Shown here piece by piece: positions 1-64,000 of a stretch of DNA of 64,000 nt. A program made the translations under genes and the position numbers. The stretch spans positions 21,636-85,635 of the IMG/VR virus record IMGVR_UViG_3300010367_000378. One strand, 5' to 3'. This DNA is from a virus. How positions within the stretch are numbered: the stretch's first letter is position 1; each line of letters begins with the position of its first letter. The notes below the pieces were generated by a model. The model had not been told where the DNA came from, searched no databases, and saw nothing but the letters and a program-made list of their open reading frames with translations.

Positions 1-162
1 GCTGCCGTCCTCCACCCACTCTCCGACGCCGACGCCGGCGCCGTCGATCTCCACCTCGACAAAACGTCCGCTCTGGTGGCCCGGAGGTCCGTCGAAGCGA
101 ATGTCGAGGATGCGGCCGGCGCCGCCCCCCGGCGCCTCCGCGGTGTTCTTGGTATCGGTCAT
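1..162 (-). CDS. Hypothetical phage protein (3'-truncated by window edge)
   Basis: ATG at 162 overlaps stop of 159..350; translates MTDTKNTAEAPGGGAGRILDIRFDGPPGHQSGRFVEVEIDG and stays open to base 1. Confidence 0.7.
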   Translation of the reverse strand, partial: MTDTKNTAEAPGGGAGRILDIRFDGPPGHQSGRFVEVEIDGAGVGVGEWVEDGS

Positions 163-350
163 TTCTTCGGTTCCTTCCTGCTGCGTGTCTTGGGTTGCCG
201 ACGGCTCGCAGCGGCGCCGTCGCCCTTGATTTCCTCCTGTCGTGGCGCGGCTGGCCGTTGCCGCGCCTGGTGTTGCTCGAACGCCCGGACCAGGTCTTCG
301 AGCGAGTCGGGGAGCCCCTCCCTACCGCGCTCTATGGCCACGGGGATCAC
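159..350 (-). CDS. Hypothetical protein, 63 aa
   Basis: ORF track; co-oriented with and coupled to neighbours. Confidence 0.55.
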   Translation of the reverse strand: MIPVAIERGREGLPDSLEDLVRAFEQHQARQRPAAPRQEEIKGDGAAASRRQPKTRSRKEPKK

Positions 351-426
351 CGTGCTCCCCCGCCGTCGCGGATCTGTTCGTCAAGGACGAAGACCCGGAT
401 CTTACGCCCATCGCTGCGCCGGCCGG

Positions 427-966
427 TCATGATGCAACCCGCCGGCGCCGCGAGGCGCTCCTGCCTGCAGGTTGGGGGAAGCGGATCTCCTGGATGTGCC
501 CGAGCTCCGCGAGAGCCCGGTTCGTCGCGTAGAAGTGGTCCCCCCGCTCTTTGTCGTACCGCGTACTGAGAACCGTGAGCGAGGCCAGCGCCTCGTCCAG
601 GAGGTCGCGCTCGCTGGCTGGCCCCAGAGAGGAGATCCGGTCGGATATCCCGAACTGGGATTTTGGGGGCATCAGCACCAGCACCCAGGAGCCCGCGGCA
701 TCCTCCAGCGGCTGCGCGCCGGCGGCGAAGAATTCGCGGCCCTGGATCTCGATCGGCCGGCCCAGAGTCAGGAGGCGGGGACGCTCGAAGAGATCCTCGA
801 GCTTGCCCGCCAGGATCAGCACCTCATCGGCGACGTCCGCGCCGGCCCAGAAGATCCAGTCCCCGTCCTCTCCCACCCGACTCTCGATCTTCGACGGCTG
901 TCCGGCTTCGGCGACCGCACGCCACTGCCCTCCCTGCGCATCGCGCCAGCGGTGCTCGCGCTTCAC
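427..966 (-). CDS. Hypothetical protein
   Basis: GTG at 966 overlaps stop of the upstream ATPase (GTGA); GC3-rich frame. Confidence 0.7.
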   Translation of the reverse strand: MKREHRWRDAQGGQWRAVAEAGQPSKIESRVGEDGDWIFWAGADVADEVLILAGKLEDLFERPRLLTLGRPIEIQGREFFAAGAQPLEDAAGSWVLVLMPPKSQFGISDRISSLGPASERDLLDEALASLTVLSTRYDKERGDHFYATNRALAELGHIQEIRFPQPAGRSASRRRRVAS

Positions 967-3056
967 GAGACCGCCTCCTCGTAGAGGGGCTCCATGTACT
1001 CGAGGACCAGATTCTCTGGATCGCTCTCCCACCGCGGGCGCTCGGAGAAGACCACCAGCCCGGCCTTCGCCGCCCAGCCGGAGAAGATCCGCCGGCGCCG
1101 GAAGTCCAGCGGGTGCAGGACCCGGCCGGGGACCACCAGGATGCCGCCCAGCTTCTCCCTCTTCTGGAGCATCAGCTTCAGGCAGGCCTCGTGGAGCTCG
1201 GCCTCGCTGATGGCGTCCTGGTCGTCAAGATCGCGGACCTCCGCGGGCTCGTCGAAGCTCTGGCGCAGGCGCATCGTGGTCTTGGAGTAGTGGAGCTTGA
1301 TCCGCATCCCCTCGACGGTGAGCCAGGGCAGGGACAGGGACTCGGTGACGATCGCCCCCAGGTGGGACCAGCTCTCGCCGGCGGCCTTGCGATAGTCGGC
1401 GGCGACCCCCTCGAACCAGCGGAAGATCTCTTCCTCCTGGTCGTGCGCCGCGGCGGCCCGCTGGTAGTCCTGCGCGGCACGGTAGAGCTCGTCATCCGCC
1501 TCGAGGTCCCGGACCCGCTGCTCGGCCGCGGCGACGTCCTCCTGCGTGGCGCCGGGGATCGGAGCGGCAAGGAGCCCCTCGGTCTCGCCCCACTTGCGGG
1601 CGCGCTCGACGACGTCGTCCACCTCCGCTTCCCGCGCGAGAGCCAGCTCCGCGGCCTCCGCCGCCGCGGCCTCGGCCTGTTGGAGCTGCTCGGCCAGGCG
1701 GGTGACCTCCGCCTCCCGCGCAGCGACCGCGGCGACGTCGGCCTGGCCGCCGGCGACCATCTCGACCAAGACCTCGAGGCGCTGGCGCTCGGCCGCCACC
1801 TTCTCGCGGAGCAGCTCGACGTCCGGCACCTTGAAGACGTCCTCGATCTCGTTTCCGCCCGGCTGATCCAGCCCGAAGCAGGTGTCGATCGCGCCCAGGG
1901 AGTCGTTCCAGAGGTTGTATCCCTCCATGACGCGGCTGGTGAGGCTCGCGGTCCGGTCGTGGGTATCGTTGAGCGCCCGGCGCGCCGCGGCCAAGGCCTC
2001 GCCCGCCATCCTCACCCTCTCGTCGGCCGCGGTCTTGGCGAGCCGCGCCTTGGCCAGCAGCTCCTCGGCGGGGGCGGTGTCGGGCTTGGTGCCGTGGTTG
2101 GCGCGGAGGGCGTCTCGCCGCTGCTCTTCCTGGGCACGGCCCCGCAGCTCGGTGCGCTTCGTCGCCACCTCCACCCGAGCCTGCTGCAGGACCTCGCCGT
2201 CGGGGGCCGGCTTCCCGGCTCGGTCGCGAAGGCTGGAGACCAGGGCGGCGTCCACCTTCATGCCGAGGCGGCGAGCCACCGAGTCCAGCGTCTCCTTGAG
2301 GCGGCCGGCGGCCTCGGCGACGATGAACCGCTGCTGCGCCGCCGCCTTCTCGCCGCTGTTGCCCTGGCTGTTGAGCAGGTCGATCAGGGCGCCGTGATCG
2401 TCGAGCACGCCCTCGCGGTCCCGTGCGAGGAGGAAGACCAGGATCTCCTCCGTCGAGCGGAAGGGCTCGATCTTCACCCGCTTGTTTTCGCCCTTGGCCT
2501 TCTCGGTGAGCGTCGTCCAGAGCTTCCGGCGATCGGTGCCGGGGTCGATCTCGAAAGCGCGGCCCTCGAGCACCCGGGCCAGGCGGCGGACCATCTCCTC
2601 GGTCGAGGGGATGGGGGAGTAGAGGAGGAGGTTCTGCAGGCGGACTCGCGCGCGTCCCTCCTGGTTGTCGAGGCCGAGGTTGTTGGCGCTGATGATCAGG
2701 TCGATGGGCGCCGGCATCGTCTCGATCGGCGGCAGCGTGTCGAGCCCGGTGCGCTCCGGCTCCACGATCTCCCCCGTGGGCAACGACCGGAACGCGATCT
2801 TCGCGAGCGCGATCTCGAAGACGGCGTGCATCTCTCCGTGGGTGATGTCGGCGTCGGACCGGAAGACCCGGTCCTGCTGGAGGAGCTCGATCATGCGGAG
2901 GTGGTGGCTCTTTCCGCTGGCGTTCTCCCCGAGGAAGTTGTAGAGACCAGGTGCCCCCACCCGGCCCAGCAGATGGTCCCCGGCGGCGGGCCCGATGTTC
3001 TTTGATCGGACGTCGCCGCCCCCCCAGACTTCGAATCCCGTTGTCTCTGTGGTCAT
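963..3056 (-). CDS. SMC/Rad50/SbcC-like ATPase with long coiled coil
   Basis: N-terminal Walker A GENASGKS, long Ala/Glu/Arg coiled coil, C-terminal degenerate ABC head (AISEAE...ILVVPGRVLHPLD). Confidence 0.7.
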   Translation of the reverse strand: MTTETTGFEVWGGGDVRSKNIGPAAGDHLLGRVGAPGLYNFLGENASGKSHHLRMIELLQQDRVFRSDADITHGEMHAVFEIALAKIAFRSLPTGEIVEPERTGLDTLPPIETMPAPIDLIISANNLGLDNQEGRARVRLQNLLLYSPIPSTEEMVRRLARVLEGRAFEIDPGTDRRKLWTTLTEKAKGENKRVKIEPFRSTEEILVFLLARDREGVLDDHGALIDLLNSQGNSGEKAAAQQRFIVAEAAGRLKETLDSVARRLGMKVDAALVSSLRDRAGKPAPDGEVLQQARVEVATKRTELRGRAQEEQRRDALRANHGTKPDTAPAEELLAKARLAKTAADERVRMAGEALAAARRALNDTHDRTASLTSRVMEGYNLWNDSLGAIDTCFGLDQPGGNEIEDVFKVPDVELLREKVAAERQRLEVLVEMVAGGQADVAAVAAREAEVTRLAEQLQQAEAAAAEAAELALAREAEVDDVVERARKWGETEGLLAAPIPGATQEDVAAAEQRVRDLEADDELYRAAQDYQRAAAAHDQEEEIFRWFEGVAADYRKAAGESWSHLGAIVTESLSLPWLTVEGMRIKLHYSKTTMRLRQSFDEPAEVRDLDDQDAISEAELHEACLKLMLQKREKLGGILVVPGRVLHPLDFRRRRIFSGWAAKAGLVVFSERPRWESDPENLVLEYMEPLYEEAVS

Positions 3057-3082
3057 GGTGCCTTCGGCTTCCTTCCCCCCGG

Positions 3083-3517
3083 CTACGCCGGGACTTCTTC
3101 TGCCGGTTGTTGAAGGGTGGCAGCGGCACGGTGTCCCATCGCCACGAGACCAGCCTCAATGGTCTCGGTGAGCCTCTCGGCCCGCGCGATGAGCACCAGC
3201 TTGCCAATGGCGCCGACTTTGATCCCCCGTCGGTTGGCCACCTCTACGAGTCGCGTCTTCTCGGCGAGCGGAATGTGAAACCCTCTCGAGATCCTCTCCT
3301 CCCCCGGCCCTTGAGCACCCGCGAGGGCCTGGCCGACGGTGATCGCGTCGTCGAGATCCACGCCACGCATCAGGGCGACGAAGGCGGCCGTCTCAGACAC
3401 GTGGCTGCCGCCTCTGCTTCTGATCGATGTCCGGATTTCGTCGGCCGCCGCATCGAAGCGGTCGAGGACACCCTTGGGAATCTCATCGATCCGGTAGAAC
3501 TTCAGCTTCTCCGCCAT
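3083..3517 (-). CDS. Putative ribbon-helix-helix transcriptional regulator
   Basis: ISRGFHIPLAEKTRLVEVANRRGIKVGAIGKLVL fits an RHH pattern; first gene of the leftward arm at a divergent promoter. Confidence 0.5.
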   Translation of the reverse strand: MAEKLKFYRIDEIPKGVLDRFDAAADEIRTSIRSRGGSHVSETAAFVALMRGVDLDDAITVGQALAGAQGPGEERISRGFHIPLAEKTRLVEVANRRGIKVGAIGKLVLIARAERLTETIEAGLVAMGHRAAATLQQPAEEVPA

Positions 3518-3569
3518 GGTCCCGTCCTTTCCTTCTCCTCTGGGTCTCGGATGGGGGTTGATCCCCCCG

Positions 3570-3610
3570 GTTGAGATACTCTATACAAATCTATCGGGCT
3601 TGTATAGACT
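3570..3610. promoter_or_regulatory. Divergent overlapping promoters and inverted-repeat operator
   Basis: ACTCTATACAA (3578-3588) and TTGTATAGACT (3600-3610) are a 10/11 inverted repeat; each strand reads TATACA-N17-TAGA(C/G)T; AT-rich island between divergent genes. Confidence 0.65.
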
Positions 3611-3641
3611 AACCGCAGTTGAGCCCGGAAGGAGGGGCCAG

Positions 3642-3914
3642 ATGGCGAATTCAACGGAGGAACAGCGCGTCGTGGCGTACCGGGTCGGGCAGCTTCTGAT
3701 AGGCGCCCGGAATCCGGAGGAGGCGGTCGAAGGCTATCGCCTCTACACCGGCGAGAGGACGGACTCTGTCCCTGAGCCGGAGCCGGCGGACGCGTCCGCG
3801 CCCTGGCCGCCGGATGGCTCGACCCGCTTGACGATCGGGAGCCTGCTCGAGGAGGCGCTCGCGGAGAAGCCGAACCCGCCGCTGTGGCTGGCGTCGTTCG
3901 AAGATCTCCAGTAA
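3642..3914 (+). CDS. Hypothetical protein, first gene of the rightward arm
   Basis: Strong RBS GGAAGGAGG before ATG 3642. Confidence 0.7.
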   Translation: MANSTEEQRVVAYRVGQLLIGARNPEEAVEGYRLYTGERTDSVPEPEPADASAPWPPDGSTRLTIGSLLEEALAEKPNPPLWLASFEDLQ

Positions 3915-4117
3915 AGGAAGGAGGCCAGCGTCACCCGTTCGAGGCAAACGGGGAGAGGCTGGCCGCCGAAGGCTTTGCAGTTGAGCCGGGGGGCCGGCTC
4001 TTCCACACCCTGGATGGTAGGTCCCCTGGACAGTTGGCGTCAACCGAGATTCGGGCCGTCCCCGGGGGCGCGGCTCGACATCCACGTCTATGCCCCCGGA
4101 CTGCGAAAGGAGAGGCG

Positions 4118-5761
4118 ATGCCGAAAGAAGGCGATCGCAAGACGTCCAAGGGCCTGCTCAAGGCCAGGGACAAGACCGAGGACATCATGGCTACCCTGGC
4201 CAACATCGACGCCGAGTCGGACATGGTGGCCACCGAGGTCCGGCGCTCCCGGGGCCTGGCCGCCGCGATGAAGAAGCAGCTCTTCCGGCTCGACGAGGTG
4301 ATCCAGCACGAAGCGCAGGGCCGGACCGCGCCGCAGATGAGCCTCGAGGAGGTCCTGCAAGGGGCGTTCGTCAACATGCCCGGGCTGCGCGATGACGAAC
4401 GGGCGGCGATCCGCGCCGCGGCGAAGCGGGGCGAGGAGATGCCCGACGATCCGGACGAGGAGGAAGAGGAGGACGGCGAGGAGGATGGTGGCCGGCCGCC
4501 GCGGCCGAGCCGCTCCCCGTCAGCCGACAACGCCGAGGTCTTCTTCGCAGCGCCGGCGGTGGTGGCGGAAGCGCTCGCCGCCGCCGGCCGGCCTATCCCC
4601 GAGACGTTTATCTCGATTTGGCCGGGGGACGCTCGCTCCTCGGCCCTTGCCTGGGCGCGGAAGAAGCAGGAGGGGGGCGACCCTCCGCAGCCGCCCGTGC
4701 TCCAGAAGCGCTACCTCGAGGACCTCGACCTTTCCGCTCCCGGGGAGGGCCGGCGCGAGCTCGCCGGCTGGATGCGCCTCCCCCTGGCCCTGGGTGACGA
4801 CGAGGAGGCCTGGGCGATCCTCGGCGAGTGGATGGTGACGGCTCACCGCCGCGATCGCGGCGAGCGCGGCGTCCACATGGTCGAGCTGCCGGACATCATG
4901 CTCCCGAGCGTCGAGTTGCTGGCCGAGGTGAAGCAGTCGATCTGCACGTTCCACGGCAACCGCCTGCAGGTGGTGGAGCGCTTCCTTCCCCAGGGGCTTC
5001 TCGCCGCGGCGAGGGTGGGCTTCTCGATCGACACGCTGCTCGCGGCCTCCGAGCTCACTCTGGGTGACGACGGCGAGCTGGTGACCGGCCGGCCGGATCT
5101 GGTCGACCCTCCGGAGCGGCTCATGATCCGCGCCCGGCACGTGCTCGATCGCGGCGGCAACTTGCCGCAGCAGGGCGAGGGCGGCGAGGCTGAAGGAGAG
5201 GAGTCGGCTGCCGCTCCCGAGGAGGAGCCGAGGGTTTCCTACCGCGAGGCCAGGATCGCCGACCTCCGGGTCCCCTTCGTCGACGATGAGGAGGGCGTCC
5301 TCCCGGTGGTGCTGAGGTTCTCCGGCGAGAAGCGCTTGCCCGAACAGATCACCGGCGTGGCGCTCCTCGAGGTCGGCGGAACCTACGAAGGGGTCCGCGA
5401 CAACTCGGCCCTCACCTACCTCGAGGACCCGGTCATCCTGGCGAGGGTCGCCGAGTCCTACGGCAGCCTCATGAGCTGGGAGGAGGCGCAGGCCGCCGGC
5501 CAGGAGGAGCCCGATGTCGAGGAGGAGGGTCTCGACCAAGAGCCGGCGGAGGTGGTGGAGGAGCCGACGGCCGAGGAGCGAGAGCAGCTCGACGAGGAGA
5601 CGGTGGCCGAAGAAGCACCGCCGCCGGTGCCGGGCCCGAACCCCTGGGCCGGGACCGAAGGCGCCGAGGCTTGGGAAGGGCAGGGTGAGGAGGAGGTCGA
5701 GCCCCAGCCGGTCGAGCCCACCCCGATCACTCGGCCGCGGCGGCGCCGGGGGGCCATCTAA
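4118..5761 (+). CDS. Large acidic hypothetical protein
   Basis: RBS AAAGGAGAGG before ATG 4118 (MPKEGDRK); Glu/Asp-rich low-complexity tracts. Confidence 0.8.
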   Translation: MPKEGDRKTSKGLLKARDKTEDIMATLANIDAESDMVATEVRRSRGLAAAMKKQLFRLDEVIQHEAQGRTAPQMSLEEVLQGAFVNMPGLRDDERAAIRAAAKRGEEMPDDPDEEEEEDGEEDGGRPPRPSRSPSADNAEVFFAAPAVVAEALAAAGRPIPETFISIWPGDARSSALAWARKKQEGGDPPQPPVLQKRYLEDLDLSAPGEGRRELAGWMRLPLALGDDEEAWAILGEWMVTAHRRDRGERGVHMVELPDIMLPSVELLAEVKQSICTFHGNRLQVVERFLPQGLLAAARVGFSIDTLLAASELTLGDDGELVTGRPDLVDPPERLMIRARHVLDRGGNLPQQGEGGEAEGEESAAAPEEEPRVSYREARIADLRVPFVDDEEGVLPVVLRFSGEKRLPEQITGVALLEVGGTYEGVRDNSALTYLEDPVILARVAESYGSLMSWEEAQAAGQEEPDVEEEGLDQEPAEVVEEPTAEEREQLDEETVAEEAPPPVPGPNPWAGTEGAEAWEGQGEEEVEPQPVEPTPITRPRRRRGAI

Positions 5762-5764
5762 CCC

Positions 5765-6520
5765 ATGGCCACCGGGAAGAAGCGGGAACGGCCAGGCGAA
5801 GACTTCGAGGCGCAATTTCTGGCCTCGGTGCCTCGAGGGGTCTACCGGCGCAAGCTGCGGACCCCTACGCCACCGGCCTATGAGGCGCCGCGGCTGGTGA
5901 GCCTGGTGGAGGAGCTCTGCCAGCGGCTCCGTGAGCCGGCACCGGACTGGGTCAAGTCGGCCCTGCGCTGGGTCCGGTTCACCTCCAAGGCGGGATACGA
6001 CATCCTCCTGGCCGTTCCCGCTCCCTTCTCTGCCGGCGCCATCGACCTGCAGGACCACCTCGGGCGTTCCGCGCCGCTCAAGGTGCAGCCGGTGATCACC
6101 TTCGCTCTGGAGCTCAAGAGCGTGGACGGGATCTCTCTCCCCTTCAGCAACGTCGAGCCCAACCAGGAGAAGGCGCTGCGCGAGGCAGCGGACGAAGGAC
6201 TGCTCGCGGGCTTCGTGATCGAGTTCCGGAAGGCGGGCGAGGTGTGGTTCGTGCCGATCGGCGCCTGGACCGAGATCCGGGCGGTGACCGACCGCGCGAG
6301 CCTCCCCCTCGAGGCCGCCCGCCGGGTAGGCATGGAGATCCTGCCCGACCCCTACCGCGGCACCAGCCGCGCCTATTGGAACGTCACCGAGTGGCTCGTC
6401 CGGTGCGGAGGACTGATCCCGGACCGACCCAAGAAGAAGCGGGGGCAGAAGGATGCTCCCGCGCCGAAGGCAAGACCGTCAACGACCGCGGGCCCGGTGG
6501 TCCGCGGCCTATTCGACTAG
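5765..6520 (+). CDS. RecU-like Holliday junction resolvase (PD-(D/E)XK)
   Basis: GEDFE...GYDIL...ALELKSVDGISLPFSNVEPNQEKAL...AGFVIEF matches the RecU motif order. Confidence 0.75.
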   Translation: MATGKKRERPGEDFEAQFLASVPRGVYRRKLRTPTPPAYEAPRLVSLVEELCQRLREPAPDWVKSALRWVRFTSKAGYDILLAVPAPFSAGAIDLQDHLGRSAPLKVQPVITFALELKSVDGISLPFSNVEPNQEKALREAADEGLLAGFVIEFRKAGEVWFVPIGAWTEIRAVTDRASLPLEAARRVGMEILPDPYRGTSRAYWNVTEWLVRCGGLIPDRPKKKRGQKDAPAPKARPSTTAGPVVRGLFD

Positions 6521-6529
6521 GGGGGCAAC

Positions 6530-7249
6530 ATGCGACATGCGAGAGACGACTACAACCGTATCCAAGACCCGGCCGCGCATCCCGACGTTCACATCCACCG
6601 CTTCCTCGGCGAGCTCGCCGACGCCTTCGAGTCCGAGAACCGGCAGGAGGCGATCCTCTCGGCGGTGGTGGGCTTCTTCGGGGTGAACCCTGCGCGCGCC
6701 GAGCAGCGCCTGGCGGTGGCTCGGGCCTTCGCAGCCCGGGCGATCCTGGGGGAGACCTCCACGGCCTTCGGCAACGACGAGCCGGTCTTCCTGATCAGGG
6801 GTCAGGACATCTGCGCGCCGGCGGCGATCGCCACCTACGCCGAGATGGCGCGCCTGGCCGGTTCGGCGGAGATCGCGGACCGCGCGGCCGAGTGGGCAGA
6901 TCGCGTCCGGGCCTGGCAGGCCTCGCCCGAGGGCCGCATCCGCCGTCCGGACCTGCCGTTCGAAGGTGAGCACCGCGGTTCCAGAGCGGTCCCTCCGCCG
7001 GCGCCGGCGGCCTCGCTCGACGAGGATGCCAAGGAGCGGGTCGAGGCGCTGGTGCTCGGCTACGATCCCTTCGACGCCGACGGCAAGGAGATCCTGTCCC
7101 GGCGGACGATCTTCGAGGGCGGCCGGTGGCTGGCCCGCTACGGGCTCCAGGACGAGGGCGAGCCGGTCCTCGTCTATGAGGTGTTCATCGCAAGCAACGG
7201 CGCCGGCATCAACGACACCGGCCTCGATCTGCGGAGGGTGGACCGGTGA
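6530..7249 (+). CDS. Hypothetical phage protein
   Basis: Contains DEPVFLIRGQDICAPAAI, a motif type I recognise from phage hypotheticals. Confidence 0.7.
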   Translation: MRHARDDYNRIQDPAAHPDVHIHRFLGELADAFESENRQEAILSAVVGFFGVNPARAEQRLAVARAFAARAILGETSTAFGNDEPVFLIRGQDICAPAAIATYAEMARLAGSAEIADRAAEWADRVRAWQASPEGRIRRPDLPFEGEHRGSRAVPPPAPAASLDEDAKERVEALVLGYDPFDADGKEILSRRTIFEGGRWLARYGLQDEGEPVLVYEVFIASNGAGINDTGLDLRRVDR

Positions 7250-7587
7250 TCGGCCTCGAGGACTCCACCGGCACCCTCGGCATCCTCAACGTCGGCGCCG
7301 GCGACCTGAAGCTCGACCTCGGGCCCGGCGTTCCGGACGAGCAGCGCGCCACCGCGGCGAAGATGGTGGAGGACCTGCTGCGCAACGGCTACTCGATCAT
7401 GGTCGAGATGCCGGATGGCACCTGCAGCCGGGCCACGGCGTTCGACCCCGCCGCTCTCGCCTACGTGATCTCGGAGCCCAAGCCCGCCGGCCGCCGCCGG
7501 GGAAGGCCTCGCAAGGCGACCCCGACGGCGATGGTTCCGGCGGCCACCACCAGAGCGACCGCTGTCGCTCGCTCGGCGGGAGGGTGA
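7246..7587 (+). CDS. Hypothetical protein
   Basis: GTGA-coupled ORF; GILNVGAGDLKL...LLRNGYSIMVEM. Confidence 0.75.
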   Translation: MIGLEDSTGTLGILNVGAGDLKLDLGPGVPDEQRATAAKMVEDLLRNGYSIMVEMPDGTCSRATAFDPAALAYVISEPKPAGRRRGRPRKATPTAMVPAATTRATAVARSAGG

Positions 7588-8342
7588 TCATGCCGCCGGT
7601 CACCTGGGAAGAAGCGGTCGCAACGATCCAGACGGCGGCGATCGAGATGGGCGAGCTCGCCGGAGTTCCGATTCCTGTTCACGACCACCGGATTGCTATG
7701 GCCGAAGGTCACCGCCGGGCCCGGGACTGGGAGGGAGCTACGTTGGGGGTCACCGAGCCCTCCCTCCGGGTTTGCTCCTCTACGGACGTCGACGAGCAAC
7801 TGCAGGTCCGGAACACCTGGTGGTCGGCGCGGCTCAAGACCACGATCACGATTCTCTGGCACGGCAAGCCCGGGGCGCCGGGCTTCAAGGTCGAGAGTGT
7901 CTACAACCGCTGGGGGGTCCATCTCGACGGGCTGAACCGCTGGCGCATGCTGCTCGACACGATGCACGCGGGTCTCCAGACCTGGGATCTCGAAGCCGAG
8001 GCGCGCGCCATGATGCTGCTGGGTGGGCTGGTGAGCGAGCACCAGATGAAGAGCTATTGCCTGACCGGCTGCTTCATGGAGAGCTCGCGGCGGAGCCGAG
8101 CCGTGTACCTCTTCCGCCGGCTGCGGCCGACGGTGGTCCTTCTCCCCGGTTCCGAAGGCAGCTATCACCCCTCCTGCACGCTCTGCTTGCACCCGCTCGC
8201 CTACTACCACGGCACCTTCGCCGGCGCCATGGTCCCCACCGACGAGGTGGTGGCCCACCTCCTCCTGATGCGCGGCGATGAGCCCGGCTTCTGGCGGCGG
8301 GCCAACCAGCACTCGATCGACCGGAAGGAGGCGGGACTGTGA
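7584..8342 (+). CDS. Hypothetical protein (start 7584 or 7590)
   Basis: C-terminal CLHPLAYY...GAMVPTDEVVAHLLLMRGDEPGFWRRANQH block; coupled to both neighbours. Confidence 0.75.
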   Translation: MIMPPVTWEEAVATIQTAAIEMGELAGVPIPVHDHRIAMAEGHRRARDWEGATLGVTEPSLRVCSSTDVDEQLQVRNTWWSARLKTTITILWHGKPGAPGFKVESVYNRWGVHLDGLNRWRMLLDTMHAGLQTWDLEAEARAMMLLGGLVSEHQMKSYCLTGCFMESSRRSRAVYLFRRLRPTVVLLPGSEGSYHPSCTLCLHPLAYYHGTFAGAMVPTDEVVAHLLLMRGDEPGFWRRANQHSIDRKEAGL

Positions 8343-8779
8343 TCTCGGACGTGGACCTGATCTGGGCGGCCGGCCTCTTCGAGGGTGAGGGCACGATCAC
8401 GCTCGCCGTCCGAAATCAGGACGAGACCTACAGACTGTTGGTCATCGTGGGAAACACCGACCGCCAGATCCTGGACTTTTTTCAGGAGCGATGGCCAGGG
8501 TGGCTCCAGCCCGCCTACGGCAAGCGCCCCAGACGGCAGCCGGCGTGGACTTGGACGCTCGCGGCGGGCAAGGCCGAGGCCTTCCTCCGAGCGATTGAAC
8601 CCTACCTGCGCACCGACCGGGTGAAGGACAAGCTGCGTCTCGCCCTGGAGTTCCGTTCTTTTCAGACCACCAAGAAGCGGGAGTGGGGCCGGCCTGAGTA
8701 TCGAGCCAGGCAGCGGAAGCTTTACGCCGCCATGCGGGTGCTCAACCGGCGAGGCATCCCCGAGGAGGCAGCGGCATGA
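8339..8779 (+). CDS. Free-standing single-motif LAGLIDADG homing endonuclease
   Basis: N-terminal DLIWAAGLFEGEGTITL helix, then beta-rich saddle and W-x-W strand. Confidence 0.8.
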   Translation: MISDVDLIWAAGLFEGEGTITLAVRNQDETYRLLVIVGNTDRQILDFFQERWPGWLQPAYGKRPRRQPAWTWTLAAGKAEAFLRAIEPYLRTDRVKDKLRLALEFRSFQTTKKREWGRPEYRARQRKLYAAMRVLNRRGIPEEAAA

Positions 8780-10545
8780 AGAGCCGGGATCTGAAGGTTT
8801 CTGAAGACCTCTCATTGCCTATGGAGGCGGTGACGGAGACGTTCGCGCTCCTCGCTGTCAAGGGGGCAGGCAAGACCAATGCTGGACGCGTCATGGCGGA
8901 GGAGATGTTCGCCGCCGGCGCGCCATTCGTCGTCATCGACCCGGTGGGCTCCTGGTGGGGCCTCCGCGCCGGCCGCGAGCCCGGTGACCCGGGGCTCCCC
9001 ATCCCGATCTTTGGCGGCCGTCACGGAGATGTTCCCCTGGAGCGCGGCGGAGGGACCGTCATCGCGGACCTGGTCGTAGACCAGAGGGTCTCCTGCGTCA
9101 TCGACCTCTCCGACTTCGAGAACGAGGCGCCCAAGAAACAGTTCCTCCTCGATTTTTCCCGGCGCCTCTACCACCGCAACACCGAGCCGCTTCACCTCTT
9201 CCTCGAAGAGGCCGACGACTACGTGCCCCAGACGATGCGGGGGGCGACTTCCGAGAAGGGGGTCGAGCCTCAGCTCCTGCGCGCGATGGAGAACATCGTT
9301 CGCCGCGGCCGGGCCCGCGGGTTGGGAATCACGATGATCACCCAGCGCAGCGCCTCGATCAACAAGAGCGTCCTGACCCAGGCGGGAACCCTGATCGCCA
9401 TGCAGGCGACGTCTCCCCAGGACCGGAAGGCGATTGAAGACTGGGTCAAGTATCACGGCGAGAAGGAAGAGATTCTGGCCTCCCTCTCCTCGCTCAACAA
9501 GGGAGAGGCATGGATCTGGTCCCCCCTCTTCCTCGGTAAGACGGTCCGCATCAGGTTCCGCCTCTCGCATACCTTCGATTCGGGCCAGACCCCTCGCCTG
9601 CGCAAGAGCGCCGCGACTCAGCGGGCGGCGACCCTGGCGGACGTCAACCTGGAGCAGATCCGCTCCAAGATGGCAGAGACGATCGAGAAGGCGAAGGCCG
9701 ATGACCCCAAGGAGCTCCGGGCCCGCATCAGGGAGCTGGAGGCGCAGGCCTCCCGGGACCGGCGCCGAATCGAGACGCTGGAGCGGCAGCTCGAGGCGGT
9801 GCCGAAGAAGCAGCCCGGCCGGCCGGCGGGGCCGCTCCACCCCGGCACCATCCACGACCTGGAGATGCGAGGCCGAGCGATGCAGAACCTCGGCCGGGAG
9901 CTCGAGGAGAGGGGCAAGGATCTCGAAGGCCTGGCTGGCCGCCTCCGGAAGGAAACCGCGTCGGCTGAAGGTACGCCCCCTGCTGCTGCGCCCGCCTCAG
10001 CGCCCGCTGCGCCATCTCCACGGCCGGCTCCTCCTCCACCTCGATCCTCACCCCCGCTGCTCCCCCGCGGGGACGGCGCCAAGCTCGGCAAGTGCGAGAT
10101 CGCGGTCCTCGGCGTGCTCGCCCAGAATCCGGACGGCGCCGACAAGGGGAAGCTCTCGCTCCTCGCCGGCTACCGCTACAGCGGGGGGTTCCGCAACTCC
10201 CTGAGCTCCCTCCGCTCGAGCGGCCTGATCGTCGGCGGCAACGAGGAGGTGATGAAGATCACCGACGCGGGGCTGGCCGCGGCCGACGGGCTCTACGACG
10301 AGCTGCCGCGTGGCGAGGAGCTGGTGGCCTACTGGCTCAACCACCCCTCCCTGGGCAAAGCGGAGCGCGCCGTTCTGCGGACGCTGATCGACCGCGGCCC
10401 GATGAACGGCCAGGACCTCGCGGCTGCCACCGGCTATGGGTACAGCGGGGGGTTCCGCAACGCGCTGTCTGCGCTTCGGACCGCCGGGCTGCTGCTGGGG
10501 AAGAACACGGAGACGATGTCCGTCAACCCGGACCTTCTAGCCTAG
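8776..10545 (+). CDS. HerA/FtsK-superfamily (DUF87/DUF853-like) ATPase with coiled coil and two C-terminal winged-helix repeats
   Basis: Walker A AVKGAGKT, VVIDPVG, Walker B LFLEEAD, RRGRARG..TQR motif; repeats LGKxExAVL..L...AGY.YSGGFRN.LS.LR..GL. Confidence 0.85.
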   Translation: MKSRDLKVSEDLSLPMEAVTETFALLAVKGAGKTNAGRVMAEEMFAAGAPFVVIDPVGSWWGLRAGREPGDPGLPIPIFGGRHGDVPLERGGGTVIADLVVDQRVSCVIDLSDFENEAPKKQFLLDFSRRLYHRNTEPLHLFLEEADDYVPQTMRGATSEKGVEPQLLRAMENIVRRGRARGLGITMITQRSASINKSVLTQAGTLIAMQATSPQDRKAIEDWVKYHGEKEEILASLSSLNKGEAWIWSPLFLGKTVRIRFRLSHTFDSGQTPRLRKSAATQRAATLADVNLEQIRSKMAETIEKAKADDPKELRARIRELEAQASRDRRRIETLERQLEAVPKKQPGRPAGPLHPGTIHDLEMRGRAMQNLGRELEERGKDLEGLAGRLRKETASAEGTPPAAAPASAPAAPSPRPAPPPPRSSPPLLPRGDGAKLGKCEIAVLGVLAQNPDGADKGKLSLLAGYRYSGGFRNSLSSLRSSGLIVGGNEEVMKITDAGLAAADGLYDELPRGEELVAYWLNHPSLGKAERAVLRTLIDRGPMNGQDLAAATGYGYSGGFRNALSALRTAGLLLGKNTETMSVNPDLLA

Positions 10546-10558
10546 AAAGGATTTATTC

Positions 10559-10891
10559 ATGGAACAAGAAAGGATTTCCGTTCCAAAGGAGCTGGTCGAC
10601 GGCAAGCCTGCCGAGCATTACGTGTTGCGGGTGATCGGCGACTCGATGATCGCGGAGGGCATCCTCGACGGAGACTTCGTGATCGTCCTGCGCCGGCCGG
10701 TGGCCGAGACGGGCGAGATGGTGGTGGCGCGGATCGGAGACGAGGCGACTCTGAGACGCTTCTATATCCACCACGACGGCAGGGTAAGGTTGATGTCGGC
10801 GCATCCGAAACTGGACCCCATCTATGTCGCTCCAGAGGAGCTCACCATCGACGGCATCGTGGTTGGCCTCATGCGGAGGTTGCGTCGATGA
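10559..10891 (+). CDS. LexA/UmuD-like S24 peptidase domain, stand-alone, catalytic Lys replaced by Arg
   Basis: YVLRVIGDSM...GDFVIV...VVARIGDEATLRRF aligns to the LexA C-terminal domain; no HTH. Confidence 0.85.
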   Translation: MEQERISVPKELVDGKPAEHYVLRVIGDSMIAEGILDGDFVIVLRRPVAETGEMVVARIGDEATLRRFYIHHDGRVRLMSAHPKLDPIYVAPEELTIDGIVVGLMRRLRR

Positions 10892-11172
10892 GAGAGCCCG
10901 GCCAGGACTCGATCGAGGACTACTGGCAGGTCGCGATCGACGAGCCGATCCCCGTCCCGACGCTGGGAACCGACCTCTGCGGTTGCCCGAAGAAGCCCCC
11001 TGGCTGCTGGGGGGCCTACGGCTTCCACCATCGACCAGACCCGCAGCACCCGGATTCCCTCTCCGCGGCCCAGGTCTACGAGAGGTGTCCCGCCTACAGT
11101 GCGGCTGTCGAGCGTTCCGGCGGGTACCAGAAGAAGGGCCGGGGCAGCAGCCGAAGCAAGAGGCGAAGGTGA
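10888..11172 (+). CDS. Small Cys-containing hypothetical protein
   Basis: ATGA-coupled ORF. Confidence 0.6.
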   Translation: MREPGQDSIEDYWQVAIDEPIPVPTLGTDLCGCPKKPPGCWGAYGFHHRPDPQHPDSLSAAQVYERCPAYSAAVERSGGYQKKGRGSSRSKRRR

Positions 11173-11363
11173 AGGTCCCCTGCCCGTTCTGCCGGACCGA
11201 CGTCCCTGTGCAGGGGGGGCGCCTCGCCGACCACCCCGCCATGAAGGGGAAGACCGCGTCCTGCCTCGGCTCCGGAGCACCGGTCGCCGAGATCCGGGCG
11301 CTCAACGAGGAGCACAGACAAACCCGGGAGCGGACCGACCGCATCACCGGGAGGAGGAGATAG
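11169..11363 (+). CDS. Small zinc-ribbon-like protein
   Basis: GTG start, CPFC...H...SC motif. Confidence 0.6.
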   Translation: MKVPCPFCRTDVPVQGGRLADHPAMKGKTASCLGSGAPVAEIRALNEEHRQTRERTDRITGRRR

Positions 11364-11365
11364 CG

Positions 11366-11569
11366 ATGGAGAGACATCCAGATCCTGAAGTGCAGGCGGC
11401 CATCACCCGTCTGCTCGATGCGCTCTGTACCTGGGAACGCAGCACCGGTCGTGGGTCCGTACTGATCCTCCGGGAAGCGGGAGGCTTCGAGGTCCGCGCC
11501 CAGGACGGCAAGCCGCTCTCGATCGACGTGCCGGACGACGTGCTGCTGGGGAGCGTGGGCCATGGGTGA
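11366..11569 (+). CDS. Hypothetical protein
   Basis: RBS GGAGGAGGA before ATG 11366. Confidence 0.65.
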   Translation: MERHPDPEVQAAITRLLDALCTWERSTGRGSVLILREAGGFEVRAQDGKPLSIDVPDDVLLGSVGHG

Positions 11570-12650
11570 GAAATCGGGGATCGGTTGGACCGACGCAACG
11601 TTCAACCCCTGGTGGGGATGCTGGCCGGTGAGCCCCGGCTGCGCCCTCTGCTACGCCGCCCGGGAGGCCGAGCGCTACGGCTGGACCGAGGGAGGCGGAT
11701 CAGGGCCGGACCTCTGGCAGAAGCAGGGACCCCGCCGGGTCTTCGGCGAGGCACATTGGAGCGGGAAGAACAGCCCGCGCCGGTGGGCGACGACGTTGCC
11801 GGCCGAACTCGGCCGCCGGCCCCGCGTCTTCACTGCCAGCATGGCAGACATCGGGGAGGATCACCCGATCGCCGAGCAGGAGCGGCCGAAGCTCTGGGCG
11901 CTGATCGAAGACACCCCCCAGCTCGACTGGCTGCTCCTGACGAAACGGGTTGAGACCGCTCGCCAGTGGCTCCCGGCCCGCTGGCTGGAGCCCGGCGGGT
12001 GGCCGGCGCATGCCTGGTTCCTCTTCAGCGCCGAGGATCAGCAGCGCTTCGACGAGCGCCTCCCCTATATCCTGGACATCCCCGCCCCGGTTCTGGGGTG
12101 CTCCTACGAGCCCTCCCTGGGAGGGATCGACTTTCGGGCCGGCCTGTCGATCGCCTGGCAGTGCTCTTTCTGCCGGCGCTACTTCCCGGGCCCCTACCAG
12201 AAGACCTGTCCCGCCTGCTCGCGCGAGTACGGCTGGAGCGGGTCCCACCGCTTCAACCCGCCCCGCGGCCAGCGCGGCCCGGGGTTGAACTGGATCATCG
12301 CCGGCGGGGAGAGCAGCCGGCCCCGCGATCGCGCTCGAGCGCCGCATCCCTCCTGGTTTAGATCGGCCCGCGACCAGGCGGTGGCGGCCGGCGTCGCATT
12401 CTTCTTCAAGCAATGGGGGGAGTTTGCCCCGCTGAACGAAGGGGCGACGGGGAGCTTCGGCGACGTATGGGTCTGCGACAACGGCAACGGCCAAGCGGTC
12501 CACCGGCAGAAGTGGGAGCCGGGAAGCCAGGGCGCGGAGCCCGGCAGGTGGGGCGCCGGCGACGTGTTGATGCGGCCGGTGGGGAAGCAGGCCGCCGGCG
12601 AGCACCTGGATGGCAAGCTCTGGCACCAGTTCCCGGGCGGTGCGCCGTGA
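11562..12650 (+). CDS. Phage Gp37/Gp68 (DUF5131) family protein with inserted Cys-rich ribbon
   Basis: IGWTDATFNPWWGCWPVSPGCALCYA, VFTASMAD, WLLLTKR, WIIAGGES, FFFKQWG; insert CSFC..CPAC. Confidence 0.92.
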   Translation: MGEKSGIGWTDATFNPWWGCWPVSPGCALCYAAREAERYGWTEGGGSGPDLWQKQGPRRVFGEAHWSGKNSPRRWATTLPAELGRRPRVFTASMADIGEDHPIAEQERPKLWALIEDTPQLDWLLLTKRVETARQWLPARWLEPGGWPAHAWFLFSAEDQQRFDERLPYILDIPAPVLGCSYEPSLGGIDFRAGLSIAWQCSFCRRYFPGPYQKTCPACSREYGWSGSHRFNPPRGQRGPGLNWIIAGGESSRPRDRARAPHPSWFRSARDQAVAAGVAFFFKQWGEFAPLNEGATGSFGDVWVCDNGNGQAVHRQKWEPGSQGAEPGRWGAGDVLMRPVGKQAAGEHLDGKLWHQFPGGAP

Positions 12651-12730
12651 CGTGGCCCGAGGCGGCGGTCCGGATCGTCCTGGTGATCGCGGTCGCCTAC
12701 ATCTTCACCCGCCCAGAGGAAGAGCCGTGA
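12647..12730 (+). CDS. 27-aa membrane peptide
   Basis: GTGA-coupled on both sides; MTWPEAAVRIVLVIAVAYIFTRPEEEP. Confidence 0.45.
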   Translation: MTWPEAAVRIVLVIAVAYIFTRPEEEP

Positions 12731-13428
12731 GCGCTTGCGGTCGCGAGGTCCCGATGCTCTTTTCGGCGCCGATGATCCGGGCGCTCCAGCGCCGTTGGAA
12801 GCTTCAAACCCGTCGGCTGGTGAAGGACGGCGGGCTTCCCTTCGTTCGGCTGGACGGCACCGGCAAGACCTGTTTCACCCCTGCCGGCAAACTCAGCATC
12901 CGTGGATGGACGGCTGCGGGAGAGTATGGGGAGAGCTTCCGCCGGCCGCCGTGCTGGGCCGGGGACACGCTCTGGGCGCGGGAAACGTGGGGAGCCCCTT
13001 TCGCTGATCACCCTCTATGCCCGGGAGGGCGGAAGCCAGCGCAGGGAGACCGGATCGTCTACCGGGCAGAACCAGGGGACGAGTACCAATGGACCGGCAC
13101 CAGCGGTTTTGCGTGGCGGCCGTCGATCTTCATGCCCAAGTGGGCGTGCCGCTTCCGGCTCCCGGTGACGCAGGTCCGCGCGGAGTTGCTGCTCGACATC
13201 ACCAACGAGGACGCCATGGCCGAAGGCATCCCCCAGACCGCCGGCGAAGCGCAGGAGTTGGGGTTGATCGACCTGGATCGCACCCCCGGCCATGAGTGGG
13301 ACAACCGGACCTCGCGGGAGAACTACCTGCGTCTCTGGGACACCATCAATCCGAAATATCCAGCGGCTTCCAACCCCGCGGTCTGGCGCCTGGAGTTCCG
13401 CTACTTCAACCCCGAGGAGAGACCATGA
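12727..13428 (+). CDS. ASCH/PUA-like phage protein
   Basis: MLFSAPMIRAL..KLQTRR, LWARETW, WRPSIFMPKWACR..L.DITNEDAMAEGI motifs. Confidence 0.75.
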   Translation: MSACGREVPMLFSAPMIRALQRRWKLQTRRLVKDGGLPFVRLDGTGKTCFTPAGKLSIRGWTAAGEYGESFRRPPCWAGDTLWARETWGAPFADHPLCPGGRKPAQGDRIVYRAEPGDEYQWTGTSGFAWRPSIFMPKWACRFRLPVTQVRAELLLDITNEDAMAEGIPQTAGEAQELGLIDLDRTPGHEWDNRTSRENYLRLWDTINPKYPAASNPAVWRLEFRYFNPEERP

Positions 13429-13745
13429 AGGACGTCGACGAAGTGGAGGTCGAGATCTGCCGCGCCGAGCTGGAGGAGGCCTCAGCCGCCTTCACCGCCG
13501 CGCAGCGACGTTTCACAGCAGCCCGGACCGCGCTCGCCGATGCGGCCTCGCCCTGGGCCCCGGGGGACTATGTGCGCCACCCCGAAGGCACCAGCTACCG
13601 CGTCGACGACGTGATCTTCGCCCCCGGTGACGAGCTCTACATGCTCCGTGTGGAGGATGAGACCGGCAGCGTCTTCACCCTGAAGAGCTCCACGGTCCTG
13701 GTGCCGGCGAACCCCTGGCCAGCGCCGGCGGAGGCCAGTCGATGA
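13425..13745 (+). CDS. Hypothetical protein
   Basis: RBS GAGGAGA before ATG 13425. Confidence 0.65.
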   Translation: MKDVDEVEVEICRAELEEASAAFTAAQRRFTAARTALADAASPWAPGDYVRHPEGTSYRVDDVIFAPGDELYMLRVEDETGSVFTLKSSTVLVPANPWPAPAEASR

Positions 13746-14230
13746 AGGCGGTGGCGATTCGTTCCGGGGTAGAAGATCCGGATGTCGACACCTCCAGCGA
13801 TCTCAAGATAGAGCCCGGTCCCGATCTCTTCCCCATCCGATCGGCAACCATCTCGTCGAACCGAGGCGGCTGGGTCCTGGGGCACGCCGAGATCTATTTC
13901 GAGCGGGTCGAGGTCCGGGCCCGGTGCCATTTCAACTCCGAGCTCCCGGCTCTCGACGAGCTCGTCGCGCGTGGCGGCCGCTCGGTCAAGAAGACCGGAG
14001 GCGGGGTCTTCGTCGCTCTCGTAAAAATCCTCCCCGGCTTCGTCTCGGTATCGATCGATGACCAGGAGCTGCCGATCATCTCGGTCACGGTCGAGATCAA
14101 ACCGGACGCGCCTGTCGAGGCGAACGTCGTCTTCCCAGATGCCCGCGAGCCTGGCGCATGGACTCCCAGCCTCTGCCGCCGCCTGCTCGAAGCCTGCGGG
14201 TGGGAGTTCTCCCCGGTGGGGGCTGTATGA
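13742..14230 (+). CDS. Hypothetical protein
   Basis: ATGA-coupled ORF. Confidence 0.6.
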   Translation: MKAVAIRSGVEDPDVDTSSDLKIEPGPDLFPIRSATISSNRGGWVLGHAEIYFERVEVRARCHFNSELPALDELVARGGRSVKKTGGGVFVALVKILPGFVSVSIDDQELPIISVTVEIKPDAPVEANVVFPDAREPGAWTPSLCRRLLEACGWEFSPVGAV

Positions 14231-15459
14231 ACTGGTCCGCCCTCTTCAGCAACCAGTTCTTCTCCGGCGGCATCGCCCTGGGCGCGATCGCCGCGCTCGT
14301 AGCGTTCGGCCGCCGCTACGTGGTGCTGCTCGCCGACGTCGTGCGCCGGCGCTTCGTGTCCGAGATCGAGGTCCGCGACGGCGACATGGTGGTGTGGCTC
14401 GGGCTCTGGCTCGCCCACACCCCCTATGGCATCGCCTGCAAGCGGCTCTCGACATATGTCCTCCACCAGGAGGGCGAGGGCGTGCCGCTCCTCTACTTCG
14501 AGCCGGGGATCGGCCCCCACGTCTTCCGGCACGAGGGGACCTTGCTGGTGATCGATCGCCGGCGAGATGAGCCCTCACCTGGTGCGTCGGTCTATCCGCG
14601 CGAGTGGTATGTCTTCCGGGCTTTCGCCCCCCGCGAGCGGGCCGCCGAGCTCCTGGACCAGGCGAAGGTCTTCTCCCGCGAGTTGCTCTCCCGGCGCCAC
14701 ACCGCCTTCCTCTCCGATGGCCGAGGCGGATGGGATCGGATCGGCGTCGGCGTTCCCCGCGAACTCTCCTCGGTAGTGCTCCCGGGCGAGACCATTGGGG
14801 AAATCGTGAAGCGCGTCCGTCTCTTCCAGGATCGGCGCGCCTGGTACGCCGAGCGCGGCATCCCCTGGCGGCTCGGGTTCGGCTTCTTCGGCCCGCCGCG
14901 CACCGGCAAGACCTCCCTCGTCCGCGCGATCGCCCACGACCTGAGCCTGCCGCTCTACGTCCTCGACCTCACCAGCAAGGAGTTCAGCGACAAGGACCTG
15001 ATCCTCACCCTTTCCAGGGTGCCGATCGGAGCCGTGCTCCTGATCGAGGACATCGACGAGCAGCTCGGCTCGAAGTCCTCCTTCGTCACCCTTTCGGGGA
15101 TGCTCAACGCGCTCGACGGACCGCTCGCCTCCGAGGGCCGGATCTTGTTCGTCACCTCGAACACCCCCGAGCGCTTGGATGCCGCGCTCCTGGGCGAGGG
15201 CCGGCTCGACGTCCACATCCACTTCGGGCTCGCCACCCGCGAGCAGGCCGGGCAGATGTTCCTCCGCTTCTTCCCCGGCCTCGAGAAGGAGGTTCAGGCC
15301 TTCGCCGCCGCCCTGCCGGAGGGAGTGATCCCTCCCGCAGCGATCCAGGAGCACCTGGCGGTCCGCTCGGACGATCCCGTCCGGGCGATCGCGGAGGCCT
15401 CGGCTCTCGCCGGCCGGACGTTCAAGGCGGTGGCCCGCGGGGAGGTGGCTGCTGCGTAG
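14227..15459 (+). CDS. Bcs1-like membrane-anchored AAA+ ATPase
   Basis: NQFFSGGIALG TM segment, WYAERGIPWRLGFGFFGPPRTGKT, LLIEDID, TLSGMLNALDG, TSNTPERLDAAL..GRLD. Confidence 0.85.
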   Translation: MNWSALFSNQFFSGGIALGAIAALVAFGRRYVVLLADVVRRRFVSEIEVRDGDMVVWLGLWLAHTPYGIACKRLSTYVLHQEGEGVPLLYFEPGIGPHVFRHEGTLLVIDRRRDEPSPGASVYPREWYVFRAFAPRERAAELLDQAKVFSRELLSRRHTAFLSDGRGGWDRIGVGVPRELSSVVLPGETIGEIVKRVRLFQDRRAWYAERGIPWRLGFGFFGPPRTGKTSLVRAIAHDLSLPLYVLDLTSKEFSDKDLILTLSRVPIGAVLLIEDIDEQLGSKSSFVTLSGMLNALDGPLASEGRILFVTSNTPERLDAALLGEGRLDVHIHFGLATREQAGQMFLRFFPGLEKEVQAFAAALPEGVIPPAAIQEHLAVRSDDPVRAIAEASALAGRTFKAVARGEVAAA

Positions 15460-15483
15460 GAACTTCCCGGTCCGGCTGGGGTG

Positions 15484-15512
15484 TTGACATACTCTATACG
15501 ATCGTATAGAGT
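15484..15512 (+). promoter_or_regulatory. Sigma70-type promoter overlapped by a perfect 22-bp palindrome
   Basis: TTGACA-N17-TAGAGT; ACTCTATACGATCGTATAGAGT (15491-15512) is self-complementary. Confidence 0.8.
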
Positions 15513-15561
15513 TGCCTTGTTCCGGTCGAACCGGGCCCTCGGGCCCAGAAAGGCAACGACG

Positions 15562-15942
15562 ATGAACACTCCCTCGATTAGCAGCCGCATCCTCCTCGCC
15601 CTTCTCCTGCTTTTCCCCCTGGCCGCGCCCGCGGCGGCCGAGGAGGACGCCTACTTCTCGATGGCGTTCCCGGACCTGGTGACGGCGCCGGCGAACGCCC
15701 ACATCCACACCCACCTCTGCGTGACCGGGTTCGTCCAGAAGACCCGGAAGGAGAAGGACGGCGACATCCACGTCCAGCTTTGCCAGGGAAGCCTCTGCAT
15801 GGTGCTGGAGATCATGCCGGAGCTGCCGGTGGCCCGCCCCCGGAAGGGCCAGAAGATCCAGGCCTGCGGGGTTGTCCGGTATGACGGCTGGCATTCCTGG
15901 TGGGAACTCCACCCGCTGGTCCGGTGGGAGGTGGCCCGGTGA
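15562..15942 (+). CDS. Secreted small protein, probable OB-like beta fold
   Basis: Signal peptide (R-ILLALLLLFPL-AAPAAA), EKDGDIHVQL...EIMP...WELHP; 4 Cys in the mature part. Confidence 0.75.
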   Translation: MNTPSISSRILLALLLLFPLAAPAAAEEDAYFSMAFPDLVTAPANAHIHTHLCVTGFVQKTRKEKDGDIHVQLCQGSLCMVLEIMPELPVARPRKGQKIQACGVVRYDGWHSWWELHPLVRWEVAR

Positions 15943-16097
15943 CGGGGCGGGAGCTGGCGATCACCGAGCTCCACGTCGACGAGCTCGCCCGGCGCCGGCG
16001 AGAGCTACTGGCGCTCCCCTCGCCGCTCGGCCTGGAGGACCGGCTGGCCCTGGAGGCTATCGACGAGGAGCTGGAGCTGCGCGGGGAAGAATCATGA
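15939..16097 (+). CDS. Small hypothetical protein
   Basis: GTGA/ATGA coupling on both sides. Confidence 0.6.
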   Translation: MTGRELAITELHVDELARRRRELLALPSPLGLEDRLALEAIDEELELRGEES

Positions 16098-16912
16098 TCT
16101 CCTGCCCGGAGCAGGCTGCAGCGTGCATCGCCGAGGGCGCCCTCTTCGTCGCCAACCATTCCGGTGGGAAGGACTCGCAGGCGATGCTGATCCGCCTCCT
16201 CGAGGTGGTGCCGCGCGAGCAGCTCCTCGTCGTCCACGCCTCGCTCGGTGAGATGGAGTGGCCCGGCGCGCTCGAGCACGCGCAGCAGCAGGCCACAGCG
16301 GCCGGGCTCCCCTTCCTCGTGGCCCGGGCCGGGCTCTCTCTCTTGGAGCTCGTAGAGCGCCGCTACAGCCGGCGGCCGGAGGTGCCAGCGTGGCCCTCCG
16401 CCTCGAACCGCCAATGCACCTCGGACCTCAAGCGGGACCCCATCATGCGCGAGGTCCGCCGCTACGCGAGGCAGGCCGGAGCGGAGACGGTGGTCACCTG
16501 CATGGGGATGCGCGCGGCCGAGAGCCCGCGGCGGTCCCGGATGGCCACCTGGTCGGTGAACAGCCGCGGCACGACGTCGCGACATCGCTGGTTCGACTGG
16601 CTGCCGATCCACGACCTCTCCACCGAGGAGGTCTTCGCCACGATTCGCGGCGCCGGCCAGGAGCCGCACCCCGCCTACGCTTCGGGGAACGAACGCCTCT
16701 CCTGCATCTTCTGCATCCTCGGCTCTCGCCAGGACGCCAGGAACGGCGCCATCCACCACCCCGACCTCTACGCCCGCTACGTCGCGCTCGAGGAGCGCAC
16801 CGGCTACACCGCCCACCAGTCCCGCGAGTCGCTGGTCCAGTTGACCGGGCTCACGGTAGAGGACGCATACCGATCTCACGAATCTCTTTCTGAGGAGGAT
16901 TCCCGTGCCTGA
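16094..16912 (+). CDS. PAPS-reductase-family (PP-loop) protein
   Basis: ANHSGGKDS PP-loop, CTSDLKR, MGMRAAESPRR, RLSCIFCI. Confidence 0.9.
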   Translation: MISCPEQAAACIAEGALFVANHSGGKDSQAMLIRLLEVVPREQLLVVHASLGEMEWPGALEHAQQQATAAGLPFLVARAGLSLLELVERRYSRRPEVPAWPSASNRQCTSDLKRDPIMREVRRYARQAGAETVVTCMGMRAAESPRRSRMATWSVNSRGTTSRHRWFDWLPIHDLSTEEVFATIRGAGQEPHPAYASGNERLSCIFCILGSRQDARNGAIHHPDLYARYVALEERTGYTAHQSRESLVQLTGLTVEDAYRSHESLSEEDSRA

Positions 16913-18938
16913 CTTCAAGCTCTTCAAGGCGGCCATCGCCAGCCAGTTCGCGCAGATGCAGCAGCAGCCCCTGTTCCAGGTGGAGATCGATGGCGATGCC
17001 CTCTGGACGACGTATCTCGCGAGCTTCCCGCCTGGCACCAACCCCATCTTCCGGGAGCGCACGGAATACGACTGTAGCTGCTGCCGCCACTTCATCCGGA
17101 CCGCCGGCGCCGTCGTCTCGATAGTGGACGGCAAGCTCGTCTCGCTGTGGGACATCGAGGTCGAGGAGCCCGCCTACGCCGCCGTCGCGGCGGCCCTCTC
17201 GACCCTCGTGAAGAGCAAGCCGCTGGCGGGCCCGTTCGTCCACTACGAGGCGACGGCAGGGATCGACAAGAACGTCGAGCTGGTCGGCTCCGACAACCCC
17301 GAGCCCACCAGGACCTGGAACCACTTCTTCGTCAACATCGACCGGCGCCACGTGCGAGCCAAGGACGGGATCGCCGCCTGGCTCGGCGAGCAGCGCGCGC
17401 GGCACGACGTTCTCCTCCGGAGCCTGCGCGAGATCGGCGCGGCCGAGGTTGAGACTGTCCTCGACCTGATTGCCCAGGGTTCCCTCTACCGGGGCGAGGA
17501 ACACCGGGTGGCCATCACGCAGTTCCGCGACCTCAAGGCCCGCTTCGATGCCCTCGCTGGCAACGAGACCGCCGAGGACGTCTTCGCCTGGACGGCTGAT
17601 GTCTCGGGTGCCGTTTCCCGCTTCCGCAACACGGCGATCGGGTCACTGCTCGTAGACCTGAGCGAGGGCAAGGAGTTGGAGGCGGCCGTCGCTTCCTTCG
17701 AGGCAAAGGTCGCGCCCATGAACTACAAGCGCCCCACCGCGCTCGTCACCCCGGCCATGGTAGCCGCGGCCAAGGAGACCCTCGCGGGGCTCGGCCTGCT
17801 CTCAGCCCTCGACCGGCGTTTCGCGACCGCCCGCGATGTTGGCGTGGATGCCGTCCTCTTCGCCGATCGCTCGGCCCGGCCGGTTGCCAGCGACGTATTC
17901 GACGACGTGGCGCAGGAGGCCGGCGCACGCGCCGGGAAGAAGACCCTGGACAAGGTCGAGGAAGTCCCGGTGGACCGCTTCCTGGCCGAGATCGTCCCGC
18001 GGGCGGAGTCGATCGAGGTGTTGGTCGAGAACCGCCACCTGGGGAATTTCGTCAGCCTGATCGCTCCCTGCGATCCGACCGCCGGCCGGATCTTCAAGTG
18101 GGGCAACCTCTTCTCGTGGAGCTACGCCGGCGAACTGGCCGACGCGATCCGCGAGCGGGTCAAGCGGGCGGGCGGGAACGTGACCGGCGACCTCTGCTGC
18201 AGGTTGGCGTGGCGGAACACGGACGATCTCGACTTCCACATGCAGGAGCCCGGGCGGTACGAGATCTCCTTCCAGACCCGGGGCTCGACCTCGCCCTCCG
18301 GGGGCCGCCTCGACGTGGACATGAATGTGAGCGGAGAGACCCGCGAGCCGGTCGAGAACATCTGTTACGCCAGCCGGAGCCGCATGCGGGAGGGGGACTA
18401 CAGGCTCTTCGTCCACCAGTATCGCTACCGCGAGGCGGTCGACCCCGGCTTCGAGGTCGAGATTGACTACCTGGGCGAGGTGCGCCGCTACGCCTATCCC
18501 CAGGTCGTGAAGCACGGGCATGAGGTAGAGGTCGCTCGGTTCCGCTACACGCATGCCGGCGGCGTCGAGATCATCAGTTCGCTCCCCGAGAGCCAGGCTG
18601 GCCGCCTCGCCTGGGGGCTCCAGACCCAGAGCTTCCACCGGGTCCGCCTCCTCATGCACTCCCCCAACTTCTGGGAAGGCCAGGCGGTCGGCAACCGGCA
18701 CCTGTTCTTCATGCTCGAAGGCTGCCGCAACGACGGGAGCGCCCGCCCCTTCTTCAACGAATTCCTCCGCCCCGACTTGGAGCCCCACCGCAAGGTCTTT
18801 GAGGTCGTCGGCGCCCGCATGAAGCCGGCCGACTCGGACGAGCAGTTGAGCGGGCTCGGCTTCTCATCGACCCGCCGCGATTCGGTCACCTGCCGAGTCC
18901 GGGGGAGCTTCACCCGCACGATCAAGGTCACGTTCTAG
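16905..18938 (+). CDS. Large conserved phage protein with YfaP/DUF2135-like segment
   Basis: YDCSCCRHFI near the N-terminus; DDLDFH...GGRLDVDMN...PVENI. Confidence 0.7.
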   Translation: MPDFKLFKAAIASQFAQMQQQPLFQVEIDGDALWTTYLASFPPGTNPIFRERTEYDCSCCRHFIRTAGAVVSIVDGKLVSLWDIEVEEPAYAAVAAALSTLVKSKPLAGPFVHYEATAGIDKNVELVGSDNPEPTRTWNHFFVNIDRRHVRAKDGIAAWLGEQRARHDVLLRSLREIGAAEVETVLDLIAQGSLYRGEEHRVAITQFRDLKARFDALAGNETAEDVFAWTADVSGAVSRFRNTAIGSLLVDLSEGKELEAAVASFEAKVAPMNYKRPTALVTPAMVAAAKETLAGLGLLSALDRRFATARDVGVDAVLFADRSARPVASDVFDDVAQEAGARAGKKTLDKVEEVPVDRFLAEIVPRAESIEVLVENRHLGNFVSLIAPCDPTAGRIFKWGNLFSWSYAGELADAIRERVKRAGGNVTGDLCCRLAWRNTDDLDFHMQEPGRYEISFQTRGSTSPSGGRLDVDMNVSGETREPVENICYASRSRMREGDYRLFVHQYRYREAVDPGFEVEIDYLGEVRRYAYPQVVKHGHEVEVARFRYTHAGGVEIISSLPESQAGRLAWGLQTQSFHRVRLLMHSPNFWEGQAVGNRHLFFMLEGCRNDGSARPFFNEFLRPDLEPHRKVFEVVGARMKPADSDEQLSGLGFSSTRRDSVTCRVRGSFTRTIKVTF

Positions 18939-19000
18939 ACCAGCAGGGACCCGCCGGGATGACCTCGGCGGGAGAGCGATACCAGAGAGGAGCCTTACCC

Positions 19001-19444
19001 ATGTCCGAGCCCATCACCGCCCCCGCCGCGACCTTCACCACCGCCCCTGACTTCGAGCGGGCCAGCCGCCTCAAGCTGCGCTTCGACTCCCCTAAGGGCC
19101 AGCTCACCGTCGAGGATCTCTGGGATCTCCCCCTGACGTCCGCGACCAACCGCGCCAACCTCGACAGCATCGCCGTCGCGCTCCATCGCCAGACCCGGGA
19201 GGCGGCCGAGGTGGTCTCCTTTGTCGACAAGACCGCGCCGACCGGCAGCGACGAGCTGCTGCTCAAGTTCGAGATCGTCCGCCACGTGATCCGCGTCCGG
19301 GTCGCCGAGCGTGACGCTGCTCGGGACCTCGCCGATCGGGCGGAGAAGAAGAAGCGCATCCTCGCCCTCATCGAGCAGAAGAAGGACGAGGCGCTCGCCG
19401 GCAAGTCGGTCGAGGAGCTGCTCGCCCTGGCGGAGTCGCTGTAA
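19001..19444 (+). CDS. Conserved phage coiled-coil protein
   Basis: FERASRLKLRFDSPKGQLTVEDLWDLPL...LKFEIVRHVI; RBS GAGAGGAG. Confidence 0.75.
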   Translation: MSEPITAPAATFTTAPDFERASRLKLRFDSPKGQLTVEDLWDLPLTSATNRANLDSIAVALHRQTREAAEVVSFVDKTAPTGSDELLLKFEIVRHVIRVRVAERDAARDLADRAEKKKRILALIEQKKDEALAGKSVEELLALAESL

Positions 19445-20311
19445 GTGAGCCAGGTGCTGTGCCAGGCGTGCGGCGAGCGGCCGGTGATCCCGCCCGTGCT
19501 CTCCTGCTGGTTCTGTCGGCAGAAGCCGGCTGATCGCCGTCGCCGGTACGGCGCCTGGCACCGCACCCAGATCATCGAGACCTACAAGGCAACCTCCTCG
19601 ACGGCGAAGGCCGCGGCAGCGGCGGGGACGAGCGCTTCCTACGCCTGGCACATCCTCGACGACGAGGGGTTGATCACCAACCGCACCCCGGAGTATCCGG
19701 CCGAGGTGGTCGAGGAGGCGCTGCGGCTCTACATCGACGAGCGGCTTTCCTGCCGCGGCGTCGAGGCTCGCCTCCGGGAGAAACACTCGCCGGCGCCGAG
19801 CCAGGAATCGATTCACCAGTGGGTGAAAGCCCACGGGTTGCTCCGGACGAAGAGTCAGGCCGACGTCATCCAGAACAGCCGCCGGAACGGTCGAGACTAC
19901 GAGGGCGAGGTGGGACCCCGCGCCCAGGAGCTCGCCACGCGCAAGCTGAGCGTCCGGAGGATTGCCCGCGAGCTCGGGGTGAGCCGCCAGGCCGTGAAGC
20001 GCCACCTCAGCGAGGAAGACCGCCCGGGCCCGGCCATGGCCACGATCCGCCAGGCCTGGGAGGCTGACACCCCCGAGGCACGCGCCCGCCGGGCCCGGCG
20101 CGACCAGGTGGTGGTCATGCGCCATGACGGCGCCACCTATCCTGAGATCGAAGAGGAGAGCGGGCTGTCCACCGCCACCGTCTACCTGTACCTCAAGGGC
20201 GCGGGGTTGGTGGCCGACGAGGACCTGCCAGAGGACGTCCGCGCGGTCGTGCGCCAGCTCGCCGGCCTGCGCAAGGTGATCCGCCGACACTCCAAGGAGG
20301 CACGGGGCTGA
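19445..20311 (+). CDS. Multi-HTH DNA-binding protein with N-terminal Cys4 finger
   Basis: CQAC..CWFC; up to four HTH-like units including LSVRRIARELGVSRQAVKRHL and ATYPEIEEESGLSTATVYLYL. Confidence 0.75.
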   Translation: MSQVLCQACGERPVIPPVLSCWFCRQKPADRRRRYGAWHRTQIIETYKATSSTAKAAAAAGTSASYAWHILDDEGLITNRTPEYPAEVVEEALRLYIDERLSCRGVEARLREKHSPAPSQESIHQWVKAHGLLRTKSQADVIQNSRRNGRDYEGEVGPRAQELATRKLSVRRIARELGVSRQAVKRHLSEEDRPGPAMATIRQAWEADTPEARARRARRDQVVVMRHDGATYPEIEEESGLSTATVYLYLKGAGLVADEDLPEDVRAVVRQLAGLRKVIRRHSKEARG

Positions 20312-21186
20312 TGAAGACCCCCCTCTGCAGCGCCTGCGGCAAGAACCCGGTCATCTGGCCGATCCTGGTCTGCTGGTGGTGCCGGCAGGCCGGAGTGCCG
20401 GTGCCGAAGGCGCCCAGGCGCCGGGGGAAGAAGCGGCCCTACGCATCGCGGAAGCGCTGGACGCCGGCGGACGACGAGCTGCTCCGGCGCACCTATGCCG
20501 ACACCTCCTCGACCGAGCTCCTGAAGCTCTTCCCGGGGCGGCCGATCGGCTCCATCTACCAGCACGCCGCCAGTCTGGGGCTGAAGAAGAGCCGGGCCTA
20601 CCTGACCGACCAGCGCCGGGAGGAGGTTCGACGCCTGCGCGAGCACGGACAGGCCTATCGATTTCCCAAGGGGCACGTCCCCGCCAACAAGGGGAAGAAG
20701 GGCCGGCCCTCGACCGGCCGCATGGCCGAGACGCAGTTCAAGAAGGGGAACAAGCCACACACCTGGCTGCCCGTGGGGACCACCCGCTTCGACAAGGACG
20801 GCTACCTGCAGCGCAAGGTGAGCGACACCGGCTATCCGCCCCGGGACTGGCGCAATGTCCACGTCCTGCTCTGGGAGGAGGCGCACGGGCCCGTCCCGCC
20901 GAAGCACCGGGTGGTCTTCCGCAACGGCGACAAGACGGACATTCGCCTGGAGAACCTGGAGCTCATCTCCTTCGCCGAGGCGATGCGCCGCAACACCATC
21001 CACCGAGCCGAGATGCCCGAGGAGATCCGCAGCGTGCTGCGGCAGATCGGAGGCCTTCGGCGCCGAATCACGATGAAGGAGAGGAAACATGGCAAAGAAC
21101 GAGACGGGGAAGACGATCGAGGACCTGAGGGGCCTGCTGTTCAAGACGGCCGAGCGGCTGGACGCGGCGACGCCGGAGCAGCTTGA
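20311..21186 (+). CDS. HNH endonuclease with N-terminal Cys4 finger
   Basis: FKKGNKPHTWLPVG..DKDGY..KV..WRNVHVLLWEEAHGPVP..VVFRNGDKTDIRLENLELI. Confidence 0.85.
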   Translation: MKTPLCSACGKNPVIWPILVCWWCRQAGVPVPKAPRRRGKKRPYASRKRWTPADDELLRRTYADTSSTELLKLFPGRPIGSIYQHAASLGLKKSRAYLTDQRREEVRRLREHGQAYRFPKGHVPANKGKKGRPSTGRMAETQFKKGNKPHTWLPVGTTRFDKDGYLQRKVSDTGYPPRDWRNVHVLLWEEAHGPVPPKHRVVFRNGDKTDIRLENLELISFAEAMRRNTIHRAEMPEEIRSVLRQIGGLRRRITMKERKHGKERDGEDDRGPEGPAVQDGRAAGRGDAGAA

Positions 21187-21424
21187 CGTCGAGCTGCTGC
21201 GGGCTCGGGGCATCGGCGACATCGCCAAGGTCCTCGTGGACACGGCGCGGGTCGAGGTGGCCCGGGAGAAGGCGACGGGGCAGCACAGCGGGAGCGGATT
21301 CTTGCCTTCGCGGGGCGAGCTCCCGCCGGTAGAAGGAGAGAAGACGAAACCCCGGTTGGTGGGAAATTCCGGGGGGGGGGGTAAATTCGCGTCTATCGGT
21401 AACGAACAGGAGACGTTGAAATGA
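21089..21424 (+). CDS. Small protein accompanying the HNH gene
   Basis: RBS GGAGAGGA; DLRGLLFKTAERL...IAKVLVDTARVEV; overlaps the HNH 3' end. Confidence 0.65.
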   Translation: MAKNETGKTIEDLRGLLFKTAERLDAATPEQLDVELLRARGIGDIAKVLVDTARVEVAREKATGQHSGSGFLPSRGELPPVEGEKTKPRLVGNSGGGGKFASIGNEQETLK

Positions 21425-22103
21425 ACGAAGAAGACGAGGGAGAGATCGGCTACGTCGAGGGGAAGCGCCGAGCGTTGTTGGGGGTACTCCGTCACGTCCT
21501 CGGCGAGTTGGGAGTAAAGGACCCCGAGGCGGGCAAGGTGCGGTGGGTGATCGAGCGCCAGGAGACGGTCGCCCAACTTCGCGCGGTCTGCGCCGATCAC
21601 GGCGACAACGACTGGGACGAGGACCTCCACCTCGGCGATGTCATCGAGAAGCACCTCGCTGACCCCCTCCGCGAGGCGGTGGAAGCGGACGAGATTCCCG
21701 ACCTGGTAGCAAACAGCCGTGTAAGGCTGGCCGGGTTCGTCTACCGGCTCACCTGGGGGAATCCCGACCGTGCCGACGAGAGGACTCGCTGGGTTCTCGT
21801 CCCGGATGGACCCGAGTCGCCGGCGGACTTCTTCGCCGCGGCCGAGGAACTGGCGGCTGCAGGTAGGACGGTGATGGCCCGGGCCTGGGTCGAGAAGCAG
21901 AAGGGACCGCTCCTGGACGCGTTGATGGAGTGCCTCGCCAGGGTCGACTGCCGCGCCGCAGCCGAGGATGTCGAAGCTCAGCGGAACGCGAGGCAAGTCC
22001 TCTCCGACCTGGGGATTGAGGTCCCGAGCTTGACCTACCCCGACAACGTTCTCGGCGGCGCCGGAAGAGCGAGGTCGCCTTCGCCGAGGAGCCCTCCGAA
22101 TGA
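21421..22103 (+). CDS. Hypothetical protein (apparent 1-nt deletion near 22063)
   Basis: Adding one G gives ...GKSEVAFAEEPSE* whose TGA overlaps the next ATG at 22100. Confidence 0.55.
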
Positions 22104-22581
22104 GCGACCAGCGGACCGCCTACCCCGACGCCCCCCTGACCCTCCCGGCCGAGGACGTCGCCGCGCTGCTCCGGAGGGTCCTCGCTGGCGAGCTCATATT
22201 CGCCTCCTCCTCGACGACGTCGACTTCCAGACGGCCTACTGCAACTCGGTCCTCTTCGCCGTCGACGTCCGCGAGGGCCGCTGGCTCCTCTCGGTCTTCA
22301 ACGACTGCGCCGAGGTCGACTACGTCGAGGTCGCGGTCGCTCCCGACGGGCGGTCCGGCGAGTTCGACCTCTGGGCGGACTCGCTCCCCGAGGTAGGGAT
22401 CGCAGCCGGCCCGCTCGACCTCCTGACCGAGGAGGAGCAGGGCCGGCTCGAAGAAGTCGTCTTCGCCCTCGCCCCGGCCGGGCGGCCGAAGTGCCCGAAG
22501 TGCGGCTCCTTCGCCCATCTTGAGCGGGCCGGGCTCTGGTTCGCGTGCGAGAAGCGGCACGCCGCGGAGGAGGAGCCTTGA
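22100..22581 (+). CDS. Hypothetical protein (apparent 1-nt deletion near 22196)
   Basis: MSDQRTAYPDAPLTL..LAGEL joins IRLLLDDVDFQTAYCN.. with one added base; ends in a CPKC ribbon. Confidence 0.55.
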
Positions 22582-22796
22582 GCGTCCAGCCGCAGTGCCG
22601 CGAGTTCTTCCTCGTCGGCGCCGACGTCTTCGTCCGACCGACCGGCTCCCGAGCTCGGCCCTGGTGAGGTGGTCGTCCATAGCATCGGCAGCCGGTTCCC
22701 GCTGATCGTCGAGGGTCGGATCGAGGTCGAGTATGAGGCCCCCGGGCCGCGCCCAGGACGAGGACCCCGCGACTACTTCCCGGACAGGAGGAGATC

Positions 22797-22973
22797 GTGA
22801 GGTGGATCGGTCCGAGGGAGGAGGACCTCGACGCCAGCGGCGTCCGCCTCCTCCGCCCAGTTCCTCCCGAGCGCTGGCCCTACGGTCCGCCCGAGGACCA
22901 CCAGGACTGCTGCGGCCTCCGCGAGGGGGGCCTCTTCTGCGACTGCACGGCGAGCTCCGAGGAGGAGGGTTGA
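22797..22973 (+). CDS. Small Cys-rich hypothetical protein
   Basis: GTG start; HQDCC..FCDC; stop overlaps the next TTG. Confidence 0.45.
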   Translation: MRWIGPREEDLDASGVRLLRPVPPERWPYGPPEDHQDCCGLREGGLFCDCTASSEEEG

Positions 22974-23809
22974 CTCGTCGCTCCCCGGAACGCCCGACGT
23001 TCGCCTCGGAGCGCGCTCTCTGCGAGGCGTTCCTCGCCGGGGCTGCCGTCCCCGACGGCTGGACCGCCTATCCCGAGACCGACGGCTGGGACATCCTCCT
23101 GATCCGCGACCAGGTGCAGGTGGGCGTGCAGGCGAAGCTCCGGCCCTCGCTCGAGGTGCTGGCGCAGGCAGCTCGGCCGCTCCGACGCTGGCGTGATGCT
23201 CGTGGCCCCCATTACATCGCCGTCTTGGTTCCCTGGACCGAGGGCAATTTCTCTGACCTGGCCGAGATCCTGGGGCTCGTCGTGTTGCGGCCCTGGTTGC
23301 GGCAGCACCGAGGGCGGGATGGCGAGCAGGTCTTGACCTGGCACCCTGTCTCGCAGGCGATCGCAGGACTTCCGCCGCTTCACTTCGAGGCGCCAGCGTG
23401 GGTGCCGCCGGTGGTGCCCGATGTCCCCGCCGGCGTCCCGTCACCGGTCCAGCTCACCGAGTGGAAGATCCGTGCTCTGCGCTTCATGGCCCGCCTGGAA
23501 GTCCGAGGCTACGTCACGGTCCACGATCTGCGCGACTTCGGGATGACCTCCTCGCTCTGGTATCACCGCTGGCTCGTTCCGCAGGAGGGGCCTTCCCAGA
23601 ACCCGCCGCGGTGGGTGCGCAAGCCTGGGGTCGCGCTGGTAGATGCTCAGCACCCCGAGATCTTCGCGCAGTTCGTCCAGGCGACGAGGGAGGAGGGCAT
23701 CCCTGTATCAGAGCGGGAGCGCGTGGCGGCCGAGCGCCGGGAACGAAGCGATCAGCGCCTCCAATTGCTGCTCGATGGCCTGGCCTGGGCCGATGGCTCA
23801 GGAACCTAG
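22970..23809 (+). CDS. PD-(D/E)XK-like phage protein
   Basis: TTG start after GGAGGAGG; ERALCEAF...YPETDGWDILL...VGVQAKL. Confidence 0.6.
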   Translation: MTRRSPERPTFASERALCEAFLAGAAVPDGWTAYPETDGWDILLIRDQVQVGVQAKLRPSLEVLAQAARPLRRWRDARGPHYIAVLVPWTEGNFSDLAEILGLVVLRPWLRQHRGRDGEQVLTWHPVSQAIAGLPPLHFEAPAWVPPVVPDVPAGVPSPVQLTEWKIRALRFMARLEVRGYVTVHDLRDFGMTSSLWYHRWLVPQEGPSQNPPRWVRKPGVALVDAQHPEIFAQFVQATREEGIPVSERERVAAERRERSDQRLQLLLDGLAWADGSGT

Positions 23810-24450
23810 CCTGCCGTCCAGAGCGGCAGCAGGTAGGGCTTGCCGGCCTCGAACCGGGCCCGGACCTCCGCGAGCGACAGGCCGGTCGCCGCCTGGTGAT
23901 GCGGGAGGTCCTGCTTCTTCCCGGGCCAGAGGCCGCCCCATTCCAGCCCCGGGATCGTGCCCGAGATCTTGCCGGCGAGCCGGTAGGGGGGAAGATCCCC
24001 CGGCTGGTCGCCGTTGAGGTATCGGCCGCCGGCAAAGATGCCGAGGTCGACGGCGAGGCCGAAGTTGTGGTTCGACTGTCCCCCGCGGGCGTAGGTCACG
24101 ATGTCCCTGGGATCGCCGTTGCGACCCTGGCGGAACAGCTCGTCCTGTTCGGCGTAGTTCCGGGTGCCGCTGATGACCCGGGCATCGAGCCCCTCGACGT
24201 GGAGCTTGGCGAGTAGGTGTCGCATCAGCACCTGGGCGCCCGGCAGGAGGGTGCGCAGCAGTCCCTCGGTGCGCCCGTCGAGCTCGTTACCGGCGGCGGT
24301 CCGGATCGAGGCGAAGGCCTCGTCCCATGCCGCCTGGGCGCGGTCGGTCTTGGAGCCCCAGTCGCCGTCGAGCTTCCCGGTGTAGAACCCGGCGGCCGAG
24401 GCGAGGCGTTGGAAGTAGAGGACGTCGCCGGCGAAGAGGGGGGAGCTCAT
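23806..24450 (-). CDS. Endolysin: M15C-type (L-Ala-D-Glu) peptidase with N-terminal peptidoglycan-binding segment
   Basis: GFYTGKLDGDWGSKT; SGTRNYAEQDELF..GGQSNHNFGLAVD..WGG.W...DLPHHQ. Confidence 0.92.
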   Translation of the reverse strand: MSSPLFAGDVLYFQRLASAAGFYTGKLDGDWGSKTDRAQAAWDEAFASIRTAAGNELDGRTEGLLRTLLPGAQVLMRHLLAKLHVEGLDARVISGTRNYAEQDELFRQGRNGDPRDIVTYARGGQSNHNFGLAVDLGIFAGGRYLNGDQPGDLPPYRLAGKISGTIPGLEWGGLWPGKKQDLPHHQAATGLSLAEVRARFEAGKPYLLPLWTAG

Positions 24451-24905
24451 CGAGTGGCCTCCTTGGCGGTCAAGGGCTCCTCGCCGTGATCCACGTAGGA
24501 GATGGCGTGGGCATCGAGGAGAGCGGACATGCGGGTGAGGCGCCGGGTGAGCGCCGCGATCGTGATGTCGCGCTGCGCGACTTCGACCTGGTGCTCAGCG
24601 ACCGCCGCCCTCATCTCGGCCTGGTGGCGAGCCTGCCGCTCGCGGGCGAGCTCGTCGAAGGCCGCCTTCTCCCGGGCGTAAGCCTCGCGTCGCAGCTCGG
24701 CCGCTTCGTCGAACACCCGAACTTCCAAGGCCATCCCCTCCTGACGCTTTTCCCGGCGAGCCCGGAGCCATGCTGAAACCCATTTGACGAGCGCCCCGGA
24801 GCCAACGAGGCCGAGAAGGATCTGGGCGGCCTTGTCCGCCAGCCCCTCCATCTGGGCTGGAACGAACTGGACACGGTGGCCCGGAAGAGTCACAACTGCA
24901 CGCAT
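24447..24905 (-). CDS. Putative holin-like membrane protein (start may be 24851)
   Basis: One hydrophobic segment (AAQILLGLVGSGALVKWVSAW) plus coiled coil, directly upstream of the endolysin. Confidence 0.55.
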   Translation of the reverse strand: MRAVVTLPGHRVQFVPAQMEGLADKAAQILLGLVGSGALVKWVSAWLRARREKRQEGMALEVRVFDEAAELRREAYAREKAAFDELARERQARHQAEMRAAVAEHQVEVAQRDITIAALTRRLTRMSALLDAHAISYVDHGEEPLTAKEATR

Positions 24906-25014
24906 AGGCCAGATGCCCCCCGAGGGAGAAAGAGTCAGAAATTCTGAAGAAGAGGGTCCCCGATAGCGGGGGGGGGATCAACCGCGAAACGGCCAGGGAG
25001 GCCCTTCCGTGACG

Positions 25015-25473
25015 CTATTGAGGATCTTCTGGTTGCTTGCCGCCGAAGGAGAGGGTGGCGCCGAGAGCTGGATAGGGGTGCCGATCGATCCCGGAAGAGT
25101 CGTGCGAGGACACGAGGCCCAGGGCCACCGCGATCACGTGCGGGAACTGCGGGGTCGGCGAGTAGGCCCGCCAGGCGACCCCGACGCCGACCGTCTTGGA
25201 CCCGAGGACCGCGACCCAGGAGAGCCGCTTCCAGGAGAACAGGGAAACCCCGATCCCGACATCGCACCCCGGCCGTGAGGAGTCGGCGCGATGCGAGCCC
25301 ACCGTGCACCAGGTCGAGGCGATGAGCGGGGAAGATTCCGAGGGTGAGGGGGACGCCGCGGCGGGCTGGGGCTGCGGGGGCGGCTCGCCAGCCGCCGGCG
25401 AAGCGAGGGCCAGGAGGAGCGCACCGAGGGCGAGGCCGGCGAGGTTCCGGAGCTTCGAACGCTGGGGGTTCAT
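25015..25473 (-). CDS. Secreted beta-strand-rich protein
   Basis: Signal peptide ending PAAG, Pro/Ser linker, alternating amphipathic strands, 2 Cys. Confidence 0.7.
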   Translation of the reverse strand: MNPQRSKLRNLAGLALGALLLALASPAAGEPPPQPQPAAASPSPSESSPLIASTWCTVGSHRADSSRPGCDVGIGVSLFSWKRLSWVAVLGSKTVGVGVAWRAYSPTPQFPHVIAVALGLVSSHDSSGIDRHPYPALGATLSFGGKQPEDPQ

Positions 25474-25589
25474 GGCCCCCTATCCTACTCCTGGTCGATC
25501 CTGGGGCCGACGGAAGAGAAGATGGTGGGCCCCCGGGAGAGCCGACTGCACGCCTCCCGGGGGGGATGGGTCGCGGAGAGAGAGCGGAG

Positions 25590-26021
25590 TTACTGCGCGG
25601 GCGGAGCGAAGTATCCCTCGACGACGAGGGTCAGATCGATCGCGGTCGTGGAGCGGGCGGAGAGGTCGCGGAAGCACTCTCCGGCCGGCGCGCAGAGGCG
25701 GACGTCGGCGAAGCTGCTCGCCGTCCCCCCGCCGAAGGTCACGGCGCTGGCCGAGGACTGGGTGCCGTCGTACTCCCAGAGCTTCAGGGAACCGGCGCTG
25801 GTCGATGAGACGTGGACGGCCACGAGGACGGCGGTGGCCTCCTGCGGGATGTTGCAGGCGCCCCGGACCACCAGGTCCTGGTTGGAGTCGGCCGCCAGGC
25901 TGCCGCTGAAGAGCTGGCACGGCGCCAGCGCGGTGTGCAGCGAGGGGGCGGCGTTTGACTGCGCACCCGCGATGGAGGCGAGGGACAGAAGGCAGAGGGC
26001 CAGCAGGATGGTTTTCTTCAC
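25590..26021 (-). CDS. Secreted protein with an Acidobacteria-type PC..GAC.IP..A..V..V...GYF beta domain
   Basis: GTG 26021 with RBS AAAGGAG; MKKTILLALCLLSLASIAGA signal; LAPCQL..VRGACNIPQEATAVLVAV..LTLVVEGYF. Confidence 0.8.
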   Translation of the reverse strand: MKKTILLALCLLSLASIAGAQSNAAPSLHTALAPCQLFSGSLAADSNQDLVVRGACNIPQEATAVLVAVHVSSTSAGSLKLWEYDGTQSSASAVTFGGGTASSFADVRLCAPAGECFRDLSARSTTAIDLTLVVEGYFAPPAQ

Positions 26022-26056
26022 GGTCGGATTTCTCCTTTCTGGAACAGGCATGGATC

Positions 26057-26614
26057 TCACGGGGCGACGGCAGTCAGGTAGGTGGGGCCGGCCGACGTCG
26101 AAAGCTGGCAGTCGATGATGTCGCCGAGCAGGAACTCGCCGGCGACGGTGTTGTAGGTGTGCCAGGCGCCGGACGTGCCCTCGGAGCGCAGCTTCACATC
26201 GATCAACCCGTCGGCCGTGGAGATGAATCCGACGTTGCTCGGGATGCCTCCGGCGTTGACAATGTAGCCTTCCGTATAGCCTGGAGCGTTGCATTCATCC
26301 AGGCCGTAGGACCTCGTATAGCCACAGGTCTGGCTGTCGTCGATCGAGACGCTGGACGGCGCCTGGGCATCGGTCGGCAGGAGGATGTCGAGGACGCGCA
26401 GCGGGTAGTACTGCCCGTCCCGGACCCAGAAATCGCGGCCAGCGCCCGAGTCGTTCTTCAGGTGCAGGCGGACCCACCCGGTGCCGCTCGGGATGAAGCC
26501 GCAGTTGTCGGGTGGCGTGGCGGTGACGCCCGCAGTGGAGACCACGGTGGTGGCCATGGCGGGGAAGGACGACAGACACACGGCGAGCACCAGCAGCAGG
26601 ACTTTGCTTCTCAT
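26057..26614 (-). CDS. Secreted protein (moron-like, own promoter)
   Basis: RBS GGAGAGGAG; MRSKVLLLVLAVCLSSFPAMA signal; 4 Cys in the mature part. Confidence 0.8.
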   Translation of the reverse strand: MRSKVLLLVLAVCLSSFPAMATTVVSTAGVTATPPDNCGFIPSGTGWVRLHLKNDSGAGRDFWVRDGQYYPLRVLDILLPTDAQAPSSVSIDDSQTCGYTRSYGLDECNAPGYTEGYIVNAGGIPSNVGFISTADGLIDVKLRSEGTSGAWHTYNTVAGEFLLGDIIDCQLSTSAGPTYLTAVAP

Positions 26615-26718
26615 ACGGTTCTCCTCTCCTGTAAGAGATTGGTGGGCCAAGAGCGGCCCTCACCGGTCAATGTAGACCCGGTCCTTCCACAACTGTTTAG
26701 ACCATACAGGCGAGGTGA

Positions 26719-26748
26719 ACTATATACACCAGTATAGAAGCGCGTCAA
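26719..26748 (-). promoter_or_regulatory. Sigma70-type promoter with TATAC-N4-GTATA operator
   Basis: Minus strand TTGACG-N18-TATAGT; inverted repeat 26723-26736 in the spacer. Confidence 0.7.
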
Positions 26749-26772
26749 CATCCCGCGAGTGACATTCTTCTG

Positions 26773-29499
26773 TCAGAGTGCCACGCTCTCCAGCCAGAAT
26801 CCCGAAAGATCTGCCGACCTCGTACTGCTGGAGGTCTGCAAAACGATTGCTCCAGGGAAGACAGTCGCGCTCGGCCCGACGGAGGTGATCCCGTCCCCGT
26901 TGACGTGCGTCCCATTGATCGTCCAACTCCAGTCTCCGGGAGAGATGCCGCGGTCGATCTCCAGGCGCTGAAAGGTGGTGGTGGCCGTCACGCCGGTGTC
27001 TGCGCGGTTCACCAGCGAGCCGCCGGACCACACCTCTACCCACCAGTGGGTGTTTCCGCGCGCCGCGGAGTCCAGCACGAAGAACACGCTGTTGCTACCG
27101 AAGTGGGAGGTGTCGGCGGTGTCCACCCCGACACCCACAATGAGCCGCACGCCGGAGACAGTGGAGACTGGCCGCACGAGCCAGCCGAACAGGTCTATGT
27201 CTAGGGCCTTGATCCCGGACTGCAACGCTACGCCGCCGCCGGTCACGTCCGGGGTGACGCTGGTGATCCGCATAATGGTGGGGCGGCCGGTCTCCGGGGC
27301 CTGCATCGCTGGCGCGCTGCTGCCCTGGGGGGTCCACCCCAGTCGCCCAAAGGCCCCGGTCGCGTCATTCGTGGAGGAGTAGTAGAAGTCGTCGTACAGG
27401 GTGAAGCGCTGCCAGGGACGTGCGACGCGAACGTCCGTGGCGGTCACCACCTCGCCGGCCGTCGTTTCCCTGTTCGTGCTCAGGATCGCCGCGCCCTTCT
27501 GGGTGGTGCTCGCGTCCGGCACGTCCAAGTCCACCTTCTGGTTGCCGGAATCGAGGGTGACAGTGACCTTGGAGCTGGCCGCGTTGATCTTGCGGAACCG
27601 AAGGTCGACTCCGCCCTTGTTGTCGAACAGGCCGACGCCGGCCGTGCCAACGTTGGATGCGGTGTTCGCCTCCCCGGAGACCGCCACCCAGGTTTGGTCT
27701 CCCCGGAGGAAGGTGCTGCTGCTGGCGCTCCCGCTTCCGAGGCGCGCGGTACCGAGGGTGCCGCTGGAGATGTTGCTCGCGTTGGTCGTGTCCGTCGTAG
27801 CGCTCGCGGCGAGCCCTGTGACCCGGGCGACCGGGACCGTCCCGGCCGCGAGGCTCCCGGTGATATCCACATTCCACAGAGTCGATCCGCCAGCAGTCTT
27901 GAAGGTCTGGAAACTACCCGTCGGCGACGTATCCGTTGCGCGTGACATGGTGATTCCGGTGTCACCGTTGACCGCTTGGTTCACGGTCGCGTCCGTCAGG
28001 GTGGGTGAGGTGCCGAACAGCGCTGCGCCGGAACCGCTTTCGTCCGAAAGGACCCCGCGTAGGTCCGCAGAGGTCGATGCGGCCAGGTGCGAAATCCCAG
28101 CGTTGGTGCTCCAAGTCCCGGAAGAGACGCGCAGCACCCCGGAGGAAGCAGAGGTGTCCAGGCCGGTACCGCCCTTGGCGGCTGTGACGGTGGGAAGCTG
28201 GCTCACCGTGATCGCGCACAGGGAGACGCTGGTCGTACCGCCGCAAGTTCCCACGACTCTGTCCGCCGTCTGCGAGGTCGCGGCGGCCACGGTGATTGTC
28301 CCCGAGGTGGTGACCGGGGAGCCAGTTGCGGCGAGCCAGGACGGCACGGCGAGCCCAACGCTCGTGACGGTCCCGCTCCCGGCCGGAGTCGCCCAGGTGT
28401 TGTCCCCGCGGAGGAACGTCGAGGAGTTGGCCGTACCGCTTCCCAAGCGGGCCGTCCCCACGGTTCCCGAGGAGATGTTCGACGCGTTGGTGGTATCGGT
28501 GGTGGCCGAGGCCGCCAGACCGGAAACCCTCGCCGCCGGCACGGTCCCGGCCGAGAGCGAGCCCGTGATGTCGATCCCCCACAGGGTTGATCCCCCGGCC
28601 GACTTGAACAACTCGAAGCTCCCGGTGGGACTCGTGTCCGTTGCTCGCGTGAGCAGCAACGCGGTGTCCCCGTTCGAGGCCTGATTCACCGAGACGTCGC
28701 TCATCGTCGGCGACGTCGCGAAGACGGCGGCACCGCCGCTCCCCGTCTCGTCCGAGAGCACCGCCCGAAGGGCGGCGCTCGTCGAACTCGCCAGGTCGGA
28801 GAGCCCGGCCCCTACGGACCAGGTCCCGCTGGAGACCTTGGGCACACCGGTGCTGGAGGAGGTGCTGATCCCCGTCCCCCCCTTCGCCGCGCTGACCGTG
28901 GGAAGCTGGCTATTCGTCATGGCACACAGCCCAATGGACGTCGCTCCGTTGCAGGTGCCGATGACCTGGTCCGCGGTCTGGCCGCTGGCGGCTGAGATCG
29001 CGATCGTGCCGGTGCTAGTGATCGGACTGCCCGTCGCGGTCAACCAGCTCGGCACCGTGACGTTGACGCTGGTGACCGTCCCCCCGGAGCCGGCTGGTAC
29101 CCCCCATGTCGCATCTTCCCGAAGAAAGCGGGTGGTCCCCGCCGAGGAGCCAGGATCGGGAACGACTCCCGAGGCGTGGGACCCGCCGGACGCGCCGAAC
29201 GTCGAGGCCGAGAGCGTGAAGCCGCTGGCGAGCGAGTGCGAGGTCCCCCCGCCGCAGAGAAGCGGCGGCGAGCACGTGATCGTCGTCGATCCCAGCGCGT
29301 AGGAGGAGAGGCTGAGGTCGGCCTTGAGCGCGGCCCAGGTGACGTTCTTGGACCCGGCGCAGTTGGCGCTCGCCTCGAAGTGCAGGGTGTCGGCGACGGT
29401 CCCCGAGGGCAGGCTGCAGATGCTCTGGGCGCCCGCGGCGGTGGTGAGAACGAGGAGGAGCACGGCGGCGAGGCCGAGCGGAAGCTTCTTGACGTTCAT
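26773..29499 (-). CDS. Tail-fibre-like protein with N-terminal signal peptide
   Basis: Position after hub genes; TFLRGDxTW, GTVTSV, EANTASNVG..DLRFR and DASTTQKG fibre motifs; C-terminal beta domain; MNVKKLPLGLAAVLLLVLTTAAGA leader; RBS GAAAGGA. Confidence 0.8.
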   Translation of the reverse strand: MNVKKLPLGLAAVLLLVLTTAAGAQSICSLPSGTVADTLHFEASANCAGSKNVTWAALKADLSLSSYALGSTTITCSPPLLCGGGTSHSLASGFTLSASTFGASGGSHASGVVPDPGSSAGTTRFLREDATWGVPAGSGGTVTSVNVTVPSWLTATGSPITSTGTIAISAASGQTADQVIGTCNGATSIGLCAMTNSQLPTVSAAKGGTGISTSSSTGVPKVSSGTWSVGAGLSDLASSTSAALRAVLSDETGSGGAAVFATSPTMSDVSVNQASNGDTALLLTRATDTSPTGSFELFKSAGGSTLWGIDITGSLSAGTVPAARVSGLAASATTDTTNASNISSGTVGTARLGSGTANSSTFLRGDNTWATPAGSGTVTSVGLAVPSWLAATGSPVTTSGTITVAAATSQTADRVVGTCGGTTSVSLCAITVSQLPTVTAAKGGTGLDTSASSGVLRVSSGTWSTNAGISHLAASTSADLRGVLSDESGSGAALFGTSPTLTDATVNQAVNGDTGITMSRATDTSPTGSFQTFKTAGGSTLWNVDITGSLAAGTVPVARVTGLAASATTDTTNASNISSGTLGTARLGSGSASSSTFLRGDQTWVAVSGEANTASNVGTAGVGLFDNKGGVDLRFRKINAASSKVTVTLDSGNQKVDLDVPDASTTQKGAAILSTNRETTAGEVVTATDVRVARPWQRFTLYDDFYYSSTNDATGAFGRLGWTPQGSSAPAMQAPETGRPTIMRITSVTPDVTGGGVALQSGIKALDIDLFGWLVRPVSTVSGVRLIVGVGVDTADTSHFGSNSVFFVLDSAARGNTHWWVEVWSGGSLVNRADTGVTATTTFQRLEIDRGISPGDWSWTINGTHVNGDGITSVGPSATVFPGAIVLQTSSSTRSADLSGFWLESVAL
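27700..29135 (-). repeat. Tandem duplication of a ~235-aa fibre module
   Basis: Two copies bounded by FLRxDxTW; period 705 bp (27713 vs 28418); high protein similarity with many synonymous differences. Confidence 0.9.
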
Positions 29500-29510
29500 G
29501 GTGTCCTTTC

Positions 29511-29852
29511 TCAATCGAGGATTCTCAGGCCCTTCCAGCCGGACCCGCCGTTGACCTCGGTCTTCCCGGTCGAATCGACGCGGAAGACCGGTTGCATGAC
29601 GCCGGCGCGGAGGACGCTCACGACGATTCGAGCGCTCTCCGATCCCGGGGTCGAGTCGGTGAGCTCCACCGTGATCTGCGCCCCCAGCAGGCCGCCAGGG
29701 GCGGTGGTCAAGTTGACCGTAGGCGTGACGCTGGAGACCGCCGCCCCGATCGTGTTCAGAAAGGCGTTCGGGTGGCCAGCCGCGAGCGCCGCGTTGGCCT
29801 GGGCAAACTGCCCAGCTAGGATCAGGTTCAGAATCGTGACGTCGAATGCCAC
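29511..29852 (-). CDS. Small virion-associated or fibre accessory protein
   Basis: GTG start next to the upstream stop; located between tail genes. Confidence 0.6.
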   Translation of the reverse strand: MAFDVTILNLILAGQFAQANAALAAGHPNAFLNTIGAAVSSVTPTVNLTTAPGGLLGAQITVELTDSTPGSESARIVVSVLRAGVMQPVFRVDSTGKTEVNGGSGWKGLRILD

Positions 29853-29853
29853 C

Positions 29854-30804
29854 TTAGAAGGTCTCCTGCAGGGTAAAGCCGGCCAGCCCCGGCCATTCGA
29901 GGGTAGCCATCGTTGGCTTCGGCGGCTGCTCAATGCAGCAGACCATCGACGTGTCGTAGAAGAGCCAGCGCTGGGATGGTTCCGGCCAGAAGAAGATCCG
30001 GGCGAGCTCCCCGCGGCCCACGAGGAACCGCGTCATGACCTGGCGGAAGACTTCGATCCGGCCGCTCTCCGGTGTCTCAGGACCGAGTTGAGGCAGCTCG
30101 AAGGCCGCTGAGCGCTGCATCGATCGCGTCCGACCGAGCTTTGCCCCGCTCTCGGTCCGGACGACCTCGGAGCGGGGGATCAGCGGAAGCGACCAGCCGA
30201 GCGCCATGTTGATCGAAGGACGATAGCGGCGGCCGATCATGGGAAGGGCGAACTGCAGGAAGTTGCTCCCGTCGTTGGTGTGGCTCGAGGTATCGAAGGT
30301 GAGGACGACGCTCTTGACGCTCGGATAAGCCCCAACGGGAAAGGTCACGAAGGAGTCGAGCATGAATTCGGCCGTCGCATCTTCCAGCCATTCCGCGTCA
30401 GGCCCAAGGGTCCAGAGGAGGCTATCCCAGGGGAAATCGGAGAGGCTTGCGAGAACCACCGGTTCCGTCCAGGCGGAGACCGCGAGGCTGCCGCCGAGGG
30501 CATCCTTGAGCTCGACTTTGAAGGGGAGCCGGATGTTGCTCTTGTGGAAGGAAAGCCAGTCGACCGGCCGGACGCGGTTGAAAGTCCACGTCACCGAAAC
30601 GGTTGAAACCGCGGCGATCGATCCACTCCGCCATGGCGCAGAGAGATCCTCGTTGAGAAGGTTCTCGGCGGTCATCTCGGTCAAGGGATCGCCCGAAGAG
30701 ACAGCCGTCGACGAGGCTACGCAGGTCGTGCCATAGGCAGCCAGCGCCCAGTTTTCCAGGATCAGAAGAGCCTCGTAGGATTCGAGGGTCGGCTGTTCTG
30801 CCAT
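29854..30804 (-). CDS. Minor tail protein (distal-tail-like)
   Basis: ATG 30804 overlaps upstream TAA; TAENLL..D.S.PWRS and GRRYRPSINMALGW motifs typical of siphophage tail-tip proteins. Confidence 0.7.
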   Translation of the reverse strand: MAEQPTLESYEALLILENWALAAYGTTCVASSTAVSSGDPLTEMTAENLLNEDLSAPWRSGSIAAVSTVSVTWTFNRVRPVDWLSFHKSNIRLPFKVELKDALGGSLAVSAWTEPVVLASLSDFPWDSLLWTLGPDAEWLEDATAEFMLDSFVTFPVGAYPSVKSVVLTFDTSSHTNDGSNFLQFALPMIGRRYRPSINMALGWSLPLIPRSEVVRTESGAKLGRTRSMQRSAAFELPQLGPETPESGRIEVFRQVMTRFLVGRGELARIFFWPEPSQRWLFYDTSMVCCIEQPPKPTMATLEWPGLAGFTLQETF

Positions 30805-33374
30805 TACGTGAGGACCTCCAGGACCGTTTGATTGCTGCCCTTGTCGACCGAGACGCTCATGATCCGCGCCGAGGCCCCGTTCTCGAAGGTCCCCGTGGGA
30901 GGCTCGTAGACGAACTCGTGCTCGTCCCCCGCGCGGACGGCTGCCGCGATCCATGCCCCGGCCAGGGTCACCTCCCACCAGGATCGCTCCTCGAGAAAGA
31001 GCGGCGCGGCATAGTCGAGCCACGTTGACGCGGCGGCCGGATCGTCGAGGAGGTAAGTCTGGAACGGTTCAGTCCTCGGCTTCGCCTGGGGAAAGTTCTT
31101 CATCGTCGCCGATCCCGCAGAGCGGGGCAAAAGCTGATAGTCGGTGCTGAGCCGCGAGCGGAGATTCGCAGGGACGGAGCCCGGAATATTGCTTTTATCA
31201 ACGACGAGATAATTCTTTCCGTAGCCCACCGTGATTCGTGAAAATGGGTCCGTAGAAGAGAGATTGCGGATTGCAATGATCTCGGGCCGGAATCGCCGCG
31301 ACGGAGAGCCAACCGGCGGCCGGATCGTGATGAGACGAAAGCTTCCCGTCTCGTCTTCTACCCACCAAGCCATGGCCGACAGGGCGATCGAATCCAGGAC
31401 AGCCTTTCGAGTCGTCGAGGCATTGAGAAGGTGACCGACGGCGAGGTTGGGATTCCACAGGAGGCCGGAGGTGTCCACCGTGCTATCCGAGACCACGCCG
31501 AAGAGAGCGCTCGCCGTGTAGGCCCCGGCAGGGCCGCCTGTAGCGTCGATCCCGAAGGCGCCGGCCTGAGTGCTCACCAGCAGGGAGGCGGTCGAGTTCG
31601 GGAGGTCATAGGTGTACTGGCGGTCGGCTGCCAGAGTGCGGATGACCACTGGCGTCGGCGCGAGCAGGGTCTCGCTGATTAGGACCTCTTCGACCCGGAT
31701 ATCCCTGCCGTCCGGGGAAATAGCCGGCTGGCCTCCAGCGCCGTCCTTTGCGATCGTGAAGGTGCCGTTGTTCGATGATGTTCCCGTCACCGAGATCCGC
31801 TGGCCAGTCCGGTCCGGATCGAGTTGGCCGGGGACGAGACGCTTCGCGGTCATTGGCAGGCTGGTGTTGGCGTCCGTCCCACTGAGGGAGATGACGTGGG
31901 GGTCGTCGAAACCGAAGGAGATGCTCCCTGCCGCCCCGAGGGCGATTGTCTCGTCCGGCACCAACGGCACGCCGTTCGCTCGTAGGCGTCCCCAGATGTC
32001 GGTGGACGTGGCCAGGCCGGTGTTGATTTCCGGCGATCGCCAGCCATAGGTCCTCGTCTGGGTGTCGAGCAGGACGAGCGGGAAGTGGAAGACGGGGCCC
32101 CAGCAAGTCGGTTTGGTCTGCCCGAGAGGCCCGCCAGAGAACACCGCCGGATCATCGCCGTCCAGGCTGGGCTTCCAGCTTGCGGCTCCCTGTAGGGTCA
32201 GATCGACCCTCCTGAGCTCGGAGAGGGCGGTCGTGCCTTCGTCCTCCCCGAAGCGCCAGGCGTCCAGGATTCCGGTGACCCCTGCGCCGCCCGCAGGAAG
32301 GGGGCGGTCAGAGCTGGCGAGGAGGGTGTCGTAGTCCGGGGCCGCGGCGCGGAGGCGGATCTCCCAGACATGGAGGCCGACCGAACTGGTGCCGGCGCGG
32401 CCGACCAGCGGGATGCCGTGGTCCGGATCGGTCTTCGAGACTGCGACTGGCATGGTCAGAGTCCCCACGACGGTGAGCGCGCCGAGGGCGAAGCCGGCAG
32501 CTCCGACTGCCACTCCCGTGGTGCGGTTTGTGGCCCACACGGCGGCATAGAGCGTCACGCTGACACCGTCCGGGGCAACCACCCCGGCGAGGTAGATCGG
32601 GACGCCTGTGGGCGGCGTGTAGGCCGAGAAACGGATCGAGGAGGTGTCCGTTTCGGATGCGCCAGTCACGAACCCCAGCGCGCCGGCGGCGCTCAGGATC
32701 AGCCCGTAGAAGTTGGACACCTGGAACAGCGGCGCGAAGCCGGTCCCTGTGTGGGTCCCCAGGAGGACGCCGATCCATTCAATCGCCAGGGCGCCGGCGA
32801 CGTTGTGGTCCTCCGAAGCCGTGCCGATGAGCCGCGAGGTCCCATCGGCCGGCACAAGAACGCCCATGCCGTAGCCGTGGTAATAGTTCTGGACCAGCGG
32901 ATTGTCGAGAGAGGACTTCCTGCCGATCGCCGAAATCGAAATCTGGGTCGTCCCGGTGCACTGCACGGTAACCCCTGAGAAAAGCCGGAGATAATCGGAG
33001 AAGGCAACAACATCTCCGGCCGGTCCGCGAGGAGACCCCAGATAGACTTCGAAGGGCTGGTCTGCCCAGACAAGCCCCTTGAGGAAGGTCAGAGAACCGT
33101 CACTGTTTTCCAGGTCAAAGCTTGCCGTTTCAATCGAGCTCGGGCCCGTGAGGTTCCCGGAAGCCGCGACTGCTCTCTTGAGCTTCCAGGTCGGCATGAG
33201 GCGCGTGATGAAGCGGGCGTTCGGGGGGCTCTCCCCCGGGCCGGTGTAGAGCGCCCTGGCATCGGTGAACAGCAGCGTCCGCGCCGCCCCCGTCTCCCGG
33301 CTCTTGGGATGGAAGACGACGGCGAGCCAGGCGTCACCGCCCTCGCGCCAGACGTCGATTAGAGTCCTCGCCAT
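30804..33374 (-). CDS. Baseplate hub/tail-tip protein with inserted LamG-like lectin domain
   Basis: Follows the tape measure; KPTCWGPVFHFPLVLLD; LamG-like WEIRL..AWRFGEDEGTTA. Confidence 0.75.
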   Translation of the reverse strand: MARTLIDVWREGGDAWLAVVFHPKSRETGAARTLLFTDARALYTGPGESPPNARFITRLMPTWKLKRAVAASGNLTGPSSIETASFDLENSDGSLTFLKGLVWADQPFEVYLGSPRGPAGDVVAFSDYLRLFSGVTVQCTGTTQISISAIGRKSSLDNPLVQNYYHGYGMGVLVPADGTSRLIGTASEDHNVAGALAIEWIGVLLGTHTGTGFAPLFQVSNFYGLILSAAGALGFVTGASETDTSSIRFSAYTPPTGVPIYLAGVVAPDGVSVTLYAAVWATNRTTGVAVGAAGFALGALTVVGTLTMPVAVSKTDPDHGIPLVGRAGTSSVGLHVWEIRLRAAAPDYDTLLASSDRPLPAGGAGVTGILDAWRFGEDEGTTALSELRRVDLTLQGAASWKPSLDGDDPAVFSGGPLGQTKPTCWGPVFHFPLVLLDTQTRTYGWRSPEINTGLATSTDIWGRLRANGVPLVPDETIALGAAGSISFGFDDPHVISLSGTDANTSLPMTAKRLVPGQLDPDRTGQRISVTGTSSNNGTFTIAKDGAGGQPAISPDGRDIRVEEVLISETLLAPTPVVIRTLAADRQYTYDLPNSTASLLVSTQAGAFGIDATGGPAGAYTASALFGVVSDSTVDTSGLLWNPNLAVGHLLNASTTRKAVLDSIALSAMAWWVEDETGSFRLITIRPPVGSPSRRFRPEIIAIRNLSSTDPFSRITVGYGKNYLVVDKSNIPGSVPANLRSRLSTDYQLLPRSAGSATMKNFPQAKPRTEPFQTYLLDDPAAASTWLDYAAPLFLEERSWWEVTLAGAWIAAAVRAGDEHEFVYEPPTGTFENGASARIMSVSVDKGSNQTVLEVLT

Positions 33375-33397
33375 CGCCTCAGTTTCATCCCCACTTT

Positions 33398-36300
33398 TTA
33401 GGACAATCCGGCCGGATACTTCGCCTCGATCGCTCGAACGAGAGCGGCGACCTGGCCGACCAGGCTGGTGATCGCCGCCCGGTCAGCAGCCCTTTCCTGG
33501 GCTTCCGAGAGCGCCACCGTCGACCGACGGTTCTTCTCCTCGTTGAGCTTCTTCTGTCGTTCCTGCTCGTGAGCTTGACGCTTCCGCTCGATTTCTTCAA
33601 GCGCCCGAAGCACGGCGAGGAGCTCGGGGCCGCACCCCTCTCCACGTTCCGAGACCACCGAGGAAGCGGCCGGCGACGGGGACTCGGACCGAGCGGCCGA
33701 AGCCGTGGAGGGCTGGGAGGGGGAAGCGATGCTTTCGCTGGTCGCCGCCACGATCCTGCTGCCGGAGGAGGTGGTCGAAGCCGTATTGTCCCGGATCGCC
33801 GCGAGCAGGGAGTTGGACTGCTGCAGGTGGTTGACGATCGGGTTGTCGGTCCCGCTGAGGAGCGGGTTGCTCCCGGTGAGCGCCTGGATGGCGTGGGTGA
33901 TCTCGTCCACCACCGCGTTCGAGCCCACGCCGGCGCCGAGGAAGCTCTGGGCGGACGCCTGATAGTCCCGGCCGGCCTGCTCGAGCTGCGACAGGGCATC
34001 CAGATCTCCGGCCCGGGCCCGCGCCAGCAGGTCGCGGAAGTGATCACGCGAGGTCGTGAACTGGTCGGCGCTCGACGTCCGCGGGTCGTTGTGCTGGAGC
34101 TCCTGCAGGAAGGAGGTGAGCCCCGAGGTTGCCTGCCGCCAGAAGTCGTTCAGCGCGTTGACCCGCGCGGCCTCGTAGCGGGCCATATCCTGGGCCGAGA
34201 CCCCGAGCCGGAGGAGCGCGGTGTGAGCGTCGCCGAGCTGCTTCAGCAGGTCGCGGAGCTGGAGCTGGAGGGGGTTCTTGCCGAGGTCCTCCCACCCCTT
34301 CAGGGTCTGGTCGACGAAATTCTCGACGGCCGCCTGGCTGGCGGAGGCCAGTTGGGCGAACTGGTCGGCGCTCGCCCCCAGGGTCACGAGGGCCGCATGG
34401 GCATCGTCGAGCTTGTCCCGGAGATCCTGGGCGTCCTTGACCACTTGGGGGACCGGCAGGAGCCCGGCGATCGTGTCGGAGACGAACTTGTTGACGGCGA
34501 CCTGGTAGGCCGCCTGGAGCTGCGACATCGCCACGGTGAGCTTGCCGCCGGTCCATGCGAGGGCCGCCTCCTGTTTCGACAGGTCGGCCATCTTGTCCTT
34601 GAGGTCCTGCGCCCCCTTGGCCGCGGGCCCGAGGGAGAGCTGGTTCCACTCTTTGACCTGCTGGCCGATCGTGTCGATGAGGGTCGCCGCCTGCGTCCAC
34701 GGGTCGTCATTGCTCTGCTGAGCCTGGGGCCGCTGCGGCGCCGGCCTCGTGAAGTCGGGCTGGTTGGCGGGGTCGTTGATCTCCTTCCGGAGGTTCTCCA
34801 GATCGGCCTTCTGGGCGTCCGTCAGGATGCCGAGCTGCTCGTAGGAGTCGAGGAGGAAATTGAACTGGAGCACCTGCAGCTCGAAGTTCAGCTTGTCCGC
34901 CTCGCGCCGGGCCTTGTCCGCGTCGTCGAACTTGCCCTCCTGCTCCAGGAGGTCGGCCGCCTGGCTGAGCAGGTTCTGGGTCGCCTGCGTCCCGAGCTGG
35001 CTGATGACGTCGTTGAGCCGGCCGGCGGTGATCGCCCCCTTGGCGGCCGAGTCGCGCAGGAAGGCGACGGTGTCCCCGAGTCCCTTGACCTGCTGACGGG
35101 TCTGCTCCATCGGCAGGTTGAGCGAGGAGATCGCGTCTTCGGCGAGCCCGTTCAAGGCACGCAGCTCGGCCTGGTTGAGCTTCCAGAAGGCGATGGCCCG
35201 CTGGCCGGTCTCATCGAGGAGCTTCTGGTTCGCCGCCCGCGCCTCATCGAAGGTCTTTTCGATGTCCCCGGCCTTCGTCTGCCACTGCGACTGCCCGTAG
35301 GTGCCGCCGTCCCCGGGGCCGAGGTACTGGCGGACCGGGTCGAGGATCGTCTTCTTCGTCTGGTCGATCAGCGCCTGCCGGGCCGCGCGGAGCTGATCCT
35401 CCGAGATCTTCAGCTCCTTGGCCTTCTTCGCCATCTCAGCCAGCTTGTCGCCGAGATCGAGAACCGCCTGCACACTCGACGGCAGCCCGAGGCGGGTGTC
35501 GGCCTTGAGCTGGTCGAGGAAGTCCTGCTTGTCGGTGCTCTTGCCCCCTCCGTGGCCGGCGTTCGGCTTCTTGCCCGCGTCGTGCATCGCCGCGTTGTAG
35601 GCATCGGTCCACATGCCGGCGTACTTGTCCCACATGTCGAGGGCGACGAGCTGCATCTTGATCGCCTGGAACTCCAGGTCGACCTTCATCCGGGCGAATT
35701 CGACCCGCTGGGCCTCGTACTTTTGGCTCCCCTGGAGGTACTGGTAGAGCTGGTTGAAGACCGCCATCGACACTTCCTGCTCGGAGAGCGCCTGCGGGAT
35801 CTTGTCGAGCTCGGCCGTGTAATCGGCGATCTGCTGGCGCAGCCGCGCGATCCGCGAGTCCCACTCAGCCTGGGCCGATGCGCGGTCGTCATCGGTCATG
35901 CCGGGGCGGAGCCGGGGGCCGGTGCCCATGCTGTTGATGTCGCTCTGGGTAGCCGCGATCTCGTCCTCGAGCTGCTTCCGGGCGGACTCCCCGGCCTTCT
36001 TCATCTGGTCGTTGAAGGCGACGAGCCCTGCGAGGAAATCGGCGGTGCTGGTGTCGATCCCGAGTGCCTGATTCTTCAGAGACTGGACGGTGTCGGAGAA
36101 CTTCCTGGTGATGCTTTCGACGGCCTGGTCGAGCGCGGCGGCGTCGCCAGCGAAGGTCTTTTTCGCCTGCTCCAGATCGGAGAAATACTGCTGGGCAGCC
36201 GCGGCGACCTGCCCCGAGATGCCGGGGAGATTCTGGGTCGCCAGGCGCTGCGCGAATTCAATCTGGGCCTTGAATTCGTCGAGGTCCTTGCCGGCGTAGT

Positions 36301-39300
36301 CCTTGATCGCCGCGACGACGAGGGGGTCGAGCCCGATGGAGGAGGAGTGCTTGATCGCCTCGATCAGGGCGTAGCTCATCGCCGCCTCGGCGTCCTTGCC
36401 GAAGTTGGTGACGATCCCGTCGACGTAGACCTTCCACTCGGTGTTCTTGCCCTGCCCGCGCCTCTTGACGGCGATCGAGGCGTCCAAGCTCTGGAAGATC
36501 CCGCCGTAGGCGATGAAGAAGCCCTTGATCTCGTCGGCGAGCTTCTTGCCGGCCGTGATCAGCCCGTCGATGTGCTTGCCGCCCTTGTCCATCTGGACGT
36601 CGAGGGCCGAGTTGAAGGAGATGACGCTCTCCTCCGTCTTCTGGAGATGGGCGGAGAGCTTGTTGACCCCGATCGCGAAGACGGCCAGGACCACCACCCA
36701 CGCGGCCACCATGCCCGCGGCGCCGGCGGCGCCGGTACCAGAGAAGAGCCCCGCAACGCCAGAGCCGCTCCCCGCAGCCCCGGTTCCCGCGCTCCCCCAA
36801 AGACCGCCGAGGCCGCTCCCCGTTCCGCCACCGCCCCAGATGTGCCCCGCCTGGCCACCGATCGAGGTCAACCCGCCGGTGACACCCTGGCCCTTCGCGA
36901 GGCCAGCGTTCCCGGCTGCGGCATTTGCCGCCGCGGTTTGAAGGGCCACCGCCGTCGCGAGCTCATGGGCAGCGATCCAGCGGACCAGCCACTGCTCGAT
37001 GTACTGAAGGGCGGTCTTCAGGGCGCTCTGCCAGAAGGACTCCCAGTCGCCTTTTCCGGTTACCAGGGCATCGTTGAGGGTCGAGAGGAAGTTGCTGGAG
37101 ATGGTGCTCCAGGCCTCCTTGAACGGCTCCTCGAGCCACTGCTGGATTTCGGCGTCCGCCCACGTCTTGCGGATCTCGTCGATGAGCTGGTGCTGCTTCG
37201 TGATCTGGGCGGTGAGCTCCTGCTCGGTGAGCTTGTTGTCCTTGCGGTTCAGCGCCGCGGTGACCTCCATCTTGATCTGGAGGTCTTCCTGGGCGTGGCC
37301 GAGGAGCCCGTACTTTTCCAGGATTCCGGCGAGCCCGGCCCCGTAAGCCTTCACGGCGTCGACGTTTGCCTGCCAGTCGGAGAACTGGGCGGAGAGCTGG
37401 TCGCGCTGCTTTTCGGCTTCAGCGTCGAGGCGCAAGGCCTGGGTGTGCCTCGCGAGGGTGTCGGTCTCCCTCTGGTAGTTCTCGTCGGTCAGCTTGATGG
37501 AGGCGGCGAGCGGCAGCCCGGCGATCGCGTTCTGCGCCCGCTGGTCCTTCTCGATCTTGAGAGCCAGGGCGTTCGCCTGCGAGGCGAAGGTCGTCCGGTT
37601 GATGGCGTCCTGGAGCTCCGCTTCGGCGGTCCGGAGGGCGATGCTCTGCTCGTTGGCCGTCTTGATGGAGACGATCCGTCGCTCGATCTCGATCCGATCT
37701 TCAGCGACCGCCACCGCGTGGGCCTTCCAGGCCTGTCCCTCCCGGGAGAGCAGCTCGACCCCAGCAACGATCTGGACCAGCCCGAGCTTGCGGGCCTCCT
37801 GCTCGCCCTTGAAGGCGGCGGCGGCGAGGGTCGAGTTGATCGTGGTGCCGGCGAGCGCGTCCTGGATCTTGGCCTCGCCGTCGACGACCGCCTGGTCGTC
37901 CGAGATCCGCTGCTGCCGGAGAGCGGCGGCCTGGCGCTCGACCACCTGCGCGTCGGAGAGGGCTCGGATGCTCGACCTGATCCCGAGCTCCTCCTCTTTC
38001 GTGAGGGTGGTCTTGTCCTTCTTCGCCTTAGCGGTCGCTTCAATGACCGCCTTGTTCTGCTGCTCCAGGATGACCGCCTGCCGGACCGCCTCGTCCCCGA
38101 TGAGCTGGGCGGCAGCCTGCGCCAGGGTCCCCCGGGCCTCCTCGTTCTTGACGTCGATCTGCTTCTTGATCCAGTCGTGGAAGTTCTCGACGCTCTTGGC
38201 GGCCTTTTCCGTGGTCTCGGTCCCGACGCGCTGGGAGGCCGTCTGGAGGTCGAGCTCGGCCTCCAGGGCGGAAACCGCCTTCGTCGAGGTGGTGATCCGG
38301 TCGTTGTGGAGCTGGAGACTCTTCGCCAGGTTGTCGACGTCGCTCTTCGCGGCCCGCAGGTTCGCCTGGATTTCTGGCCCATACGCCTTCTTGTAGGAGT
38401 CCGACCCGCTCGCGGCGAGGCCGTCCGCGGCGGTCTTGGCGATGTCGAGCCGGCGCTTGGCGGTGTCGAGCAGGCTCTCGAGCTGGCCGGTCTTGGACTT
38501 CTCGTTCTCGATCGCCGCCTTCGAGTTCTCCACCAGCGCCCGGGTCTCCCCCTCGAGGGCAGCGGTCGAGCGGTCGCGCGCGATCTTGGCCGCCTCGAGG
38601 GCGACCTTGTTGGTGCCGGCGGCCTCGGTGGCCTTGGCGTAGGCGAGGTTGATGGAGTTGAGCTGGCCGAGGAAGTTGTCGGCCCCGGAATCCCGCAGCA
38701 CGATGGCCGAGTTGTCGGCCGCGCCGGCGCTCACCTTGGCGGGCCCGGTGATGAGACCCACCCCGCTCGCCCCGAGCGCCGCCTTTTTCGAGACCGCGAG
38801 GACGTCGTACTGCTTGGTGAGCTTCGACAGGGCGATGGCGTTCTCGTTCGCCGCCGCCACTTCGTTGAGGAACGCCTGGTCCCCTTCCTTGCTGGTGGTG
38901 ATGAAGTGGTTGAGCACCCCGAGCAGCACCAGGACGGCCGCCGCCGCGGCGCCGAAGGGATTGGCCTCGATCGCCGCCGTCAGGGACTCGATGCTCGCGA
39001 GGAGCCCCGTGCTGGAGGCGGCCAGGTCGATCTCGGCAGCCTCGGCGACCGTCAGGGACCCCGCGTAGGCCATCATGCCGGCGGAGAGCCCGGCGGTCTG
39101 GGTGATCAGGGCGAACTCGGCCGCGTCGGCCGCCGTGGCGCTCTCGGCGAACGCGAACATCCCGGCGGTCAAGGTGGTCTCGGAGGCCGTGAGGGTGGCG
39201 TTGGCGCCGGCCGCCGAGAGGGCGAACGCTGCGTAGGCGCCGAGGACGATCGGCAGGTTGCCCAGCACCAGCCCAAGCGCGTTCGTGATGAGCATCACGA

Positions 39301-41461
39301 CCCGGAAGGCGCCGGCGACCCCGTTGGCCCACGCCTGCAGGTCGCCGCTTTGGACGGCTCCCCGGATCTCCTCGGCGAGTTGGACGAGCTGCGGCAGGAG
39401 CCCGGAGACGATCTGGAGGGATGCCTCCTCGACCGCCGCCTTCATCTGCTTGAAGACGAACGCCGGATCGGCCTTGACCAGGGCGTAGGCCTCGTCGGTC
39501 GCGTGGCCGATCGAAGCGTTGACCCGGTCCTGGATGCCAACGTACTCCTCGCCCTGACTGGCGGCGGTCGACAGGATGTCGCGCAGCGCCCGGATGTTCG
39601 GCACGACCTTGGCGAGCGCGTCGTTGTTGCCGTCGAACCGCTGGACCAGGTCGAGGAGGGCCGCCGCGAGCCCCTTCTGCTGGATCTCGGTCCGGAGCGA
39701 AGCCACGGAAAGGCCGACCGTCTTGAGCGCCTCGTTGGCGGACTTGGCCCCCTTGACCTCCAGGGCCGAGAGGATGCCGGAGAGGCCGGTCGCGGCCTCT
39801 TGCGCGCTGACGCCGACGCGGGTGAAGGCGGCGATCGACCCGCCGAGATCCCCGAACTTGACCCCCACCGCCGCGGCGACACCGGTTACGCGGGCGAACG
39901 CACCGACGAGGCTGTCGACGGTGGTGTTGCCTTCCCTGGCGGTCGCGATGTAGACGTCGAGGGCCTGCTTGGCGGTGAGGGTGCCGGCCCCGTAGGCGGT
40001 CATCGCGGCCACGGCGCCGCGGGCGACGGTCGTCTGGTCACCGAGCCCGATCGCGGCCCCCTTGGCGCTCGCAGAGAGGGCATCGAGGGCAGCCTGGCCT
40101 CGCAGGCCCGAGGACTCGATGGCGAACGCCGCCTTGGCGTTCTCTGCGGCGCTCTGGCCGGTCTCCAGGGAGATCCCGTGGATCGCCTCCCGGACGCTCT
40201 GGACTTCCTGCGCGGAGGCGCCGACTAGCGTGCGGAGGCGGACCAGGGCGCTCTCGAACTCGATCGCCGCGGCGACGGCCTCCTTGAAGCCCTGGATCAG
40301 CTCGATGATCCCGCCGTAGACCGCCATGTACTTGAGGGCGGTCCCGATCTCACCGATCGCCCGGGAGAGCATTCCGGCGCCGGAGGAGGCCTTGCCGAGG
40401 GTGGCCTCCTGTTCGGCCCGGACCTGCGCCAGGACGGCGCGCTGGTCTTCGAGGGCGATGACCTCCTCGCGGATGGCCGCGGCGCCCTGCTGGTCGATCA
40501 CCACCAGCCGGCCGCGCTCGTTCATCTCGGCGACGCCGGCGGCGAGGAGCTGCGCCTGGATCTCCAACTGCTGGTTGAGGGTGGCCTCGGCGGCGGCCCC
40601 CTGCCGGGCGGCGGCCACCCGGTCGCCGGTCTGGTTGGTGCTGGTGCGGAGCTCGATCAGGACCTGCTGGAGCTTCCTTTCGGCCGCGGTCGCCTGCTCA
40701 GCGGCGGCGGTCTCGGCGGCCCGGTCGGCGCGCACCTTCTCCAGGGCGGTCGTGAGTTGTTGCCAAGCGCGGAACTCGTTGAGCACCGCCCCCGCGAGTC
40801 CGTCCTCGGCGGTGATCCCCGCCTTGACCAGGGCCTCCATTTCGAGGAGCCCCTGCTTGCGAGTTGCGATCGCGGCTGTACCCTCCCGCTCGGCCTGGAT
40901 GTCGAGCTGGAGCTCGGCGCTCAACTGCCGCATGGTCTGGATGTAGCTGAGGGCGCTTTCGCTCCCGAGGAGCGTCTCCTTCCCAAGGAGGCCGGCCCCC
41001 TCGGCCGCCGTCCTGAGCGAGGCGGCGAGCCCCTCGCTCGCCGACATCAGGGTCTCGGTGGATGTAGCCGCCGAGACCGCGCCGCTCGCGACCGACTCCA
41101 GGCCGGTCCCCATGGAACCGAGGGACCCTGCGGACTTCGCGATCGAGGAGTCGGCCGCCGCGACCGAGGAGGCGAGGGTGTCTGTGGACGCCGAGGCGCT
41201 CGCCACCGAGACCTGGGCGCGGCTGACGGAAGAAGCGAGGCTGCTGGAGGCGGAAGCGACCGAGGAAACCGAGCCGGCGACACTGCGGGTGGAGATGCCG
41301 AGGCGCTCGGCGGTCGCTACTACGCTGTCGAGCCTCGCCTGCAGGCGGTCAGCCTGCTCGCCGGTCTTGACGAGGTCGGACTGGAGGGCCTCGACTCCAG
41401 GCTTTGCGGCGCTGGAGTCGAGCCCTACCTTGAGATCGTACTGGGTACCGCCCTCGCTCAA
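33398..41461 (-). CDS. Tape measure protein, 2687 aa (TP901-like core)
   Basis: Length, Ala-rich helical content, FESALVRLRTLVGAS..LETGQSA..AFAIESSG core, position after the chaperones. Confidence 0.95.
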   Translation of the reverse strand: MSEGGTQYDLKVGLDSSAAKPGVEALQSDLVKTGEQADRLQARLDSVVATAERLGISTRSVAGSVSSVASASSSLASSVSRAQVSVASASASTDTLASSVAAADSSIAKSAGSLGSMGTGLESVASGAVSAATSTETLMSASEGLAASLRTAAEGAGLLGKETLLGSESALSYIQTMRQLSAELQLDIQAEREGTAAIATRKQGLLEMEALVKAGITAEDGLAGAVLNEFRAWQQLTTALEKVRADRAAETAAAEQATAAERKLQQVLIELRTSTNQTGDRVAAARQGAAAEATLNQQLEIQAQLLAAGVAEMNERGRLVVIDQQGAAAIREEVIALEDQRAVLAQVRAEQEATLGKASSGAGMLSRAIGEIGTALKYMAVYGGIIELIQGFKEAVAAAIEFESALVRLRTLVGASAQEVQSVREAIHGISLETGQSAAENAKAAFAIESSGLRGQAALDALSASAKGAAIGLGDQTTVARGAVAAMTAYGAGTLTAKQALDVYIATAREGNTTVDSLVGAFARVTGVAAAVGVKFGDLGGSIAAFTRVGVSAQEAATGLSGILSALEVKGAKSANEALKTVGLSVASLRTEIQQKGLAAALLDLVQRFDGNNDALAKVVPNIRALRDILSTAASQGEEYVGIQDRVNASIGHATDEAYALVKADPAFVFKQMKAAVEEASLQIVSGLLPQLVQLAEEIRGAVQSGDLQAWANGVAGAFRVVMLITNALGLVLGNLPIVLGAYAAFALSAAGANATLTASETTLTAGMFAFAESATAADAAEFALITQTAGLSAGMMAYAGSLTVAEAAEIDLAASSTGLLASIESLTAAIEANPFGAAAAAVLVLLGVLNHFITTSKEGDQAFLNEVAAANENAIALSKLTKQYDVLAVSKKAALGASGVGLITGPAKVSAGAADNSAIVLRDSGADNFLGQLNSINLAYAKATEAAGTNKVALEAAKIARDRSTAALEGETRALVENSKAAIENEKSKTGQLESLLDTAKRRLDIAKTAADGLAASGSDSYKKAYGPEIQANLRAAKSDVDNLAKSLQLHNDRITTSTKAVSALEAELDLQTASQRVGTETTEKAAKSVENFHDWIKKQIDVKNEEARGTLAQAAAQLIGDEAVRQAVILEQQNKAVIEATAKAKKDKTTLTKEEELGIRSSIRALSDAQVVERQAAALRQQRISDDQAVVDGEAKIQDALAGTTINSTLAAAAFKGEQEARKLGLVQIVAGVELLSREGQAWKAHAVAVAEDRIEIERRIVSIKTANEQSIALRTAEAELQDAINRTTFASQANALALKIEKDQRAQNAIAGLPLAASIKLTDENYQRETDTLARHTQALRLDAEAEKQRDQLSAQFSDWQANVDAVKAYGAGLAGILEKYGLLGHAQEDLQIKMEVTAALNRKDNKLTEQELTAQITKQHQLIDEIRKTWADAEIQQWLEEPFKEAWSTISSNFLSTLNDALVTGKGDWESFWQSALKTALQYIEQWLVRWIAAHELATAVALQTAAANAAAGNAGLAKGQGVTGGLTSIGGQAGHIWGGGGTGSGLGGLWGSAGTGAAGSGSGVAGLFSGTGAAGAAGMVAAWVVVLAVFAIGVNKLSAHLQKTEESVISFNSALDVQMDKGGKHIDGLITAGKKLADEIKGFFIAYGGIFQSLDASIAVKRRGQGKNTEWKVYVDGIVTNFGKDAEAAMSYALIEAIKHSSSIGLDPLVVAAIKDYAGKDLDEFKAQIEFAQRLATQNLPGISGQVAAAAQQYFSDLEQAKKTFAGDAAALDQAVESITRKFSDTVQSLKNQALGIDTSTADFLAGLVAFNDQMKKAGESARKQLEDEIAATQSDINSMGTGPRLRPGMTDDDRASAQAEWDSRIARLRQQIADYTAELDKIPQALSEQEVSMAVFNQLYQYLQGSQKYEAQRVEFARMKVDLEFQAIKMQLVALDMWDKYAGMWTDAYNAAMHDAGKKPNAGHGGGKSTDKQDFLDQLKADTRLGLPSSVQAVLDLGDKLAEMAKKAKELKISEDQLRAARQALIDQTKKTILDPVRQYLGPGDGGTYGQSQWQTKAGDIEKTFDEARAANQKLLDETGQRAIAFWKLNQAELRALNGLAEDAISSLNLPMEQTRQQVKGLGDTVAFLRDSAAKGAITAGRLNDVISQLGTQATQNLLSQAADLLEQEGKFDDADKARREADKLNFELQVLQFNFLLDSYEQLGILTDAQKADLENLRKEINDPANQPDFTRPAPQRPQAQQSNDDPWTQAATLIDTIGQQVKEWNQLSLGPAAKGAQDLKDKMADLSKQEAALAWTGGKLTVAMSQLQAAYQVAVNKFVSDTIAGLLPVPQVVKDAQDLRDKLDDAHAALVTLGASADQFAQLASASQAAVENFVDQTLKGWEDLGKNPLQLQLRDLLKQLGDAHTALLRLGVSAQDMARYEAARVNALNDFWRQATSGLTSFLQELQHNDPRTSSADQFTTSRDHFRDLLARARAGDLDALSQLEQAGRDYQASAQSFLGAGVGSNAVVDEITHAIQALTGSNPLLSGTDNPIVNHLQQSNSLLAAIRDNTASTTSSGSRIVAATSESIASPSQPSTASAARSESPSPAASSVVSERGEGCGPELLAVLRALEEIERKRQAHEQERQKKLNEEKNRRSTVALSEAQERAADRAAITSLVGQVAALVRAIEAKYPAGLS

Positions 41462-41467
41462 CGGCGA

Positions 41468-42525
41468 TCACTCCTCGTCGTCGTAGAGGGCCTCGGATCG
41501 CCCCATCCCCAGGAAACGCAGGACGAGGCGAGCGATCATCTGGCCCTCCGGGTCATCCACCCCGTAGGCCGTCAGCATGGCGTTGACGGCGACGGGGTCG
41601 TGGAAGCAACCGTTCTGGTCGAGGGCTCCGATCAACTCCTCGTCGATCGTCAGCCACCAGCGCATCTCGGGGGAGATCGGGACGGGGGCGTGCTCTGGTT
41701 CGAGCCCTCCCGGCGTCCCGGTCTCAGGATCAATTGGCCGGGTTTCCAGCCGCTTGATGTGGTCGTAGAGGTCCTTGTCCTTCGACCTCAGTCGGCCCAG
41801 TCGAATTCGCCGGGCCGCCCAAACTCGTAGGCTTCCCCCAGCTTGTAGATCTCCTCCTCCTTCACGCGCTGCAGCGCCTTGGAGGTCTGGAAGAGCTGGG
41901 TCAGCATGGTGATCGACGTCTCGAGCATGGGCGACAGGATCGTGCGCAGCTTCTCGGCGTTGCGGGCGCGGTCCTCCGACGAGCTCTTCTTCGGCAGGCG
42001 CTCGAAGTTGATGAGGATGAACCCGCCCTCCACCTCGTCGACCTTCAGCCCGTAGTCGCGGGCCTTCTGGAGCGCGCGGCGGCCCCCCTCGATCTGGGCG
42101 AGGATGTCCGGGTCCTGGCTCTCGACGCCGGGCTGGCCGACGTTGACCTGGCCCTCGATCTCGGTGATCGCCATCGTCACCGCGGCCCGCGTGATGCCGA
42201 TCTGCTCCTCCGCCGGGATGTCGTCGTTGTCGTTGAGGCCGAGACGCACACGGACCGCCCGCTCGGCAGCCTCGCGCTTCGCCACGACCGCGCCGACGTG
42301 GAAGGGGCGCAGGCGCACCTTCAGGCCGCCGAAGCGGGGCCCCAGGTTGCACCAGATCCCGAGGCCGAACTGCTTCTGGACGGCCTCGTGGACCACGAAG
42401 TTGAAATAGCGGGCGACGGGCCGCTTGCCGAGATCCTCGGCGGGCACGGCAGTCTCCGGGGTCCCGCCGTCGGGCCGCGCCCCGTCGCTGGGGTTGGGGG
42501 TCGTGGTGTCGGTGGTGAAATCCAT
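41468..42525 (-). CDS. Tail assembly chaperone frameshift product (gpGT-like)
   Basis: The -1 frame opens at the slippery site and reads GGSLRVWAARRIRL..LYDDEE* to 41468. Confidence 0.75.
41788..42525 (-). CDS. Tail assembly chaperone (gpG-like)
   Basis: Between tail tube and tape measure; RBS AGGAGAG. Confidence 0.8.
   Translation of the reverse strand: MDFTTDTTTPNPSDGARPDGGTPETAVPAEDLGKRPVARYFNFVVHEAVQKQFGLGIWCNLGPRFGGLKVRLRPFHVGAVVAKREAAERAVRVRLGLNDNDDIPAEEQIGITRAAVTMAITEIEGQVNVGQPGVESQDPDILAQIEGGRRALQKARDYGLKVDEVEGGFILINFERLPKKSSSEDRARNAEKLRTILSPMLETSITMLTQLFQTSKALQRVKEEEIYKLGEAYEFGRPGEFDWAD
41833..41839 (-). other. Programmed -1 frameshift heptamer G GGG GAA
   Basis: In-frame CTG GGG GAA about 15 codons before the gpG stop; same heptamer as reported for mycobacteriophage L5. 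Confidence 0.8.
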
Positions 42526-42542
42526 TCGTTCTCTCCTTTGGC

Positions 42543-42592
42543 AAAAAAGCGGGGGGGACGACCAGCCCGGGAAGCTGGCCGCCTCCCCCGGA
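42543..42592 (-). terminator. Rho-independent terminator after the tail tube gene
   Basis: GGGGGAGGCGGCCAGC/GCTGGTCGTCCCCCC stem followed by TTTTTT on the minus strand. Confidence 0.75.
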
Positions 42593-42656
42593 AAACCACC
42601 ACCGGAAGAAGGCGATCAGGCCCGGCCCCGGGCTGGCTCCTTGGGTCCCGCGTCGA

Positions 42657-43946
42657 TTACGTGCCGCTGGCGCTGAAGCGCTGCCAGATGAAAGTCCGAG
42701 CCGTGTTCGGCCCGAGCTGCGTCTTGAAGTTGATCGAGTTGTCCGTCCGGCTGTTCTTCGCGCCCGGCTTCGGGGCATTGGGCTCGAAGAGAGCCAGCGG
42801 GTGACGACCCCAGTAGAAGTTCCCGGCCGGGTCGATGATCTTGAAGTCGATCGGAACCCGGTTGCCGTTGCGTCCGAGGGTCACCAGGACGGCCGAGAGG
42901 GCCTTCTTGTGGTAGACCTTGAGGCTTCCCGTGTAGTCGATGTCGCCGACCGTGATCCCGGGGCGGAACCGGCTGCCCGAGGTGTCGTCGATACCGGAGG
43001 CGTTGCCGTTGCCGTTGGTGTCGAAGGACGTCAGGTTGTCCCCGGAGAGGACCGTGATGCCGCCGATCGCGAAGTAGGCGAGGTCCTCGCCGGCCGTCAT
43101 CACGTCGTTGCCGAGGTAGGGGTTGGGGGTCTCGCCGCTCCCCACGCTGGCGCTCGCCTCGTCGTTGTAGTCGAGGGCGTCGTAGCTGAAGGAGAGGTCG
43201 ATGTTCGCTTTTCCGGTGATCCCGAGCTTCATCGACTTCGACGTGCAGCCCTTCACCAGGAAGAAGTCACCGCCCGGCTGGTCGGTGTGGGAGAACTCGA
43301 AGTTGGTGGAGCGGATGTTCTGGATGCCCCGGTTCTTCAGCCACCGGCCGAGACGGATCGTTCCGCTCTTGCCGGTCTCCGTGACGAGCTGCTCCCGGAA
43401 CGCGCCCGCCAGCGCCGAGGCGTATGCCGGGATGATGTCGATCTGGCTGCCGTCGGACTTGACGTCCTTGATCGCCCGGGGCCACTTGTTGGCGGCGTTG
43501 ATCGCCGCTCCGGAGACCTCCATCATCAGGCCGTGGTAGTCGCCAGTCGTATAGAGACTGGTGAAGGTCCCGCCGGTGGCCGTGATGACCGGGCCGGTCG
43601 TGCCGTCGACGTGAGTGCCGGCCTGGTTGAACCCGAAGCTGCCGGCGATCGTGACCTCGCTGACCGGCCACGAATCGCGCATGAAGTCCTCGAACTCCTT
43701 GTCGTTCAGGCCGAACACCAGTTGCGACGGGAAGTCGACCATCGCCGCCCGCAGGCCGGGACGGACCGACTGCACACCGCCCGAGCCCGTGTTGATCCCG
43801 GAGGTGTTGGTGTTGCCGGAGGGCGCCCACGTCGGGGCGGTTCCATAGGTCCGGTACCGCGCCCCGCCGACGACGGTTCCGGGGGTGACCTCGTCTTCGC
43901 GGGTCACCGTGACTAGATCGTTCTGGGAGAACCTGCCTCCACTCAT
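42657..43946 (-). CDS. Major tail tube protein
   Basis: Position, beta-rich composition, FEFSH..GC...M.L......SF and GDI..TGSL.VY pattern, own terminator. Confidence 0.85.
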   Translation of the reverse strand: MSGGRFSQNDLVTVTREDEVTPGTVVGGARYRTYGTAPTWAPSGNTNTSGINTGSGGVQSVRPGLRAAMVDFPSQLVFGLNDKEFEDFMRDSWPVSEVTIAGSFGFNQAGTHVDGTTGPVITATGGTFTSLYTTGDYHGLMMEVSGAAINAANKWPRAIKDVKSDGSQIDIIPAYASALAGAFREQLVTETGKSGTIRLGRWLKNRGIQNIRSTNFEFSHTDQPGGDFFLVKGCTSKSMKLGITGKANIDLSFSYDALDYNDEASASVGSGETPNPYLGNDVMTAGEDLAYFAIGGITVLSGDNLTSFDTNGNGNASGIDDTSGSRFRPGITVGDIDYTGSLKVYHKKALSAVLVTLGRNGNRVPIDFKIIDPAGNFYWGRHPLALFEPNAPKPGAKNSRTDNSINFKTQLGPNTARTFIWQRFSASGT

Positions 43947-44767
43947 GGTAGGGCGACCTCCTGGGCGCCAGCGTGCGGTCTGCGGACTCGGATCTGGACC
44001 TGGACCGTCAGGTAGGACCGTCTCCAGGTGCCGTCGTCGGCCCCCTCGCGCTTGACCGTGGGGAACCGGGCGTGGTTGCGGATCGAGAGGACGTCGGTCC
44101 CCTCGGGATAGATGGCGAGCCCCTTGAAGAGGCTCTCGATCTCGAAGCGCCGGAGCTCGGCCGTGGTGGTGGTATCCGACGCCTTCGAGGGGAGCAGAAC
44201 GATGAAATCGAGAGCGACCTGGATGAACTCGCCCGAGACGATCCGTTCCGATCCAGGGGGCCCTTCCGAGGTGGCGGTCAGCCCGTCGTCGGCGCGGGCC
44301 AGCTCGCGGAACCGCAGGACGACGTAGCCGACTGTCGAGCGGACCTGGTCGACCGTCCAGGGGGCGACATCCTCCGCGTTCTCAGCGTCGAAGGAGACCT
44401 CGCCCGGGAGCGCCACCGGGCAGTCGAGCCAGGCCTCCAGGAAGTAGGTGGCGAGGAGACGCCGATAGACGGTCTCCGGGGGGATCGGCGCGCCAGACAC
44501 CGAATAGACCGGGAAGTAGGCGTAGGAGGAAGCTCCCGCGTCGACCAGCAGCGACAGGTAGAGCCGCCGCGAGCCGGTCGGGACCGTCAGGGAGATGGGA
44601 GCGCCCGGCGCGAGCGCGGTCCGCGCCAGGACATCGCAGTCGCCCGCCGAGGTGCCGGCCAGCGCGATCGCCCCGATGGTGCCGACCGGCGCCGTCCAGG
44701 AGAACATCGCCGGGCCCACGGGCACCGAAGAGCCCGGAACCGGTACCAGCGCGACGTCAGGCCGCAT
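43943..44767 (-). CDS. Tail terminator/completion-like protein
   Basis: ATG 44767 overlaps upstream stop; C-half SFDAEN..YVVLRF..QVALDFIV..WRRSYLTV. Confidence 0.6.
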   Translation of the reverse strand: MRPDVALVPVPGSSVPVGPAMFSWTAPVGTIGAIALAGTSAGDCDVLARTALAPGAPISLTVPTGSRRLYLSLLVDAGASSYAYFPVYSVSGAPIPPETVYRRLLATYFLEAWLDCPVALPGEVSFDAENAEDVAPWTVDQVRSTVGYVVLRFRELARADDGLTATSEGPPGSERIVSGEFIQVALDFIVLLPSKASDTTTTAELRRFEIESLFKGLAIYPEGTDVLSIRNHARFPTVKREGADDGTWRRSYLTVQVQIRVRRPHAGAQEVALP

Positions 44768-45233
44768 TCTGCAGGTACCTCCAGTGCGCCATCCGCGCCA
44801 CGGCCACGTCGATCCCCAGGTGGACCCACCCATCGGGGGCCTGCTCGGACCCGATGGGGCGGCCATTCTTGTCGACCGTGCGACCCTTCTCGATGATGTT
44901 GGCGTAGGGCGCCGTCCACCGTTCCCAGAGGGTGTCGCCGATCTGGAAGCCGCCGAGCTGTACGGCGCGGCGGACATCGGCCTCGGTGGTCAGCGGGAAG
45001 GGGCCGCCGTGCTGGCGCGGATTGCTGATCCCCTCGTCGGCGTTCGGGACGCCGACGGAGATCTCGAGGCTCCCCCGCAGGTTGCCGGTGTCGATCGGAG
45101 CGGGCGGCGCGCCGTCCATCCCGAGGTTGTTGGCGTTGACGATCTCGACCCCGAGCTGGATGGTCCCTGCGAGGACGAAATTCTCGACGCTCGAGGCGGC
45201 GCGCAGCATGATCTCCTGGTTGGTGTTACCCAC
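44757..45233 (-). CDS. HK97 gp10-like neck/tail completion protein
   Basis: APIDTGNLRGS..YANIIEKG..QAPDGWV. Confidence 0.85.
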   Translation of the reverse strand: MGNTNQEIMLRAASSVENFVLAGTIQLGVEIVNANNLGMDGAPPAPIDTGNLRGSLEISVGVPNADEGISNPRQHGGPFPLTTEADVRRAVQLGGFQIGDTLWERWTAPYANIIEKGRTVDKNGRPIGSEQAPDGWVHLGIDVAVARMAHWRYLQNAA

Positions 45234-45588
45234 GGGTCACCGTCCCTTCCCAGGACGTCGAATCGTCCCCGAGGGTGATGTCGGTGATCGAACACCAGGC
45301 GCCGTCGAGGAGCACCTTGAAGTCGGAGGAGAGGCCGCCGAAGGGGACGAACGGCTCGTATTCGACCTCGATCCGCTCCTCCCGCGCCCAGAGCCCGTCG
45401 GCCTTGCGGCGGGTCTCCATGTTGACGGAGGCCCGCGCCGGGACAGGATCGCCAGCCGCAGACCACTCCTCGATCCCCGCCTTCTTGTCTTTGACGGCGG
45501 TGAAGCGCTGGAAGGTCGTCAGCTCCCCCAGATGGAAGAGCATGCGGCCCGCCGAGGCGCGGAAGCGGGAGAGCGCGGGCGAATTCAT
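45226..45588 (-). CDS. Head closure (stopper) protein
   Basis: Size, position, beta-strand pattern ending WCSITDI..WEGTV. Confidence 0.65.
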   Translation of the reverse strand: MNSPALSRFRASAGRMLFHLGELTTFQRFTAVKDKKAGIEEWSAAGDPVPARASVNMETRRKADGLWAREERIEVEYEPFVPFGGLSSDFKVLLDGAWCSITDITLGDDSTSWEGTVTRG

Positions 45589-46085
45589 AGCTGGGGAATG
45601 ACGAAGGAGATCTTCGACCAGGCCTCGGAATGATTGGCGGCCAAAGAGCCCGGATTTACGCCCTGGCGATAGGTGATAGACCCCCGACGCGACGACTCGC
45701 TCGCGATGTTGAGTGGGGTCTTTGCGACCTGCATGAACGTGCCGGCGATGATCTCCGCGGCGAGGAGGAAGATGCCCTGGCGATAGATCAGCGGACGCTC
45801 GTTCTCCTCCATCAGCCGTCCGGAGGAGTCGTAGGCTCCAACGCCAGGGAAGAGAAGGGCCTGCGTGGGCTCGAAGTGAACGAGACGCACATGCTGGCGA
45901 ATGGCATCCTCGGCGGCGTCCGTCGCTCGGACGAGCGCCGCCTTCTGGACATCCTCATCCGCCAGGCCGAAGGCGGTCAGCCCTCGCCGGTCGAGCCAGG
46001 CCTTCGCCGCGTCCACGTTGTCGTAGACGATGGCGGTGGACCGCCCGGTCCCGTCCTCTACCTCCTCTGGAGCAAAGCCGGCCAT
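45585..46085 (-). CDS. Head-tail adaptor (DnaT-like family)
   Basis: YDNVDAAKAWL..RG..QKAALVRATD..QALLFP. Confidence 0.75.
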   Translation of the reverse strand: MAGFAPEEVEDGTGRSTAIVYDNVDAAKAWLDRRGLTAFGLADEDVQKAALVRATDAAEDAIRQHVRLVHFEPTQALLFPGVGAYDSSGRLMEENERPLIYRQGIFLLAAEIIAGTFMQVAKTPLNIASESSRRGSITYRQGVNPGSLAANHSEAWSKISFVIPQL

Positions 46086-46093
46086 GACGTCCC

Positions 46094-46747
46094 TTAGCTG
46101 GTCGGCGCCGTGAACTGCTCGTAGAAGACCGTGCAGCGGATCGCGCCGGCGCCGGGGGTTCCGGTCGTCGTGATCACCAGCGGCGCCGCGGCGGCCTGGG
46201 TGGGACCCGCAGCCGTGGTGGTGACGTTCCCCGCCATGTGGGCGAGCCCCACCACGGTGGTGCCCGCCGTCATCGTCGAGTTGGAAGCGGAGAAGCGAGC
46301 CGCGGTCGTGCCGTCCCCCACCTGCCAGGCGGTCGCCGTCGTGATCGTGGTGGTGACGCGGCAGACCACCGCCTTGATCAGGGAGTTGGCCGGCAGGAGG
46401 TTCCCGGAGCTCGTGGTGGTGGTGCCGGAGGTCGAGAGGGTGATCAGCTCCGTCGAGTAGCTGCGCGTGTCGGCCGCCCCGTTGGTAGCCGCGAGCGTGC
46501 TGGTCAGGGCGGAAACCCAGGCGCCGGAATGCCAGACCCAGATCGCCCCCGTGTCGGTGGCCTCCCGGATCTCTCCCTCGTGGCGGCCCGGGGTGGACGA
46601 GAAGGCCGACGTCGCGATCGGCTCCCTGAAGGTGGTGTTGCCGAAGCAGAGCGGCGCGAGGCCGCAGACCTGGGCCGCGGCCGGCGCGGCGGTCAGGATC
46701 AGGAAGAAGGCGAGCACCAGGCCCGCAGCTCGAACGTGGGTCTTCAT
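46094..46747 (-). CDS. Signal-peptide-bearing head decoration/fibre-like protein
   Basis: MKTHVRAAGLVLAFFLILTAAPAAA leader; Thr-rich beta domain (LLPANSLIKAV..TTTIT..QVGDG); 4 Cys; inside the head module. Confidence 0.7.
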   Translation of the reverse strand: MKTHVRAAGLVLAFFLILTAAPAAAQVCGLAPLCFGNTTFREPIATSAFSSTPGRHEGEIREATDTGAIWVWHSGAWVSALTSTLAATNGAADTRSYSTELITLSTSGTTTTSSGNLLPANSLIKAVVCRVTTTITTATAWQVGDGTTAARFSASNSTMTAGTTVVGLAHMAGNVTTTAAGPTQAAAAPLVITTTGTPGAGAIRCTVFYEQFTAPTS

Positions 46748-46751
46748 CTGG

Positions 46752-47759
46752 TCAGGCTCCCGTAGTAGGGGTCGGGGTTTCGGTGACCACTTCGTCGGCG
46801 ACGGTGGCCGGTTCGTTCGCCGTCGTCTCGGCGCCACCGGCCTCGGCCGGCTCCGTGGTCTTCGACAGCGGCTCGACGACAGGCGTGACGGGGACCGGGG
46901 TCGGCGTCGACGCATCGGGCTCGAACTGCTCGCCCTCAAGCGCGGCGACGAACGCCTCACCGGTCTCGATCTGAGAGAGGGTCCACTGGGCGGCGAGAAC
47001 CGCGCGCAGCAGCCCCTCGACCGCGGCCTGGGGCGGCGGCTTGATGGCGGTGAAGCGCTGGAGCGAGCCGCCGAGGGCGGAATAGACCGTCCCGCCGGCG
47101 TCGACCACCGGCAGGCCGGCAATCAGGGCCGCAAGGCCGAGGGGACTGGAGTGGGTGACGGTCAGCCAGGAGCGGTCGAAGGCCTCCGTCGCCGAGGAGC
47201 CGGCGGGCAGGATCTCGTCGACTTCCTCGGTGCCCCGGGAGTCGTCCTCCGCCGCCGGCAGGTAGACGATCCGCGAGTCGCAGACCCGGCGAAGGGTGGA
47301 GACGGTCTCGTCGAACCACTCGGCGAGCTCCACGCGGGTCACGGTGGCGGAGGCCGGCTGGCCGAGGACCAGAACGACCTGCGCCTTGACCCGCTTCTTC
47401 ACCGCGACCTCGATGCCGAGAGCCTCGAGGCGCTCGGCGCTGTCCGGGGCCTCGGCGGCCGGGAGCCAGCCGGGGAGATCCCCCCGGACCACGAGGCGAC
47501 GACCCTCCTCGTGGAGGAGCGGCTCGCCGATCTGGAGGACAGGAACCTCAGCCTCACCGTAGTGCTGGGCGATCTCCGCCAGCTTCCCCCTCGTCCCGCA
47601 GGTCACGATGGCGTCGAAGCCGCCGGCGACGTTCCCCGCGGAGAAGGTGGCATGGTAGAGGTGCTCCGGCCGGTGACCGATGGTCTCCAGACCCTCCAGG
47701 ACGGCCGCCACGAGGGCGCTACCGTTGGGTCCGTAGACCCCGATCTTTAGCCTTTGCAT
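46752..47759 (-). CDS. Degenerate GT-B glycosyltransferase-like protein with Pro/Thr/Glu tail
   Basis: VVLVLGQP..IVYLPAA..LTVTHSSPLGLAALIAGLPVV resembles capsule-biosynthesis GT-B C-domains. Confidence 0.55.
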   Translation of the reverse strand: MQRLKIGVYGPNGSALVAAVLEGLETIGHRPEHLYHATFSAGNVAGGFDAIVTCGTRGKLAEIAQHYGEAEVPVLQIGEPLLHEEGRRLVVRGDLPGWLPAAEAPDSAERLEALGIEVAVKKRVKAQVVLVLGQPASATVTRVELAEWFDETVSTLRRVCDSRIVYLPAAEDDSRGTEEVDEILPAGSSATEAFDRSWLTVTHSSPLGLAALIAGLPVVDAGGTVYSALGGSLQRFTAIKPPPQAAVEGLLRAVLAAQWTLSQIETGEAFVAALEGEQFEPDASTPTPVPVTPVVEPLSKTTEPAEAGGAETTANEPATVADEVVTETPTPTTGA

Positions 47760-47793
47760 TTCCTGTCCCTCCTCTTGGTTTCCCGGGTTCCGC

Positions 47794-48864
47794 TTACGTG
47801 CTCCGGATGATCACGCCGGGCCCGAGCTTCGAGCTGGTCACCGCCTGGGTCCAGTTGCCGGCGGTGGCGAGGCCTGAGGAGTCGGGGTTGTCGGTCGCGG
47901 AGGAGTAGCTCATCCCCTTGACCTTGAGGGTGTAGGCCCAGTTCACCTGCAGGCGCCAGGTGATGTTGGCGGGGGCCGCGGCGACGGCGCCGGTGACGGG
48001 CCCAAAGACCCGGGCCTCGGGCTCGGTGTCCTCCACGTGGACCGCATCCGGGACGAGGCCCATCGTCAGGTAGTTGTCCGGGTTCGGGGTGGCGTCGAAC
48101 AGGCTGGGGTCGTCCGTGACGACCGGCACCCGGCCGCCCGTCCGCGTGGTGCCCTCGTAGATGGCGAGCTGGCCGGCGGCGAAGTTCTGGTTGACGATCG
48201 CGTCGCCGATCAGGTCGTGCCAGGGCTTGGAGTGCATGAAAAGGGAGACGATGCTGCTGCTGTGGTCGCCCAGCTTCGCGTACCCCGAGTTGAGGGCCGG
48301 GTGGTTGAGGGTCGGCGTGGCCGCGCCCGAGATGTCGAGGGTGACGGCAGAGCCGATGGCGCCGAACGCGCCGATGAGGGCGGCCAGGGCGGTGTTGAGC
48401 ATGTCCTTCGCCTTGAACTCGCCGAACTGGATGCCGGCGAGGCGCTGCCCCTCCTCGGTCCCGAGACCCAGGTCCAGGAAGTCCTGGTTGGTCCAGTCGT
48501 GGACGAACGAGCGGTAGACCTTGATGTCGGTGTACCCGACGTTCGAGAACAGCGCGGGGGTCACCGTGCCGGCCGAAGACGGGTCGCGGCGGGTGACCGG
48601 GGAAGAACCGGGGGCCGTGAAGAAGGTCGACTTCCGCCGGCGGCCGACAGCCGAGCCGCCGACCAGCCGGATGGCCCCACCGCCCGTGGCGTCGAAGCCA
48701 GTGATGATCTGGGACTGCCCCTCGTAGGAGCCGCCGCCGAACTGCTCGTCATAGAACACGAAGCCGGAGGGGCTCGCGCCGCGCGGGCGGGGAGAGCTCA
48801 GGTTCAGGCGGGCCGGCCACCGGCCGTTGCCACGGGAAAGCTGCTTCTGCATACGGGTCTCCAT
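47794..48864 (-). CDS. Major capsid protein
   Basis: RBS GGGGAGGA; FVFYDE..GAIRL..STFF..LNHPALNSGYAKLGD..MHSKPWHDL..GRVPVVTDDP..WAYTLKVKG..W pattern; follows the scaffold. Confidence 0.9.
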   Translation of the reverse strand: METRMQKQLSRGNGRWPARLNLSSPRPRGASPSGFVFYDEQFGGGSYEGQSQIITGFDATGGGAIRLVGGSAVGRRRKSTFFTAPGSSPVTRRDPSSAGTVTPALFSNVGYTDIKVYRSFVHDWTNQDFLDLGLGTEEGQRLAGIQFGEFKAKDMLNTALAALIGAFGAIGSAVTLDISGAATPTLNHPALNSGYAKLGDHSSSIVSLFMHSKPWHDLIGDAIVNQNFAAGQLAIYEGTTRTGGRVPVVTDDPSLFDATPNPDNYLTMGLVPDAVHVEDTEPEARVFGPVTGAVAAAPANITWRLQVNWAYTLKVKGMSYSSATDNPDSSGLATAGNWTQAVTSSKLGPGVIIRST

Positions 48865-48911
48865 CTGTCGATTCCTCCCCGGGCGCTCGCCGGCGACCGG
48901 TCGTTTGGGGT

Positions 48912-49877
48912 TTAAGCCGCCCGCCGGCCCGTCGCCGCCTGGGCGCGCTCGAGCAGGTCGTCGTCGACCATCTTCTGGGCGGCCTTCGCATCGGTCCGCC
49001 ACATCTCGCTCTTCTGCTTGTCGTCGAGTTGGGACCACTTGCGCCCCGCGTTGGGGTTCGTGGTGTTGACCGTCTCCGTCCCGCTACCCTGGCCCGCCGA
49101 GCGGAACAGGTACGAGAGCTTCGCGAGCGGCCCCTTGCCCTGGCGGGTGAGGAGCATCAGCTCCGCCGGGGTCATCATCCCGTCGGGGCTCGGGAGGACG
49201 CCGGTGGTGGGGAGCAGCGTGCCGTTGACGACGATCCGGGCCACCTGGCCCTCGATGCCGTCGACGGTGCGGGGCTCAATGATGCTCTGCATCGCCGAGA
49301 CGAGCTGGTCCCACGCACCCGGGTGGACGACCTGTGCGCTCTCCGGGATCGTGGCCAGAACGAGCTGGGCCTCCGTCCAGGCGCGCCGGTTGGCCTGCTT
49401 GAGATTCTCGATCTCCGTCGTGGCCGCCGTGAGCTTGTCCTCGCGGTCCTTGAGAACCAGCTTGTGCTCCTCCTCGAAGACCTTGTGCTTGGCCTGGGCG
49501 GCGGAGTCGACGTCGGCCTGGTACTTTTCGGGCTCCACGCCGTGCTCTCCCGCCTTGGTCTTGGTGCGGACGCCTTCCAGTTCAGCTTTCAGGCGGTCCC
49601 GCTCCTCGGCCGCGGCCTTCTTCTCGGCGAGGATCTGTTCCTTGTTGGCGAGGATCTTGGCCTTCTCATCCTCCGCCGTGGTCCGGGCTGCCGTAACCGC
49701 CGCGGTGATCAGCGCCTGCACCGCCGGGTTCGACGCGTCGATCACAGGCGTCGAAGGCTCGGCCGGGGGCTGCTGCTCACCCTCACCGCGAGGAAAGGGG
49801 AGCGTGAAAGACGGCCACTGGCCGGGCTTTCGGGAAACCGGATGGACGGGGCGATCGGCTAGGGTCCTGTTCAACAT
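48912..49877 (-). CDS. Capsid scaffolding protein
   Basis: RBS AGGAGG; coiled coil, acidic/basic, ends GQGSG..W..DDKQKSEM; directly upstream of the capsid gene. Confidence 0.85.
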   Translation of the reverse strand: MLNRTLADRPVHPVSRKPGQWPSFTLPFPRGEGEQQPPAEPSTPVIDASNPAVQALITAAVTAARTTAEDEKAKILANKEQILAEKKAAAEERDRLKAELEGVRTKTKAGEHGVEPEKYQADVDSAAQAKHKVFEEEHKLVLKDREDKLTAATTEIENLKQANRRAWTEAQLVLATIPESAQVVHPGAWDQLVSAMQSIIEPRTVDGIEGQVARIVVNGTLLPTTGVLPSPDGMMTPAELMLLTRQGKGPLAKLSYLFRSAGQGSGTETVNTTNPNAGRKWSQLDDKQKSEMWRTDAKAAQKMVDDDLLERAQAATGRRAA

Positions 49878-50094
49878 CTGCACACCTCCTGTAGCCGGCA
49901 CAGCCGACCTACAGATCCGGGGGACCGCGTCAGGAGCACCGCTCCTCCTCCCCCCTGGGTCACCAATTGCTGCCGGCCACAAGGCCGACGGTCGTTGTTC
50001 CGGTGGGAGATTCGCGAGGTCGCCCACCACTGAGATGAATTTCCCCAAGAATCCACTGCCCCGGGCGGCGAGACAACCGCGAAAACGAGAGTTG

Positions 50095-50457
50095 ATGTAC
50101 TCTTTTGTCCCAGACATGGAGAAAAGATCCTCGGGGAGGAAGTTGGAGCGGTCCAAGAGGGCAGCCCTGTCAGAGGCGCTCGCGAATGCGCGTGCCGCAA
50201 AGGGTTGGTCCCAGGACCGTGTCGCCGAGGAGGCAACGTCTGCTCTCCGGCTGGCCGCCATCAATGAGCCCGAAGCCTCGGTCGAGGAACGGGAGATGTG
50301 GGCCAGCATCGAAGTGACCCGGCACCACGTCTTCAAGGTGGAGAACTCGCCCGCCAACCCGATCAGCACCCTCGAGCGCCGGGCCCGGCTCCTCGGGCTG
50401 ACGTTGGCGCTCGGGGTCGACCGCAGCCTGATCAACCGGCTTGCCGGGGGGCTCTGA
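50095..50457 (+). CDS. XRE-family HTH regulator (start 50095 or 50116)
   Basis: LSEALANARAAKGWSQDRVAE..VTRHHVFKVEN..LGLTLALGV. Confidence 0.75.
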   Translation: MYSFVPDMEKRSSGRKLERSKRAALSEALANARAAKGWSQDRVAEEATSALRLAAINEPEASVEEREMWASIEVTRHHVFKVENSPANPISTLERRARLLGLTLALGVDRSLINRLAGGL

Positions 50458-50458
50458 A

Positions 50459-50648
50459 GATGGGATGGCGGATTCTCTGGCTATGGCATTTCTTCGTCTC
50501 CTGCATCGATCGGGAAGGACAGCCGCGGGCGTGGGCCAGCGGCGCTTCTCAGGGCGGGAGGAGGCTCTTCTGGATCTGCGAATGCGGAAGATCCCATGAA
50601 GGTGCTCCCCCAGCCTGGCCAGAACGGCTGGGGTCCCCTTCCTCGTGA
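50459..50648 (+). CDS. Small Trp/Cys-rich protein
   Basis: ATG next to the XRE stop; MGWRILWLWHFFVSC..WICECG. Confidence 0.45.
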
Positions 50649-50746
50649 GCGTCCGAGCACGCGTCCGGTGGTGGAAGACCGGGCACGTCCGGCGCCGGCC
50701 ATGGTGGGCCTGGCGCGCCGAATACCTGCGCAGGGAAATCGGATGA
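50645..50746 (+). CDS. 33-aa Arg/Trp-rich peptide
   Basis: GTGA and ATGA coupling; MSVRARVRWWKTGHVRRRPWWAWRAEYLRREIG. Confidence 0.4.
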   Translation: MSVRARVRWWKTGHVRRRPWWAWRAEYLRREIG

Positions 50747-51174
50747 AGCCCGTCAACCAGACGCTCCACGGGGAGGTCGGGAACTGCTTCGCTGCCTGCC
50801 TGGCGTCCCTCCTAGAGCTCCCCATCTCCGAGGTCCCCAACCTGGCCGTGGACGGCCTGCCGCCCTTCGATCCTGACGATCATCTCCGGTGGGCAAGGGC
50901 CTTCTACCAGAACGTCAACCGCTGGCTGGAGCCCCGGGGCCTTTTCTATTTCGAGGTCGGTTCACACGGCGGGGTCCCCCAAGAGATCTGGGAGGCGATT
51001 CCACCGGACGGCTACTGGATCGGGATTGATCCAGAATATGGGCCTCATGGGCACGCCGTTGTAATGCAGGGCCGGGAGATGGTCCACGATCCGCACCCCA
51101 GCCGGGCCGGGGTTCGGGAAATCTGGTCGGTTGGGCTCTTGATCCCTTTGGACCCGGCGAGAACTCGGGCTTGA
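50743..51174 (+). CDS. Papain-like (C39-like) cysteine peptidase-fold protein
   Basis: NQ..GNCFAACLASLL..GHAVVM..VHDP gives the Q/C/H/D order. Confidence 0.65.
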   Translation: MKPVNQTLHGEVGNCFAACLASLLELPISEVPNLAVDGLPPFDPDDHLRWARAFYQNVNRWLEPRGLFYFEVGSHGGVPQEIWEAIPPDGYWIGIDPEYGPHGHAVVMQGREMVHDPHPSRAGVREIWSVGLLIPLDPARTRA

Positions 51175-51708
51175 GCCTGGAAGCGCCGACGCTGGTCCGC
51201 CGCCCTCGCCTTCCCGGCCTCCCCAAGGGCTGGCACACGAAGATCTCGATCCACCCGTGGAAGATCCCGAAGCCATTTCTTCCGAAAGGCCACCAGCCGG
51301 AGGTCTTCCTCGTGGTGCGGGTCTACGATGACCCGGAGGCCATGTATAGAGCCTTCCGCAAGCTCTCGAAGAAATGGAGCAGAAAATCCGGCCGCGATGA
51401 CTTCGCGGGGGCCGTGATCCCGACGCCGCGCCGGCGATCCGGACGCCTTCTCCATCAAAAAGCCGTTCGCGGAAGTCTTTCTCCTCCGGTCGGCATTGTG
51501 CTCGGAGGTCATCGCCCACGAGAGCGTCCACGCGGCCACCGCTTACCTGCGGGGTCTCCGCTGGGTGCGCGGGAAGGGGATCGAGCTCTCCGTCGGGCCC
51601 TGCGGTGGTTTTCCGCGCGAGGAGAGAGTCGCCTACCTGGCGGGGCAGTTCGCCGGCGCAATCCAGTCCGCGCTGGTAGAGGCTCGGGTGTGGAGCGGCC
51701 GGCCATAG
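51171..51708 (+). CDS. HExxH zinc metallopeptidase-like protein (frameshift between ~51418 and 51470)
   Basis: N-half from TTG 51171; +1 frame gives FAEVFLLRSALCSEVIAHESVH..EERVAYLAG. Confidence 0.55.
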
Positions 51709-51752
51709 AGGAGAGGCGTATACTCTGGCCCGTCGACCCCAAGGAGATCGCG

Positions 51753-51875
51753 ATGAAGAAGAAGCCGCTGTTCGGGGGCAAGAAAGCCGCCCCCTTCGGG
51801 AAGGGTGGTGGCCGGAAAGGGAGTCACCCCAACACGGCCAAGGGGACGCCGCGAAAGAGCAAGGCCAAGAAGTAG
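51753..51875 (+). CDS. 40-aa Lys/Gly-rich basic peptide
   Basis: RBS AAGGAG; MKKKPLFGGKKAAPFGKGGGRKGSHPNTAKGTPRKSKAKK. Confidence 0.65.
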   Translation: MKKKPLFGGKKAAPFGKGGGRKGSHPNTAKGTPRKSKAKK

Positions 51876-51887
51876 GTCAGCAAGCCG

Positions 51888-51907
51888 CCCTCGTCAGACC
51901 ACGAGGG
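51888..51907 (-). promoter_or_regulatory. Candidate bacterial SECIS hairpin (alternative: terminator)
   Basis: CCCUCGU-GGUCUG-ACGAGGG; apical loop begins 21 nt after the UGA. Confidence 0.5.
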
Positions 51908-52757
51908 TTTCCCAGCAGCGTCAGCCATAGTCCAGGCTTGGCGGGTGCTGGACCTTCATGATCTGGAACAACGCCTCGAGCGGGATCGGTCCGACCGCGG
52001 CCTGCGCCCGGTGAAGCGGCCGGACACGTCCATCGCCCTGTGTCCTCCAGACCTTCTTCGCCGTCGGAGGAATGCTTCCTGTCTTCTTCGCCTCGAGCCA
52101 GCTCTGATGCCGGCCGAAAGAAACCGATTCGATGAGCCCGCGGTCGGCAATGGCCTGCGCCCGCAACGCCTTCCCGGCAGCCGCTCGTTCAGCGACGCCG
52201 GCTGATACCTGCTCTGGAGTCAAAGAGCTCGCAGAGGCTCCAGCCCGCCAAGCTTCGACGCGGGCCGCCTGCTTCGGGGTGAGCCCGATGACAGAACGGA
52301 TTTCTTCCCGCAGTCGGCGCAGCGTCTTGAGGCTTTGATTTCCGACATACTCCTGGGCCGCTCGGCCGATCGACTGGCGGATGCCCGCCCTGGTCACGGC
52401 GTCTATCCCCTCGGCCAGGTCAACCGCCAATTGCCGGCCGAACTCCGAGGCGAGCTCCCCGACCCTGGCGCTGAGGGCTGGTGCTGCTGCAGAAGGAAGA
52501 AGGGCGATTCCCTGTTCGAGTCCGGTCTCGACGAGGCTGTGTTCCACCGCCGAGAGCGCCGCTTCGAGACGGGAGCGGGCTGCGATCCATTGCGGGCTGT
52601 TCGTGAGGGGGTTGGGGGAACCCGTCTTAATCCCTGCGTCAATCCGGGCCGCTTTGACGTCCGCCTCGAGGCTGGAGGTGTAGTCCTCGATCGCCGCTGC
52701 CAGGGTGGTCAGCTCATCCTCCAGGCCGGCGTAGGGGTCCTCCTCGACGGCGGACAT
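51894..52757 (-). CDS. MuF/SPP1 gp7-like head morphogenesis protein with in-frame TGA at 51921-51923 (candidate selenocysteine)
   Basis: KKVWRTQGDGRVRPLH..HPPSLDYG-TGA-RCWETLVV-TGA; read-through restores the family CRC motif. Confidence 0.75.
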
Positions 52758-52762
52758 TCAAC

Positions 52763-54442
52763 TCACGTCCCGATGAAGGATTGAGTCCTGGCCAGCGCCG
52801 AGTTGTCCGCCGCGGCAGCAGGATCAGCACCCCCCGGGCCACCCAAGGCCGCCCTGTTGGCGGCGTCCCACGCCAGCTCCGAGGCAACGTCGAACGTCTG
52901 CTGGTCCACGTCGCCGGCGCGCTTCGCCTCGGCCCAGTAGTTCTTCGGGCTCATCTTGTCGGCCACGAAGAGGGCATGGAGCCTCTCCATCCCGGTGTTG
53001 GGCAGGCCGAAATCGTGAGGGATCGAGACGGCGCCCCGCTTGGGGAGCCCTCCCAAGAGCGCCATGAGGTCGAGAATCCTCTTCCAGGCCTGCTCTTGAA
53101 AGATCACCCACATCTCCAGCGCGGAGGAGGCCTGCACCCCCTGGAGGGTGATCTCGCGGGCGGTGACGGGCCCCGTGGGGCGTTCGACCTGGATCTGGTG
53201 GTGAGCCTTCTCGATGAGGGCGATCTTCCACTCGACGACTTCCATCACGGACTTCAGCGCCGTCCCCTGCATCTCGGCGATCGTCAGCGTTGCAGCCGCC
53301 TCCGTGGAGACGAAGAACCGAGTTCCCCTGGTATCCGGCAGCAGCGGCTTCTTCGTAACAGGATCGAGCCCGACACCGCTCTGGTGGACGAACGCGATCG
53401 TCGCTTCCCGGGCCAGGTTGAGCAACTCGCTGTTGTGGTTCCAGATCGTGTTCTGGGTCCACGCCGTGTCGAGGAAGGGACAGTGGCCGCGGTAGGGTCC
53501 CTTGCGGTCGGTGTAGTGGGGAACCAGCGGGATATCGAGGAGCTCATCCAAGGGGTTGTCGGGGAGGATGAAGCCGCGCTTGGTCGTGTCCTCAACCCAC
53601 TCCCCCTTCGAATTCTTGACGTAGAGTTGGGTCCTGACCTTCCGTTCGTCGCTCCCCTTCTCGGCATCTGGATTACCGGCCGTCACCACCTTGCAGGCGG
53701 GCGTCGCGTCGTCCACCCAGGCGTCGGGGTCCGCAACGTCGACGGTCGTGATCGGCTGGTCGAGAACGATCTGCTTCAGGCGCGGGACTCCGTTGCGGGT
53801 CTCGAGCGTGATGCGCCGAACATGACAGCGCCGGAATTTCGTGACCCGCGGTTGCGCCCCTGCTGCTCGCCGGCTTGCGGGATCGGGAAACTGCCGGGGG
53901 TCGTTGTCGACGAAAGAGAACACGACCCCCTCAAAGAGCGCGTCGGCGAAGGTCTCGGCGGCGTACTCGTCCAGGTTCTGCCCCTCGGCCGTCAGGGTAT
54001 CGACCCACCCAGGCGTCCGATGCACCAGCTCCCCAGAGGGTCCCATCTCGGACTTGCCGGCAAGCTCCTCGTCGTAGCCGGCGATGGTGATCCGGGAGCG
54101 GAAGGGGAGGCGAGCCGTCGATCGGATCGACTCGGCCCAGGGGTTCGGCATGTCCGAGCGGTTGACCCGGCGGAAGTAGAGGGTGTCGGTGAGCCCTGAT
54201 ACGGCAGAGGCGGAGCTCACGGCGCCAGCCGTCGCCGATGGGCCTCCGCCGACCGTGATCACTTCCATCTCGCCCGGGTTCGGCCACATGAAGCGGAAGC
54301 CGCGGGCGTGCTCCCGCATAGCGGTTACGCCCTCCCTCAACGCCACGGCGAGGAGGTGCGCCTCTTCGTCCTTCCGAATCCAATCGCTCTGTTCATCGAC
54401 ACGGCGACGGACCGGACCGTCGGCAGCCTTTGGAGTTTTCAC
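52763..54442 (-). CDS. Portal protein (DUF4055-like)
   Basis: Follows TerL; DAEGQNLDEYA..ALFEGVVFSFVD..IPLVPHY..CPFLDTA..IWNHNSE. Confidence 0.9.
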   Translation of the reverse strand: MKTPKAADGPVRRRVDEQSDWIRKDEEAHLLAVALREGVTAMREHARGFRFMWPNPGEMEVITVGGGPSATAGAVSSASAVSGLTDTLYFRRVNRSDMPNPWAESIRSTARLPFRSRITIAGYDEELAGKSEMGPSGELVHRTPGWVDTLTAEGQNLDEYAAETFADALFEGVVFSFVDNDPRQFPDPASRRAAGAQPRVTKFRRCHVRRITLETRNGVPRLKQIVLDQPITTVDVADPDAWVDDATPACKVVTAGNPDAEKGSDERKVRTQLYVKNSKGEWVEDTTKRGFILPDNPLDELLDIPLVPHYTDRKGPYRGHCPFLDTAWTQNTIWNHNSELLNLAREATIAFVHQSGVGLDPVTKKPLLPDTRGTRFFVSTEAAATLTIAEMQGTALKSVMEVVEWKIALIEKAHHQIQVERPTGPVTAREITLQGVQASSALEMWVIFQEQAWKRILDLMALLGGLPKRGAVSIPHDFGLPNTGMERLHALFVADKMSPKNYWAEAKRAGDVDQQTFDVASELAWDAANRAALGGPGGADPAAAADNSALARTQSFIGT

Positions 54443-54457
54443 GATGGGTGAATGGTA

Positions 54458-56707
54458 TCACCACCCCGGAGGACGCGGCATGGCGGCCGACTGCGCAGGG
54501 GGAGGGGGCTCCTCATAGACCTCCTCGTAGGCGTCGACCGTCGCGTCGACGTCGTCGTCGATGCGCCCCTCGTCCCCGGTGAACGACTGCAGGATCTGGA
54601 GCCAGAACGTCCACCAGTCGCCAGCGAAGAGGGCTCCCTTCGCCGCGATCTCCCTGAGCTCCGGGTGGGCCGAGACCTTCTCGCTCCAGTTTTCGACCAG
54701 GTGGGAGATGGCCGGTTCCCAGGAGGCGCCGACGAACTGGATGCCCCCGGGGATGTCCGGCGCCGGCGGTTGGGCCCTGCTCCGGAAGGCGTCGGCGCGC
54801 GCGGCCTTCGCCGACAGGGTCGCCGTCGCCGCCCGGCGTGGGCGCTTGCAGATGATCTCCGGGACCGGCATCCCTACCCAGCCCGCCACCTCCCGGAGAT
54901 AGCGGACGATCTCATCCGCCCACCCCTCGCCGCCGGTGGCGGGGTCGATCGGGATGCGGATCTTGACCCCCGGGCCATCGAGCAGCATCGCCGCGGCGAT
55001 GAGTTGCTTCACGCCACGCGGAGCGAACTGGCCCCGGACGACGTGGCGGAGAATGATGTCGCCGCCAGCCTTCGTTCGACCCATCTTCGAGCCGACCGTG
55101 AAGTCGCCGCCGCCCTCGGTCGAGGCGAGGTCCCAGGCCCGGACGCAGATCTCGTAGATGTCCTCGTTCGCTACGAGCCCGGCGATCGCGGGGTCCCGGT
55201 CGAGGCGGACGAACCACTCCGACTCGAAGTTGCCGCCGCGCTCGACGCCCTTCGGATTCTGCTGGCACTCGCAGGCCGCGATGATCGGCCCCCGGATCTT
55301 GAAGACGACCCGCCATGCGTCGGCGCTCCGGCGCTCTGGCCAGAGCGGGGTCCCCGGCTCGGTCCGGAAGTCCGGCAGGATCTCGAAGAGGGGATACATC
55401 TCCCGGTAGCCGTCGAGCACGGCCGGGTCATAGACCGCGGAGAGGGCGAGGATGCCCCACTTCTCATCGGCCGTGGGGTTTTCGGCGAGGGCGGCGTGGC
55501 TGAGGCCCATGGCGTAGCCGATGAGGTCGCCTTTGTCCCAGCGCGTGACCGTCGCGCAGAGCTTCTGGCGGCGCATCTCGGCGGCGAACATCGACTCGCG
55601 GGCGCGGAGGACGCTGCCGTAGCGGGTCCGTTTCTTCTCCTGGGCACTCTTGTTGACGGCGTCCGCCCAGTCCTGATCCGGATCGTCGGGGAAGACCCAG
55701 GAGGCCGGGTTTCCTGTCTGGCCAGCAGCCATGCCGGCCGACCAGCAGCCGCCTCCTGCCTTCGTCTTCCACTCCTGGACCGCCTGGCGGCCGGGCTCGA
55801 ACTCGCCACCGGACTTCTTGAAGTTGGCCCGGGCGTCCGCGCTCCTCTTGTTCGCGATCTTGGTGTTGTAGGAGACGATCGAGCACCAGTCGCTGGGGAA
55901 CCGGTGGAGGATGTAGGGGACGGCATGACGCGGGCCGGCCTCGGTCTTGCCGTGCTGGGACGGGATAAAGATCGCGAGGTGATCGAAGGCGCCGTCGATC
56001 CAGCGGTCGACGGCGCCGACGATCGAGGGGGTGTGGGGGGCCCAGATGAACTTCCCGCCGAAGTGGCGCTCCAGCCACTCCCGGTAGGATGGGAAGGCCG
56101 GGCGCTTGATCAGCTCGGGGTCGAGATCTTTCGGGTCGAGAAGGAAGACGCGGCGGCCAGAGCTGCCGTTGACGCTCCAGTGTCGAGACACCCAGCCGGG
56201 CTCCAAGGCCGATCGAGCAGCAGCGACGACCCTCCGGAGTGGGTGAGGGCTTGCGAGAGTCGCGTCGCGGAGGAGAGTGAAGACGTGCTCCGAGACGTCC
56301 TCGGCCTGGTCGACGAGCAGCACGTCGGGGCGGCGGTCGAGCGCCTTGAGAGCTTCCGACTCCCGGTTGCAGCCGATCCAACGGATTGAGGAACCATTCC
56401 TGAACCGGATCTCGCCTTGAAGAGCCTCGGCGAAGCCGTGGGACTGCATCTCCCGGACCATCGAGAGAAGGCCGTCCTGGCCGCCGACGTGGTCGCGGTA
56501 GACGTCCGTCTCATCTTTCTGGAGGATCAGGACCGAGGTCCCGTCTCGGGATGTACAGGCCCGGAGCGCCATGGCGCGCAGCAGGTACGACGCTCCGGCC
56601 GGGACACCGCGGGCGGCGCTCGACAGGAGGAGCTCCGGAACACCATCGAGGCGGAGTGCCTCGAACTGCCCGCGGAACAGGCGGAAGATCGATCTTGGAC
56701 GGGCCAC
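54458..56707 (-). CDS. Terminase large subunit with an extra N-terminal degenerate ATPase domain
   Basis: Intact module IFIPSQHGKT..FPDDP..TRWDKGDLIG and RNase H nuclease RAWDLAS..GDFTVG..DDDVDA; first ~200 aa resemble a second terminase ATPase. Confidence 0.92.
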   Translation of the reverse strand: MARPRSIFRLFRGQFEALRLDGVPELLLSSAARGVPAGASYLLRAMALRACTSRDGTSVLILQKDETDVYRDHVGGQDGLLSMVREMQSHGFAEALQGEIRFRNGSSIRWIGCNRESEALKALDRRPDVLLVDQAEDVSEHVFTLLRDATLASPHPLRRVVAAARSALEPGWVSRHWSVNGSSGRRVFLLDPKDLDPELIKRPAFPSYREWLERHFGGKFIWAPHTPSIVGAVDRWIDGAFDHLAIFIPSQHGKTEAGPRHAVPYILHRFPSDWCSIVSYNTKIANKRSADARANFKKSGGEFEPGRQAVQEWKTKAGGGCWSAGMAAGQTGNPASWVFPDDPDQDWADAVNKSAQEKKRTRYGSVLRARESMFAAEMRRQKLCATVTRWDKGDLIGYAMGLSHAALAENPTADEKWGILALSAVYDPAVLDGYREMYPLFEILPDFRTEPGTPLWPERRSADAWRVVFKIRGPIIAACECQQNPKGVERGGNFESEWFVRLDRDPAIAGLVANEDIYEICVRAWDLASTEGGGDFTVGSKMGRTKAGGDIILRHVVRGQFAPRGVKQLIAAAMLLDGPGVKIRIPIDPATGGEGWADEIVRYLREVAGWVGMPVPEIICKRPRRAATATLSAKAARADAFRSRAQPPAPDIPGGIQFVGASWEPAISHLVENWSEKVSAHPELREIAAKGALFAGDWWTFWLQILQSFTGDEGRIDDDVDATVDAYEEVYEEPPPPAQSAAMPRPPGW

Positions 56708-56844
56708 GTTTGTTTCAAATGGTACGCGATCAGCTTGGAACTTCTAACCTGCCGCGAGTAGAATCCACGCCTGGAGCCCCCTGGGGCCGGATCGGTCACG
56801 TTGACACGTGGTTGAAGCGATGGTGGTGGGGGGCTTCTTTCGAT

Positions 56845-56921
56845 AGCGGGATGGCGCAGCCTGGTAGCGCGGCGGACTCATAATCCGCAGGTCGCGGGTT
56901 CAAGTCCCGCTCCCGCAACCA
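56845..56921 (+). tRNA. tRNA-Met(CAU), initiator-like, CCA encoded
   Basis: Full cloverleaf: AGCGGGA/TCCCGCA acceptor, GCGC D-stem, GCGGA-CTCATAA-TCCGC, GCGGG-TTCAAGT-CCCGC, ACCA. Confidence 0.95.
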
Positions 56922-57162
56922 GTTCTTTTCCGATACACCCGCGTGCACCGCGGCCCGGGCCTCCTCCTTCTAGCCGAGGCGGGGGTCTTGGCCGCCGGTC
57001 AAGTCATGCCAGTCCCGGGGCAGTGTGGAGGGTGAACCTGGGGCCGAAGCGAGCCGATGCCTGCTGGAGAAGGCGGCTCGCGGGTGATGGTGGGACTCCA
57101 CGGCCGGCACTTCATGCGTAGGGCCCCCGGGGCTGTTCTCCAGCAGCTCCGGGGCTTTCCAG

Positions 57163-57312
57163 CTACCGTTTCCACAACCTCGACAGCAGCCAGCGGATGA
57201 TCCCCAGGCTCCGACGACCCTGGTGGCGGCGATGGCTGCGCAGCCAGACCCGGCGCCGGCTCCCTCTTCGAGCCGCCATCCTCCACCACCGGGAGACCGT
57301 GTCCGCTTTCAT
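57163..57312 (-). CDS. 49-aa Arg/Trp-rich peptide
   Basis: MKADTVSRWWRMAARRGSRRRVWLRSHRRHQGRRSLGIIRWLLSRLWKR; weak RBS. Confidence 0.35.
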   Translation of the reverse strand: MKADTVSRWWRMAARRGSRRRVWLRSHRRHQGRRSLGIIRWLLSRLWKR

Positions 57313-57341
57313 CGCGCCCATCGCCCCAGGTGCGCGCGCCT

Positions 57342-57739
57342 TCAGTTCGACAGCTCGTCTTCGTCGACGTCTGCCACGGTAGCCGGGGGAGAGGGTGCAG
57401 CACCACCACCGAGGGCGGTGTCGATCGCCGCCTCGATGGTGGCGATAAGCCGCTCTTTGGCGGCTTGCTCCGCAGTTGGAAGCCGTTGACCACGTCCATA
57501 GCCATCCGGACGAGATCCTCGGCGGCTTGCTGGCGTTCCACGGTCGGTTCGAGAGACGGCTTGCCGATCCTCCACCCGGTCCGGGTCATCCAGGTCGTGC
57601 AGCCGTCGGAGACCGCGCGCAGCGCGTCCATGGCGTCGAGCACGATCTGCGTGAGGGCCCCGGCCTTGGCGACCAGCGGCAGCCTCGCGGTCTCGGACTC
57701 GTCGAGCGCCTGGCAGAGGACCTCGCCCCATTCCTTCAC
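57342..57739 (-). CDS. Hypothetical protein (apparent 1-nt deletion near 57478)
   Basis: MKEWGEVL..VVNGF joins PTAEQAAKERL..DELSN if one C is added. Confidence 0.55.
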
Positions 57740-57753
57740 CCAGTCCTCGGGGT

Positions 57754-57954
57754 CTAGGACGTTGAGATCCTCTCTCGGGCGCGCCTCGCCGTTACGCTGC
57801 TGGCGCCCTGTTGTGGCGCAGCGGCCCCGGCCAGAGGCGGGATCAGCGACCAGCCGGCACGCTTGAGCACGTCGACGATCGAGGAGGAGGCCGAGACCCG
57901 CCGTTGTAGGCGACCATCCGGCGAATAGAGGACGATCTTCTTTTTATTCAGCAT
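57754..57954 (-). CDS. Small hypothetical protein
   Basis: RBS GGAGAGGA before ATG 57954. Confidence 0.6.
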   Translation of the reverse strand: MLNKKKIVLYSPDGRLQRRVSASSSIVDVLKRAGWSLIPPLAGAAAPQQGASSVTARRARERISTS

Positions 57955-59035
57955 TTTCCTCTCCATTCTCCCGCGGCGTGAATTCCGCCTCGAGGAACAC
58001 CACCTCCATGCTTCGCGCCTTCCCTTCCTCCACAACGGCGCCGGGCAGGCGCAGATACTCCCGGATCTGGTTGGCCTTCTGCTGGACCCGCTGCGCCCGG
58101 ATGCGGTCGAGCGCCGCCACCTCGCTGGTGACGGGGAGGTGGTCGGCTCGATCGAGGAGGGCGATCTCGCGCCCCAGCAGGCCCAGGACCGCCTCCTGCG
58201 CCTGAGCGGGGTCCTGGAGCTTCGTGAGGAGCTGAGCGAAGGTCTCGTCCCCCTCGGCCGCCGGCAGCATGTCGCGGCCGAACTTCACCATCCGCTGTTC
58301 CGCCCGCAGCTTCAGCCGGAGCTTGGCGTTCTCCTGCACCCGGCCCCAGAGCTCGGCGCGTCCGGCGGCTTCGTCCTGGCGGTAGGAGAGGATCTGGGTG
58401 GGCTGCGGAGGGCCACCGTTCGCCGCGCTGCCGCGGGTCACCGACTTGCGCACCACCCGGGAGCGGGCCAGGTCCTCGAGGATCATCTCGTCCATCTGGT
58501 AGGTCCAGGAGATCTCCTCCTGAATCGAGGCGAGCTGCTCGTCGAGGAAGGCGGCGCCGTTGGCGAGGGACCCCTGGCGCAGATCGTTCCAGACGACCCG
58601 CATGTCCCCCCGCACCGTCTGGACGCTGAGGCGGGCCGCTTCCGCCGCGGCGTCGGCCTCGGAAGCCGAGACCCCGCGCGCCAGCGCCTGCTCACGGGCC
58701 CGGGCGGAACGGCGTTCGTTGAGAAGCTTCCAGCCCTCGACCGCCGTGAATTTCGGTCCAGCCTGCCGGGCGAGATTCAGCAGGAAGGCGCGGTCATCCT
58801 CCCGCTCCAGGTCGTTCCGTTCTATGCGTGCCATCTGGTGCTCATCAGGATAGCCGGGAAGCTCTACGGCTGCCAGTTCCGGGGGGGGGGGCAAAGTATC
58901 CCACTCAGGGAACTCCAGCCCTTCCATTCCGGCCGCCAGCTCGTCGGCCAGTTTCTCAAAGGCCTGGGGGTCGAACCCTTCCAGGTCGTGGTGCTCGTCG
59001 ATGCGCGGGACCTCCAGTAGATGAGGTAGCCGCAC
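57944..59035 (-). CDS. Putative terminase small subunit
   Basis: HTH-like LSVQTVRGDM, helical acidic body, about 1.2 kb upstream of TerL. Confidence 0.5.
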   Translation of the reverse strand: MRLPHLLEVPRIDEHHDLEGFDPQAFEKLADELAAGMEGLEFPEWDTLPPPPELAAVELPGYPDEHQMARIERNDLEREDDRAFLLNLARQAGPKFTAVEGWKLLNERRSARAREQALARGVSASEADAAAEAARLSVQTVRGDMRVVWNDLRQGSLANGAAFLDEQLASIQEEISWTYQMDEMILEDLARSRVVRKSVTRGSAANGGPPQPTQILSYRQDEAAGRAELWGRVQENAKLRLKLRAEQRMVKFGRDMLPAAEGDETFAQLLTKLQDPAQAQEAVLGLLGREIALLDRADHLPVTSEVAALDRIRAQRVQQKANQIREYLRLPGAVVEEGKARSMEVVFLEAEFTPRENGEENAE

Positions 59036-59098
59036 GCCTGGTTAATGGGACGACAGCAGACCGTGAAGTGCCGGGGGTGCGAAGGCATTATGCACCCT

Positions 59099-59275
59099 TC
59101 AGCGTTGCAGCAGGCAGGCATTGAGCGTCGAGGCGATCGAGCGCGCCACCTCCTCCCGATGGTAGCGGTTGGGCGCGGCCGACGTCGGTCGGCCCTCCCG
59201 GGCCTCGAATCGCCGGCCGGTCCACACCACCTTCCAGGTCTCTCCGGGCGGGGGGAGGAGGAGCTGCTCGCGCAT
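59099..59275 (-). CDS. Small hypothetical protein
   Basis: ATG overlaps the methyltransferase stop (TGATG). Confidence 0.5.
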   Translation of the reverse strand: MREQLLLPPPGETWKVVWTGRRFEAREGRPTSAAPNRYHREEVARSIASTLNACLLQR

Positions 59276-60884
59276 CAGGCGCCGAACGCCTCGAAGAGAA
59301 GCCCCTGGCCAGCGTCATCGGTCACCAGGGCAGGGCGGCGGCGCCGGAAGAGGACCGGGGCCTCCAGGGTGTGCTCGATCTCCCCCCGGTCGACGAGCCG
59401 CCACAGGGCGGCGTTGACGGGGGTGGTGAACAAGACGTCGGCCGTGAGGTCGAAGATCTCGACCCCCAGCCGGTTGAAGGTGCGCGGCTCGCCGTCGGCG
59501 AGGCCTTCGAGGAGCAGCTCCTCCAGCTCGGCCGCCGGCCTCTTGGCGAGGGTCCGGTGCGGAGCTCGATCCTGGTGGCCACCCTTCGGCCGTGGGGTCC
59601 GCTGGGGATCGCCTGGCGCGCGCACCAGGTGGGTGTAGGCGGCCAGCCCTTCGCGATCGGCGACGGCGCCAAAGACCCAGGTCAGGATGCCGGTCGCCGC
59701 CGGCTGGTTCGCCGAGATCCCGCTCGTGGTGCTGGCGGCCTCCGCCGCTTCCTCCTGGAGCCGCCCCTGCAGGTGCTCGATGACCTCGTCCCAGTCCACC
59801 CCGTAGCAGGAGCCCCCGGTCTTCCCGATCACCGGCGCCACCACCTCGCGCATCTCCTCCGGATCGGTGATCTCGCTCGCCTGCTCCAGCAGCTCTTGGC
59901 GGTGCTCGATCGTGAAGACGGCGTTCGCGGTGCTGTGGTTCGAGAATCCGCAGACCTCGGGCTCGGACCCGCGCAGCTCGCGGTCCAGGGTGGCGAAGGT
60001 GACCTCGATGCCCGTACCGTATTCGCGGAAGGCATTCTTCTCGATCATCTCCCAGGTGGCGGAGATGCAGCCCGGGAGCTCCAGCGCGCAGCGGGTCAGC
60101 AGGTCACCCAGCCCGTTGGGGCCGAGGGTGACGATCCGGCCGCCGGGTGCCAGCAGGCTCCAGGCGTGCTCGATGTGCCGCACGTAGGTGTTCCGGGAGA
60201 AGGGCGGGTTCATGACGATCCGGTCGTAGAGAACAGCCGGCCGATAGGAGAGGAAGTCTTCCCCCACCAGGTGGGCCTCGCCGGCGGCGAGCAGCCGCTC
60301 GCGGGCCGCGGCGTCCGTCTCGCAGACGTCGATCTGCTCGGCGCCGGCCAAGCGGAGGAGGTGCACGAGGCGTCCGTCGCCGGCGCTGGGCTCCAGGTAG
60401 CGCATGGAGGGGAGGGCGGGCCCTGCCTCGCGGACCATGGCCTCGCCCACCTCCATCGGGGTGTAGAAGGCCTGGCGCGCCTTCCGCTGGGCCTTCGCGT
60501 CCAGGACCTCGTTGACCGGCTGGAACGTCACGGTCGCCCCGGGGGACACGTGGGGCGCTTCGTGCTCCACCGCGAGAGCGCCGAGTCGATCGAGTAGCGA
60601 GGAGACGGCGCGCCCTGCCGGCGCTGCCGGCGATGGGTCCCGCAGTGGCGGCAGGCAGCCAGGTCCTCAAAGACGAGGTCGAGATCCGCCACCTCGCCGG
60701 CGAGCTTCTGGACGGGGTCCCAGCGGTGCCGGGAAACGTTCTCGCCCCCGAGTGCGCGGACGATCTCCTTCCGGTTCTCGTCGTTCTCTACTGCCTCCCC
60801 TTCGCCCTGCTCGATCAGCCAGTCAACATCGCAGAGCTCGCATTCACCGGCTGGCCGGAGATCCTCATGGCCACAGGCTCTCAT
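59275..60884 (-). CDS. N6-adenine DNA methyltransferase (class I SAM) with N- and C-terminal extensions; apparent 1-nt deletion near 60636
   Basis: FYTP, YLEPSAGDG, DFL, YDRIVMNPPF, LAPGGRIV; 60528..60884 ORF joins in frame if one C is added. Confidence 0.85.
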
Positions 60885-61237
60885 GGGACTGCTGCTTCCT
60901 TTGGTAGGTCGGCTGTGGCCAGGACCTCGCGGATTGGCGCGGCGATCCGGTCGAGGGCCTCGCGGGCTTCCCGGTCGTAACCCATCGACCAGAGGAGGTG
61001 GAGCGTCGCGAGCGCCTCGCCAAGGTCCTCGAAGCCGGCGTCGTCGGCCATTTCCTCAGCGTGGGAGAGGAACTCGCCGACGTTGGCCCGGGCGACGTCC
61101 TCGCCGGCGATCGGCTCGTCTCCATCCGGCCAGGCACGAGCGGCGGTCCAGCCGTGGAAGCGGGTCGCCCACGGCTTCCCGGTGAGGAGGAGAGGGTGGG
61201 CGACCAGGTTGTGGACGAGCTGCCAGAAGAAGCGCAT
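60881..61237 (-). CDS. Hypothetical protein
   Basis: ORF track; coupled to the downstream gene. Confidence 0.65.
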   Translation of the reverse strand: MRFFWQLVHNLVAHPLLLTGKPWATRFHGWTAARAWPDGDEPIAGEDVARANVGEFLSHAEEMADDAGFEDLGEALATLHLLWSMGYDREAREALDRIAAPIREVLATADLPKEAAVP

Positions 61238-61247
61238 CGGGGTCTCC

Positions 61248-61508
61248 TCAGAAAGTAGCGATCCAGACCCGGGCCCGATCGGCCCAGGCGTAGATCAGGT
61301 TCCAGGCGTCGTCGAAGGCTTCGACGTCGTCGCCGTCTTCCTCGTCCGCGAGCTCACGGAGGGGCTCCAGCAGGTGCTCCGGGGGCTTCACCCGCAGAGC
61401 CTCGAAGCGCTCGACGATCCCCTTGCACAGGGCGCCGAGGGTGATCTCTTCCTCCTCCTTCGCCGCCCAGAGGTCGGCGATCTCCAGGCGGGCTTCCCAG
61501 TGAGGCAC
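61248..61508 (-). CDS. Hypothetical protein
   Basis: Ends FDDAWNLIYAWADRARVWI, a phage-type motif. Confidence 0.7.
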   Translation of the reverse strand: MPHWEARLEIADLWAAKEEEEITLGALCKGIVERFEALRVKPPEHLLEPLRELADEEDGDDVEAFDDAWNLIYAWADRARVWIATF

Positions 61509-61511
61509 GGC

Positions 61512-62093
61512 TCACACCTCCAGCCGCGTCAGGCCGCGGCGCTTGATCTCATCGTCGAAGTGGTCGATGAACGGGGAGACGGGCGCTTCGAGGACCTCGG
61601 CGAACTCCGCGTCGAAGGCTTCCTGGGCGGCGTCCCCGTTGGGGCCAGGGCCGGTCAGGTAGGCGCGCAGGATGCGCGGTCCGATGGCCCCCTTGCGCCG
61701 GAGCATCCGGTCCGCGGCCAGCAGGTGGTGGTCCTCCATGGCGGTGACGTGGATGTCCTCGCCCTCGCGGGTCGTCCAGATCCCCGCGGCGGCCTTCGCT
61801 TCCAGGTCCTGGCGTGTTGCCGTACCCATCCTCGGGTCTCCTTCCTTGGGGGCCAGCGGCCCGTAGATGTCGCAGGTGGCGCAGCGCCCGCACCTCGAGC
61901 AGGTGCCACGCGGTTCTCCGTGCAGGGTGCAGGTGATCGGCAGGGAGACGCCGAAGAAGCAGTTGCCGCTCCGGCGGTGGGTCATGCCGGCGTGCTCGGG
62001 CTTCCGCGGCCAGCCGAAGGAACAGCGGCAGCTATCGCGGTCCGGGTTGCCGCACCGGGAGTGGTGGACGAGGCCGGCGGCGTCAGTCCTCAC
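61512..62093 (-). CDS. Hypothetical protein with Cys/His-rich N-half
   Basis: ORF track; WTTREGEDIHVTAMEDHHL C-half. Confidence 0.6.
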   Translation of the reverse strand: MRTDAAGLVHHSRCGNPDRDSCRCSFGWPRKPEHAGMTHRRSGNCFFGVSLPITCTLHGEPRGTCSRCGRCATCDIYGPLAPKEGDPRMGTATRQDLEAKAAAGIWTTREGEDIHVTAMEDHHLLAADRMLRRKGAIGPRILRAYLTGPGPNGDAAQEAFDAEFAEVLEAPVSPFIDHFDDEIKRRGLTRLEV

Positions 62094-62406
62094 GCAGCCG
62101 CCTCGCCCTCGGTCTTGATCTCGACCGGGTCATCCCACTTCAACCGGTAGGTGGACTCGCCGGCGGAGAGGACCTCGTCGCCCGCTGCGGCGGTCCGGCG
62201 GCTCACCACGAACCGGGCGAACTGCTCGGCGCTCAGCCGGACCCGGACGCTCTGGCCGTGCGTGAGCTTCGAGGCGACCGCCTGGCCGGGGCATCCGCAG
62301 CCAGCCCCAGCGAGTTGCGGAAGATGTCCGCGAGGCGAGCAACGACCTTCGCCGAGTTGGGGGCGTTGGGGGTGACGATCCGGAAGGTGATCTCGTAGGC
62401 GGTCAT
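62090..62406 (-). CDS. Hypothetical protein (apparent 1-nt deletion near 62301)
   Basis: RBS GGAGAGGAG; MTAYEITF..NSLGL joins GCGCPGQAVASKL.. with one added G. Confidence 0.55.
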
Positions 62407-62427
62407 AGGCGGCTCCTCTCCGTTACG

Positions 62428-62454
62428 ATTCATACTCTATATAGGCTACGTCAA
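62428..62454 (-). promoter_or_regulatory. Promoter-like AT-rich element with CATACTCTATATAG operator-like motif
   Basis: TTGACG on the minus strand (62449-62454); shares ATACTCTATA with the 3577 and 15489 sites; -10 spacing not ideal. Confidence 0.5.
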
Positions 62455-62507
62455 CAGGCGAGCCGCGATCCACCGAGAGTTGCGCCCAGTGCAGGCGATA
62501 CGCGCTG

Positions 62508-62765
62508 CTAGGAATACCACCCGGCGTGGAGCTCACGGACGTCGTCAAAGAGGATCACCACCTGGGCGCCGCCCACCGTGCGCCCTCTCGCGATGTGGTC
62601 GTCGAGGCTTTCCAGCCAGACCGCGACCCTGCGCGGCGGATCGTCGGGATCTCCCGGAGGCCTGCTGATGATCGTCACCCGTTCGTTGAGCCTCTTGCGC
62701 AGCCAACTCCTGGCGACATAGCCGGCGGGGGAGAGGTGGACGTCCTTCTCCTCGAGGAGGCTCAC
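62508..62765 (-). CDS. Hypothetical protein
   Basis: GTG start overlapping upstream stop. Confidence 0.55.
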   Translation of the reverse strand: MSLLEEKDVHLSPAGYVARSWLRKRLNERVTIISRPPGDPDDPPRRVAVWLESLDDHIARGRTVGGAQVVILFDDVRELHAGWYS

Positions 62766-62974
62766 AGGCTGCCTCCCGGGTGCGTGGCGCGGCGGATGTC
62801 GTCGAGCAGCTCCCCCATCTCCCGACGGGCCTCGAGCAACTCCTGGTCCCATCTCTTGCGGCGCTGGCTTTTGGCCGCGGGCTCCAGGTCGGAGTCCCCA
62901 ACGATCCGCTGGATCTGGTGGTTGGCCTCCGCGATCCGAGCGAGGATCGCGTCGTTGCGTTCGTTGAAGGTCAC
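62762..62974 (-). CDS. Small coiled-coil protein
   Basis: GTG start overlapping upstream stop. Confidence 0.55.
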   Translation of the reverse strand: MTFNERNDAILARIAEANHQIQRIVGDSDLEPAAKSQRRKRWDQELLEARREMGELLDDIRRATHPGGSL

Positions 62975-63672
62975 AGATACCTCCAGTCGATCTGCACCAG
63001 CTCCCGGGGGGTGGAGCGGGTGTGGAAGCGCTCCCAACGAGCAGGATCGAAGTCGGGCCCGGCTTTAAGCGGGGAGACGATGCACAACGCCGTCAGCTCG
63101 ACGACAGCGAGGCCCGCCGGCCGGACCCCCTTCTCCCGAGTCTCGCGCGCGGGCCGCGAGCGGTCCGTGAGGATCACGGTCCTGTTTTTGGTCATCCACT
63201 TGGGGATCGCGTCCCGATAGAGCCGGGTCGCCTGCCGCCTCCGGATCTCGCTGGCGAGTTCCCCGGCGTTCAGGTGAGCGAGGTAGGGGAGGCGGACGTC
63301 GTGGGTGGTGGCCACCTCGGCCGCGAGGCCATGGATGAAGCTGGTGGAGGGGATCACGTGGTCGAGGCGGACGAACGGCGCCTCGGCCGGTTTCACCCGG
63401 CAGAGGCCCGGCTTCCCTGCCGCCCCCCTGGGGAGGACGTAGACCAGCATCCGCTCGGGCAGAGCGGCGAGCTCGGCCGCGTCCAGGGGGCGGTCCTTCA
63501 TCGCCCACTGGCCGTGGGAGAGCAGGTGCCGCAGGGCGGGGTCGAAGCTGCGGGGGGACCGGTGTGGTCCCTTCCGGCCAACCGGCCCGGGCCCCGCTGC
63601 TGGGGAGATGCCGTCGGCCGCCAGCCGGCGCGCCACCTCGAGGAACAGATCATCTCCGTCGCGCTGGCTCAT
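62971..63672 (-). CDS. Hypothetical protein
   Basis: ORF track; coupled downstream. Confidence 0.65.
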   Translation of the reverse strand: MSQRDGDDLFLEVARRLAADGISPAAGPGPVGRKGPHRSPRSFDPALRHLLSHGQWAMKDRPLDAAELAALPERMLVYVLPRGAAGKPGLCRVKPAEAPFVRLDHVIPSTSFIHGLAAEVATTHDVRLPYLAHLNAGELASEIRRRQATRLYRDAIPKWMTKNRTVILTDRSRPARETREKGVRPAGLAVVELTALCIVSPLKAGPDFDPARWERFHTRSTPRELVQIDWRYL

Positions 63673-63694
63673 TCGCAGATCTCCAGGATGCCAT

Positions 63695-64000
63695 TCATGT
63701 GGCTGCTGCTACTGGACTGCCGAGTTGAAGGTCGAACTCTTCGCCCGAAACGGCAGAGAGAACGATGTTGCGAAGAGAGTCGTGCATGTGGTACCCCCCC
63801 CCCCCCTGTTCGTGAGCAAGTTCTTACTTACCAGATCCTCCCCGATTCTGCCGAAAGGACGGTGGGTGCGATCGCGCGCCACCATCGTCAACTCGTAGAA
63901 GTGGAGAGGCTCGGAGACGATGAGATCCCGAAGGATCATCATGGTGGTGGCGACGAGGGGCTCGGCCTCCTCGCTGCCGTTCTTCAGCCGCAGGACCTTC
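63695..64000 (-). CDS. Hypothetical protein, 5'-truncated; frameshift in the C13 run at 63794-63806
   Basis: ..FYELTMVARD..LLTNR-(G)n-YHMHDSLRNIVLSAVSGEEFDLQLGSPV* reads through if the run is 14 nt. Confidence 0.6.

What the first reader, a model, noticed from the sequence alone, without database searches (positions are those of the whole stretch)
14227..15459. Mitochondrial Bcs1-like AAA translocase encoded by a phage
Seen: full Bcs1 architecture, namely N-terminal NQFFSGG + TM (cf. NPYFGAG), a middle domain, WY..RGIPW..GPP.TGK, LLIEDID and TLSGMLNALDG; the first SRH Arg is lost (GEGRLD versus RPGRVD). Known: Bcs1 moves the folded Rieske protein across the mitochondrial inner membrane. Inference: a phage membrane translocase/extractase; its co-occurrence with six exported phage proteins raises the possibility that it moves folded virion parts across the inner membrane or remodels host respiratory complexes.
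Basis: partly seen in the sequence, partly recalled or inferred. Interest (0 to 1): 0.65.

Follow-up and report, generated by a model that had tools for sequence, protein, structure and literature searches.

The report
Phage Bcs1-type membrane AAA ATPase
An uncultured soil phage carries an intact relative of the mitochondrial Bcs1 folded-protein translocase; such phage genes were described in 2021, so the gene is ordinary, but this subgroup has swapped one catalytic arginine from the neighbouring subunit to the ATP-binding loop.

Summary
Window 14227-15459 (+) encodes a 410-aa protein with the whole Bcs1 architecture: an N-terminal membrane helix, the Bcs1-specific middle domain, one AAA cassette and the Bcs1 lid. 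Pfam, PDB sequence search and a pLDDT 92.5 model (Z about 32 against yeast and mouse Bcs1 over about 380-390 residues) all agree. The contig is a tailed phage.

Phage BCS1 orthologues and the idea that they move folded proteins were published in 2021 (PMC7824862). This scan has noted phage Bcs1-type genes many times on other DNA. The gene is a mobile accessory gene. The closest carriers share almost nothing else with this phage, no neighbour is conserved, and the six exported proteins have no homologues there. The yeast residues that contact the Rieske protein are not kept. The proposed coupling to exported virion parts or respiratory complexes is therefore unsupported.

New here: the loss of the first arginine finger (G323) is always paired with an arginine in the P-loop (R225, three residues before the lysine). 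This holds in 19 of 19 fetched family members that have the P-loop Arg. No sequence with the usual P-loop Gly among about 320 scored has lost that arginine. The pairing recurs in several independent lineages. This suggests a trans-to-cis relocation of a catalytic arginine. The function is untested.

The parts
14227..15459 (+). Gene for a 410-aa Bcs1-family AAA ATPase (P0001)
   Evidence: Translation. Pfam BCS1_N + AAA + AAA_lid_BCS1. PHROG 7485 at 2e-51 over the full length. PDB Bcs1 at E about 5e-49. AF2 model with pLDDT 92.5.
14257..14310 (+). N-terminal membrane helix (residues about 11-28), preceded by the conserved N-x-F-F-S-G-G motif and followed by RR...RRR. Predicted topology is N-terminus outside and bulk in the cytoplasm.
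   Evidence: Best Kyte-Doolittle 19-mer windows 1.65-1.77 at residues 10-39. AF2 helix 10-43. It aligns with the TM region of yeast and mouse Bcs1. N9 and G14 are kept in at least 90% of 100 homologues. The topology is inferred from the positive-inside rule.
14290..14775 (+). Bcs1-specific middle domain (Pfam BCS1_N, residues 22-183)
   Evidence: PF08740 at 45.4 bits against a cut-off of 28.1. It is structurally aligned with the Bcs1 middle domain.
14884..15231 (+). AAA cassette (residues 220-335). Walker B LLIEDID lies at 15037-15057 and sensor-1 N312 at 15160-15162.
   Evidence: PF00004 at 2.9e-15. E274, D275, N312 and R326 are invariant in 100 homologues.
14890..14913 (+). Walker A GPPRTGKT with Arg225 (codon CGC, 14899-14901) where the family has Gly, three residues before the P-loop Lys
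15193..15204 (+). SRH arginine-finger segment G-E-G-R. Gly323 (GGC) replaces the first finger (mouse R343). Arg326, the second finger, is kept.
15238..15399 (+). Bcs1-type AAA lid (residues 338-391)
   Evidence: PF25426 at 40.9 bits against a cut-off of 27.
13742..14230 (+). Upstream 162-aa orphan ORF whose TGA overlaps the ATG of the ATPase gene (ATGA). It is probably co-translated. Its relation to the ATPase is unknown.
   Evidence: No family. No relatives in viral contigs. No counterpart upstream of the gene in L002 or L003. The Atlas model is poor.
15484..15512 (+). Promoter-like site TTGACA-17-TAGAGT between the ATPase stop and the next gene. It marks a likely transcription-unit boundary.
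   Evidence: 10 of 12 matches; it is the one site found in 6.5 kb, against 0.2 expected.

Best explanation
Identity. The gene encodes a single-pass inner-membrane-anchored AAA ATPase of the Bcs1 family. It has a short N-terminus outside the membrane, one helix, the Bcs1 middle domain, one AAA cassette and the Bcs1 lid. This part is shown.

Carrier. It sits in a roughly 90-110 kb tailed phage, in the plus-strand block of DNA-metabolism genes. It behaves as a mobile accessory gene and not as a virion-module gene.

Mechanism, by analogy (inferred). The protein forms a ring on the cytoplasmic face of the host inner membrane, in the same orientation as Bcs1 on the matrix face. It uses ATP to hold a folded client and push it into or across the membrane. 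The client is not known. It is probably not the Rieske protein, and nothing links it to the phage's Sec-leader proteins.

ATP site. One of the two trans-acting arginine fingers is replaced by Gly. An arginine sits in the P-loop three residues before the lysine. That is the position of the internal arginine finger of GBP1 and of the cis P-loop arginine of phage terminases. The enzyme is therefore probably active, with part of transition-state stabilisation moved from the neighbouring subunit to the same subunit (inferred from covariation).
For: Architecture and fold: (Z 31.8 with 377 residues aligned to yeast Bcs1 ATPgammaS; Z 31.5 with 391 residues aligned to mouse Bcs1 ATP state).

Catalytic residues K228, E274, D275, N312 and R326 are invariant. 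The N-x-F-F-S-G-G motif on the outer side of the helix is kept between phage, bacterial and eukaryotic members. That argues the helix is more than an anchor.

Phage context.

Mobility:
- G001, G002 and L186 share essentially only this gene.
- BCS1_N passes the cut-off in only 4 of 401 sampled genomes of one bacterial phylum and in none of 14 control genomes.

Prior proposal of the same function for phage BCS1: PMC7824862.

Arginine swap:
- All 19 P-loop-Arg members among 375 fetched family proteins lack the first finger. All of about 320 P-loop-Gly members scored keep it. There are no intermediates.
- With both sites masked, 0 of 200 bootstrap trees need a single change, and an AU test rejects one origin inside the clade at p 0.0004.
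- Further intact P-loop-Arg AAA proteins were picked in metagenome contigs. L187 and L190/L191 could have matched only the P-loop pattern, because their SRH does not fit the second pattern. They also lack Arg at that position: L187 has Q and L190/L191 have A. L194/L195 have E there, with an Arg one residue earlier.
- Precedents: GBP1 R48/K51 (PMC5084822) and terminase R44/K47 (PMC5727402).
Against: - No oligomer, ATPase activity, topology or cargo has been measured.
- No partner or cargo gene is conserved.
- The charged motifs that bind Rip1 in yeast are not kept, so the analogy gives no cargo.
- The nearest solved bacterial relative, YjoB, is a soluble chaperone and not a translocase.
- Covariation does not show that R225 reaches the gamma-phosphate. 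No coordinates or multimer model were available.
- Part of the repeated switching inside the clade could be recombination of the AAA core. P0017 joins P0018 in core-only trees.
- One broken fungal-like copy (L188, with in-frame stops) has the P-loop Arg and still keeps the first finger.
Confidence: 0.55

Rival explanations
1. It is a membrane-tethered chaperone or extractor, not a translocase. The ring stays on the cytoplasmic face. It folds, holds or pulls out a specific host or phage membrane protein, in the manner of YjoB or FtsH-type AAA proteins, for host takeover, superinfection exclusion or counter-defence.
For: - YjoB is the next best structural and sequence match (E 5.6e-19, Z 22.6). 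It is reported as a substrate-specific chaperone.
- The gene lies among early or DNA-metabolism genes, not late genes.
- The gene is patchy and mobile like other accessory or conflict genes.
- Some bacterial copies sit beside KAP NTPase or RtcB genes.
Against: - The whole Bcs1 translocase architecture is kept, including the membrane helix and its conserved outer motif. YjoB lacks these.
- PADLOC gives only weak generic AAA hits.
Confidence: 0.28
2. The first reader's coupling idea, and the related Iyer et al. idea. The ATPase exports or assembles folded virion parts (the six signal-peptide proteins, or proteins packaged into the head) at the inner membrane, or it remodels host respiratory complexes through the Rieske protein.
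For: - The phage does encode six proteins with convincing leaders; a crude scan recovers them.
- One of them lies directly downstream.
- Membrane-proximal assembly was proposed for jumbo-phage BCS1.
- Two other carriers also have several leader-bearing proteins (there was no control set).
Against: - The exported proteins have no homologues in the two closest carrier genomes or near 84 other viral Bcs1 loci.
- No neighbour is conserved.
- The downstream gene has its own promoter-like site.
- Sec leaders already give an export route.
- The gene is not in the structural module.
- The Rip1-contact motifs are not conserved.
- There is no Rieske gene in the contig.
Confidence: 0.08
3. It is a catalytically weakened or regulatory AAA protein. 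Loss of the first arginine finger cripples hydrolysis, so the protein acts as an ATP-binding scaffold or switch.
For: - G323 replaces a residue that contacts the gamma-phosphate in mouse Bcs1.
- The P0228 group shows a further 2-residue deletion in the same segment.
Against: - Every other catalytic residue is invariant.
- The substitution is strictly paired with a P-loop arginine at a position used as a cis finger elsewhere.
- The paired state persists across a clade with 48-71% identity, which fits selection on an active site.
Confidence: 0.09

Closest known systems
Mitochondrial Bcs1 / BCS1L (yeast and mouse; PDB 6sh3, 6uks, 8tp1, 9gsn, 9gs2)
   Same: - The same domain order and fold from the membrane helix to the lid (28-32% identity, Z about 32).
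- The same N-x-[FY]-F-x-G-G motif before the helix.
- The same ED-type Walker B, sensor 1 and second arginine finger.
- The same predicted orientation relative to the energised membrane.
   Different: - It is encoded by a phage and acts in a bacterium, where Tat handles the Rieske protein.
- It lies outside the starred eukaryotic clade, in a metagenome-only clade.
- The Rip1-contact motifs EWR and DDR read GWD and DKD.
- The first arginine finger is replaced by Gly, and the P-loop Gly by Arg.
- There is no mitochondrial targeting context.
Phage BCS1 orthologues described by Iyer, Anantharaman, Krishnan, Burroughs and Aravind 2021 (e.g. Caulobacter phage CcrColossus gp235; PHROG 7485)
   Same: A phage-borne, membrane-anchored Bcs1-type ATPase that is patchily distributed. 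The same proposed role in moving folded proteins at the membrane. Function untested.
   Different: - The window's phage is not a jumbo phage (87.9-kb record).
- Its protein is nearer to bacterial and eukaryotic Bcs1 (about 35%) than to the jumbo-phage forms (about 27%).
- The jumbo-phage forms keep the canonical GPPGTGK and RPGR.
Bacillus subtilis YjoB (PDB 7w42, 7w46)
   Same: A bacterial Bcs1-like AAA protein with a related N-domain and AAA cassette (E 5.6e-19; Z 22.6).
   Different: YjoB is soluble, has no membrane helix and is reported as a chaperone. Its similarity is much lower than that of true Bcs1.
Internal (cis) P-loop arginines: human GBP1 R48 and atlastin; phage large terminase P-loop arginine (D6E R44)
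   Same: An arginine three residues before the P-loop lysine, acting on the nucleotide of its own subunit.
   Different: These are different NTPase families (dynamin-like GTPases; terminase ASCE ATPases). In them the arginine is ancestral to the family. Here it appears inside an AAA family together with loss of a trans finger. A role here is inferred only.

Membership tests
Bcs1 family in the broad sense (Pfam BCS1_N + AAA + AAA_lid_BCS1) | Bcs1-specific middle domain between the anchor and the AAA cassette | tested here: met
   PF08740 at 45.4 bits against a cut-off of 28.1. The domain is structurally aligned to the yeast and mouse middle domain.
Bcs1 family in the broad sense (Pfam BCS1_N + AAA + AAA_lid_BCS1) | Single N-terminal membrane helix with the bulk on the cis (matrix or cytoplasmic) side | tested here: met
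   A hydrophobic helix is present and aligns with the Bcs1 TM. The orientation is inferred from flanking charges only.
Bcs1 family in the broad sense (Pfam BCS1_N + AAA + AAA_lid_BCS1) | One classical AAA cassette with Walker A Lys, ED Walker B and sensor-1 Asn, plus the Bcs1-type lid | tested here: met
   K228, E274/D275 and N312 are invariant. PF00004 and PF25426 are above their cut-offs.
Bcs1 family in the broad sense (Pfam BCS1_N + AAA + AAA_lid_BCS1) | Two SRH arginine fingers (mouse R343 and R346). This is a general AAA catalytic feature and is not specific to the family. | tested here: not met
   The second finger is kept (R326, invariant). The first is Gly323. The change is always paired with P-loop Arg225. 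I read this as a variant active site, not as grounds for exclusion.
Bcs1 family in the broad sense (Pfam BCS1_N + AAA + AAA_lid_BCS1) | Homo-heptameric ring | not testable with these tools
   Only monomer prediction was available.
Mitochondrial Bcs1 orthologues (Rieske translocase, narrow sense) | Conserved Rip1-contact motifs EWR (yeast 212-214) and DDR (300-302) | tested here: not met
   The window has GWD and DKD. Animal, fungal and stramenopile Bcs1 keep [ED]W[RK] and DD[RK].
Mitochondrial Bcs1 orthologues (Rieske translocase, narrow sense) | Placement inside the eukaryotic Bcs1 clade | tested here: not met
   The window clade (99*) sits in a 30-row metagenome-only clade (99*). The eukaryotic core clade (100*) lies elsewhere (quick tree, unrooted).
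Mitochondrial Bcs1 orthologues (Rieske translocase, narrow sense) | Translocates the folded Rieske Fe-S protein | not testable with these tools
   No Rieske gene in the contig. The host is unknown.
PHROG 7485 (phage proteins, function unknown) | Full-length profile match | tested here: met
   E 2e-51, residues 7-393 against profile positions 17-414 of 430.
Known anti-phage defence ATPases (PADLOC: IetA, TRIP13) | Profile match over the protein | tested here: inconclusive
   Only short P-loop-region matches, E 7e-6 or weaker. NCBIfam IteA scores 18 bits against a cut-off of 510.

The most novel reading that the evidence does not exclude
The protein is a working ATP-driven exporter of a folded protein across a bacterial inner membrane. 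That would be a phage-borne route beside Sec and Tat. Its ring runs with a rewired active site in which a cis P-loop arginine has taken over from one of the two trans arginine fingers, which changes how neighbouring subunits are coupled.
Probability: 0.2. Interest if true: 0.75.

Novelty: new variant of a known kind. Interest (0 to 1): 0.38.

Why it matters
The gene adds one more non-jumbo member to a phage family that has been described but never tested, so the gene itself changes little.

The paired arginine swap is the useful part. It is a natural experiment on how AAA rings share catalysis between subunits. It occurs in a family where concerted versus sequential hydrolysis is still debated. 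Four point mutants would test it directly.

If a phage Bcs1 were shown to move a folded client across the bacterial inner membrane, that would be a new export route. It would also bear on how mitochondria replaced Tat with Bcs1.

Tried and rejected
- Conserved-partner search. All-against-all BLAST of ORFs around 24 loci and around 84 viral loci found nothing shared, apart from synteny inside one group of syntenic, apparently related contigs.
- Upstream 162-aa ORF and downstream exported protein. No family. No relatives in viral contigs. No similarity between the upstream ORFs of the window and L003. The Atlas gave no usable hit.
- Megablast of 20 kb against GenBank phages found no match.
- PADLOC and NCBIfam gave only generic AAA hits below their cut-offs.
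- No Rieske gene in the phage contig.
- A pattern scan of viral contigs for GPPRTGKT returned 19 stretches. Only the G001 copy is Bcs1-like. The rest are other P-loop proteins or non-coding frames.
- L188 and L189 are fungal-like copies with in-frame stops. I left them out as broken genes. L188 keeps the first finger despite a P-loop Arg.
- Recombination as the cause of repeated switching. Identity in the core segment gives no clear donor. However, P0017 pairs with P0018 in core-only trees, so recombination is not excluded.
- Sign tests on independent pairs stay above 0.05: 3 of 3 pairs and 4 of 4 pairs on starred branches.
- My signal-peptide scan is a crude heuristic without a control set.
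The origin and context of most metagenomic relatives therefore could not be read.
- One paper (PMC8482623) is not held.
Full report
**Observation.** The frame at 14227-15459 (+) translates to 410 residues without a stop. A longer frame from 14158 exists. Three points favour the ATG at 14227. It overlaps the TGA of the upstream ORF as ATGA. A GGTGGGGG stretch precedes it. Homologues begin at the same position. Pfam finds BCS1_N (45.4 bits, cut-off 28.1), AAA and the Bcs1-type lid. PHROG 7485 matches end to end at 2e-51. phmmer against PDB sequences gives yeast and mouse Bcs1 at E about 5e-49 to 1e-46 over residues 5-394/396. B. subtilis YjoB follows at 5.6e-19, and ordinary AAA proteins lie below that.

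**Structure.** An AlphaFold2 model built on 100 homologues has mean pLDDT 92.5. Foldseek puts Bcs1 chains first, with TM-score 0.77 over 418 columns to 8tp1_A. VIA-align gives Z 31.8 (377 residues, rmsd 3.8 A, model residues 6-398) to yeast Bcs1 ATPgammaS. It gives Z 31.5 (391 residues, model residues 1-396) to mouse Bcs1 ATP state. The best hydrophobic window covers residues 10-39. RR and RRR follow the helix. The short N-terminus should therefore face the periplasm and the bulk the cytoplasm. This is the same orientation as Bcs1 relative to the matrix, and it is inferred from charges only.

**Carrier.** The window is part of an 87.9-kb IMG/VR virus record with a CheckV completeness estimate of 81%. 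Large terminase, portal and major head protein lie on the minus strand. The ATPase gene lies in the plus-strand block with these neighbours:
- a HerA-like ATPase;
- DUF5131;
- a PAPS-reductase-like gene;
- phrog_1735;
- an HNH endonuclease.

It is therefore not in the structural module. A promoter-like site (TTGACA-17-TAGAGT, 10 of 12 matches) lies between its stop and the next gene, which encodes a 126-aa protein with a signal peptide.

**What is already known.** Iyer et al. 2021 reported BCS1 orthologues in all three major groups of jumbo phages. They proposed that these bind and translocate folded proteins in membrane-proximal assembly (PMC7824862). No other paper in the library links BCS1 to phages. 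GenBank phages hold 157 records with a match, some annotated as BCS1, including the 104-kb Citromicrobium phage RXM. This scan has noted phage Bcs1-type genes many times on other DNA. The basic finding is therefore not new.

**Relatives and phylogeny.** The family is large: 1508 representatives at E of 1e-30 or better. About 25 proteins are 48-71% identical to the window's protein. They lie on contigs of up to 97 kb, plus one on a 2.09-Mb contig. After them identity drops to about 35-40%. A tree included named eukaryotes, bacteria and phages. In it the window clade (99*) sits inside a 30-row clade of metagenomic proteins of unknown origin (99*). The canonical eukaryotic clade (100*) groups weakly with the Rhodobacterales and Burkholderiales copies. 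The jumbo-phage forms are more distant (quick tree, unrooted). BCS1_N passes its cut-off in only 4 of 401 sampled genomes of one bacterial phylum and in none of 14 control genomes. Bacterial neighbourhoods are heterogeneous: a TPR protein in Planctomycetes, and RtcB, NUDIX or KAP NTPase genes in Rhodobacterales.

**Test of the coupling idea.** I fetched the whole records of the two nearest viral carriers, G001 (61%) and G002 (51%, complete with terminal repeats). They share with the window's phage only this gene, DUF5131 (G002), a weak HerA-like match (G001) and a 56-residue partial match in G002. A further metagenomic carrier, L186, shares only this gene. The six leader-bearing proteins have no homologues in G001 or G002. 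Near 84 other viral Bcs1 loci there is only one weak partial match, to the tail fibre. No neighbour family recurs around 24 or 84 loci, except inside one group of syntenic, apparently related contigs. The gene moves on its own. A crude leader scan recovers the six proteins here and finds several unrelated ones in G001 and G002. Without a control set that says little. The yeast motifs that contact Rip1 (EWR 212-214 and DDR 300-302; PMC12219900) are kept in animal, fungal and stramenopile Bcs1. They read GWD and DKD in the window and vary across non-eukaryotic members. The contig has no Rieske gene. Coupling to the exported virion proteins or to respiratory complexes is therefore unsupported.

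**The arginine swap.** In mouse Bcs1 both R343 and R346 reach the gamma-phosphate of the neighbouring subunit (PMC7994207). Here the first is Gly323 and the second is Arg326.

Pattern inside the family:
- Thirteen of the 20 aligned clade members share the Gly. The same 13 have Arg in place of Gly in the Walker A motif (GPPRTGK).
- Among 375 family proteins fetched, 19 have the P-loop Arg and all 19 lack the first finger.
- Sixteen of these are clade members with G[EAD]GR. Three form a separate group (P0228, P0262, P0263) with Glu and a two-residue deletion.
- The sisters of that group (P0264, P0169) are canonical.
- All of about 320 scored proteins with the P-loop Gly keep the first finger. 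No intermediate state was seen.

Number of events:
- Each change is a single nucleotide (CGC and GGC).
- With both sites masked, a careful tree needs 3-5 changes inside the clade.
- None of 200 bootstrap trees needs only one change.
- An AU test rejects one origin at p 0.0004.

Outside the Bcs1-like family, a metagenome scan used a Walker A pattern and an SRH pattern. Its P-loop-Arg hits outside the window clade could have matched only the Walker A pattern, because their SRH does not fit the second pattern. They are therefore unbiased for the finger. It returned three further intact lineages that lack Arg at the finger position:
- L187 has Q.
- The second AAA domain of L190/L191 has A.
- L194/L195 have E, with an Arg one residue earlier.

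FtsH-like controls in the same scan are canonical.

Caveats:
- Formal independent-pair counts on starred branches are 3 of 3 and 4 of 4. That is too few for a sign test.
- Some switching inside the clade may be recombination of the AAA core.
- A broken fungal-like copy keeps the finger despite a P-loop Arg.

The position three residues before the P-loop lysine is where GBP1 carries its internal arginine finger (R48/K51; PMC5084822). Phage terminases carry their cis P-loop arginine at the same position (R44/K47; PMC5727402). From my own knowledge, it corresponds to Ras G13, next to where the GAP arginine enters. My reading is that one catalytic arginine has moved from trans to cis. This is inference from covariation and analogy. 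No coordinates were available to measure distances.

**Mechanism and verdict.** Shown: the protein's identity, fold, intact catalytic core, phage carrier, mobility, and the lack of any conserved partner or Rieske-type contact surface. Inferred: a ring on the cytoplasmic face of the inner membrane that grips a folded client and pushes it into or through the membrane, with a partly cis-acting active site.

The main rival is a tethered chaperone or extractor that does not translocate. The gene is a new member of a known phage family, and its active site makes it a new variant. I put overall interest at about 0.38, carried mostly by the arginine swap.

The origin of the nearest metagenomic relatives therefore stays unknown.

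Noticed in passing
window 15484-15512 and 15562-15942: A strong sigma-70-like site (TTGACA-17-TAGAGT) in a 68% G+C genome sits just upstream of a 126-aa orphan protein with a clear signal peptide and 4 Cys. No relatives were found in viral contigs.
   Followed up: partly
L190:3-737 and L191:1223-3304: A two-domain AAA protein from soil metagenomes. Its second, FtsH/CDC48-like cassette has GPPRTGKT and AGGR in place of RPGR. This is the same arginine swap outside the Bcs1 family.
   Followed up: partly
L187:7362-8696: An intact 445-aa Bcs1-like protein on a 23-kb metagenome contig with GPPRTGKT and QPGR. This is another independent loss of the first finger.
   Followed up: partly
L086:11433-13349 and L088:2508-4412: In two Planctomycetota genomes the Bcs1-like gene is followed directly by a conserved protein of about 635 aa with C-terminal TPR repeats. 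It is a possible lineage-specific partner.
   Followed up: no
L085:8221-9336, L085:11352-12464, L090:11673-13601: Rhodobacterales Bcs1-like genes lie beside RtcB, a NUDIX/cytidylyltransferase fusion, or a KAP-family NTPase. These neighbours are of the kind seen in defence or stress islands.
   Followed up: no
P0121 (825 aa) and P0128 (1051 aa): Long relatives with three or four matched stretches. They may be fused or tandem Bcs1-like forms.
   Followed up: no
L006 (IMGVR_UViG_3300031949_000741): The Bcs1-like protein of this 61-kb viral contig groups loosely with divergent eukaryotic sequences and not with phage ones. It sits on a long branch, so the placement is unsure.
   Followed up: no
L188 and L189: Fungal-like Bcs1 paralogue copies with several in-frame stops and a P-loop Arg. 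They are probably decayed or intron-bearing genes.
   Followed up: no
window 11562-12650 and G002:C1:23548-24480: DUF5131 (Gp37/Gp68-type, phrog_2045) is the only other well-conserved gene shared between the window's phage and G002 (53% identity).
   Followed up: no
L154 (Caulobacter phage CcrColossus, 5573-9074 of the locus): Downstream of the CcrColossus BCS1-domain gene the record annotates a UPF0114 membrane protein, a putative lipoprotein and a CsgG-like curli assembly protein. This is an envelope-related cluster.
   Followed up: no

What the first reader, a model, noticed from the sequence alone, without database searches (positions are those of the whole stretch)
26773..29499. Tail fibre with a cleavable signal peptide and paired cysteines
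Seen: typical fibre motifs (TFLRGDxTW, GTVTSV, ANTASNVG..DLRFR, DASTTQKG) in the fibre position, yet the RBS-supported start gives MNVKK-LPLGLAAVLLLVLTT-AAGA|Q and no virion-attachment N-domain is obvious; 8 Cys in four nearby pairs. Inference: a fibre that matures in the periplasm and joins the particle after inner-membrane rupture, or one repurposed as a host adhesin or receptor-masking protein.
Basis: partly seen in the sequence, partly recalled or inferred. Interest (0 to 1): 0.75.

Follow-up and report, generated by a model that had tools for sequence, protein, structure and literature searches.

The report
Phage tail fibre carrying an export signal
An uncultured soil phage encodes, in its tail-fibre position, a fibre protein with a genuine-looking bacterial secretion signal and paired cysteines; this suggests the fibre folds outside the cytoplasm where tailed phages are thought to build all their parts.

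Summary
The gene (26773-29499, minus strand, 908 aa) starts at an ATG with a ribosome-binding site. It opens with a textbook Sec/signal-peptidase-I leader (MNVKK, a 15-residue hydrophobic core, AGA|Q) and has 8 Cys in four close pairs. No start codon lies downstream of the leader before codon 149.

It sits 11 nt after the tail-tip genes of an 87.9-kb siphovirus-like record. About a third of its homologues carry equivalent leaders: 42% have Gln at +1, they have four times the cysteine density, and their Cys counts are mostly even. Leaderless fibres begin exactly where the mature leader-bearing ones begin, and one sits in a homologous tail module. The C-terminus is a concanavalin-A-like lectin head shared with leaderless fibres.

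Export is well supported. Whether the exported fibre joins virions at lysis (my best reading, about 0.4) or acts off the particle (about 0.33) cannot be settled computationally. I found no published precedent for tailed phages.

This scan has noted the same pattern in more than 200 other phage genomes. The bacterial look-alikes (Bdellovibrio MAT fibres) have a different N-domain.

The parts
29504..29510 (-). Ribosome-binding site (GAAAGGA) 4 nt upstream of the ATG
   Evidence: Read directly. The upstream gene's stop is at 29511-29513.
29428..29499 (-). Signal peptide, residues 1-24: n-region MNVKK, h-region of 15 residues, c-region AGA, predicted cut before Gln25
   Evidence: Equivalent leaders occur in homologues.
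29116..29427 (-). Mature N-terminal domain, residues 25-128, with Cys28-Cys47 and Cys76-Cys82; candidate docking domain
   Evidence: Shared with the leader-bearing phage fibres P0003 and P0271. The link to leaderless fibre N-termini is weak but in register.
28405..29115 (-). Shaft module copy 1, residues 129-365, with Cys183-Cys192
   Evidence: 73% identical to copy 2.
27694..28404 (-). Shaft module copy 2, residues 366-602, with Cys419-Cys428
   Evidence: It is 62-72% identical to modules in P0003-P0007.
27418..27693 (-). Neck, residues 603-694: short fibre repeats that are widespread in fibre-like proteins
   Evidence: Query positions 1-70 hit many proteins several times.
26776..27417 (-). 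C-terminal concanavalin-A-like lectin head, residues 695-908
   Evidence: The AF2 model has pLDDT 84.7. Foldseek matches in PDB and BFVD. The sequence relatives are leaderless fibres.
29511..29852 (-). Upstream 113-aa gene without a leader (probable GTG start at 29852, RBS GGAGA), tightly coupled to the fibre gene; possible cytoplasmic stub or adaptor
   Evidence: Its function is unknown and it has no family hits.
26719..26748 (-). Sigma-70-like promoter (TTGACG, 18 nt, TATAGT) between the fibre gene and the next secreted-protein gene
   Evidence: 1 site found against 0.3 expected. None was found upstream of the fibre gene.
26057..26614 (-). sp1, a 185-aa secreted protein with 4 conserved Cys; next to the fibre in three phages but also found alone

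Best explanation
The gene encodes the phage's side tail fibre. It is built from the same modules as ordinary leaderless fibres: an N-terminal docking domain, a duplicated shaft module, short neck repeats and a concanavalin-A-like lectin head. A Sec signal peptide has been added at the front. What the sequence and comparisons show is as follows. The leader has every feature of a signal-peptidase-I substrate. Its family shows the marks of real export, namely Gln at +1, a fourfold enrichment of Cys and a bias to even Cys numbers. The gene lies in the late tail operon. What I infer is as follows. The precursor is exported through SecYEG and cut before Gln25. It is oxidised to four disulfides and trimerises in the periplasm. 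It meets the tail, which is built in the cytoplasm, only when the holin opens the inner membrane or at lysis. It then docks through its mature N-domain. The lectin head then binds a surface glycan of the next host, probably a soil diderm, perhaps Acidobacteriota.
For: The start and leader were verified. The fibre gene starts 11 nt after a leaderless tail gene, no promoter-like site precedes it, and it follows the tape measure and tip genes. Leader-bearing homologues occupy the same slot in other phage contigs: L001, L053 and L054 (gpT, tape measure, tip genes, then the fibre), plus L004 and L005. Leaderless fibres begin at the predicted cleavage point of leader-bearing ones. P0005 residues 80-216 match P0146 residues 2-125 at E 2e-17, and the two Cys of P0005 are replaced in P0146. 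P0006 matches P0267 at E 3e-9 and P0004 matches P0146 at E 2e-11. The leaderless P0146 lies in a tail module homologous to those of L001 and L054. It also shares this protein's last 345 residues at E 9e-19. For Cys density, leader-bearing homologues have a median of 1.13% and leaderless ones 0.27% (p 3e-18). Even against odd Cys counts are 53:19 and 69:75 respectively. The Cys-pair form of the shaft module occurs in 10 of 10 leader-bearing proteins and in no leaderless one. The first Cys pair is present or absent as a pair. Gln is at +1 in 42% of leaders. The head is a lectin fold that is common at the ends of phage fibre-like proteins.
Against: No tailed phage is known to export a virion part (own knowledge), and my literature searches found none. 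Export separates the fibre from the assembling tail. Acidobacterial chromosomes carry secreted proteins with the same shaft module among ordinary metabolic genes. Bdellovibrio MAT fibres are secreted cell-surface adhesins, so a role off the particle has precedent. The three genes downstream are moron-like secreted proteins with their own promoter. A siphovirus can recognise its host with its central tip alone. This protein's own N-domain links to leaderless fibre N-termini only weakly (hhalign E 0.006, probability 6%). No trained signal-peptide predictor was run, trimerisation was not shown, and there are no proteomics data.
Confidence: 0.4

Rival explanations
1. The protein is exported but is not part of the virion. 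It would be a late-expressed, periplasmic or surface-released fibre-like lectin derived from a tail fibre. It could mask or occupy the receptor glycan on the lysing cell and its debris so that progeny are not lost. It could block competing phages. Or it could act as an adhesin, like bacterial MAT fibres.
For: The same export evidence applies. The shaft module occurs in chromosomal secreted proteins outside prophages and in Bdellovibrio loci. MAT fibres are displayed on the cell surface. The gene heads a run of four secreted-protein genes next to the lysis cassette, and similar runs occur in L001, L004 and L005. In L001 the fibre cassette lies between the two halves of a tip protein that is a single gene in L054 and L055, as an inserted cassette would. 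This reading avoids the topology problem.
Against: The gene has no promoter of its own and is coupled to tail genes. A role in lysogens is therefore unlikely. It keeps the phage-type N-domain rather than the N-domains of the chromosomal or Bdellovibrio proteins. Leaderless relatives with the same N- or C-modules sit inside tail modules. Only one fibre-family gene was found in the record.
Confidence: 0.33
2. The hydrophobic N-terminus is not used for export during infection. It stays on the protein as an assembly or membrane-tethering helix, or Sec is bypassed late in infection. The fibre then folds and joins the tail in the cytoplasm in the usual way.
For: This matches the textbook assembly route. 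No experiment or trained predictor supports cleavage here.
Against: The h-region is only 15 residues long, with small residues at -3 and -1. Leaders of unrelated sequence keep the small-x-small motif and Gln at +1 in 42% of cases against 2.8% background. Leader-bearing homologues are enriched fourfold in Cys and biased to even counts, and Cys-pair modules occur only with leaders. None of this is expected for a cytoplasmic protein.
Confidence: 0.13
3. The leader is an annotation artefact and the true start lies downstream of it.
For: None found.
Against: After GTG13, which lies inside the leader and has no RBS, the next in-frame start is codon 149. Residues 25-148 are conserved in P0003 and P0271. 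GC3 of the leader codons is 0.91.
Confidence: 0.02

Closest known systems
Leaderless phage tail fibres of the same mosaic family (for example metagenomic P0146, P0143, P0129 and P0267; distantly the annotated tail fibres of Burkholderia phage BcepNazgul and Synechococcus phage S-SRM01)
   Same: They share the repeat motifs, the N-domain type (in sister proteins), the neck and the concanavalin-A-like head. They also share the position after the tail-tip genes.
   Different: They start with Met-Ala directly at the docking domain, lack the leader and lack the Cys pairs.
Bdellovibrio bacteriovorus mosaic adhesive trimer (MAT) fibres (Caulton et al. 2024, PMC10769870)
   Same: A signal peptide, then a long phage-fibre-like shaft, then a variable adhesive tip. 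Bdellovibrio loci were hit by the shaft module.
   Different: MATs are chromosomal, are displayed on the cell surface and share their own conserved N-domain of about 130 aa. This protein is phage-encoded in a tail operon, and its N-domain shows no similarity to the Bdellovibrio or acidobacterial ones.
Filamentous phage (Ff) receptor-binding protein pIII (own knowledge)
   Same: A virion receptor-binding protein that is made with a Sec leader and stabilised by disulfides formed in the periplasm.
   Different: Ff virions assemble at and extrude through the envelope. This is a tailed phage with a terminase, portal and capsid, which are built in the cytoplasm.
Secreted proteins of Porphyromonas phages that obey the Bacteroidetes Q-rule (Matrishin et al. 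2023, PMC10367356; Q-rule: PMC5837995)
   Same: Phage genes with signal-peptidase-I leaders that expose Gln at +1.
   Different: Those are capsid, spanin and unknown genes, and they were interpreted as modifiers of the host surface. Tail fibres are not mentioned.
Streptococcus mitis phage SM1 PblA/PblB and phage T5 Llp (own knowledge)
   Same: Precedents for the rival reading. PblA and PblB are fibre-like phage proteins that end up on bacterial surfaces as adhesins. Llp is a phage protein that masks the receptor.
   Different: PblA and PblB have no leader and are released by lysis. Llp is a small lipoprotein unrelated to fibres.

Membership tests
Phage tail fibre / receptor-binding protein | Encoded in the tail module, downstream of the tape measure and tip genes | tested here: met
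   The gene starts 11 nt after the preceding tail-module gene.
Phage tail fibre / receptor-binding protein | Sequence homology to annotated or context-supported tail fibres | tested here: met
   BcepNazgul tail fibre at E 5.8e-44, covering part of the query. S-SRM01 tail fibre. P0146, which sits in a tail module, at E 9e-19 over 345 residues. There is no Pfam or PHROG family hit.
Phage tail fibre / receptor-binding protein | N-terminal domain that docks on the tail | tested here: inconclusive
   The N-domain is shared with phage fibres P0003 and P0271. The profile match to leaderless N-termini is in register but weak (E 0.006). The match is clear only for sister fibres.
Phage tail fibre / receptor-binding protein | Trimeric fibrous shaft | tested here: inconclusive
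   The monomer model of the shaft module had pLDDT 49. No trimer was modelled.
Phage tail fibre / receptor-binding protein | Distal receptor-binding head | tested here: met
   Concanavalin-A-like lectin fold, pLDDT 84.7, TM about 0.6-0.75.
Phage tail fibre / receptor-binding protein | Made in the cytoplasm without an export signal and present in virions | tested here: not met
   A leader is present. Presence in virions cannot be tested with these tools.
Sec / signal peptidase I secretory protein | Positive n-region, uncharged h-region of 7-15 residues, small residues at -3 and -1 | tested here: met
   K4 and K5, a 15-residue core, and A at -3 and -1. The test was rule-based only, and SignalP was not available.
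Sec / signal peptidase I secretory protein | Leader conserved in homologues, with signs of life outside the cytoplasm | tested here: met
Sec / signal peptidase I secretory protein | Not a lipoprotein, Tat or type IX secretion substrate | tested here: met
   There is no lipobox Cys at the cut, no twin arginine and no NCBIfam C-terminal sorting domain.
Bdellovibrio MAT fibres | Conserved beta-rich N-domain of about 130 aa directly after the signal peptide | tested here: not met
   No similarity to the N-terminus of a Bdellovibrio locus protein. The feature is described in PMC10769870.
Bdellovibrio MAT fibres | Signal peptide plus a long fibre plus a variable adhesive tip | tested here: met
GH16-type glucanase (for the C-terminal domain) | Conserved catalytic Glu-x-Asp-x-x-Glu strand | tested here: not met
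   No such conserved motif appears in the 16-sequence alignment. The fold match alone does not separate lectins from glucanases.

The most novel reading that the evidence does not exclude
This tailed phage builds its particle in two compartments. The head and tail form in the cytoplasm. The host-recognition fibre is exported by Sec, trimmed, disulfide-bonded and trimerised in the periplasm. It is added only when the holin breaches the inner membrane. The same leader-plus-cysteine signature on fibres in sipho-, myo- and other phage contigs would make this a widespread assembly route that has gone unrecognised in uncultured soil phages.
Probability: 0.38. Interest if true: 0.85.

Novelty: new variant of a known kind. 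Interest (0 to 1): 0.62.

Why it matters
Tailed-phage assembly is taught as wholly cytoplasmic. A receptor-binding fibre that matures in the periplasm would change that picture in three ways. It would add a second assembly compartment and tie fibre attachment to the lysis programme. It would explain how fibres can carry structural disulfides. It would also affect practice: host-range prediction, recombinant production of fibres (which would need periplasmic expression) and annotation, since leader-bearing fibres tend to be dismissed as morons. If instead the protein acts off the particle, it would be a new class of fibre-derived secreted phage factor. Either outcome can be tested with simple reporter fusions and virion proteomics.

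Tried and rejected
- **Family searches.** Pfam, PHROGs and NCBIfam gave no family for the protein.
- **Tandem repeats.** Tandem Repeats Finder saw no DNA-level repeat, although the protein has a 237-aa duplication.
- **Solved structures and cultured phages.** The PDB sequence search found nothing. The cultured-phage collection gave nothing with the whole protein and only weak partial hits with residues 340-700. No relative with virion proteomics was found.
- **Shaft-module fold.** The monomer fold of the shaft module failed (pLDDT 49), so no fold search was run on it.
- **Complex prediction.** A job pairing the upstream 113-aa protein with the mature N-domain returned no verdict. I draw nothing from it.
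- **sp1 as a fibre chaperone.** I considered that sp1, the secreted protein next to the fibre in three phages, is a dedicated periplasmic fibre chaperone. I rejected this because family members also occur near a portal gene and in a bacterial context.
- **Other export routes.** Lipoprotein, Tat and type IX readings of the leader or C-terminus were rejected.
- **Glucanase activity.** GH16 activity of the head was rejected because no conserved catalytic motif is present.
- **Host assignment.** This was inconclusive. The best shaft-module relatives are in Acidobacteriota, but the capsid protein matched only 1 of 301 acidobacterial genomes at 35% identity. That prophage shows no leader-bearing fibre.
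- **L005 baseplate.** The baseplate of the myovirus contig L005 could not be annotated, so I could not tell whether its leader-bearing fibre is its only fibre.
- **Literature.** Searches for exported tail fibres found no precedent.

Full report
**What is there.** The window is part of an 87.9-kb IMG/VR virus record, about 81% complete, with 68% G+C. On the minus strand it carries a siphovirus-like structural block:
- terminase (54458-56707)
- portal (52763-54442)
- head morphogenesis protein
- major capsid protein (47794-49038)
- head-tail adaptor
- minor tail protein
- a 2687-aa tape measure protein (33398-41461)
- an 856-aa protein and a protein of about 300 aa, both matching phage families of unknown function and read here as tail-tip proteins from their position
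- a small gene (29511-29852)
- the gene in question (26773-29499)
- three small genes with signal-peptide-like starts
- a membrane plus coiled-coil protein
- a VanY/M15 endolysin (23806-24450)

**The observation.** The ORF gives 908 aa from an ATG at 29499. AAGGA lies 4 nt upstream of the ATG, and the previous gene's stop is 11 nt upstream. The N-terminus reads MNVKK, then 15 uncharged hydrophobic residues, then AGA|QS. The 8 cysteines lie at 28/47, 76/82, 183/192 and 419/428. Residues 25-148 are conserved in relatives, and the leader codons have coding-type GC3 of 0.91.

**Anatomy.** After the leader come five parts.
- An N-domain (residues 25-128).
- Two copies of a 237-aa shaft module that are 73% identical.
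- A neck of short repeats that recur many times in hundreds of fibre-like proteins.
- A C-terminal domain (about residues 695-908).

The C-terminal domain folds confidently (pLDDT 84.7) as a concanavalin-A-like sandwich. Its best matches are GH16 glucanases, legume and L-type lectins and the ends of uncultured-phage fibre-like proteins. No conserved catalytic motif is present, so I read it as a glycan-binding head. No curated family matches the protein.

**Is the leader real?** Among about 265 homologues collected, 74-83 carry a leader by a simple rule. The leaders have unrelated sequences. They keep small residues at -3 and -1, and Gln is at +1 in 35 of 83 against a background of 2.8%. Gln was not used in picking the sites. 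Leader-bearing homologues have a median of 1.13% Cys against 0.27% in leaderless ones (p 3e-18). Their Cys counts are even in 53 cases and odd in 19, against 69 and 75 in leaderless homologues. The Cys-pair form of the shaft module is found in 10 proteins, and all 10 carry leaders (two had miscalled starts). The Cys-free form occurs with and without leaders. The first Cys pair is present in P0003 and absent as a pair in P0271. These are the marks of proteins that fold in an oxidising compartment. A retained cytoplasmic helix would not explain them. No trained predictor was available.

**Is it a virion fibre?** Four points bear on this.
1. *The slot recurs.* Leader-bearing homologues follow tail genes in other phage contigs: L001 (tape measure upstream, lysozyme downstream), L053, and L054 (gpT, tape measure, three tip genes, then the fibre). 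They also occur in the phage-like contig L004 and a myovirus contig L005.
2. *Leaderless fibres start at the cleavage point.* P0005 residues 80-216 align with P0146 residues 2-125 (E 2e-17). The two Cys of P0005 are replaced in P0146. Similar pairs are P0006/P0267 and P0004/P0146.
3. *Shared tail module.* P0146 lies 8 nt after a 764-aa tip protein. Its tail module is homologous to those of L001 and L054. It also shares the last 345 residues of this protein.
4. *Operon coupling.* The fibre gene has no promoter-like site of its own. The only such site in 8 kb lies just downstream of it, before the next gene.

Together these points say the leader was added to an otherwise ordinary fibre. For this protein's own N-domain the link to leaderless N-termini is in register but weak.

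**What speaks the other way.**
- The shaft module also occurs in acidobacterial chromosomal genes for large secreted proteins that sit among metabolic genes. It also occurs in Bdellovibrio loci.
- Bdellovibrio MAT fibres are secreted, surface-displayed trimers with variable tips. However, the N-domains of these bacterial proteins are unrelated to the one here.
- The neighbour sp1 is linked to the fibre in three phages, but it also occurs alone and has its own promoter, so it behaves like a moron.
- In L001 the fibre cassette separates two halves of a tip protein that is one gene elsewhere.
- Above all, export separates the fibre from the assembling tail, and I found no published case for tailed phages. 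The nearest report concerns Q-rule leaders on other genes of Porphyromonas phages.

**Verdict.** I put export and cleavage at about 0.85. Given export, I slightly favour a virion fibre that joins at inner-membrane permeabilisation or lysis (0.4 overall) over a role off the particle, such as receptor masking or adhesion (0.33). A retained, non-exported helix gets 0.13 and a start artefact 0.02. The host is unresolved. The closest module relatives are acidobacterial, but the capsid gene gave little support. This scan has flagged the same pattern in more than 200 other phage genomes. I treated those notes as leads only.

Noticed in passing
window 26057-26614 (minus strand), promoter-like site 26719-26748: sp1 is a 185-aa secreted protein with four invariant Cys. 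It belongs to a small family of 9 clusters. It lies directly after the fibre gene in this phage, L001 and L006, but it also occurs near a portal gene (L056) and in a bacterial context (L057). It is preceded here by the only sigma-70-like site in 8 kb.
   Followed up: yes
window 25590-26051 and 25015-25473 (minus strand): Two more small genes with signal peptides lie between sp1 and the lysis genes. The first has a 55% identical homologue in L001 on the opposite strand, beyond the lysozyme gene. Their function is unknown.
   Followed up: partly
window 46094-46747 (minus strand) and 15562-15942 (plus strand): Two further ORFs have clear leaders. One lies in the head module (cut before Gln, 4 Cys) and one directly follows the Bcs1-like gene. 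That makes six leader-bearing ORFs in the window by my rule.
   Followed up: partly
window 14158-15459 (plus strand): A phage-encoded Bcs1-like AAA protein scores above the Pfam cut-offs for BCS1_N, AAA and the BCS1 lid. Mitochondrial Bcs1 moves a folded protein across a membrane. Whether this gene has anything to do with the phage's exported proteins is unknown.
   Followed up: partly
window 33398-41461 (minus strand): The tape measure protein is 2687 aa long. By the usual 0.15 nm per residue this implies a tail of roughly 400 nm.
   Followed up: no
window 24447-24905 (minus strand): A protein with one transmembrane segment followed by a long coiled coil lies directly upstream of the endolysin. 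It looks like an inner-membrane spanin or a holin. I found no convincing lipoprotein partner.
   Followed up: partly
L001 6878-14705: The tip protein that is a single gene of 764-803 aa in L055 and L054 is two genes (328 and 476 aa) in L001. A 5.4-kb block separates them; it holds the leader-bearing fibre, sp1, two Cys-rich mini-proteins with leaders and a reverse-strand gene.
   Followed up: partly
L020 9392-13761 and L038 8927-11989: Acidobacterial chromosomes carry secreted fibre-like proteins of 1000-1200 aa with a shared N-terminal motif after a leader that ends before Gln. They sit among metabolic genes. In L020 a Laminin_G_3 protein follows.
   Followed up: partly
L004 11656-13266 and L005 12320-13849: In two other phage contigs the leader-bearing fibre is followed by a second large leader-bearing protein. 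Holin-like membrane proteins come next, so clusters of secreted proteins next to the lysis cassette recur.
   Followed up: no

What the first reader, a model, noticed from the sequence alone, without database searches (positions are those of the whole stretch)
51888..52757. Candidate phage selenoprotein: MuF head protein with UGA at the conserved Cys and a SECIS-like hairpin
Seen: the ORF ends ..RVRPLH..HPPSLDYG-TGA-CGC-TGC-TGG-GAA-ACC-CTC-GTG-GTC-TGA, so read-through gives G-U-R-C exactly where MuF/SPP1 gp7 proteins have their terminal C-R-C. Immediately 3' is a perfect 7-bp stem CCCUCGU/ACGAGGG with loop GGUCUG starting 21 nt after the UGA. Known: bacterial SECIS elements lie just downstream of the UGA, with a G early in the apical loop; the E. 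coli fdhF element contains GCAGGUCUGC. Inference: the phage borrows host SelAB/tRNA-Sec to put Sec in a virion protein, tying particle maturation to selenium status. I know of no described selenoprotein among phage structural proteins. Alternatives: TGC-to-TGA nonsense mutation or base-call error, with the hairpin being the terminator between convergent genes (plus strand is followed only by TTT).
Basis: partly seen in the sequence, partly recalled or inferred. Interest (0 to 1): 0.85.

Follow-up and report, generated by a model that had tools for sequence, protein, structure and literature searches.

The report
Probable selenocysteine in phage head protein
An uncultured soil phage, and at least four distant relatives, write a UGA "stop" exactly where their MuF-like head-assembly protein needs a conserved cysteine and keep coding after it, which is the signature of selenocysteine and would make this the first selenoprotein family described in phages.

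Summary
The MuF-like gene (window 52757..51897, minus strand) has TGA at 51923..51921. Every Cys-type homologue has TGC there, at the first Cys of an invariant C-R-C. Eight conserved in-frame codons (RCWETLVV), a second TGA and a perfect 7-bp hairpin follow.

A profile search of 1.84 billion proteins found four more divergent relatives (<50% identity) that stop at the same Gly. In their DNA (L012-L015) the stop is TGA, followed in frame by R-C-W-(E/M)-x-(L/I).

- The TGA forms are scattered on the family tree.
- TGA is an ordinary stop for 9 of 18 large genes in this phage, so the code is not reassigned.
- AlphaFold2 (pLDDT 96) places the residues after the UGA in a core beta-strand.
- All five UGA forms carry a hairpin at the bacterial-SECIS distance. 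None of six Cys-type lineages does, and only about 12% of ordinary stops do.

Best reading: site-specific UGA recoding, most likely selenocysteine (about 0.6).

Not shown: the host and its Sec machinery, and selenium in the protein. The hairpin could also act as a terminator.

First readers of this scan flagged TGA at a MuF Cys in two other genomes.

The parts
51897..52757 (-). MuF / SPP1 gp7-like head morphogenesis gene read through the internal UGA (287 codons, P0159)
   Evidence: phrog_3517 'head morphogenesis' E 3e-15. Pfam PF04233 is only weak (E 0.02). The AF2 model has pLDDT 96.4. Best BFVD fold matches are phage head morphogenesis / minor capsid proteins, TM up to 0.77. The gene lies directly after the portal gene.
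51921..51923 (-). In-frame UGA (codon 279), candidate selenocysteine codon, at the invariant first Cys of the C-R-C motif
   Evidence: All 12 Cys-type loci with DNA have TGC here. Four other lineages have TGA here.
51897..51920 (-). Eight codons after the UGA: R-C-W-E-T-L-V-V
   Evidence: Conserved as protein in Cys-type and TGA-type homologues, with synonymous codon differences. AF2 places residues 282-286 in a beta-strand.
51894..51896 (-). True stop codon (TGA); it spans the last two loop bases and the first base of the 3' arm of the hairpin
   Evidence: Cys-type homologues end at about the same place.
51888..51907 (-). SECIS-like hairpin CCCUCGU[GGUCUG]ACGAGGG: 7 bp, 6-nt loop starting GG, loop 20 nt after the UGA, -11.8 kcal/mol
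   Evidence: It fits the published bacterial SECIS consensus quoted in PMC13188914. It also lies between convergent genes, so a terminator role is possible.
52763..54442 (-). Portal protein gene, immediately upstream
   Evidence: phrog_145 E 9e-26; DUF4055
54458..56707 (-). Terminase large subunit gene
   Evidence: phrog_38 E 3e-38
51756..51875 (+). Convergent small ORF (39 aa, Lys/Gly-rich) with AAGGAG-N6-ATG; it ends 12 nt before the hairpin
   Evidence: Sequence and GC3 phase. No family match.
47794..49038 (-). Major head protein gene, showing that the head module continues downstream
   Evidence: phrog_247 E 1e-28

Best explanation
The UGA at codon 279 of this MuF-like head-morphogenesis gene is not the end of the gene. 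It is decoded, most likely as selenocysteine by the host's SelA/SelB/SelD/tRNA-Sec system. The product is a 287-residue protein whose C-terminal motif is U-R-C instead of C-R-C.

The hairpin that starts 13 nt after the UGA, with apical loop GGUCUG 20 nt after it, would act as the bacterial SECIS. It would hold SelB-GTP-Sec-tRNA at the ribosome while the UGA sits in the A site. Translation would then run eight more codons to the second UGA, which has no hairpin after it and terminates normally.

Shown:
- recurrence of the UGA at this Cys codon in independent lineages;
- protein-level conservation after the UGA;
- a structural need for the tail;
- a consensus-fitting hairpin in every UGA form.

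Inferred:
- that the inserted residue is Sec;
- that the hairpin binds SelB;
- that the Sec/Cys is a metal ligand or reactive residue. The wider family has C-x2-C...C-R-C, which looks like a Cys4 zinc site. This clade has R-x2-H...C/U-R-C.
For: (1) A profile search of 1.84 billion representatives found four more cluster representatives that end at the Gly just before C-R-C. Their DNA (L012-L015) has TGA at that codon in all four. R-C-W-(E/M)-x-(L/I) follows in frame for 9-23 codons before a real stop. Codon third positions differ (CGC/CGA/CGG; CTC/TTA/CTG/CTA), as expected under protein-level selection.

(2) P0054 lies inside a 58.7-kb contig and stops after G-C-R, at the second Cys. With it, all six premature stops seen fall on the two Cys codons.

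(3) The five TGA forms are scattered on the tree. It needs 5 changes on the ML tree, at least 2 forced by well-supported branches. No bootstrap tree has a single origin.

(4) The code is not reassigned. TGA ends 9 of 18 large genes here, including terminase and portal. Neighbouring genes in L012-L015 are intact.

(5) The AF2 model has pLDDT 96.4 and pTM 0.91. Residues 282-286, after the UGA, form a beta-strand of the fold.

(6) Each of the five UGA forms has a hairpin whose loop starts 20-26 nt after the UGA with G in the first two loop bases. Energies are -5.1 to -11.8 kcal/mol, empirical p 0.03-0.09 each, Fisher p 0.0013.
- Six Cys-type lineages have none (p 0.22-1.0).
- Only 11.6% of 95 ordinary stop codons in the same contigs have one at -7.5 or better.
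- The window hairpin meets every item of the published consensus.
- In L015 the next gene is co-directional and overlapping, so a terminator is unlikely there.

(7) The TGA is reproduced in an independent assembly. In the L013 lineage it lies on a contig labelled 33x coverage.
Against: - The host is unknown, so Sec machinery could not be checked. The phage record has no selA, selB or tRNA-Sec and only a tRNA-Met.
- No Rfam SECIS family matched.
- Whole-region folding energies are not unusual.
- My hairpin score does not pick out the true E. coli fdhF SECIS (p 0.31), so it is not a validated SECIS detector.
- In the window, L012 and L013 the hairpin lies between convergent genes. Cys-type relatives L119 and L010 have terminator hairpins just after their own stops, so a hairpin soon after the first stop is also what a terminator would give.
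- The five hairpins share no sequence, and no close relatives were found, so covariation cannot be tested.
- The replaced Cys looks like a metal ligand rather than a classical redox-active Cys.
- Read support in this window is one contig at about 3x depth.
Confidence: 0.6

Rival explanations
1. The UGA is decoded, but not as selenocysteine. One route is Cys insertion by a specialised tRNA with a UCA anticodon and a SelB-like factor, or by an allo-tRNA opal suppressor of the host. The other is plain leaky read-through of the weak UGA-C context, helped by the hairpin, giving a small amount of full-length protein.
For: The comparative signature is identical to that of Sec: UGA at a Cys codon, a conserved tail and a downstream hairpin. 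Mukai et al. (PMC5389517) describe a tRNA-Cys that mimics tRNA-Sec in deltaproteobacteria. They also describe possible opal-suppressor allo-tRNAs in Acidobacteria, which are common soil bacteria. All five sites are UGA followed by C. MuF-type proteins are usually regarded as low-copy (my own knowledge), so inefficient read-through could be enough.
Against: Those systems are rare and taxonomically narrow. Ordinary read-through mainly inserts Trp (my own knowledge), which would not replace an invariant Cys. It also gives no reason for the stop to fall on a Cys codon in all six cases. The C after the UGA is forced by the conserved Arg codon CGN. No suppressor tRNA is present in any locus.
Confidence: 0.2
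2. The TGA is a genuine nonsense allele, either a defective or minority variant or a tolerated truncation. The protein ends at Gly278, and the hairpin is simply the terminator between convergent genes.
For: - TGC to TGA is a single transversion, and it is the only one-step stop reachable from a Cys codon.
- The window site is supported by only about 3x contig depth.
- The hairpin lies between the MuF gene and a convergent small ORF.
- Cys-type relatives have terminator hairpins right after their stops.
- The closest sampled relatives are at most 51% identical, so the age of the mutation cannot be measured.
Against: - Five independent lineages would have to be hit at the same codon, and a sixth at the neighbouring Cys, with no stop seen elsewhere among the 150 listed hits.
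- R-C-W-(E/M)-x-(L/I) is retained after the stop in all five, with synonymous changes.
- The tail is a beta-strand of a very confident fold.
- Hairpins at this offset are about 5-10 times more frequent here than after ordinary stops.
- One lineage has 33x coverage.
Confidence: 0.12
3. Assembly or base-calling error: the real codon is TGC.
For: The data are low-coverage metagenome. Only one Logan contig spans the site, and it may come from the source sample.
Against: Two assemblies agree here. The same TGA occurs in four unrelated data sets with divergent sequences.
Confidence: 0.02

Closest known systems
Phage Mu F / SPP1 gp7 head-morphogenesis (minor capsid) proteins, Pfam PF04233
   Same: Gene position after terminase and portal. 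PHROG 'head morphogenesis' match. Predicted fold (TM up to 0.77 to annotated head morphogenesis proteins). C-terminal P-P-x(n)-C-R-C motif followed by a short hydrophobic strand.
   Different: The Pfam match is below threshold. This clade has R-x2-H where most of the family has C-x2-C (43 against 88 of the top 150). The first Cys of C-R-C is encoded by UGA. No Sec-containing member is described in the literature I could search.
Bacterial selenoproteins with a SECIS just downstream of the UGA (archetype E. coli FdhF)
   Same: In-frame UGA aligned with Cys in homologues. The coding frame is conserved after it. There is a hairpin with G-G-U at the start of a small apical loop, about 20 nt after the UGA (18 nt in fdhF). 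The hexamer GGUCUG is shared with the fdhF element.
   Different: The gene belongs to a phage and codes for a morphogenesis protein, not an oxidoreductase. The hairpin has no bulged U and contains the real stop codon. The UGA is only 8 codons from the end. SelB dependence is untested.
Poxvirus glutathione peroxidase selenoproteins (molluscum contagiosum, fowlpox)
   Same: A virus-encoded gene that relies on the host's Sec machinery. These are the only viral selenoproteins listed in the recoding review PMC8310308.
   Different: Those are captured eukaryotic redox enzymes with eukaryotic-type SECIS elements. This is a native phage assembly protein with a bacterial-type element.
UGA-to-Cys recoding with a tRNA-Sec-like tRNA-Cys (Mukai et al., PMC5389517)
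   Same: It would produce the same genomic signature.
   Different: It is known only from a few bacterial lineages. No such tRNA is seen in these phage loci.

Membership tests
Mu F / SPP1 gp7 head morphogenesis family (PF04233) | Significant match to the Pfam model | tested here: not met
   E 0.02, 16.1 bits against a cut-off of 29.6. One relative, P0004, carries a precomputed weak PF04233 hit.
Mu F / SPP1 gp7 head morphogenesis family (PF04233) | Match to phage head-morphogenesis protein families, and fold | tested here: met
   phrog_3517 E 3e-15 and phrog_2468 E 4e-8. 71 BFVD matches at E <= 1e-3. Nearly all named ones among the 50 listed are head morphogenesis / minor capsid proteins, TM 0.77 at best.
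Mu F / SPP1 gp7 head morphogenesis family (PF04233) | Gene located in the head module next to the portal gene | tested here: met
   Terminase, portal, then this gene on the minus strand, with the major head protein further down
Mu F / SPP1 gp7 head morphogenesis family (PF04233) | C-terminal P-P...C-R-C motif | tested here: met
   C279, R280 and C281 are invariant or nearly so in 150 relatives. Here the first Cys codon is TGA.
Bacterial selenoprotein (SelB/SECIS-dependent) | In-frame UGA aligned with Cys (or Sec) in homologues | tested here: met
   TGA in 5 lineages, TGC in 12 loci
Bacterial selenoprotein (SelB/SECIS-dependent) | Protein-level conservation downstream of the UGA | tested here: met
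   R-C-W-(E/M)-x-(L/I) in all five, with synonymous differences. The tail forms a beta-strand of the AF2 model.
Bacterial selenoprotein (SelB/SECIS-dependent) | Hairpin fitting the bSECIS consensus: loop 3-9 nt, stem 4-16 bp, G in the first two loop bases, 16-37 nt from the UGA, MFE <= -7.5 (PMC13188914) | tested here: met
   Window: loop 6 nt GGUCUG, stem 7 bp, spacing 20 nt, -11.8 kcal/mol. L013-L015 also meet it. L012 does so only when its lower stem is included. No Rfam match.
Bacterial selenoprotein (SelB/SECIS-dependent) | Hairpin specific to the UGA forms | tested here: inconclusive
   Present in 5 of 5 UGA forms, against 0 of 6 Cys lineages and about 12% of ordinary stops. A terminator role is not excluded, and no covariation data exist.
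Bacterial selenoprotein (SelB/SECIS-dependent) | selA, selB, selC and selD available in the cell where the gene is expressed | not testable with these tools
   The host is unknown. selA, selB and tRNA-Sec are absent from the 87.9-kb phage record; selD was not searched. Scans of species genomes found no prophage relatives.
Bacterial selenoprotein (SelB/SECIS-dependent) | Selenium in the polypeptide | not testable with these tools
   Needs 75Se labelling or mass spectrometry

The most novel reading that the evidence does not exclude
MuF-like head-morphogenesis proteins of uncultured phages are a true selenoprotein family, with several independent switches between Cys and Sec in the C-R-C motif. 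That would make them the first selenoproteins described for phages and for a virion-assembly protein. It would also show that phages exploit host SelA/SelB/tRNA-Sec through their own SECIS elements, so that these phages can only make functional heads in Sec-competent, selenium-supplied hosts.
Probability: 0.55. Interest if true: 0.85.

Novelty: new variant of a known kind. Interest (0 to 1): 0.8.

Why it matters
Selenoproteins are known from cells and, among viruses, from two poxvirus enzymes captured from the host (PMC8310308). A 2026 review of the prokaryotic selenoproteome does not mention phages at all (PMC13188914).

A phage assembly protein that needs Sec would have several consequences:
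- It would add a new, non-oxidoreductase selenoprotein family.
- It would show that phages carry their own SECIS elements.
- It would give a sequence marker for host range, because only Sec-decoding hosts could support the phage.
- It would link phage production to a trace element.

There is also a practical point. Gene callers truncate these genes, and all five are stored as truncated proteins. The invariant C-R-C motif of the MuF family has no established function that I know of. A Sec variant marks it as chemically important, as a metal ligand or a reactive centre.

Tried and rejected
- **Rfam scan of 51800-52050** at E <= 10: only two chance miRNA hits and no SECIS family.
- **Whole-segment folding z-scores**: not significant for either TGA or Cys forms, so they were dropped as a criterion.
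- **My hairpin score on the true E. coli fdhF SECIS**: p 0.31. The score only measures simple hairpins.
- **More TGA forms in IMG/VR by DNA pattern**: 69 hits, all chance.
- **Exact-pattern scans around the site** in metagenome and viral collections: none.
- **Close relatives of the other four TGA forms in IMG/VR**: none, so no covariation test was possible.
- **Prophage relatives in 185,579 species genomes**, by protein patterns and by a DNA pattern that recovers all known members: only chance hits, so no host was found.
- **Cultured phages**: MuF has no match, and the terminase is at most 29% identical.
- **Word-based protein search with a 33-sequence profile**: unproductive.
- **PDB by sequence and by fold**: no informative match for the C-terminal motif.
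- **Laid contigs**: only one contig spans the site, and two other runs break nearby at low depth, which is uninformative.
- **Records behind L012-L015/L085**: they could not be searched for tRNA-Sec.
- **Genome-wide TGA reassignment**: rejected.
- **DNA of P0054 and P0003**: not available.

Full report
**What is in the window**

The window is part of an 87.9-kb IMG/VR virus record: linear, estimated 81% complete, 68% G+C. It is found in soil metagenomes.

On the minus strand lie a terminase large subunit (56707..54458), a portal protein (54442..52763) and then the ORF in question (52757..51921, 278 aa). This ORF matches PHROG head-morphogenesis families (phrog_3517, E 3e-15). It matches Pfam Phage_Mu_F only weakly (E 0.02, below threshold). 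A small plus-strand cassette follows, and then the major head protein gene (49038..47794).

- ...HPPSLDYG, then TGA at 51923..51921.
- CGC TGC TGG GAA ACC CTC GTG GTC, coding R-C-W-E-T-L-V-V.
- A second TGA at 51896..51894.
- A perfect 7-bp hairpin, CCCUCGU[GGUCUG]ACGAGGG, at 51907..51888. Its stem starts 13 nt after the first UGA and its loop 20 nt after it.

**The TGA sits on an invariant Cys**

The four nearest relatives (41-51% identity) all read G-C-R-C-W-E-x-L and end at about the same place as the window's second stop.

In 12 Cys-type loci with DNA the codon is TGC. Among the 150 best hits of a profile search, the two Cys and the Arg of C-R-C are practically invariant.

The family splits into two classes:
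- C-x2-C...C-R-C: 88 of 150. It looks like a four-Cys zinc site.
- R-x2-H...C-R-C: 43 of 150. The window belongs to this class.

**The stop recurs**

This result changes the picture. The profile search of 1.84 billion cluster representatives returned four further proteins that end at the Gly just before C-R-C, as the window's product does: P0020, P0023, P0026 and P0036.

Their DNA (L012-L015, 47-67% G+C, from four unrelated data sets) has TGA at that codon in every case. The tails that follow in frame are:
- RCWMILLVP
- RCWEILAVLP...
- RCWENLVLPGEG...
- RCWMEIIAPGA

These run for 9-23 codons before a real stop. Codon third positions differ between lineages, while the peptide fits the Cys-type consensus C-R-C-W-E-x-L-V.

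A sixth relative, P0054, lies inside a 58.7-kb contig and ends ...G-C-R, a stop at the second Cys. Its DNA could not be fetched. Among the listed hits I saw no stop at any other codon of the domain.

On a maximum-likelihood tree of 41 relatives the five TGA forms are scattered. The tree needs 5 changes, and at least 2 are forced by well-supported branches. No bootstrap tree has a single origin.

The L013 lineage is reproduced on an ENA contig labelled 33x coverage. The window's TGA is reproduced in one independent low-depth assembly.

**It is not a different genetic code**

TGA is the ordinary stop of 9 of 18 large genes of this phage, terminase and portal included. The neighbours of the other TGA-type genes are intact under the standard code.

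The phage record has a single tRNA (Met). It has no selA, selB or tRNA-Sec; selD was not searched.

**The tail is needed**

AlphaFold2 with 33 relatives gives a very confident model (pLDDT 96.4, pTM 0.91). Residues 282-286, which come after the UGA, form one of the few beta-strands of the C-terminal domain.

The fold matches phage head-morphogenesis and minor capsid proteins, with TM up to 0.77. No solved structure informs on the motif.

**The hairpin**

A 2026 review gives the bacterial SECIS consensus (PMC13188914):
- loop of 3-9 nt;
- stem of 4-16 bp;
- G in the first two loop positions, often followed by G or U;
- 16-37 nt from the UGA;
- energy of -7.5 kcal/mol or lower.

The window's hairpin meets all of these (-11.8 kcal/mol). 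It shares GGUCUG with the E. coli fdhF element.

Each other TGA form also has a hairpin with its loop 20-26 nt after the UGA and G in the first two loop bases:

| Locus | Hairpin |
|---|---|
| L013 | UCUGGC[CGUGUU]GCCAGA |
| L014 | GUCCUUC[CGGGA]GAAGGGC |
| L015 | CAUCGCGC[CGGGC]GCGUGAUG |
| L012 | a bulged stem with loop GUGA inside a longer structure |

- **Against their own contigs:** the empirical p values are 0.03-0.09 each, Fisher p 0.0013.
- **Cys-type lineages:** six of them have nothing comparable.
- **Ordinary stops:** of 95 in the same contigs, only 11.6% have such a hairpin.

**Caveats on the hairpin**

- Whole-region folding is not unusual.
- Rfam finds nothing.
- My score misses the real fdhF SECIS.
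- The five hairpins share no sequence, and no close relatives exist for a covariation test.
- In the window, L012 and L013 the hairpin lies between convergent genes.
- Cys-type relatives carry terminator hairpins just after their own stops.

So the hairpin is necessary and consistent evidence, not proof. In this window it may serve both roles. In L015 the next gene is co-directional and overlapping, which argues against a terminator there.

**Reading**

A neutral or defective-allele explanation would need five or six independent hits on the two Cys codons and none elsewhere, each recent enough to leave the tail intact. I consider that very unlikely.

Site-specific decoding of UGA is therefore the best explanation (about 0.8). 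Selenocysteine is the standard mechanism that puts a Cys analogue at a UGA followed by a hairpin, so Sec itself gets about 0.6.

Alternatives that give the same genomic signature are Cys insertion by a tRNA-Sec-like tRNA-Cys and opal-suppressor allo-tRNAs (PMC5389517). Plain leaky read-through is less attractive, because in my understanding it mainly inserts Trp.

What the Sec/Cys does is inferred only. By analogy with the four-Cys class it is probably a metal ligand, together with His249, Cys281 and Asp/Glu276. It could instead be a reactive centre.

**What could not be done**

The host is unknown. No relatives were found in cultured phages or in 185,579 species genomes. Host Sec machinery, the key remaining computational test, is therefore open. 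Selenium incorporation needs an experiment.

**Novelty**

In the searchable literature I found no natural phage selenoprotein. Viral selenoproteins are limited to two poxvirus glutathione peroxidases (PMC8310308).

Within this scan, first readers flagged TGA at a MuF Cys in two other genomes (e1-4274642, e1-5355223). A follow-up agent proposed a Sec-containing phage PAAR spike tip (e1-2620121). These are unchecked notes, but they fit the recurrence found here.

Noticed in passing
window 51756-51875 (+), within ORF 51171-51875: AAGGAG-N6-ATG starts a 39-aa Lys/Gly-rich ORF that converges on the MuF gene. The GC3 phase changes at about 51400 and 51700, so the 234-aa ORF listed there is probably several small genes (51496-51708 has a weak phrog_18398 hit).
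   Followed up: partly
window 50596-51875 (+); L009 5517-6131: A plus-strand cassette (phrog_5845 plus small ORFs) splits the head module between the MuF gene and the scaffold/capsid genes. In the relatives P0003 and P0004 the same slot holds a convergent NUMOD4+HNH_3 homing endonuclease. This suggests a recurrent insertion spot after the MuF gene.
   Followed up: partly
MuF residues about 69-164 (window about 52266-52553, minus strand): The family profile matches TAL-effector repeats in the PDB (6jw0, E 4.6e-7) through a repeated 'GLTPxQ' helix-loop motif. This is probably a repeat-like helical similarity, not homology.
   Followed up: no
P0006-P0009, P0011, P0016, P0019 (e.g. L011 5001-6467, L118 349-2115): Several Cys-type relatives carry long C-terminal extensions after the MuF domain (488-654 aa). 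P0006's tail shows an R...S-x-T...E pattern reminiscent of ADP-ribosyltransferases, as in MuF polymorphic toxins.
   Followed up: no
P0054 (contig of ERR3274948, no DNA held): A relative of the R-x2-H class ends ...EFGCR, a stop at the second Cys of C-R-C, inside a 58.7-kb contig. It may be a C-R-U variant.
   Followed up: partly
window 54458-56707 (-) and 56845-56921 (+): The terminase large subunit is unusually long (749 aa), with family matches only from about residue 157. The only tRNA of the 87.9-kb record (tRNA-Met) lies just upstream, next to the one sigma-70-like promoter match (56735-56764).
   Followed up: no
window 14158-15459 (+): The ORF matches BCS1_N, AAA and AAA_lid_BCS1 (Pfam E 1e-11 to 3e-15). 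This is a Bcs1-like AAA ATPase in a phage, as another first-reader note on this genome says.
   Followed up: partly
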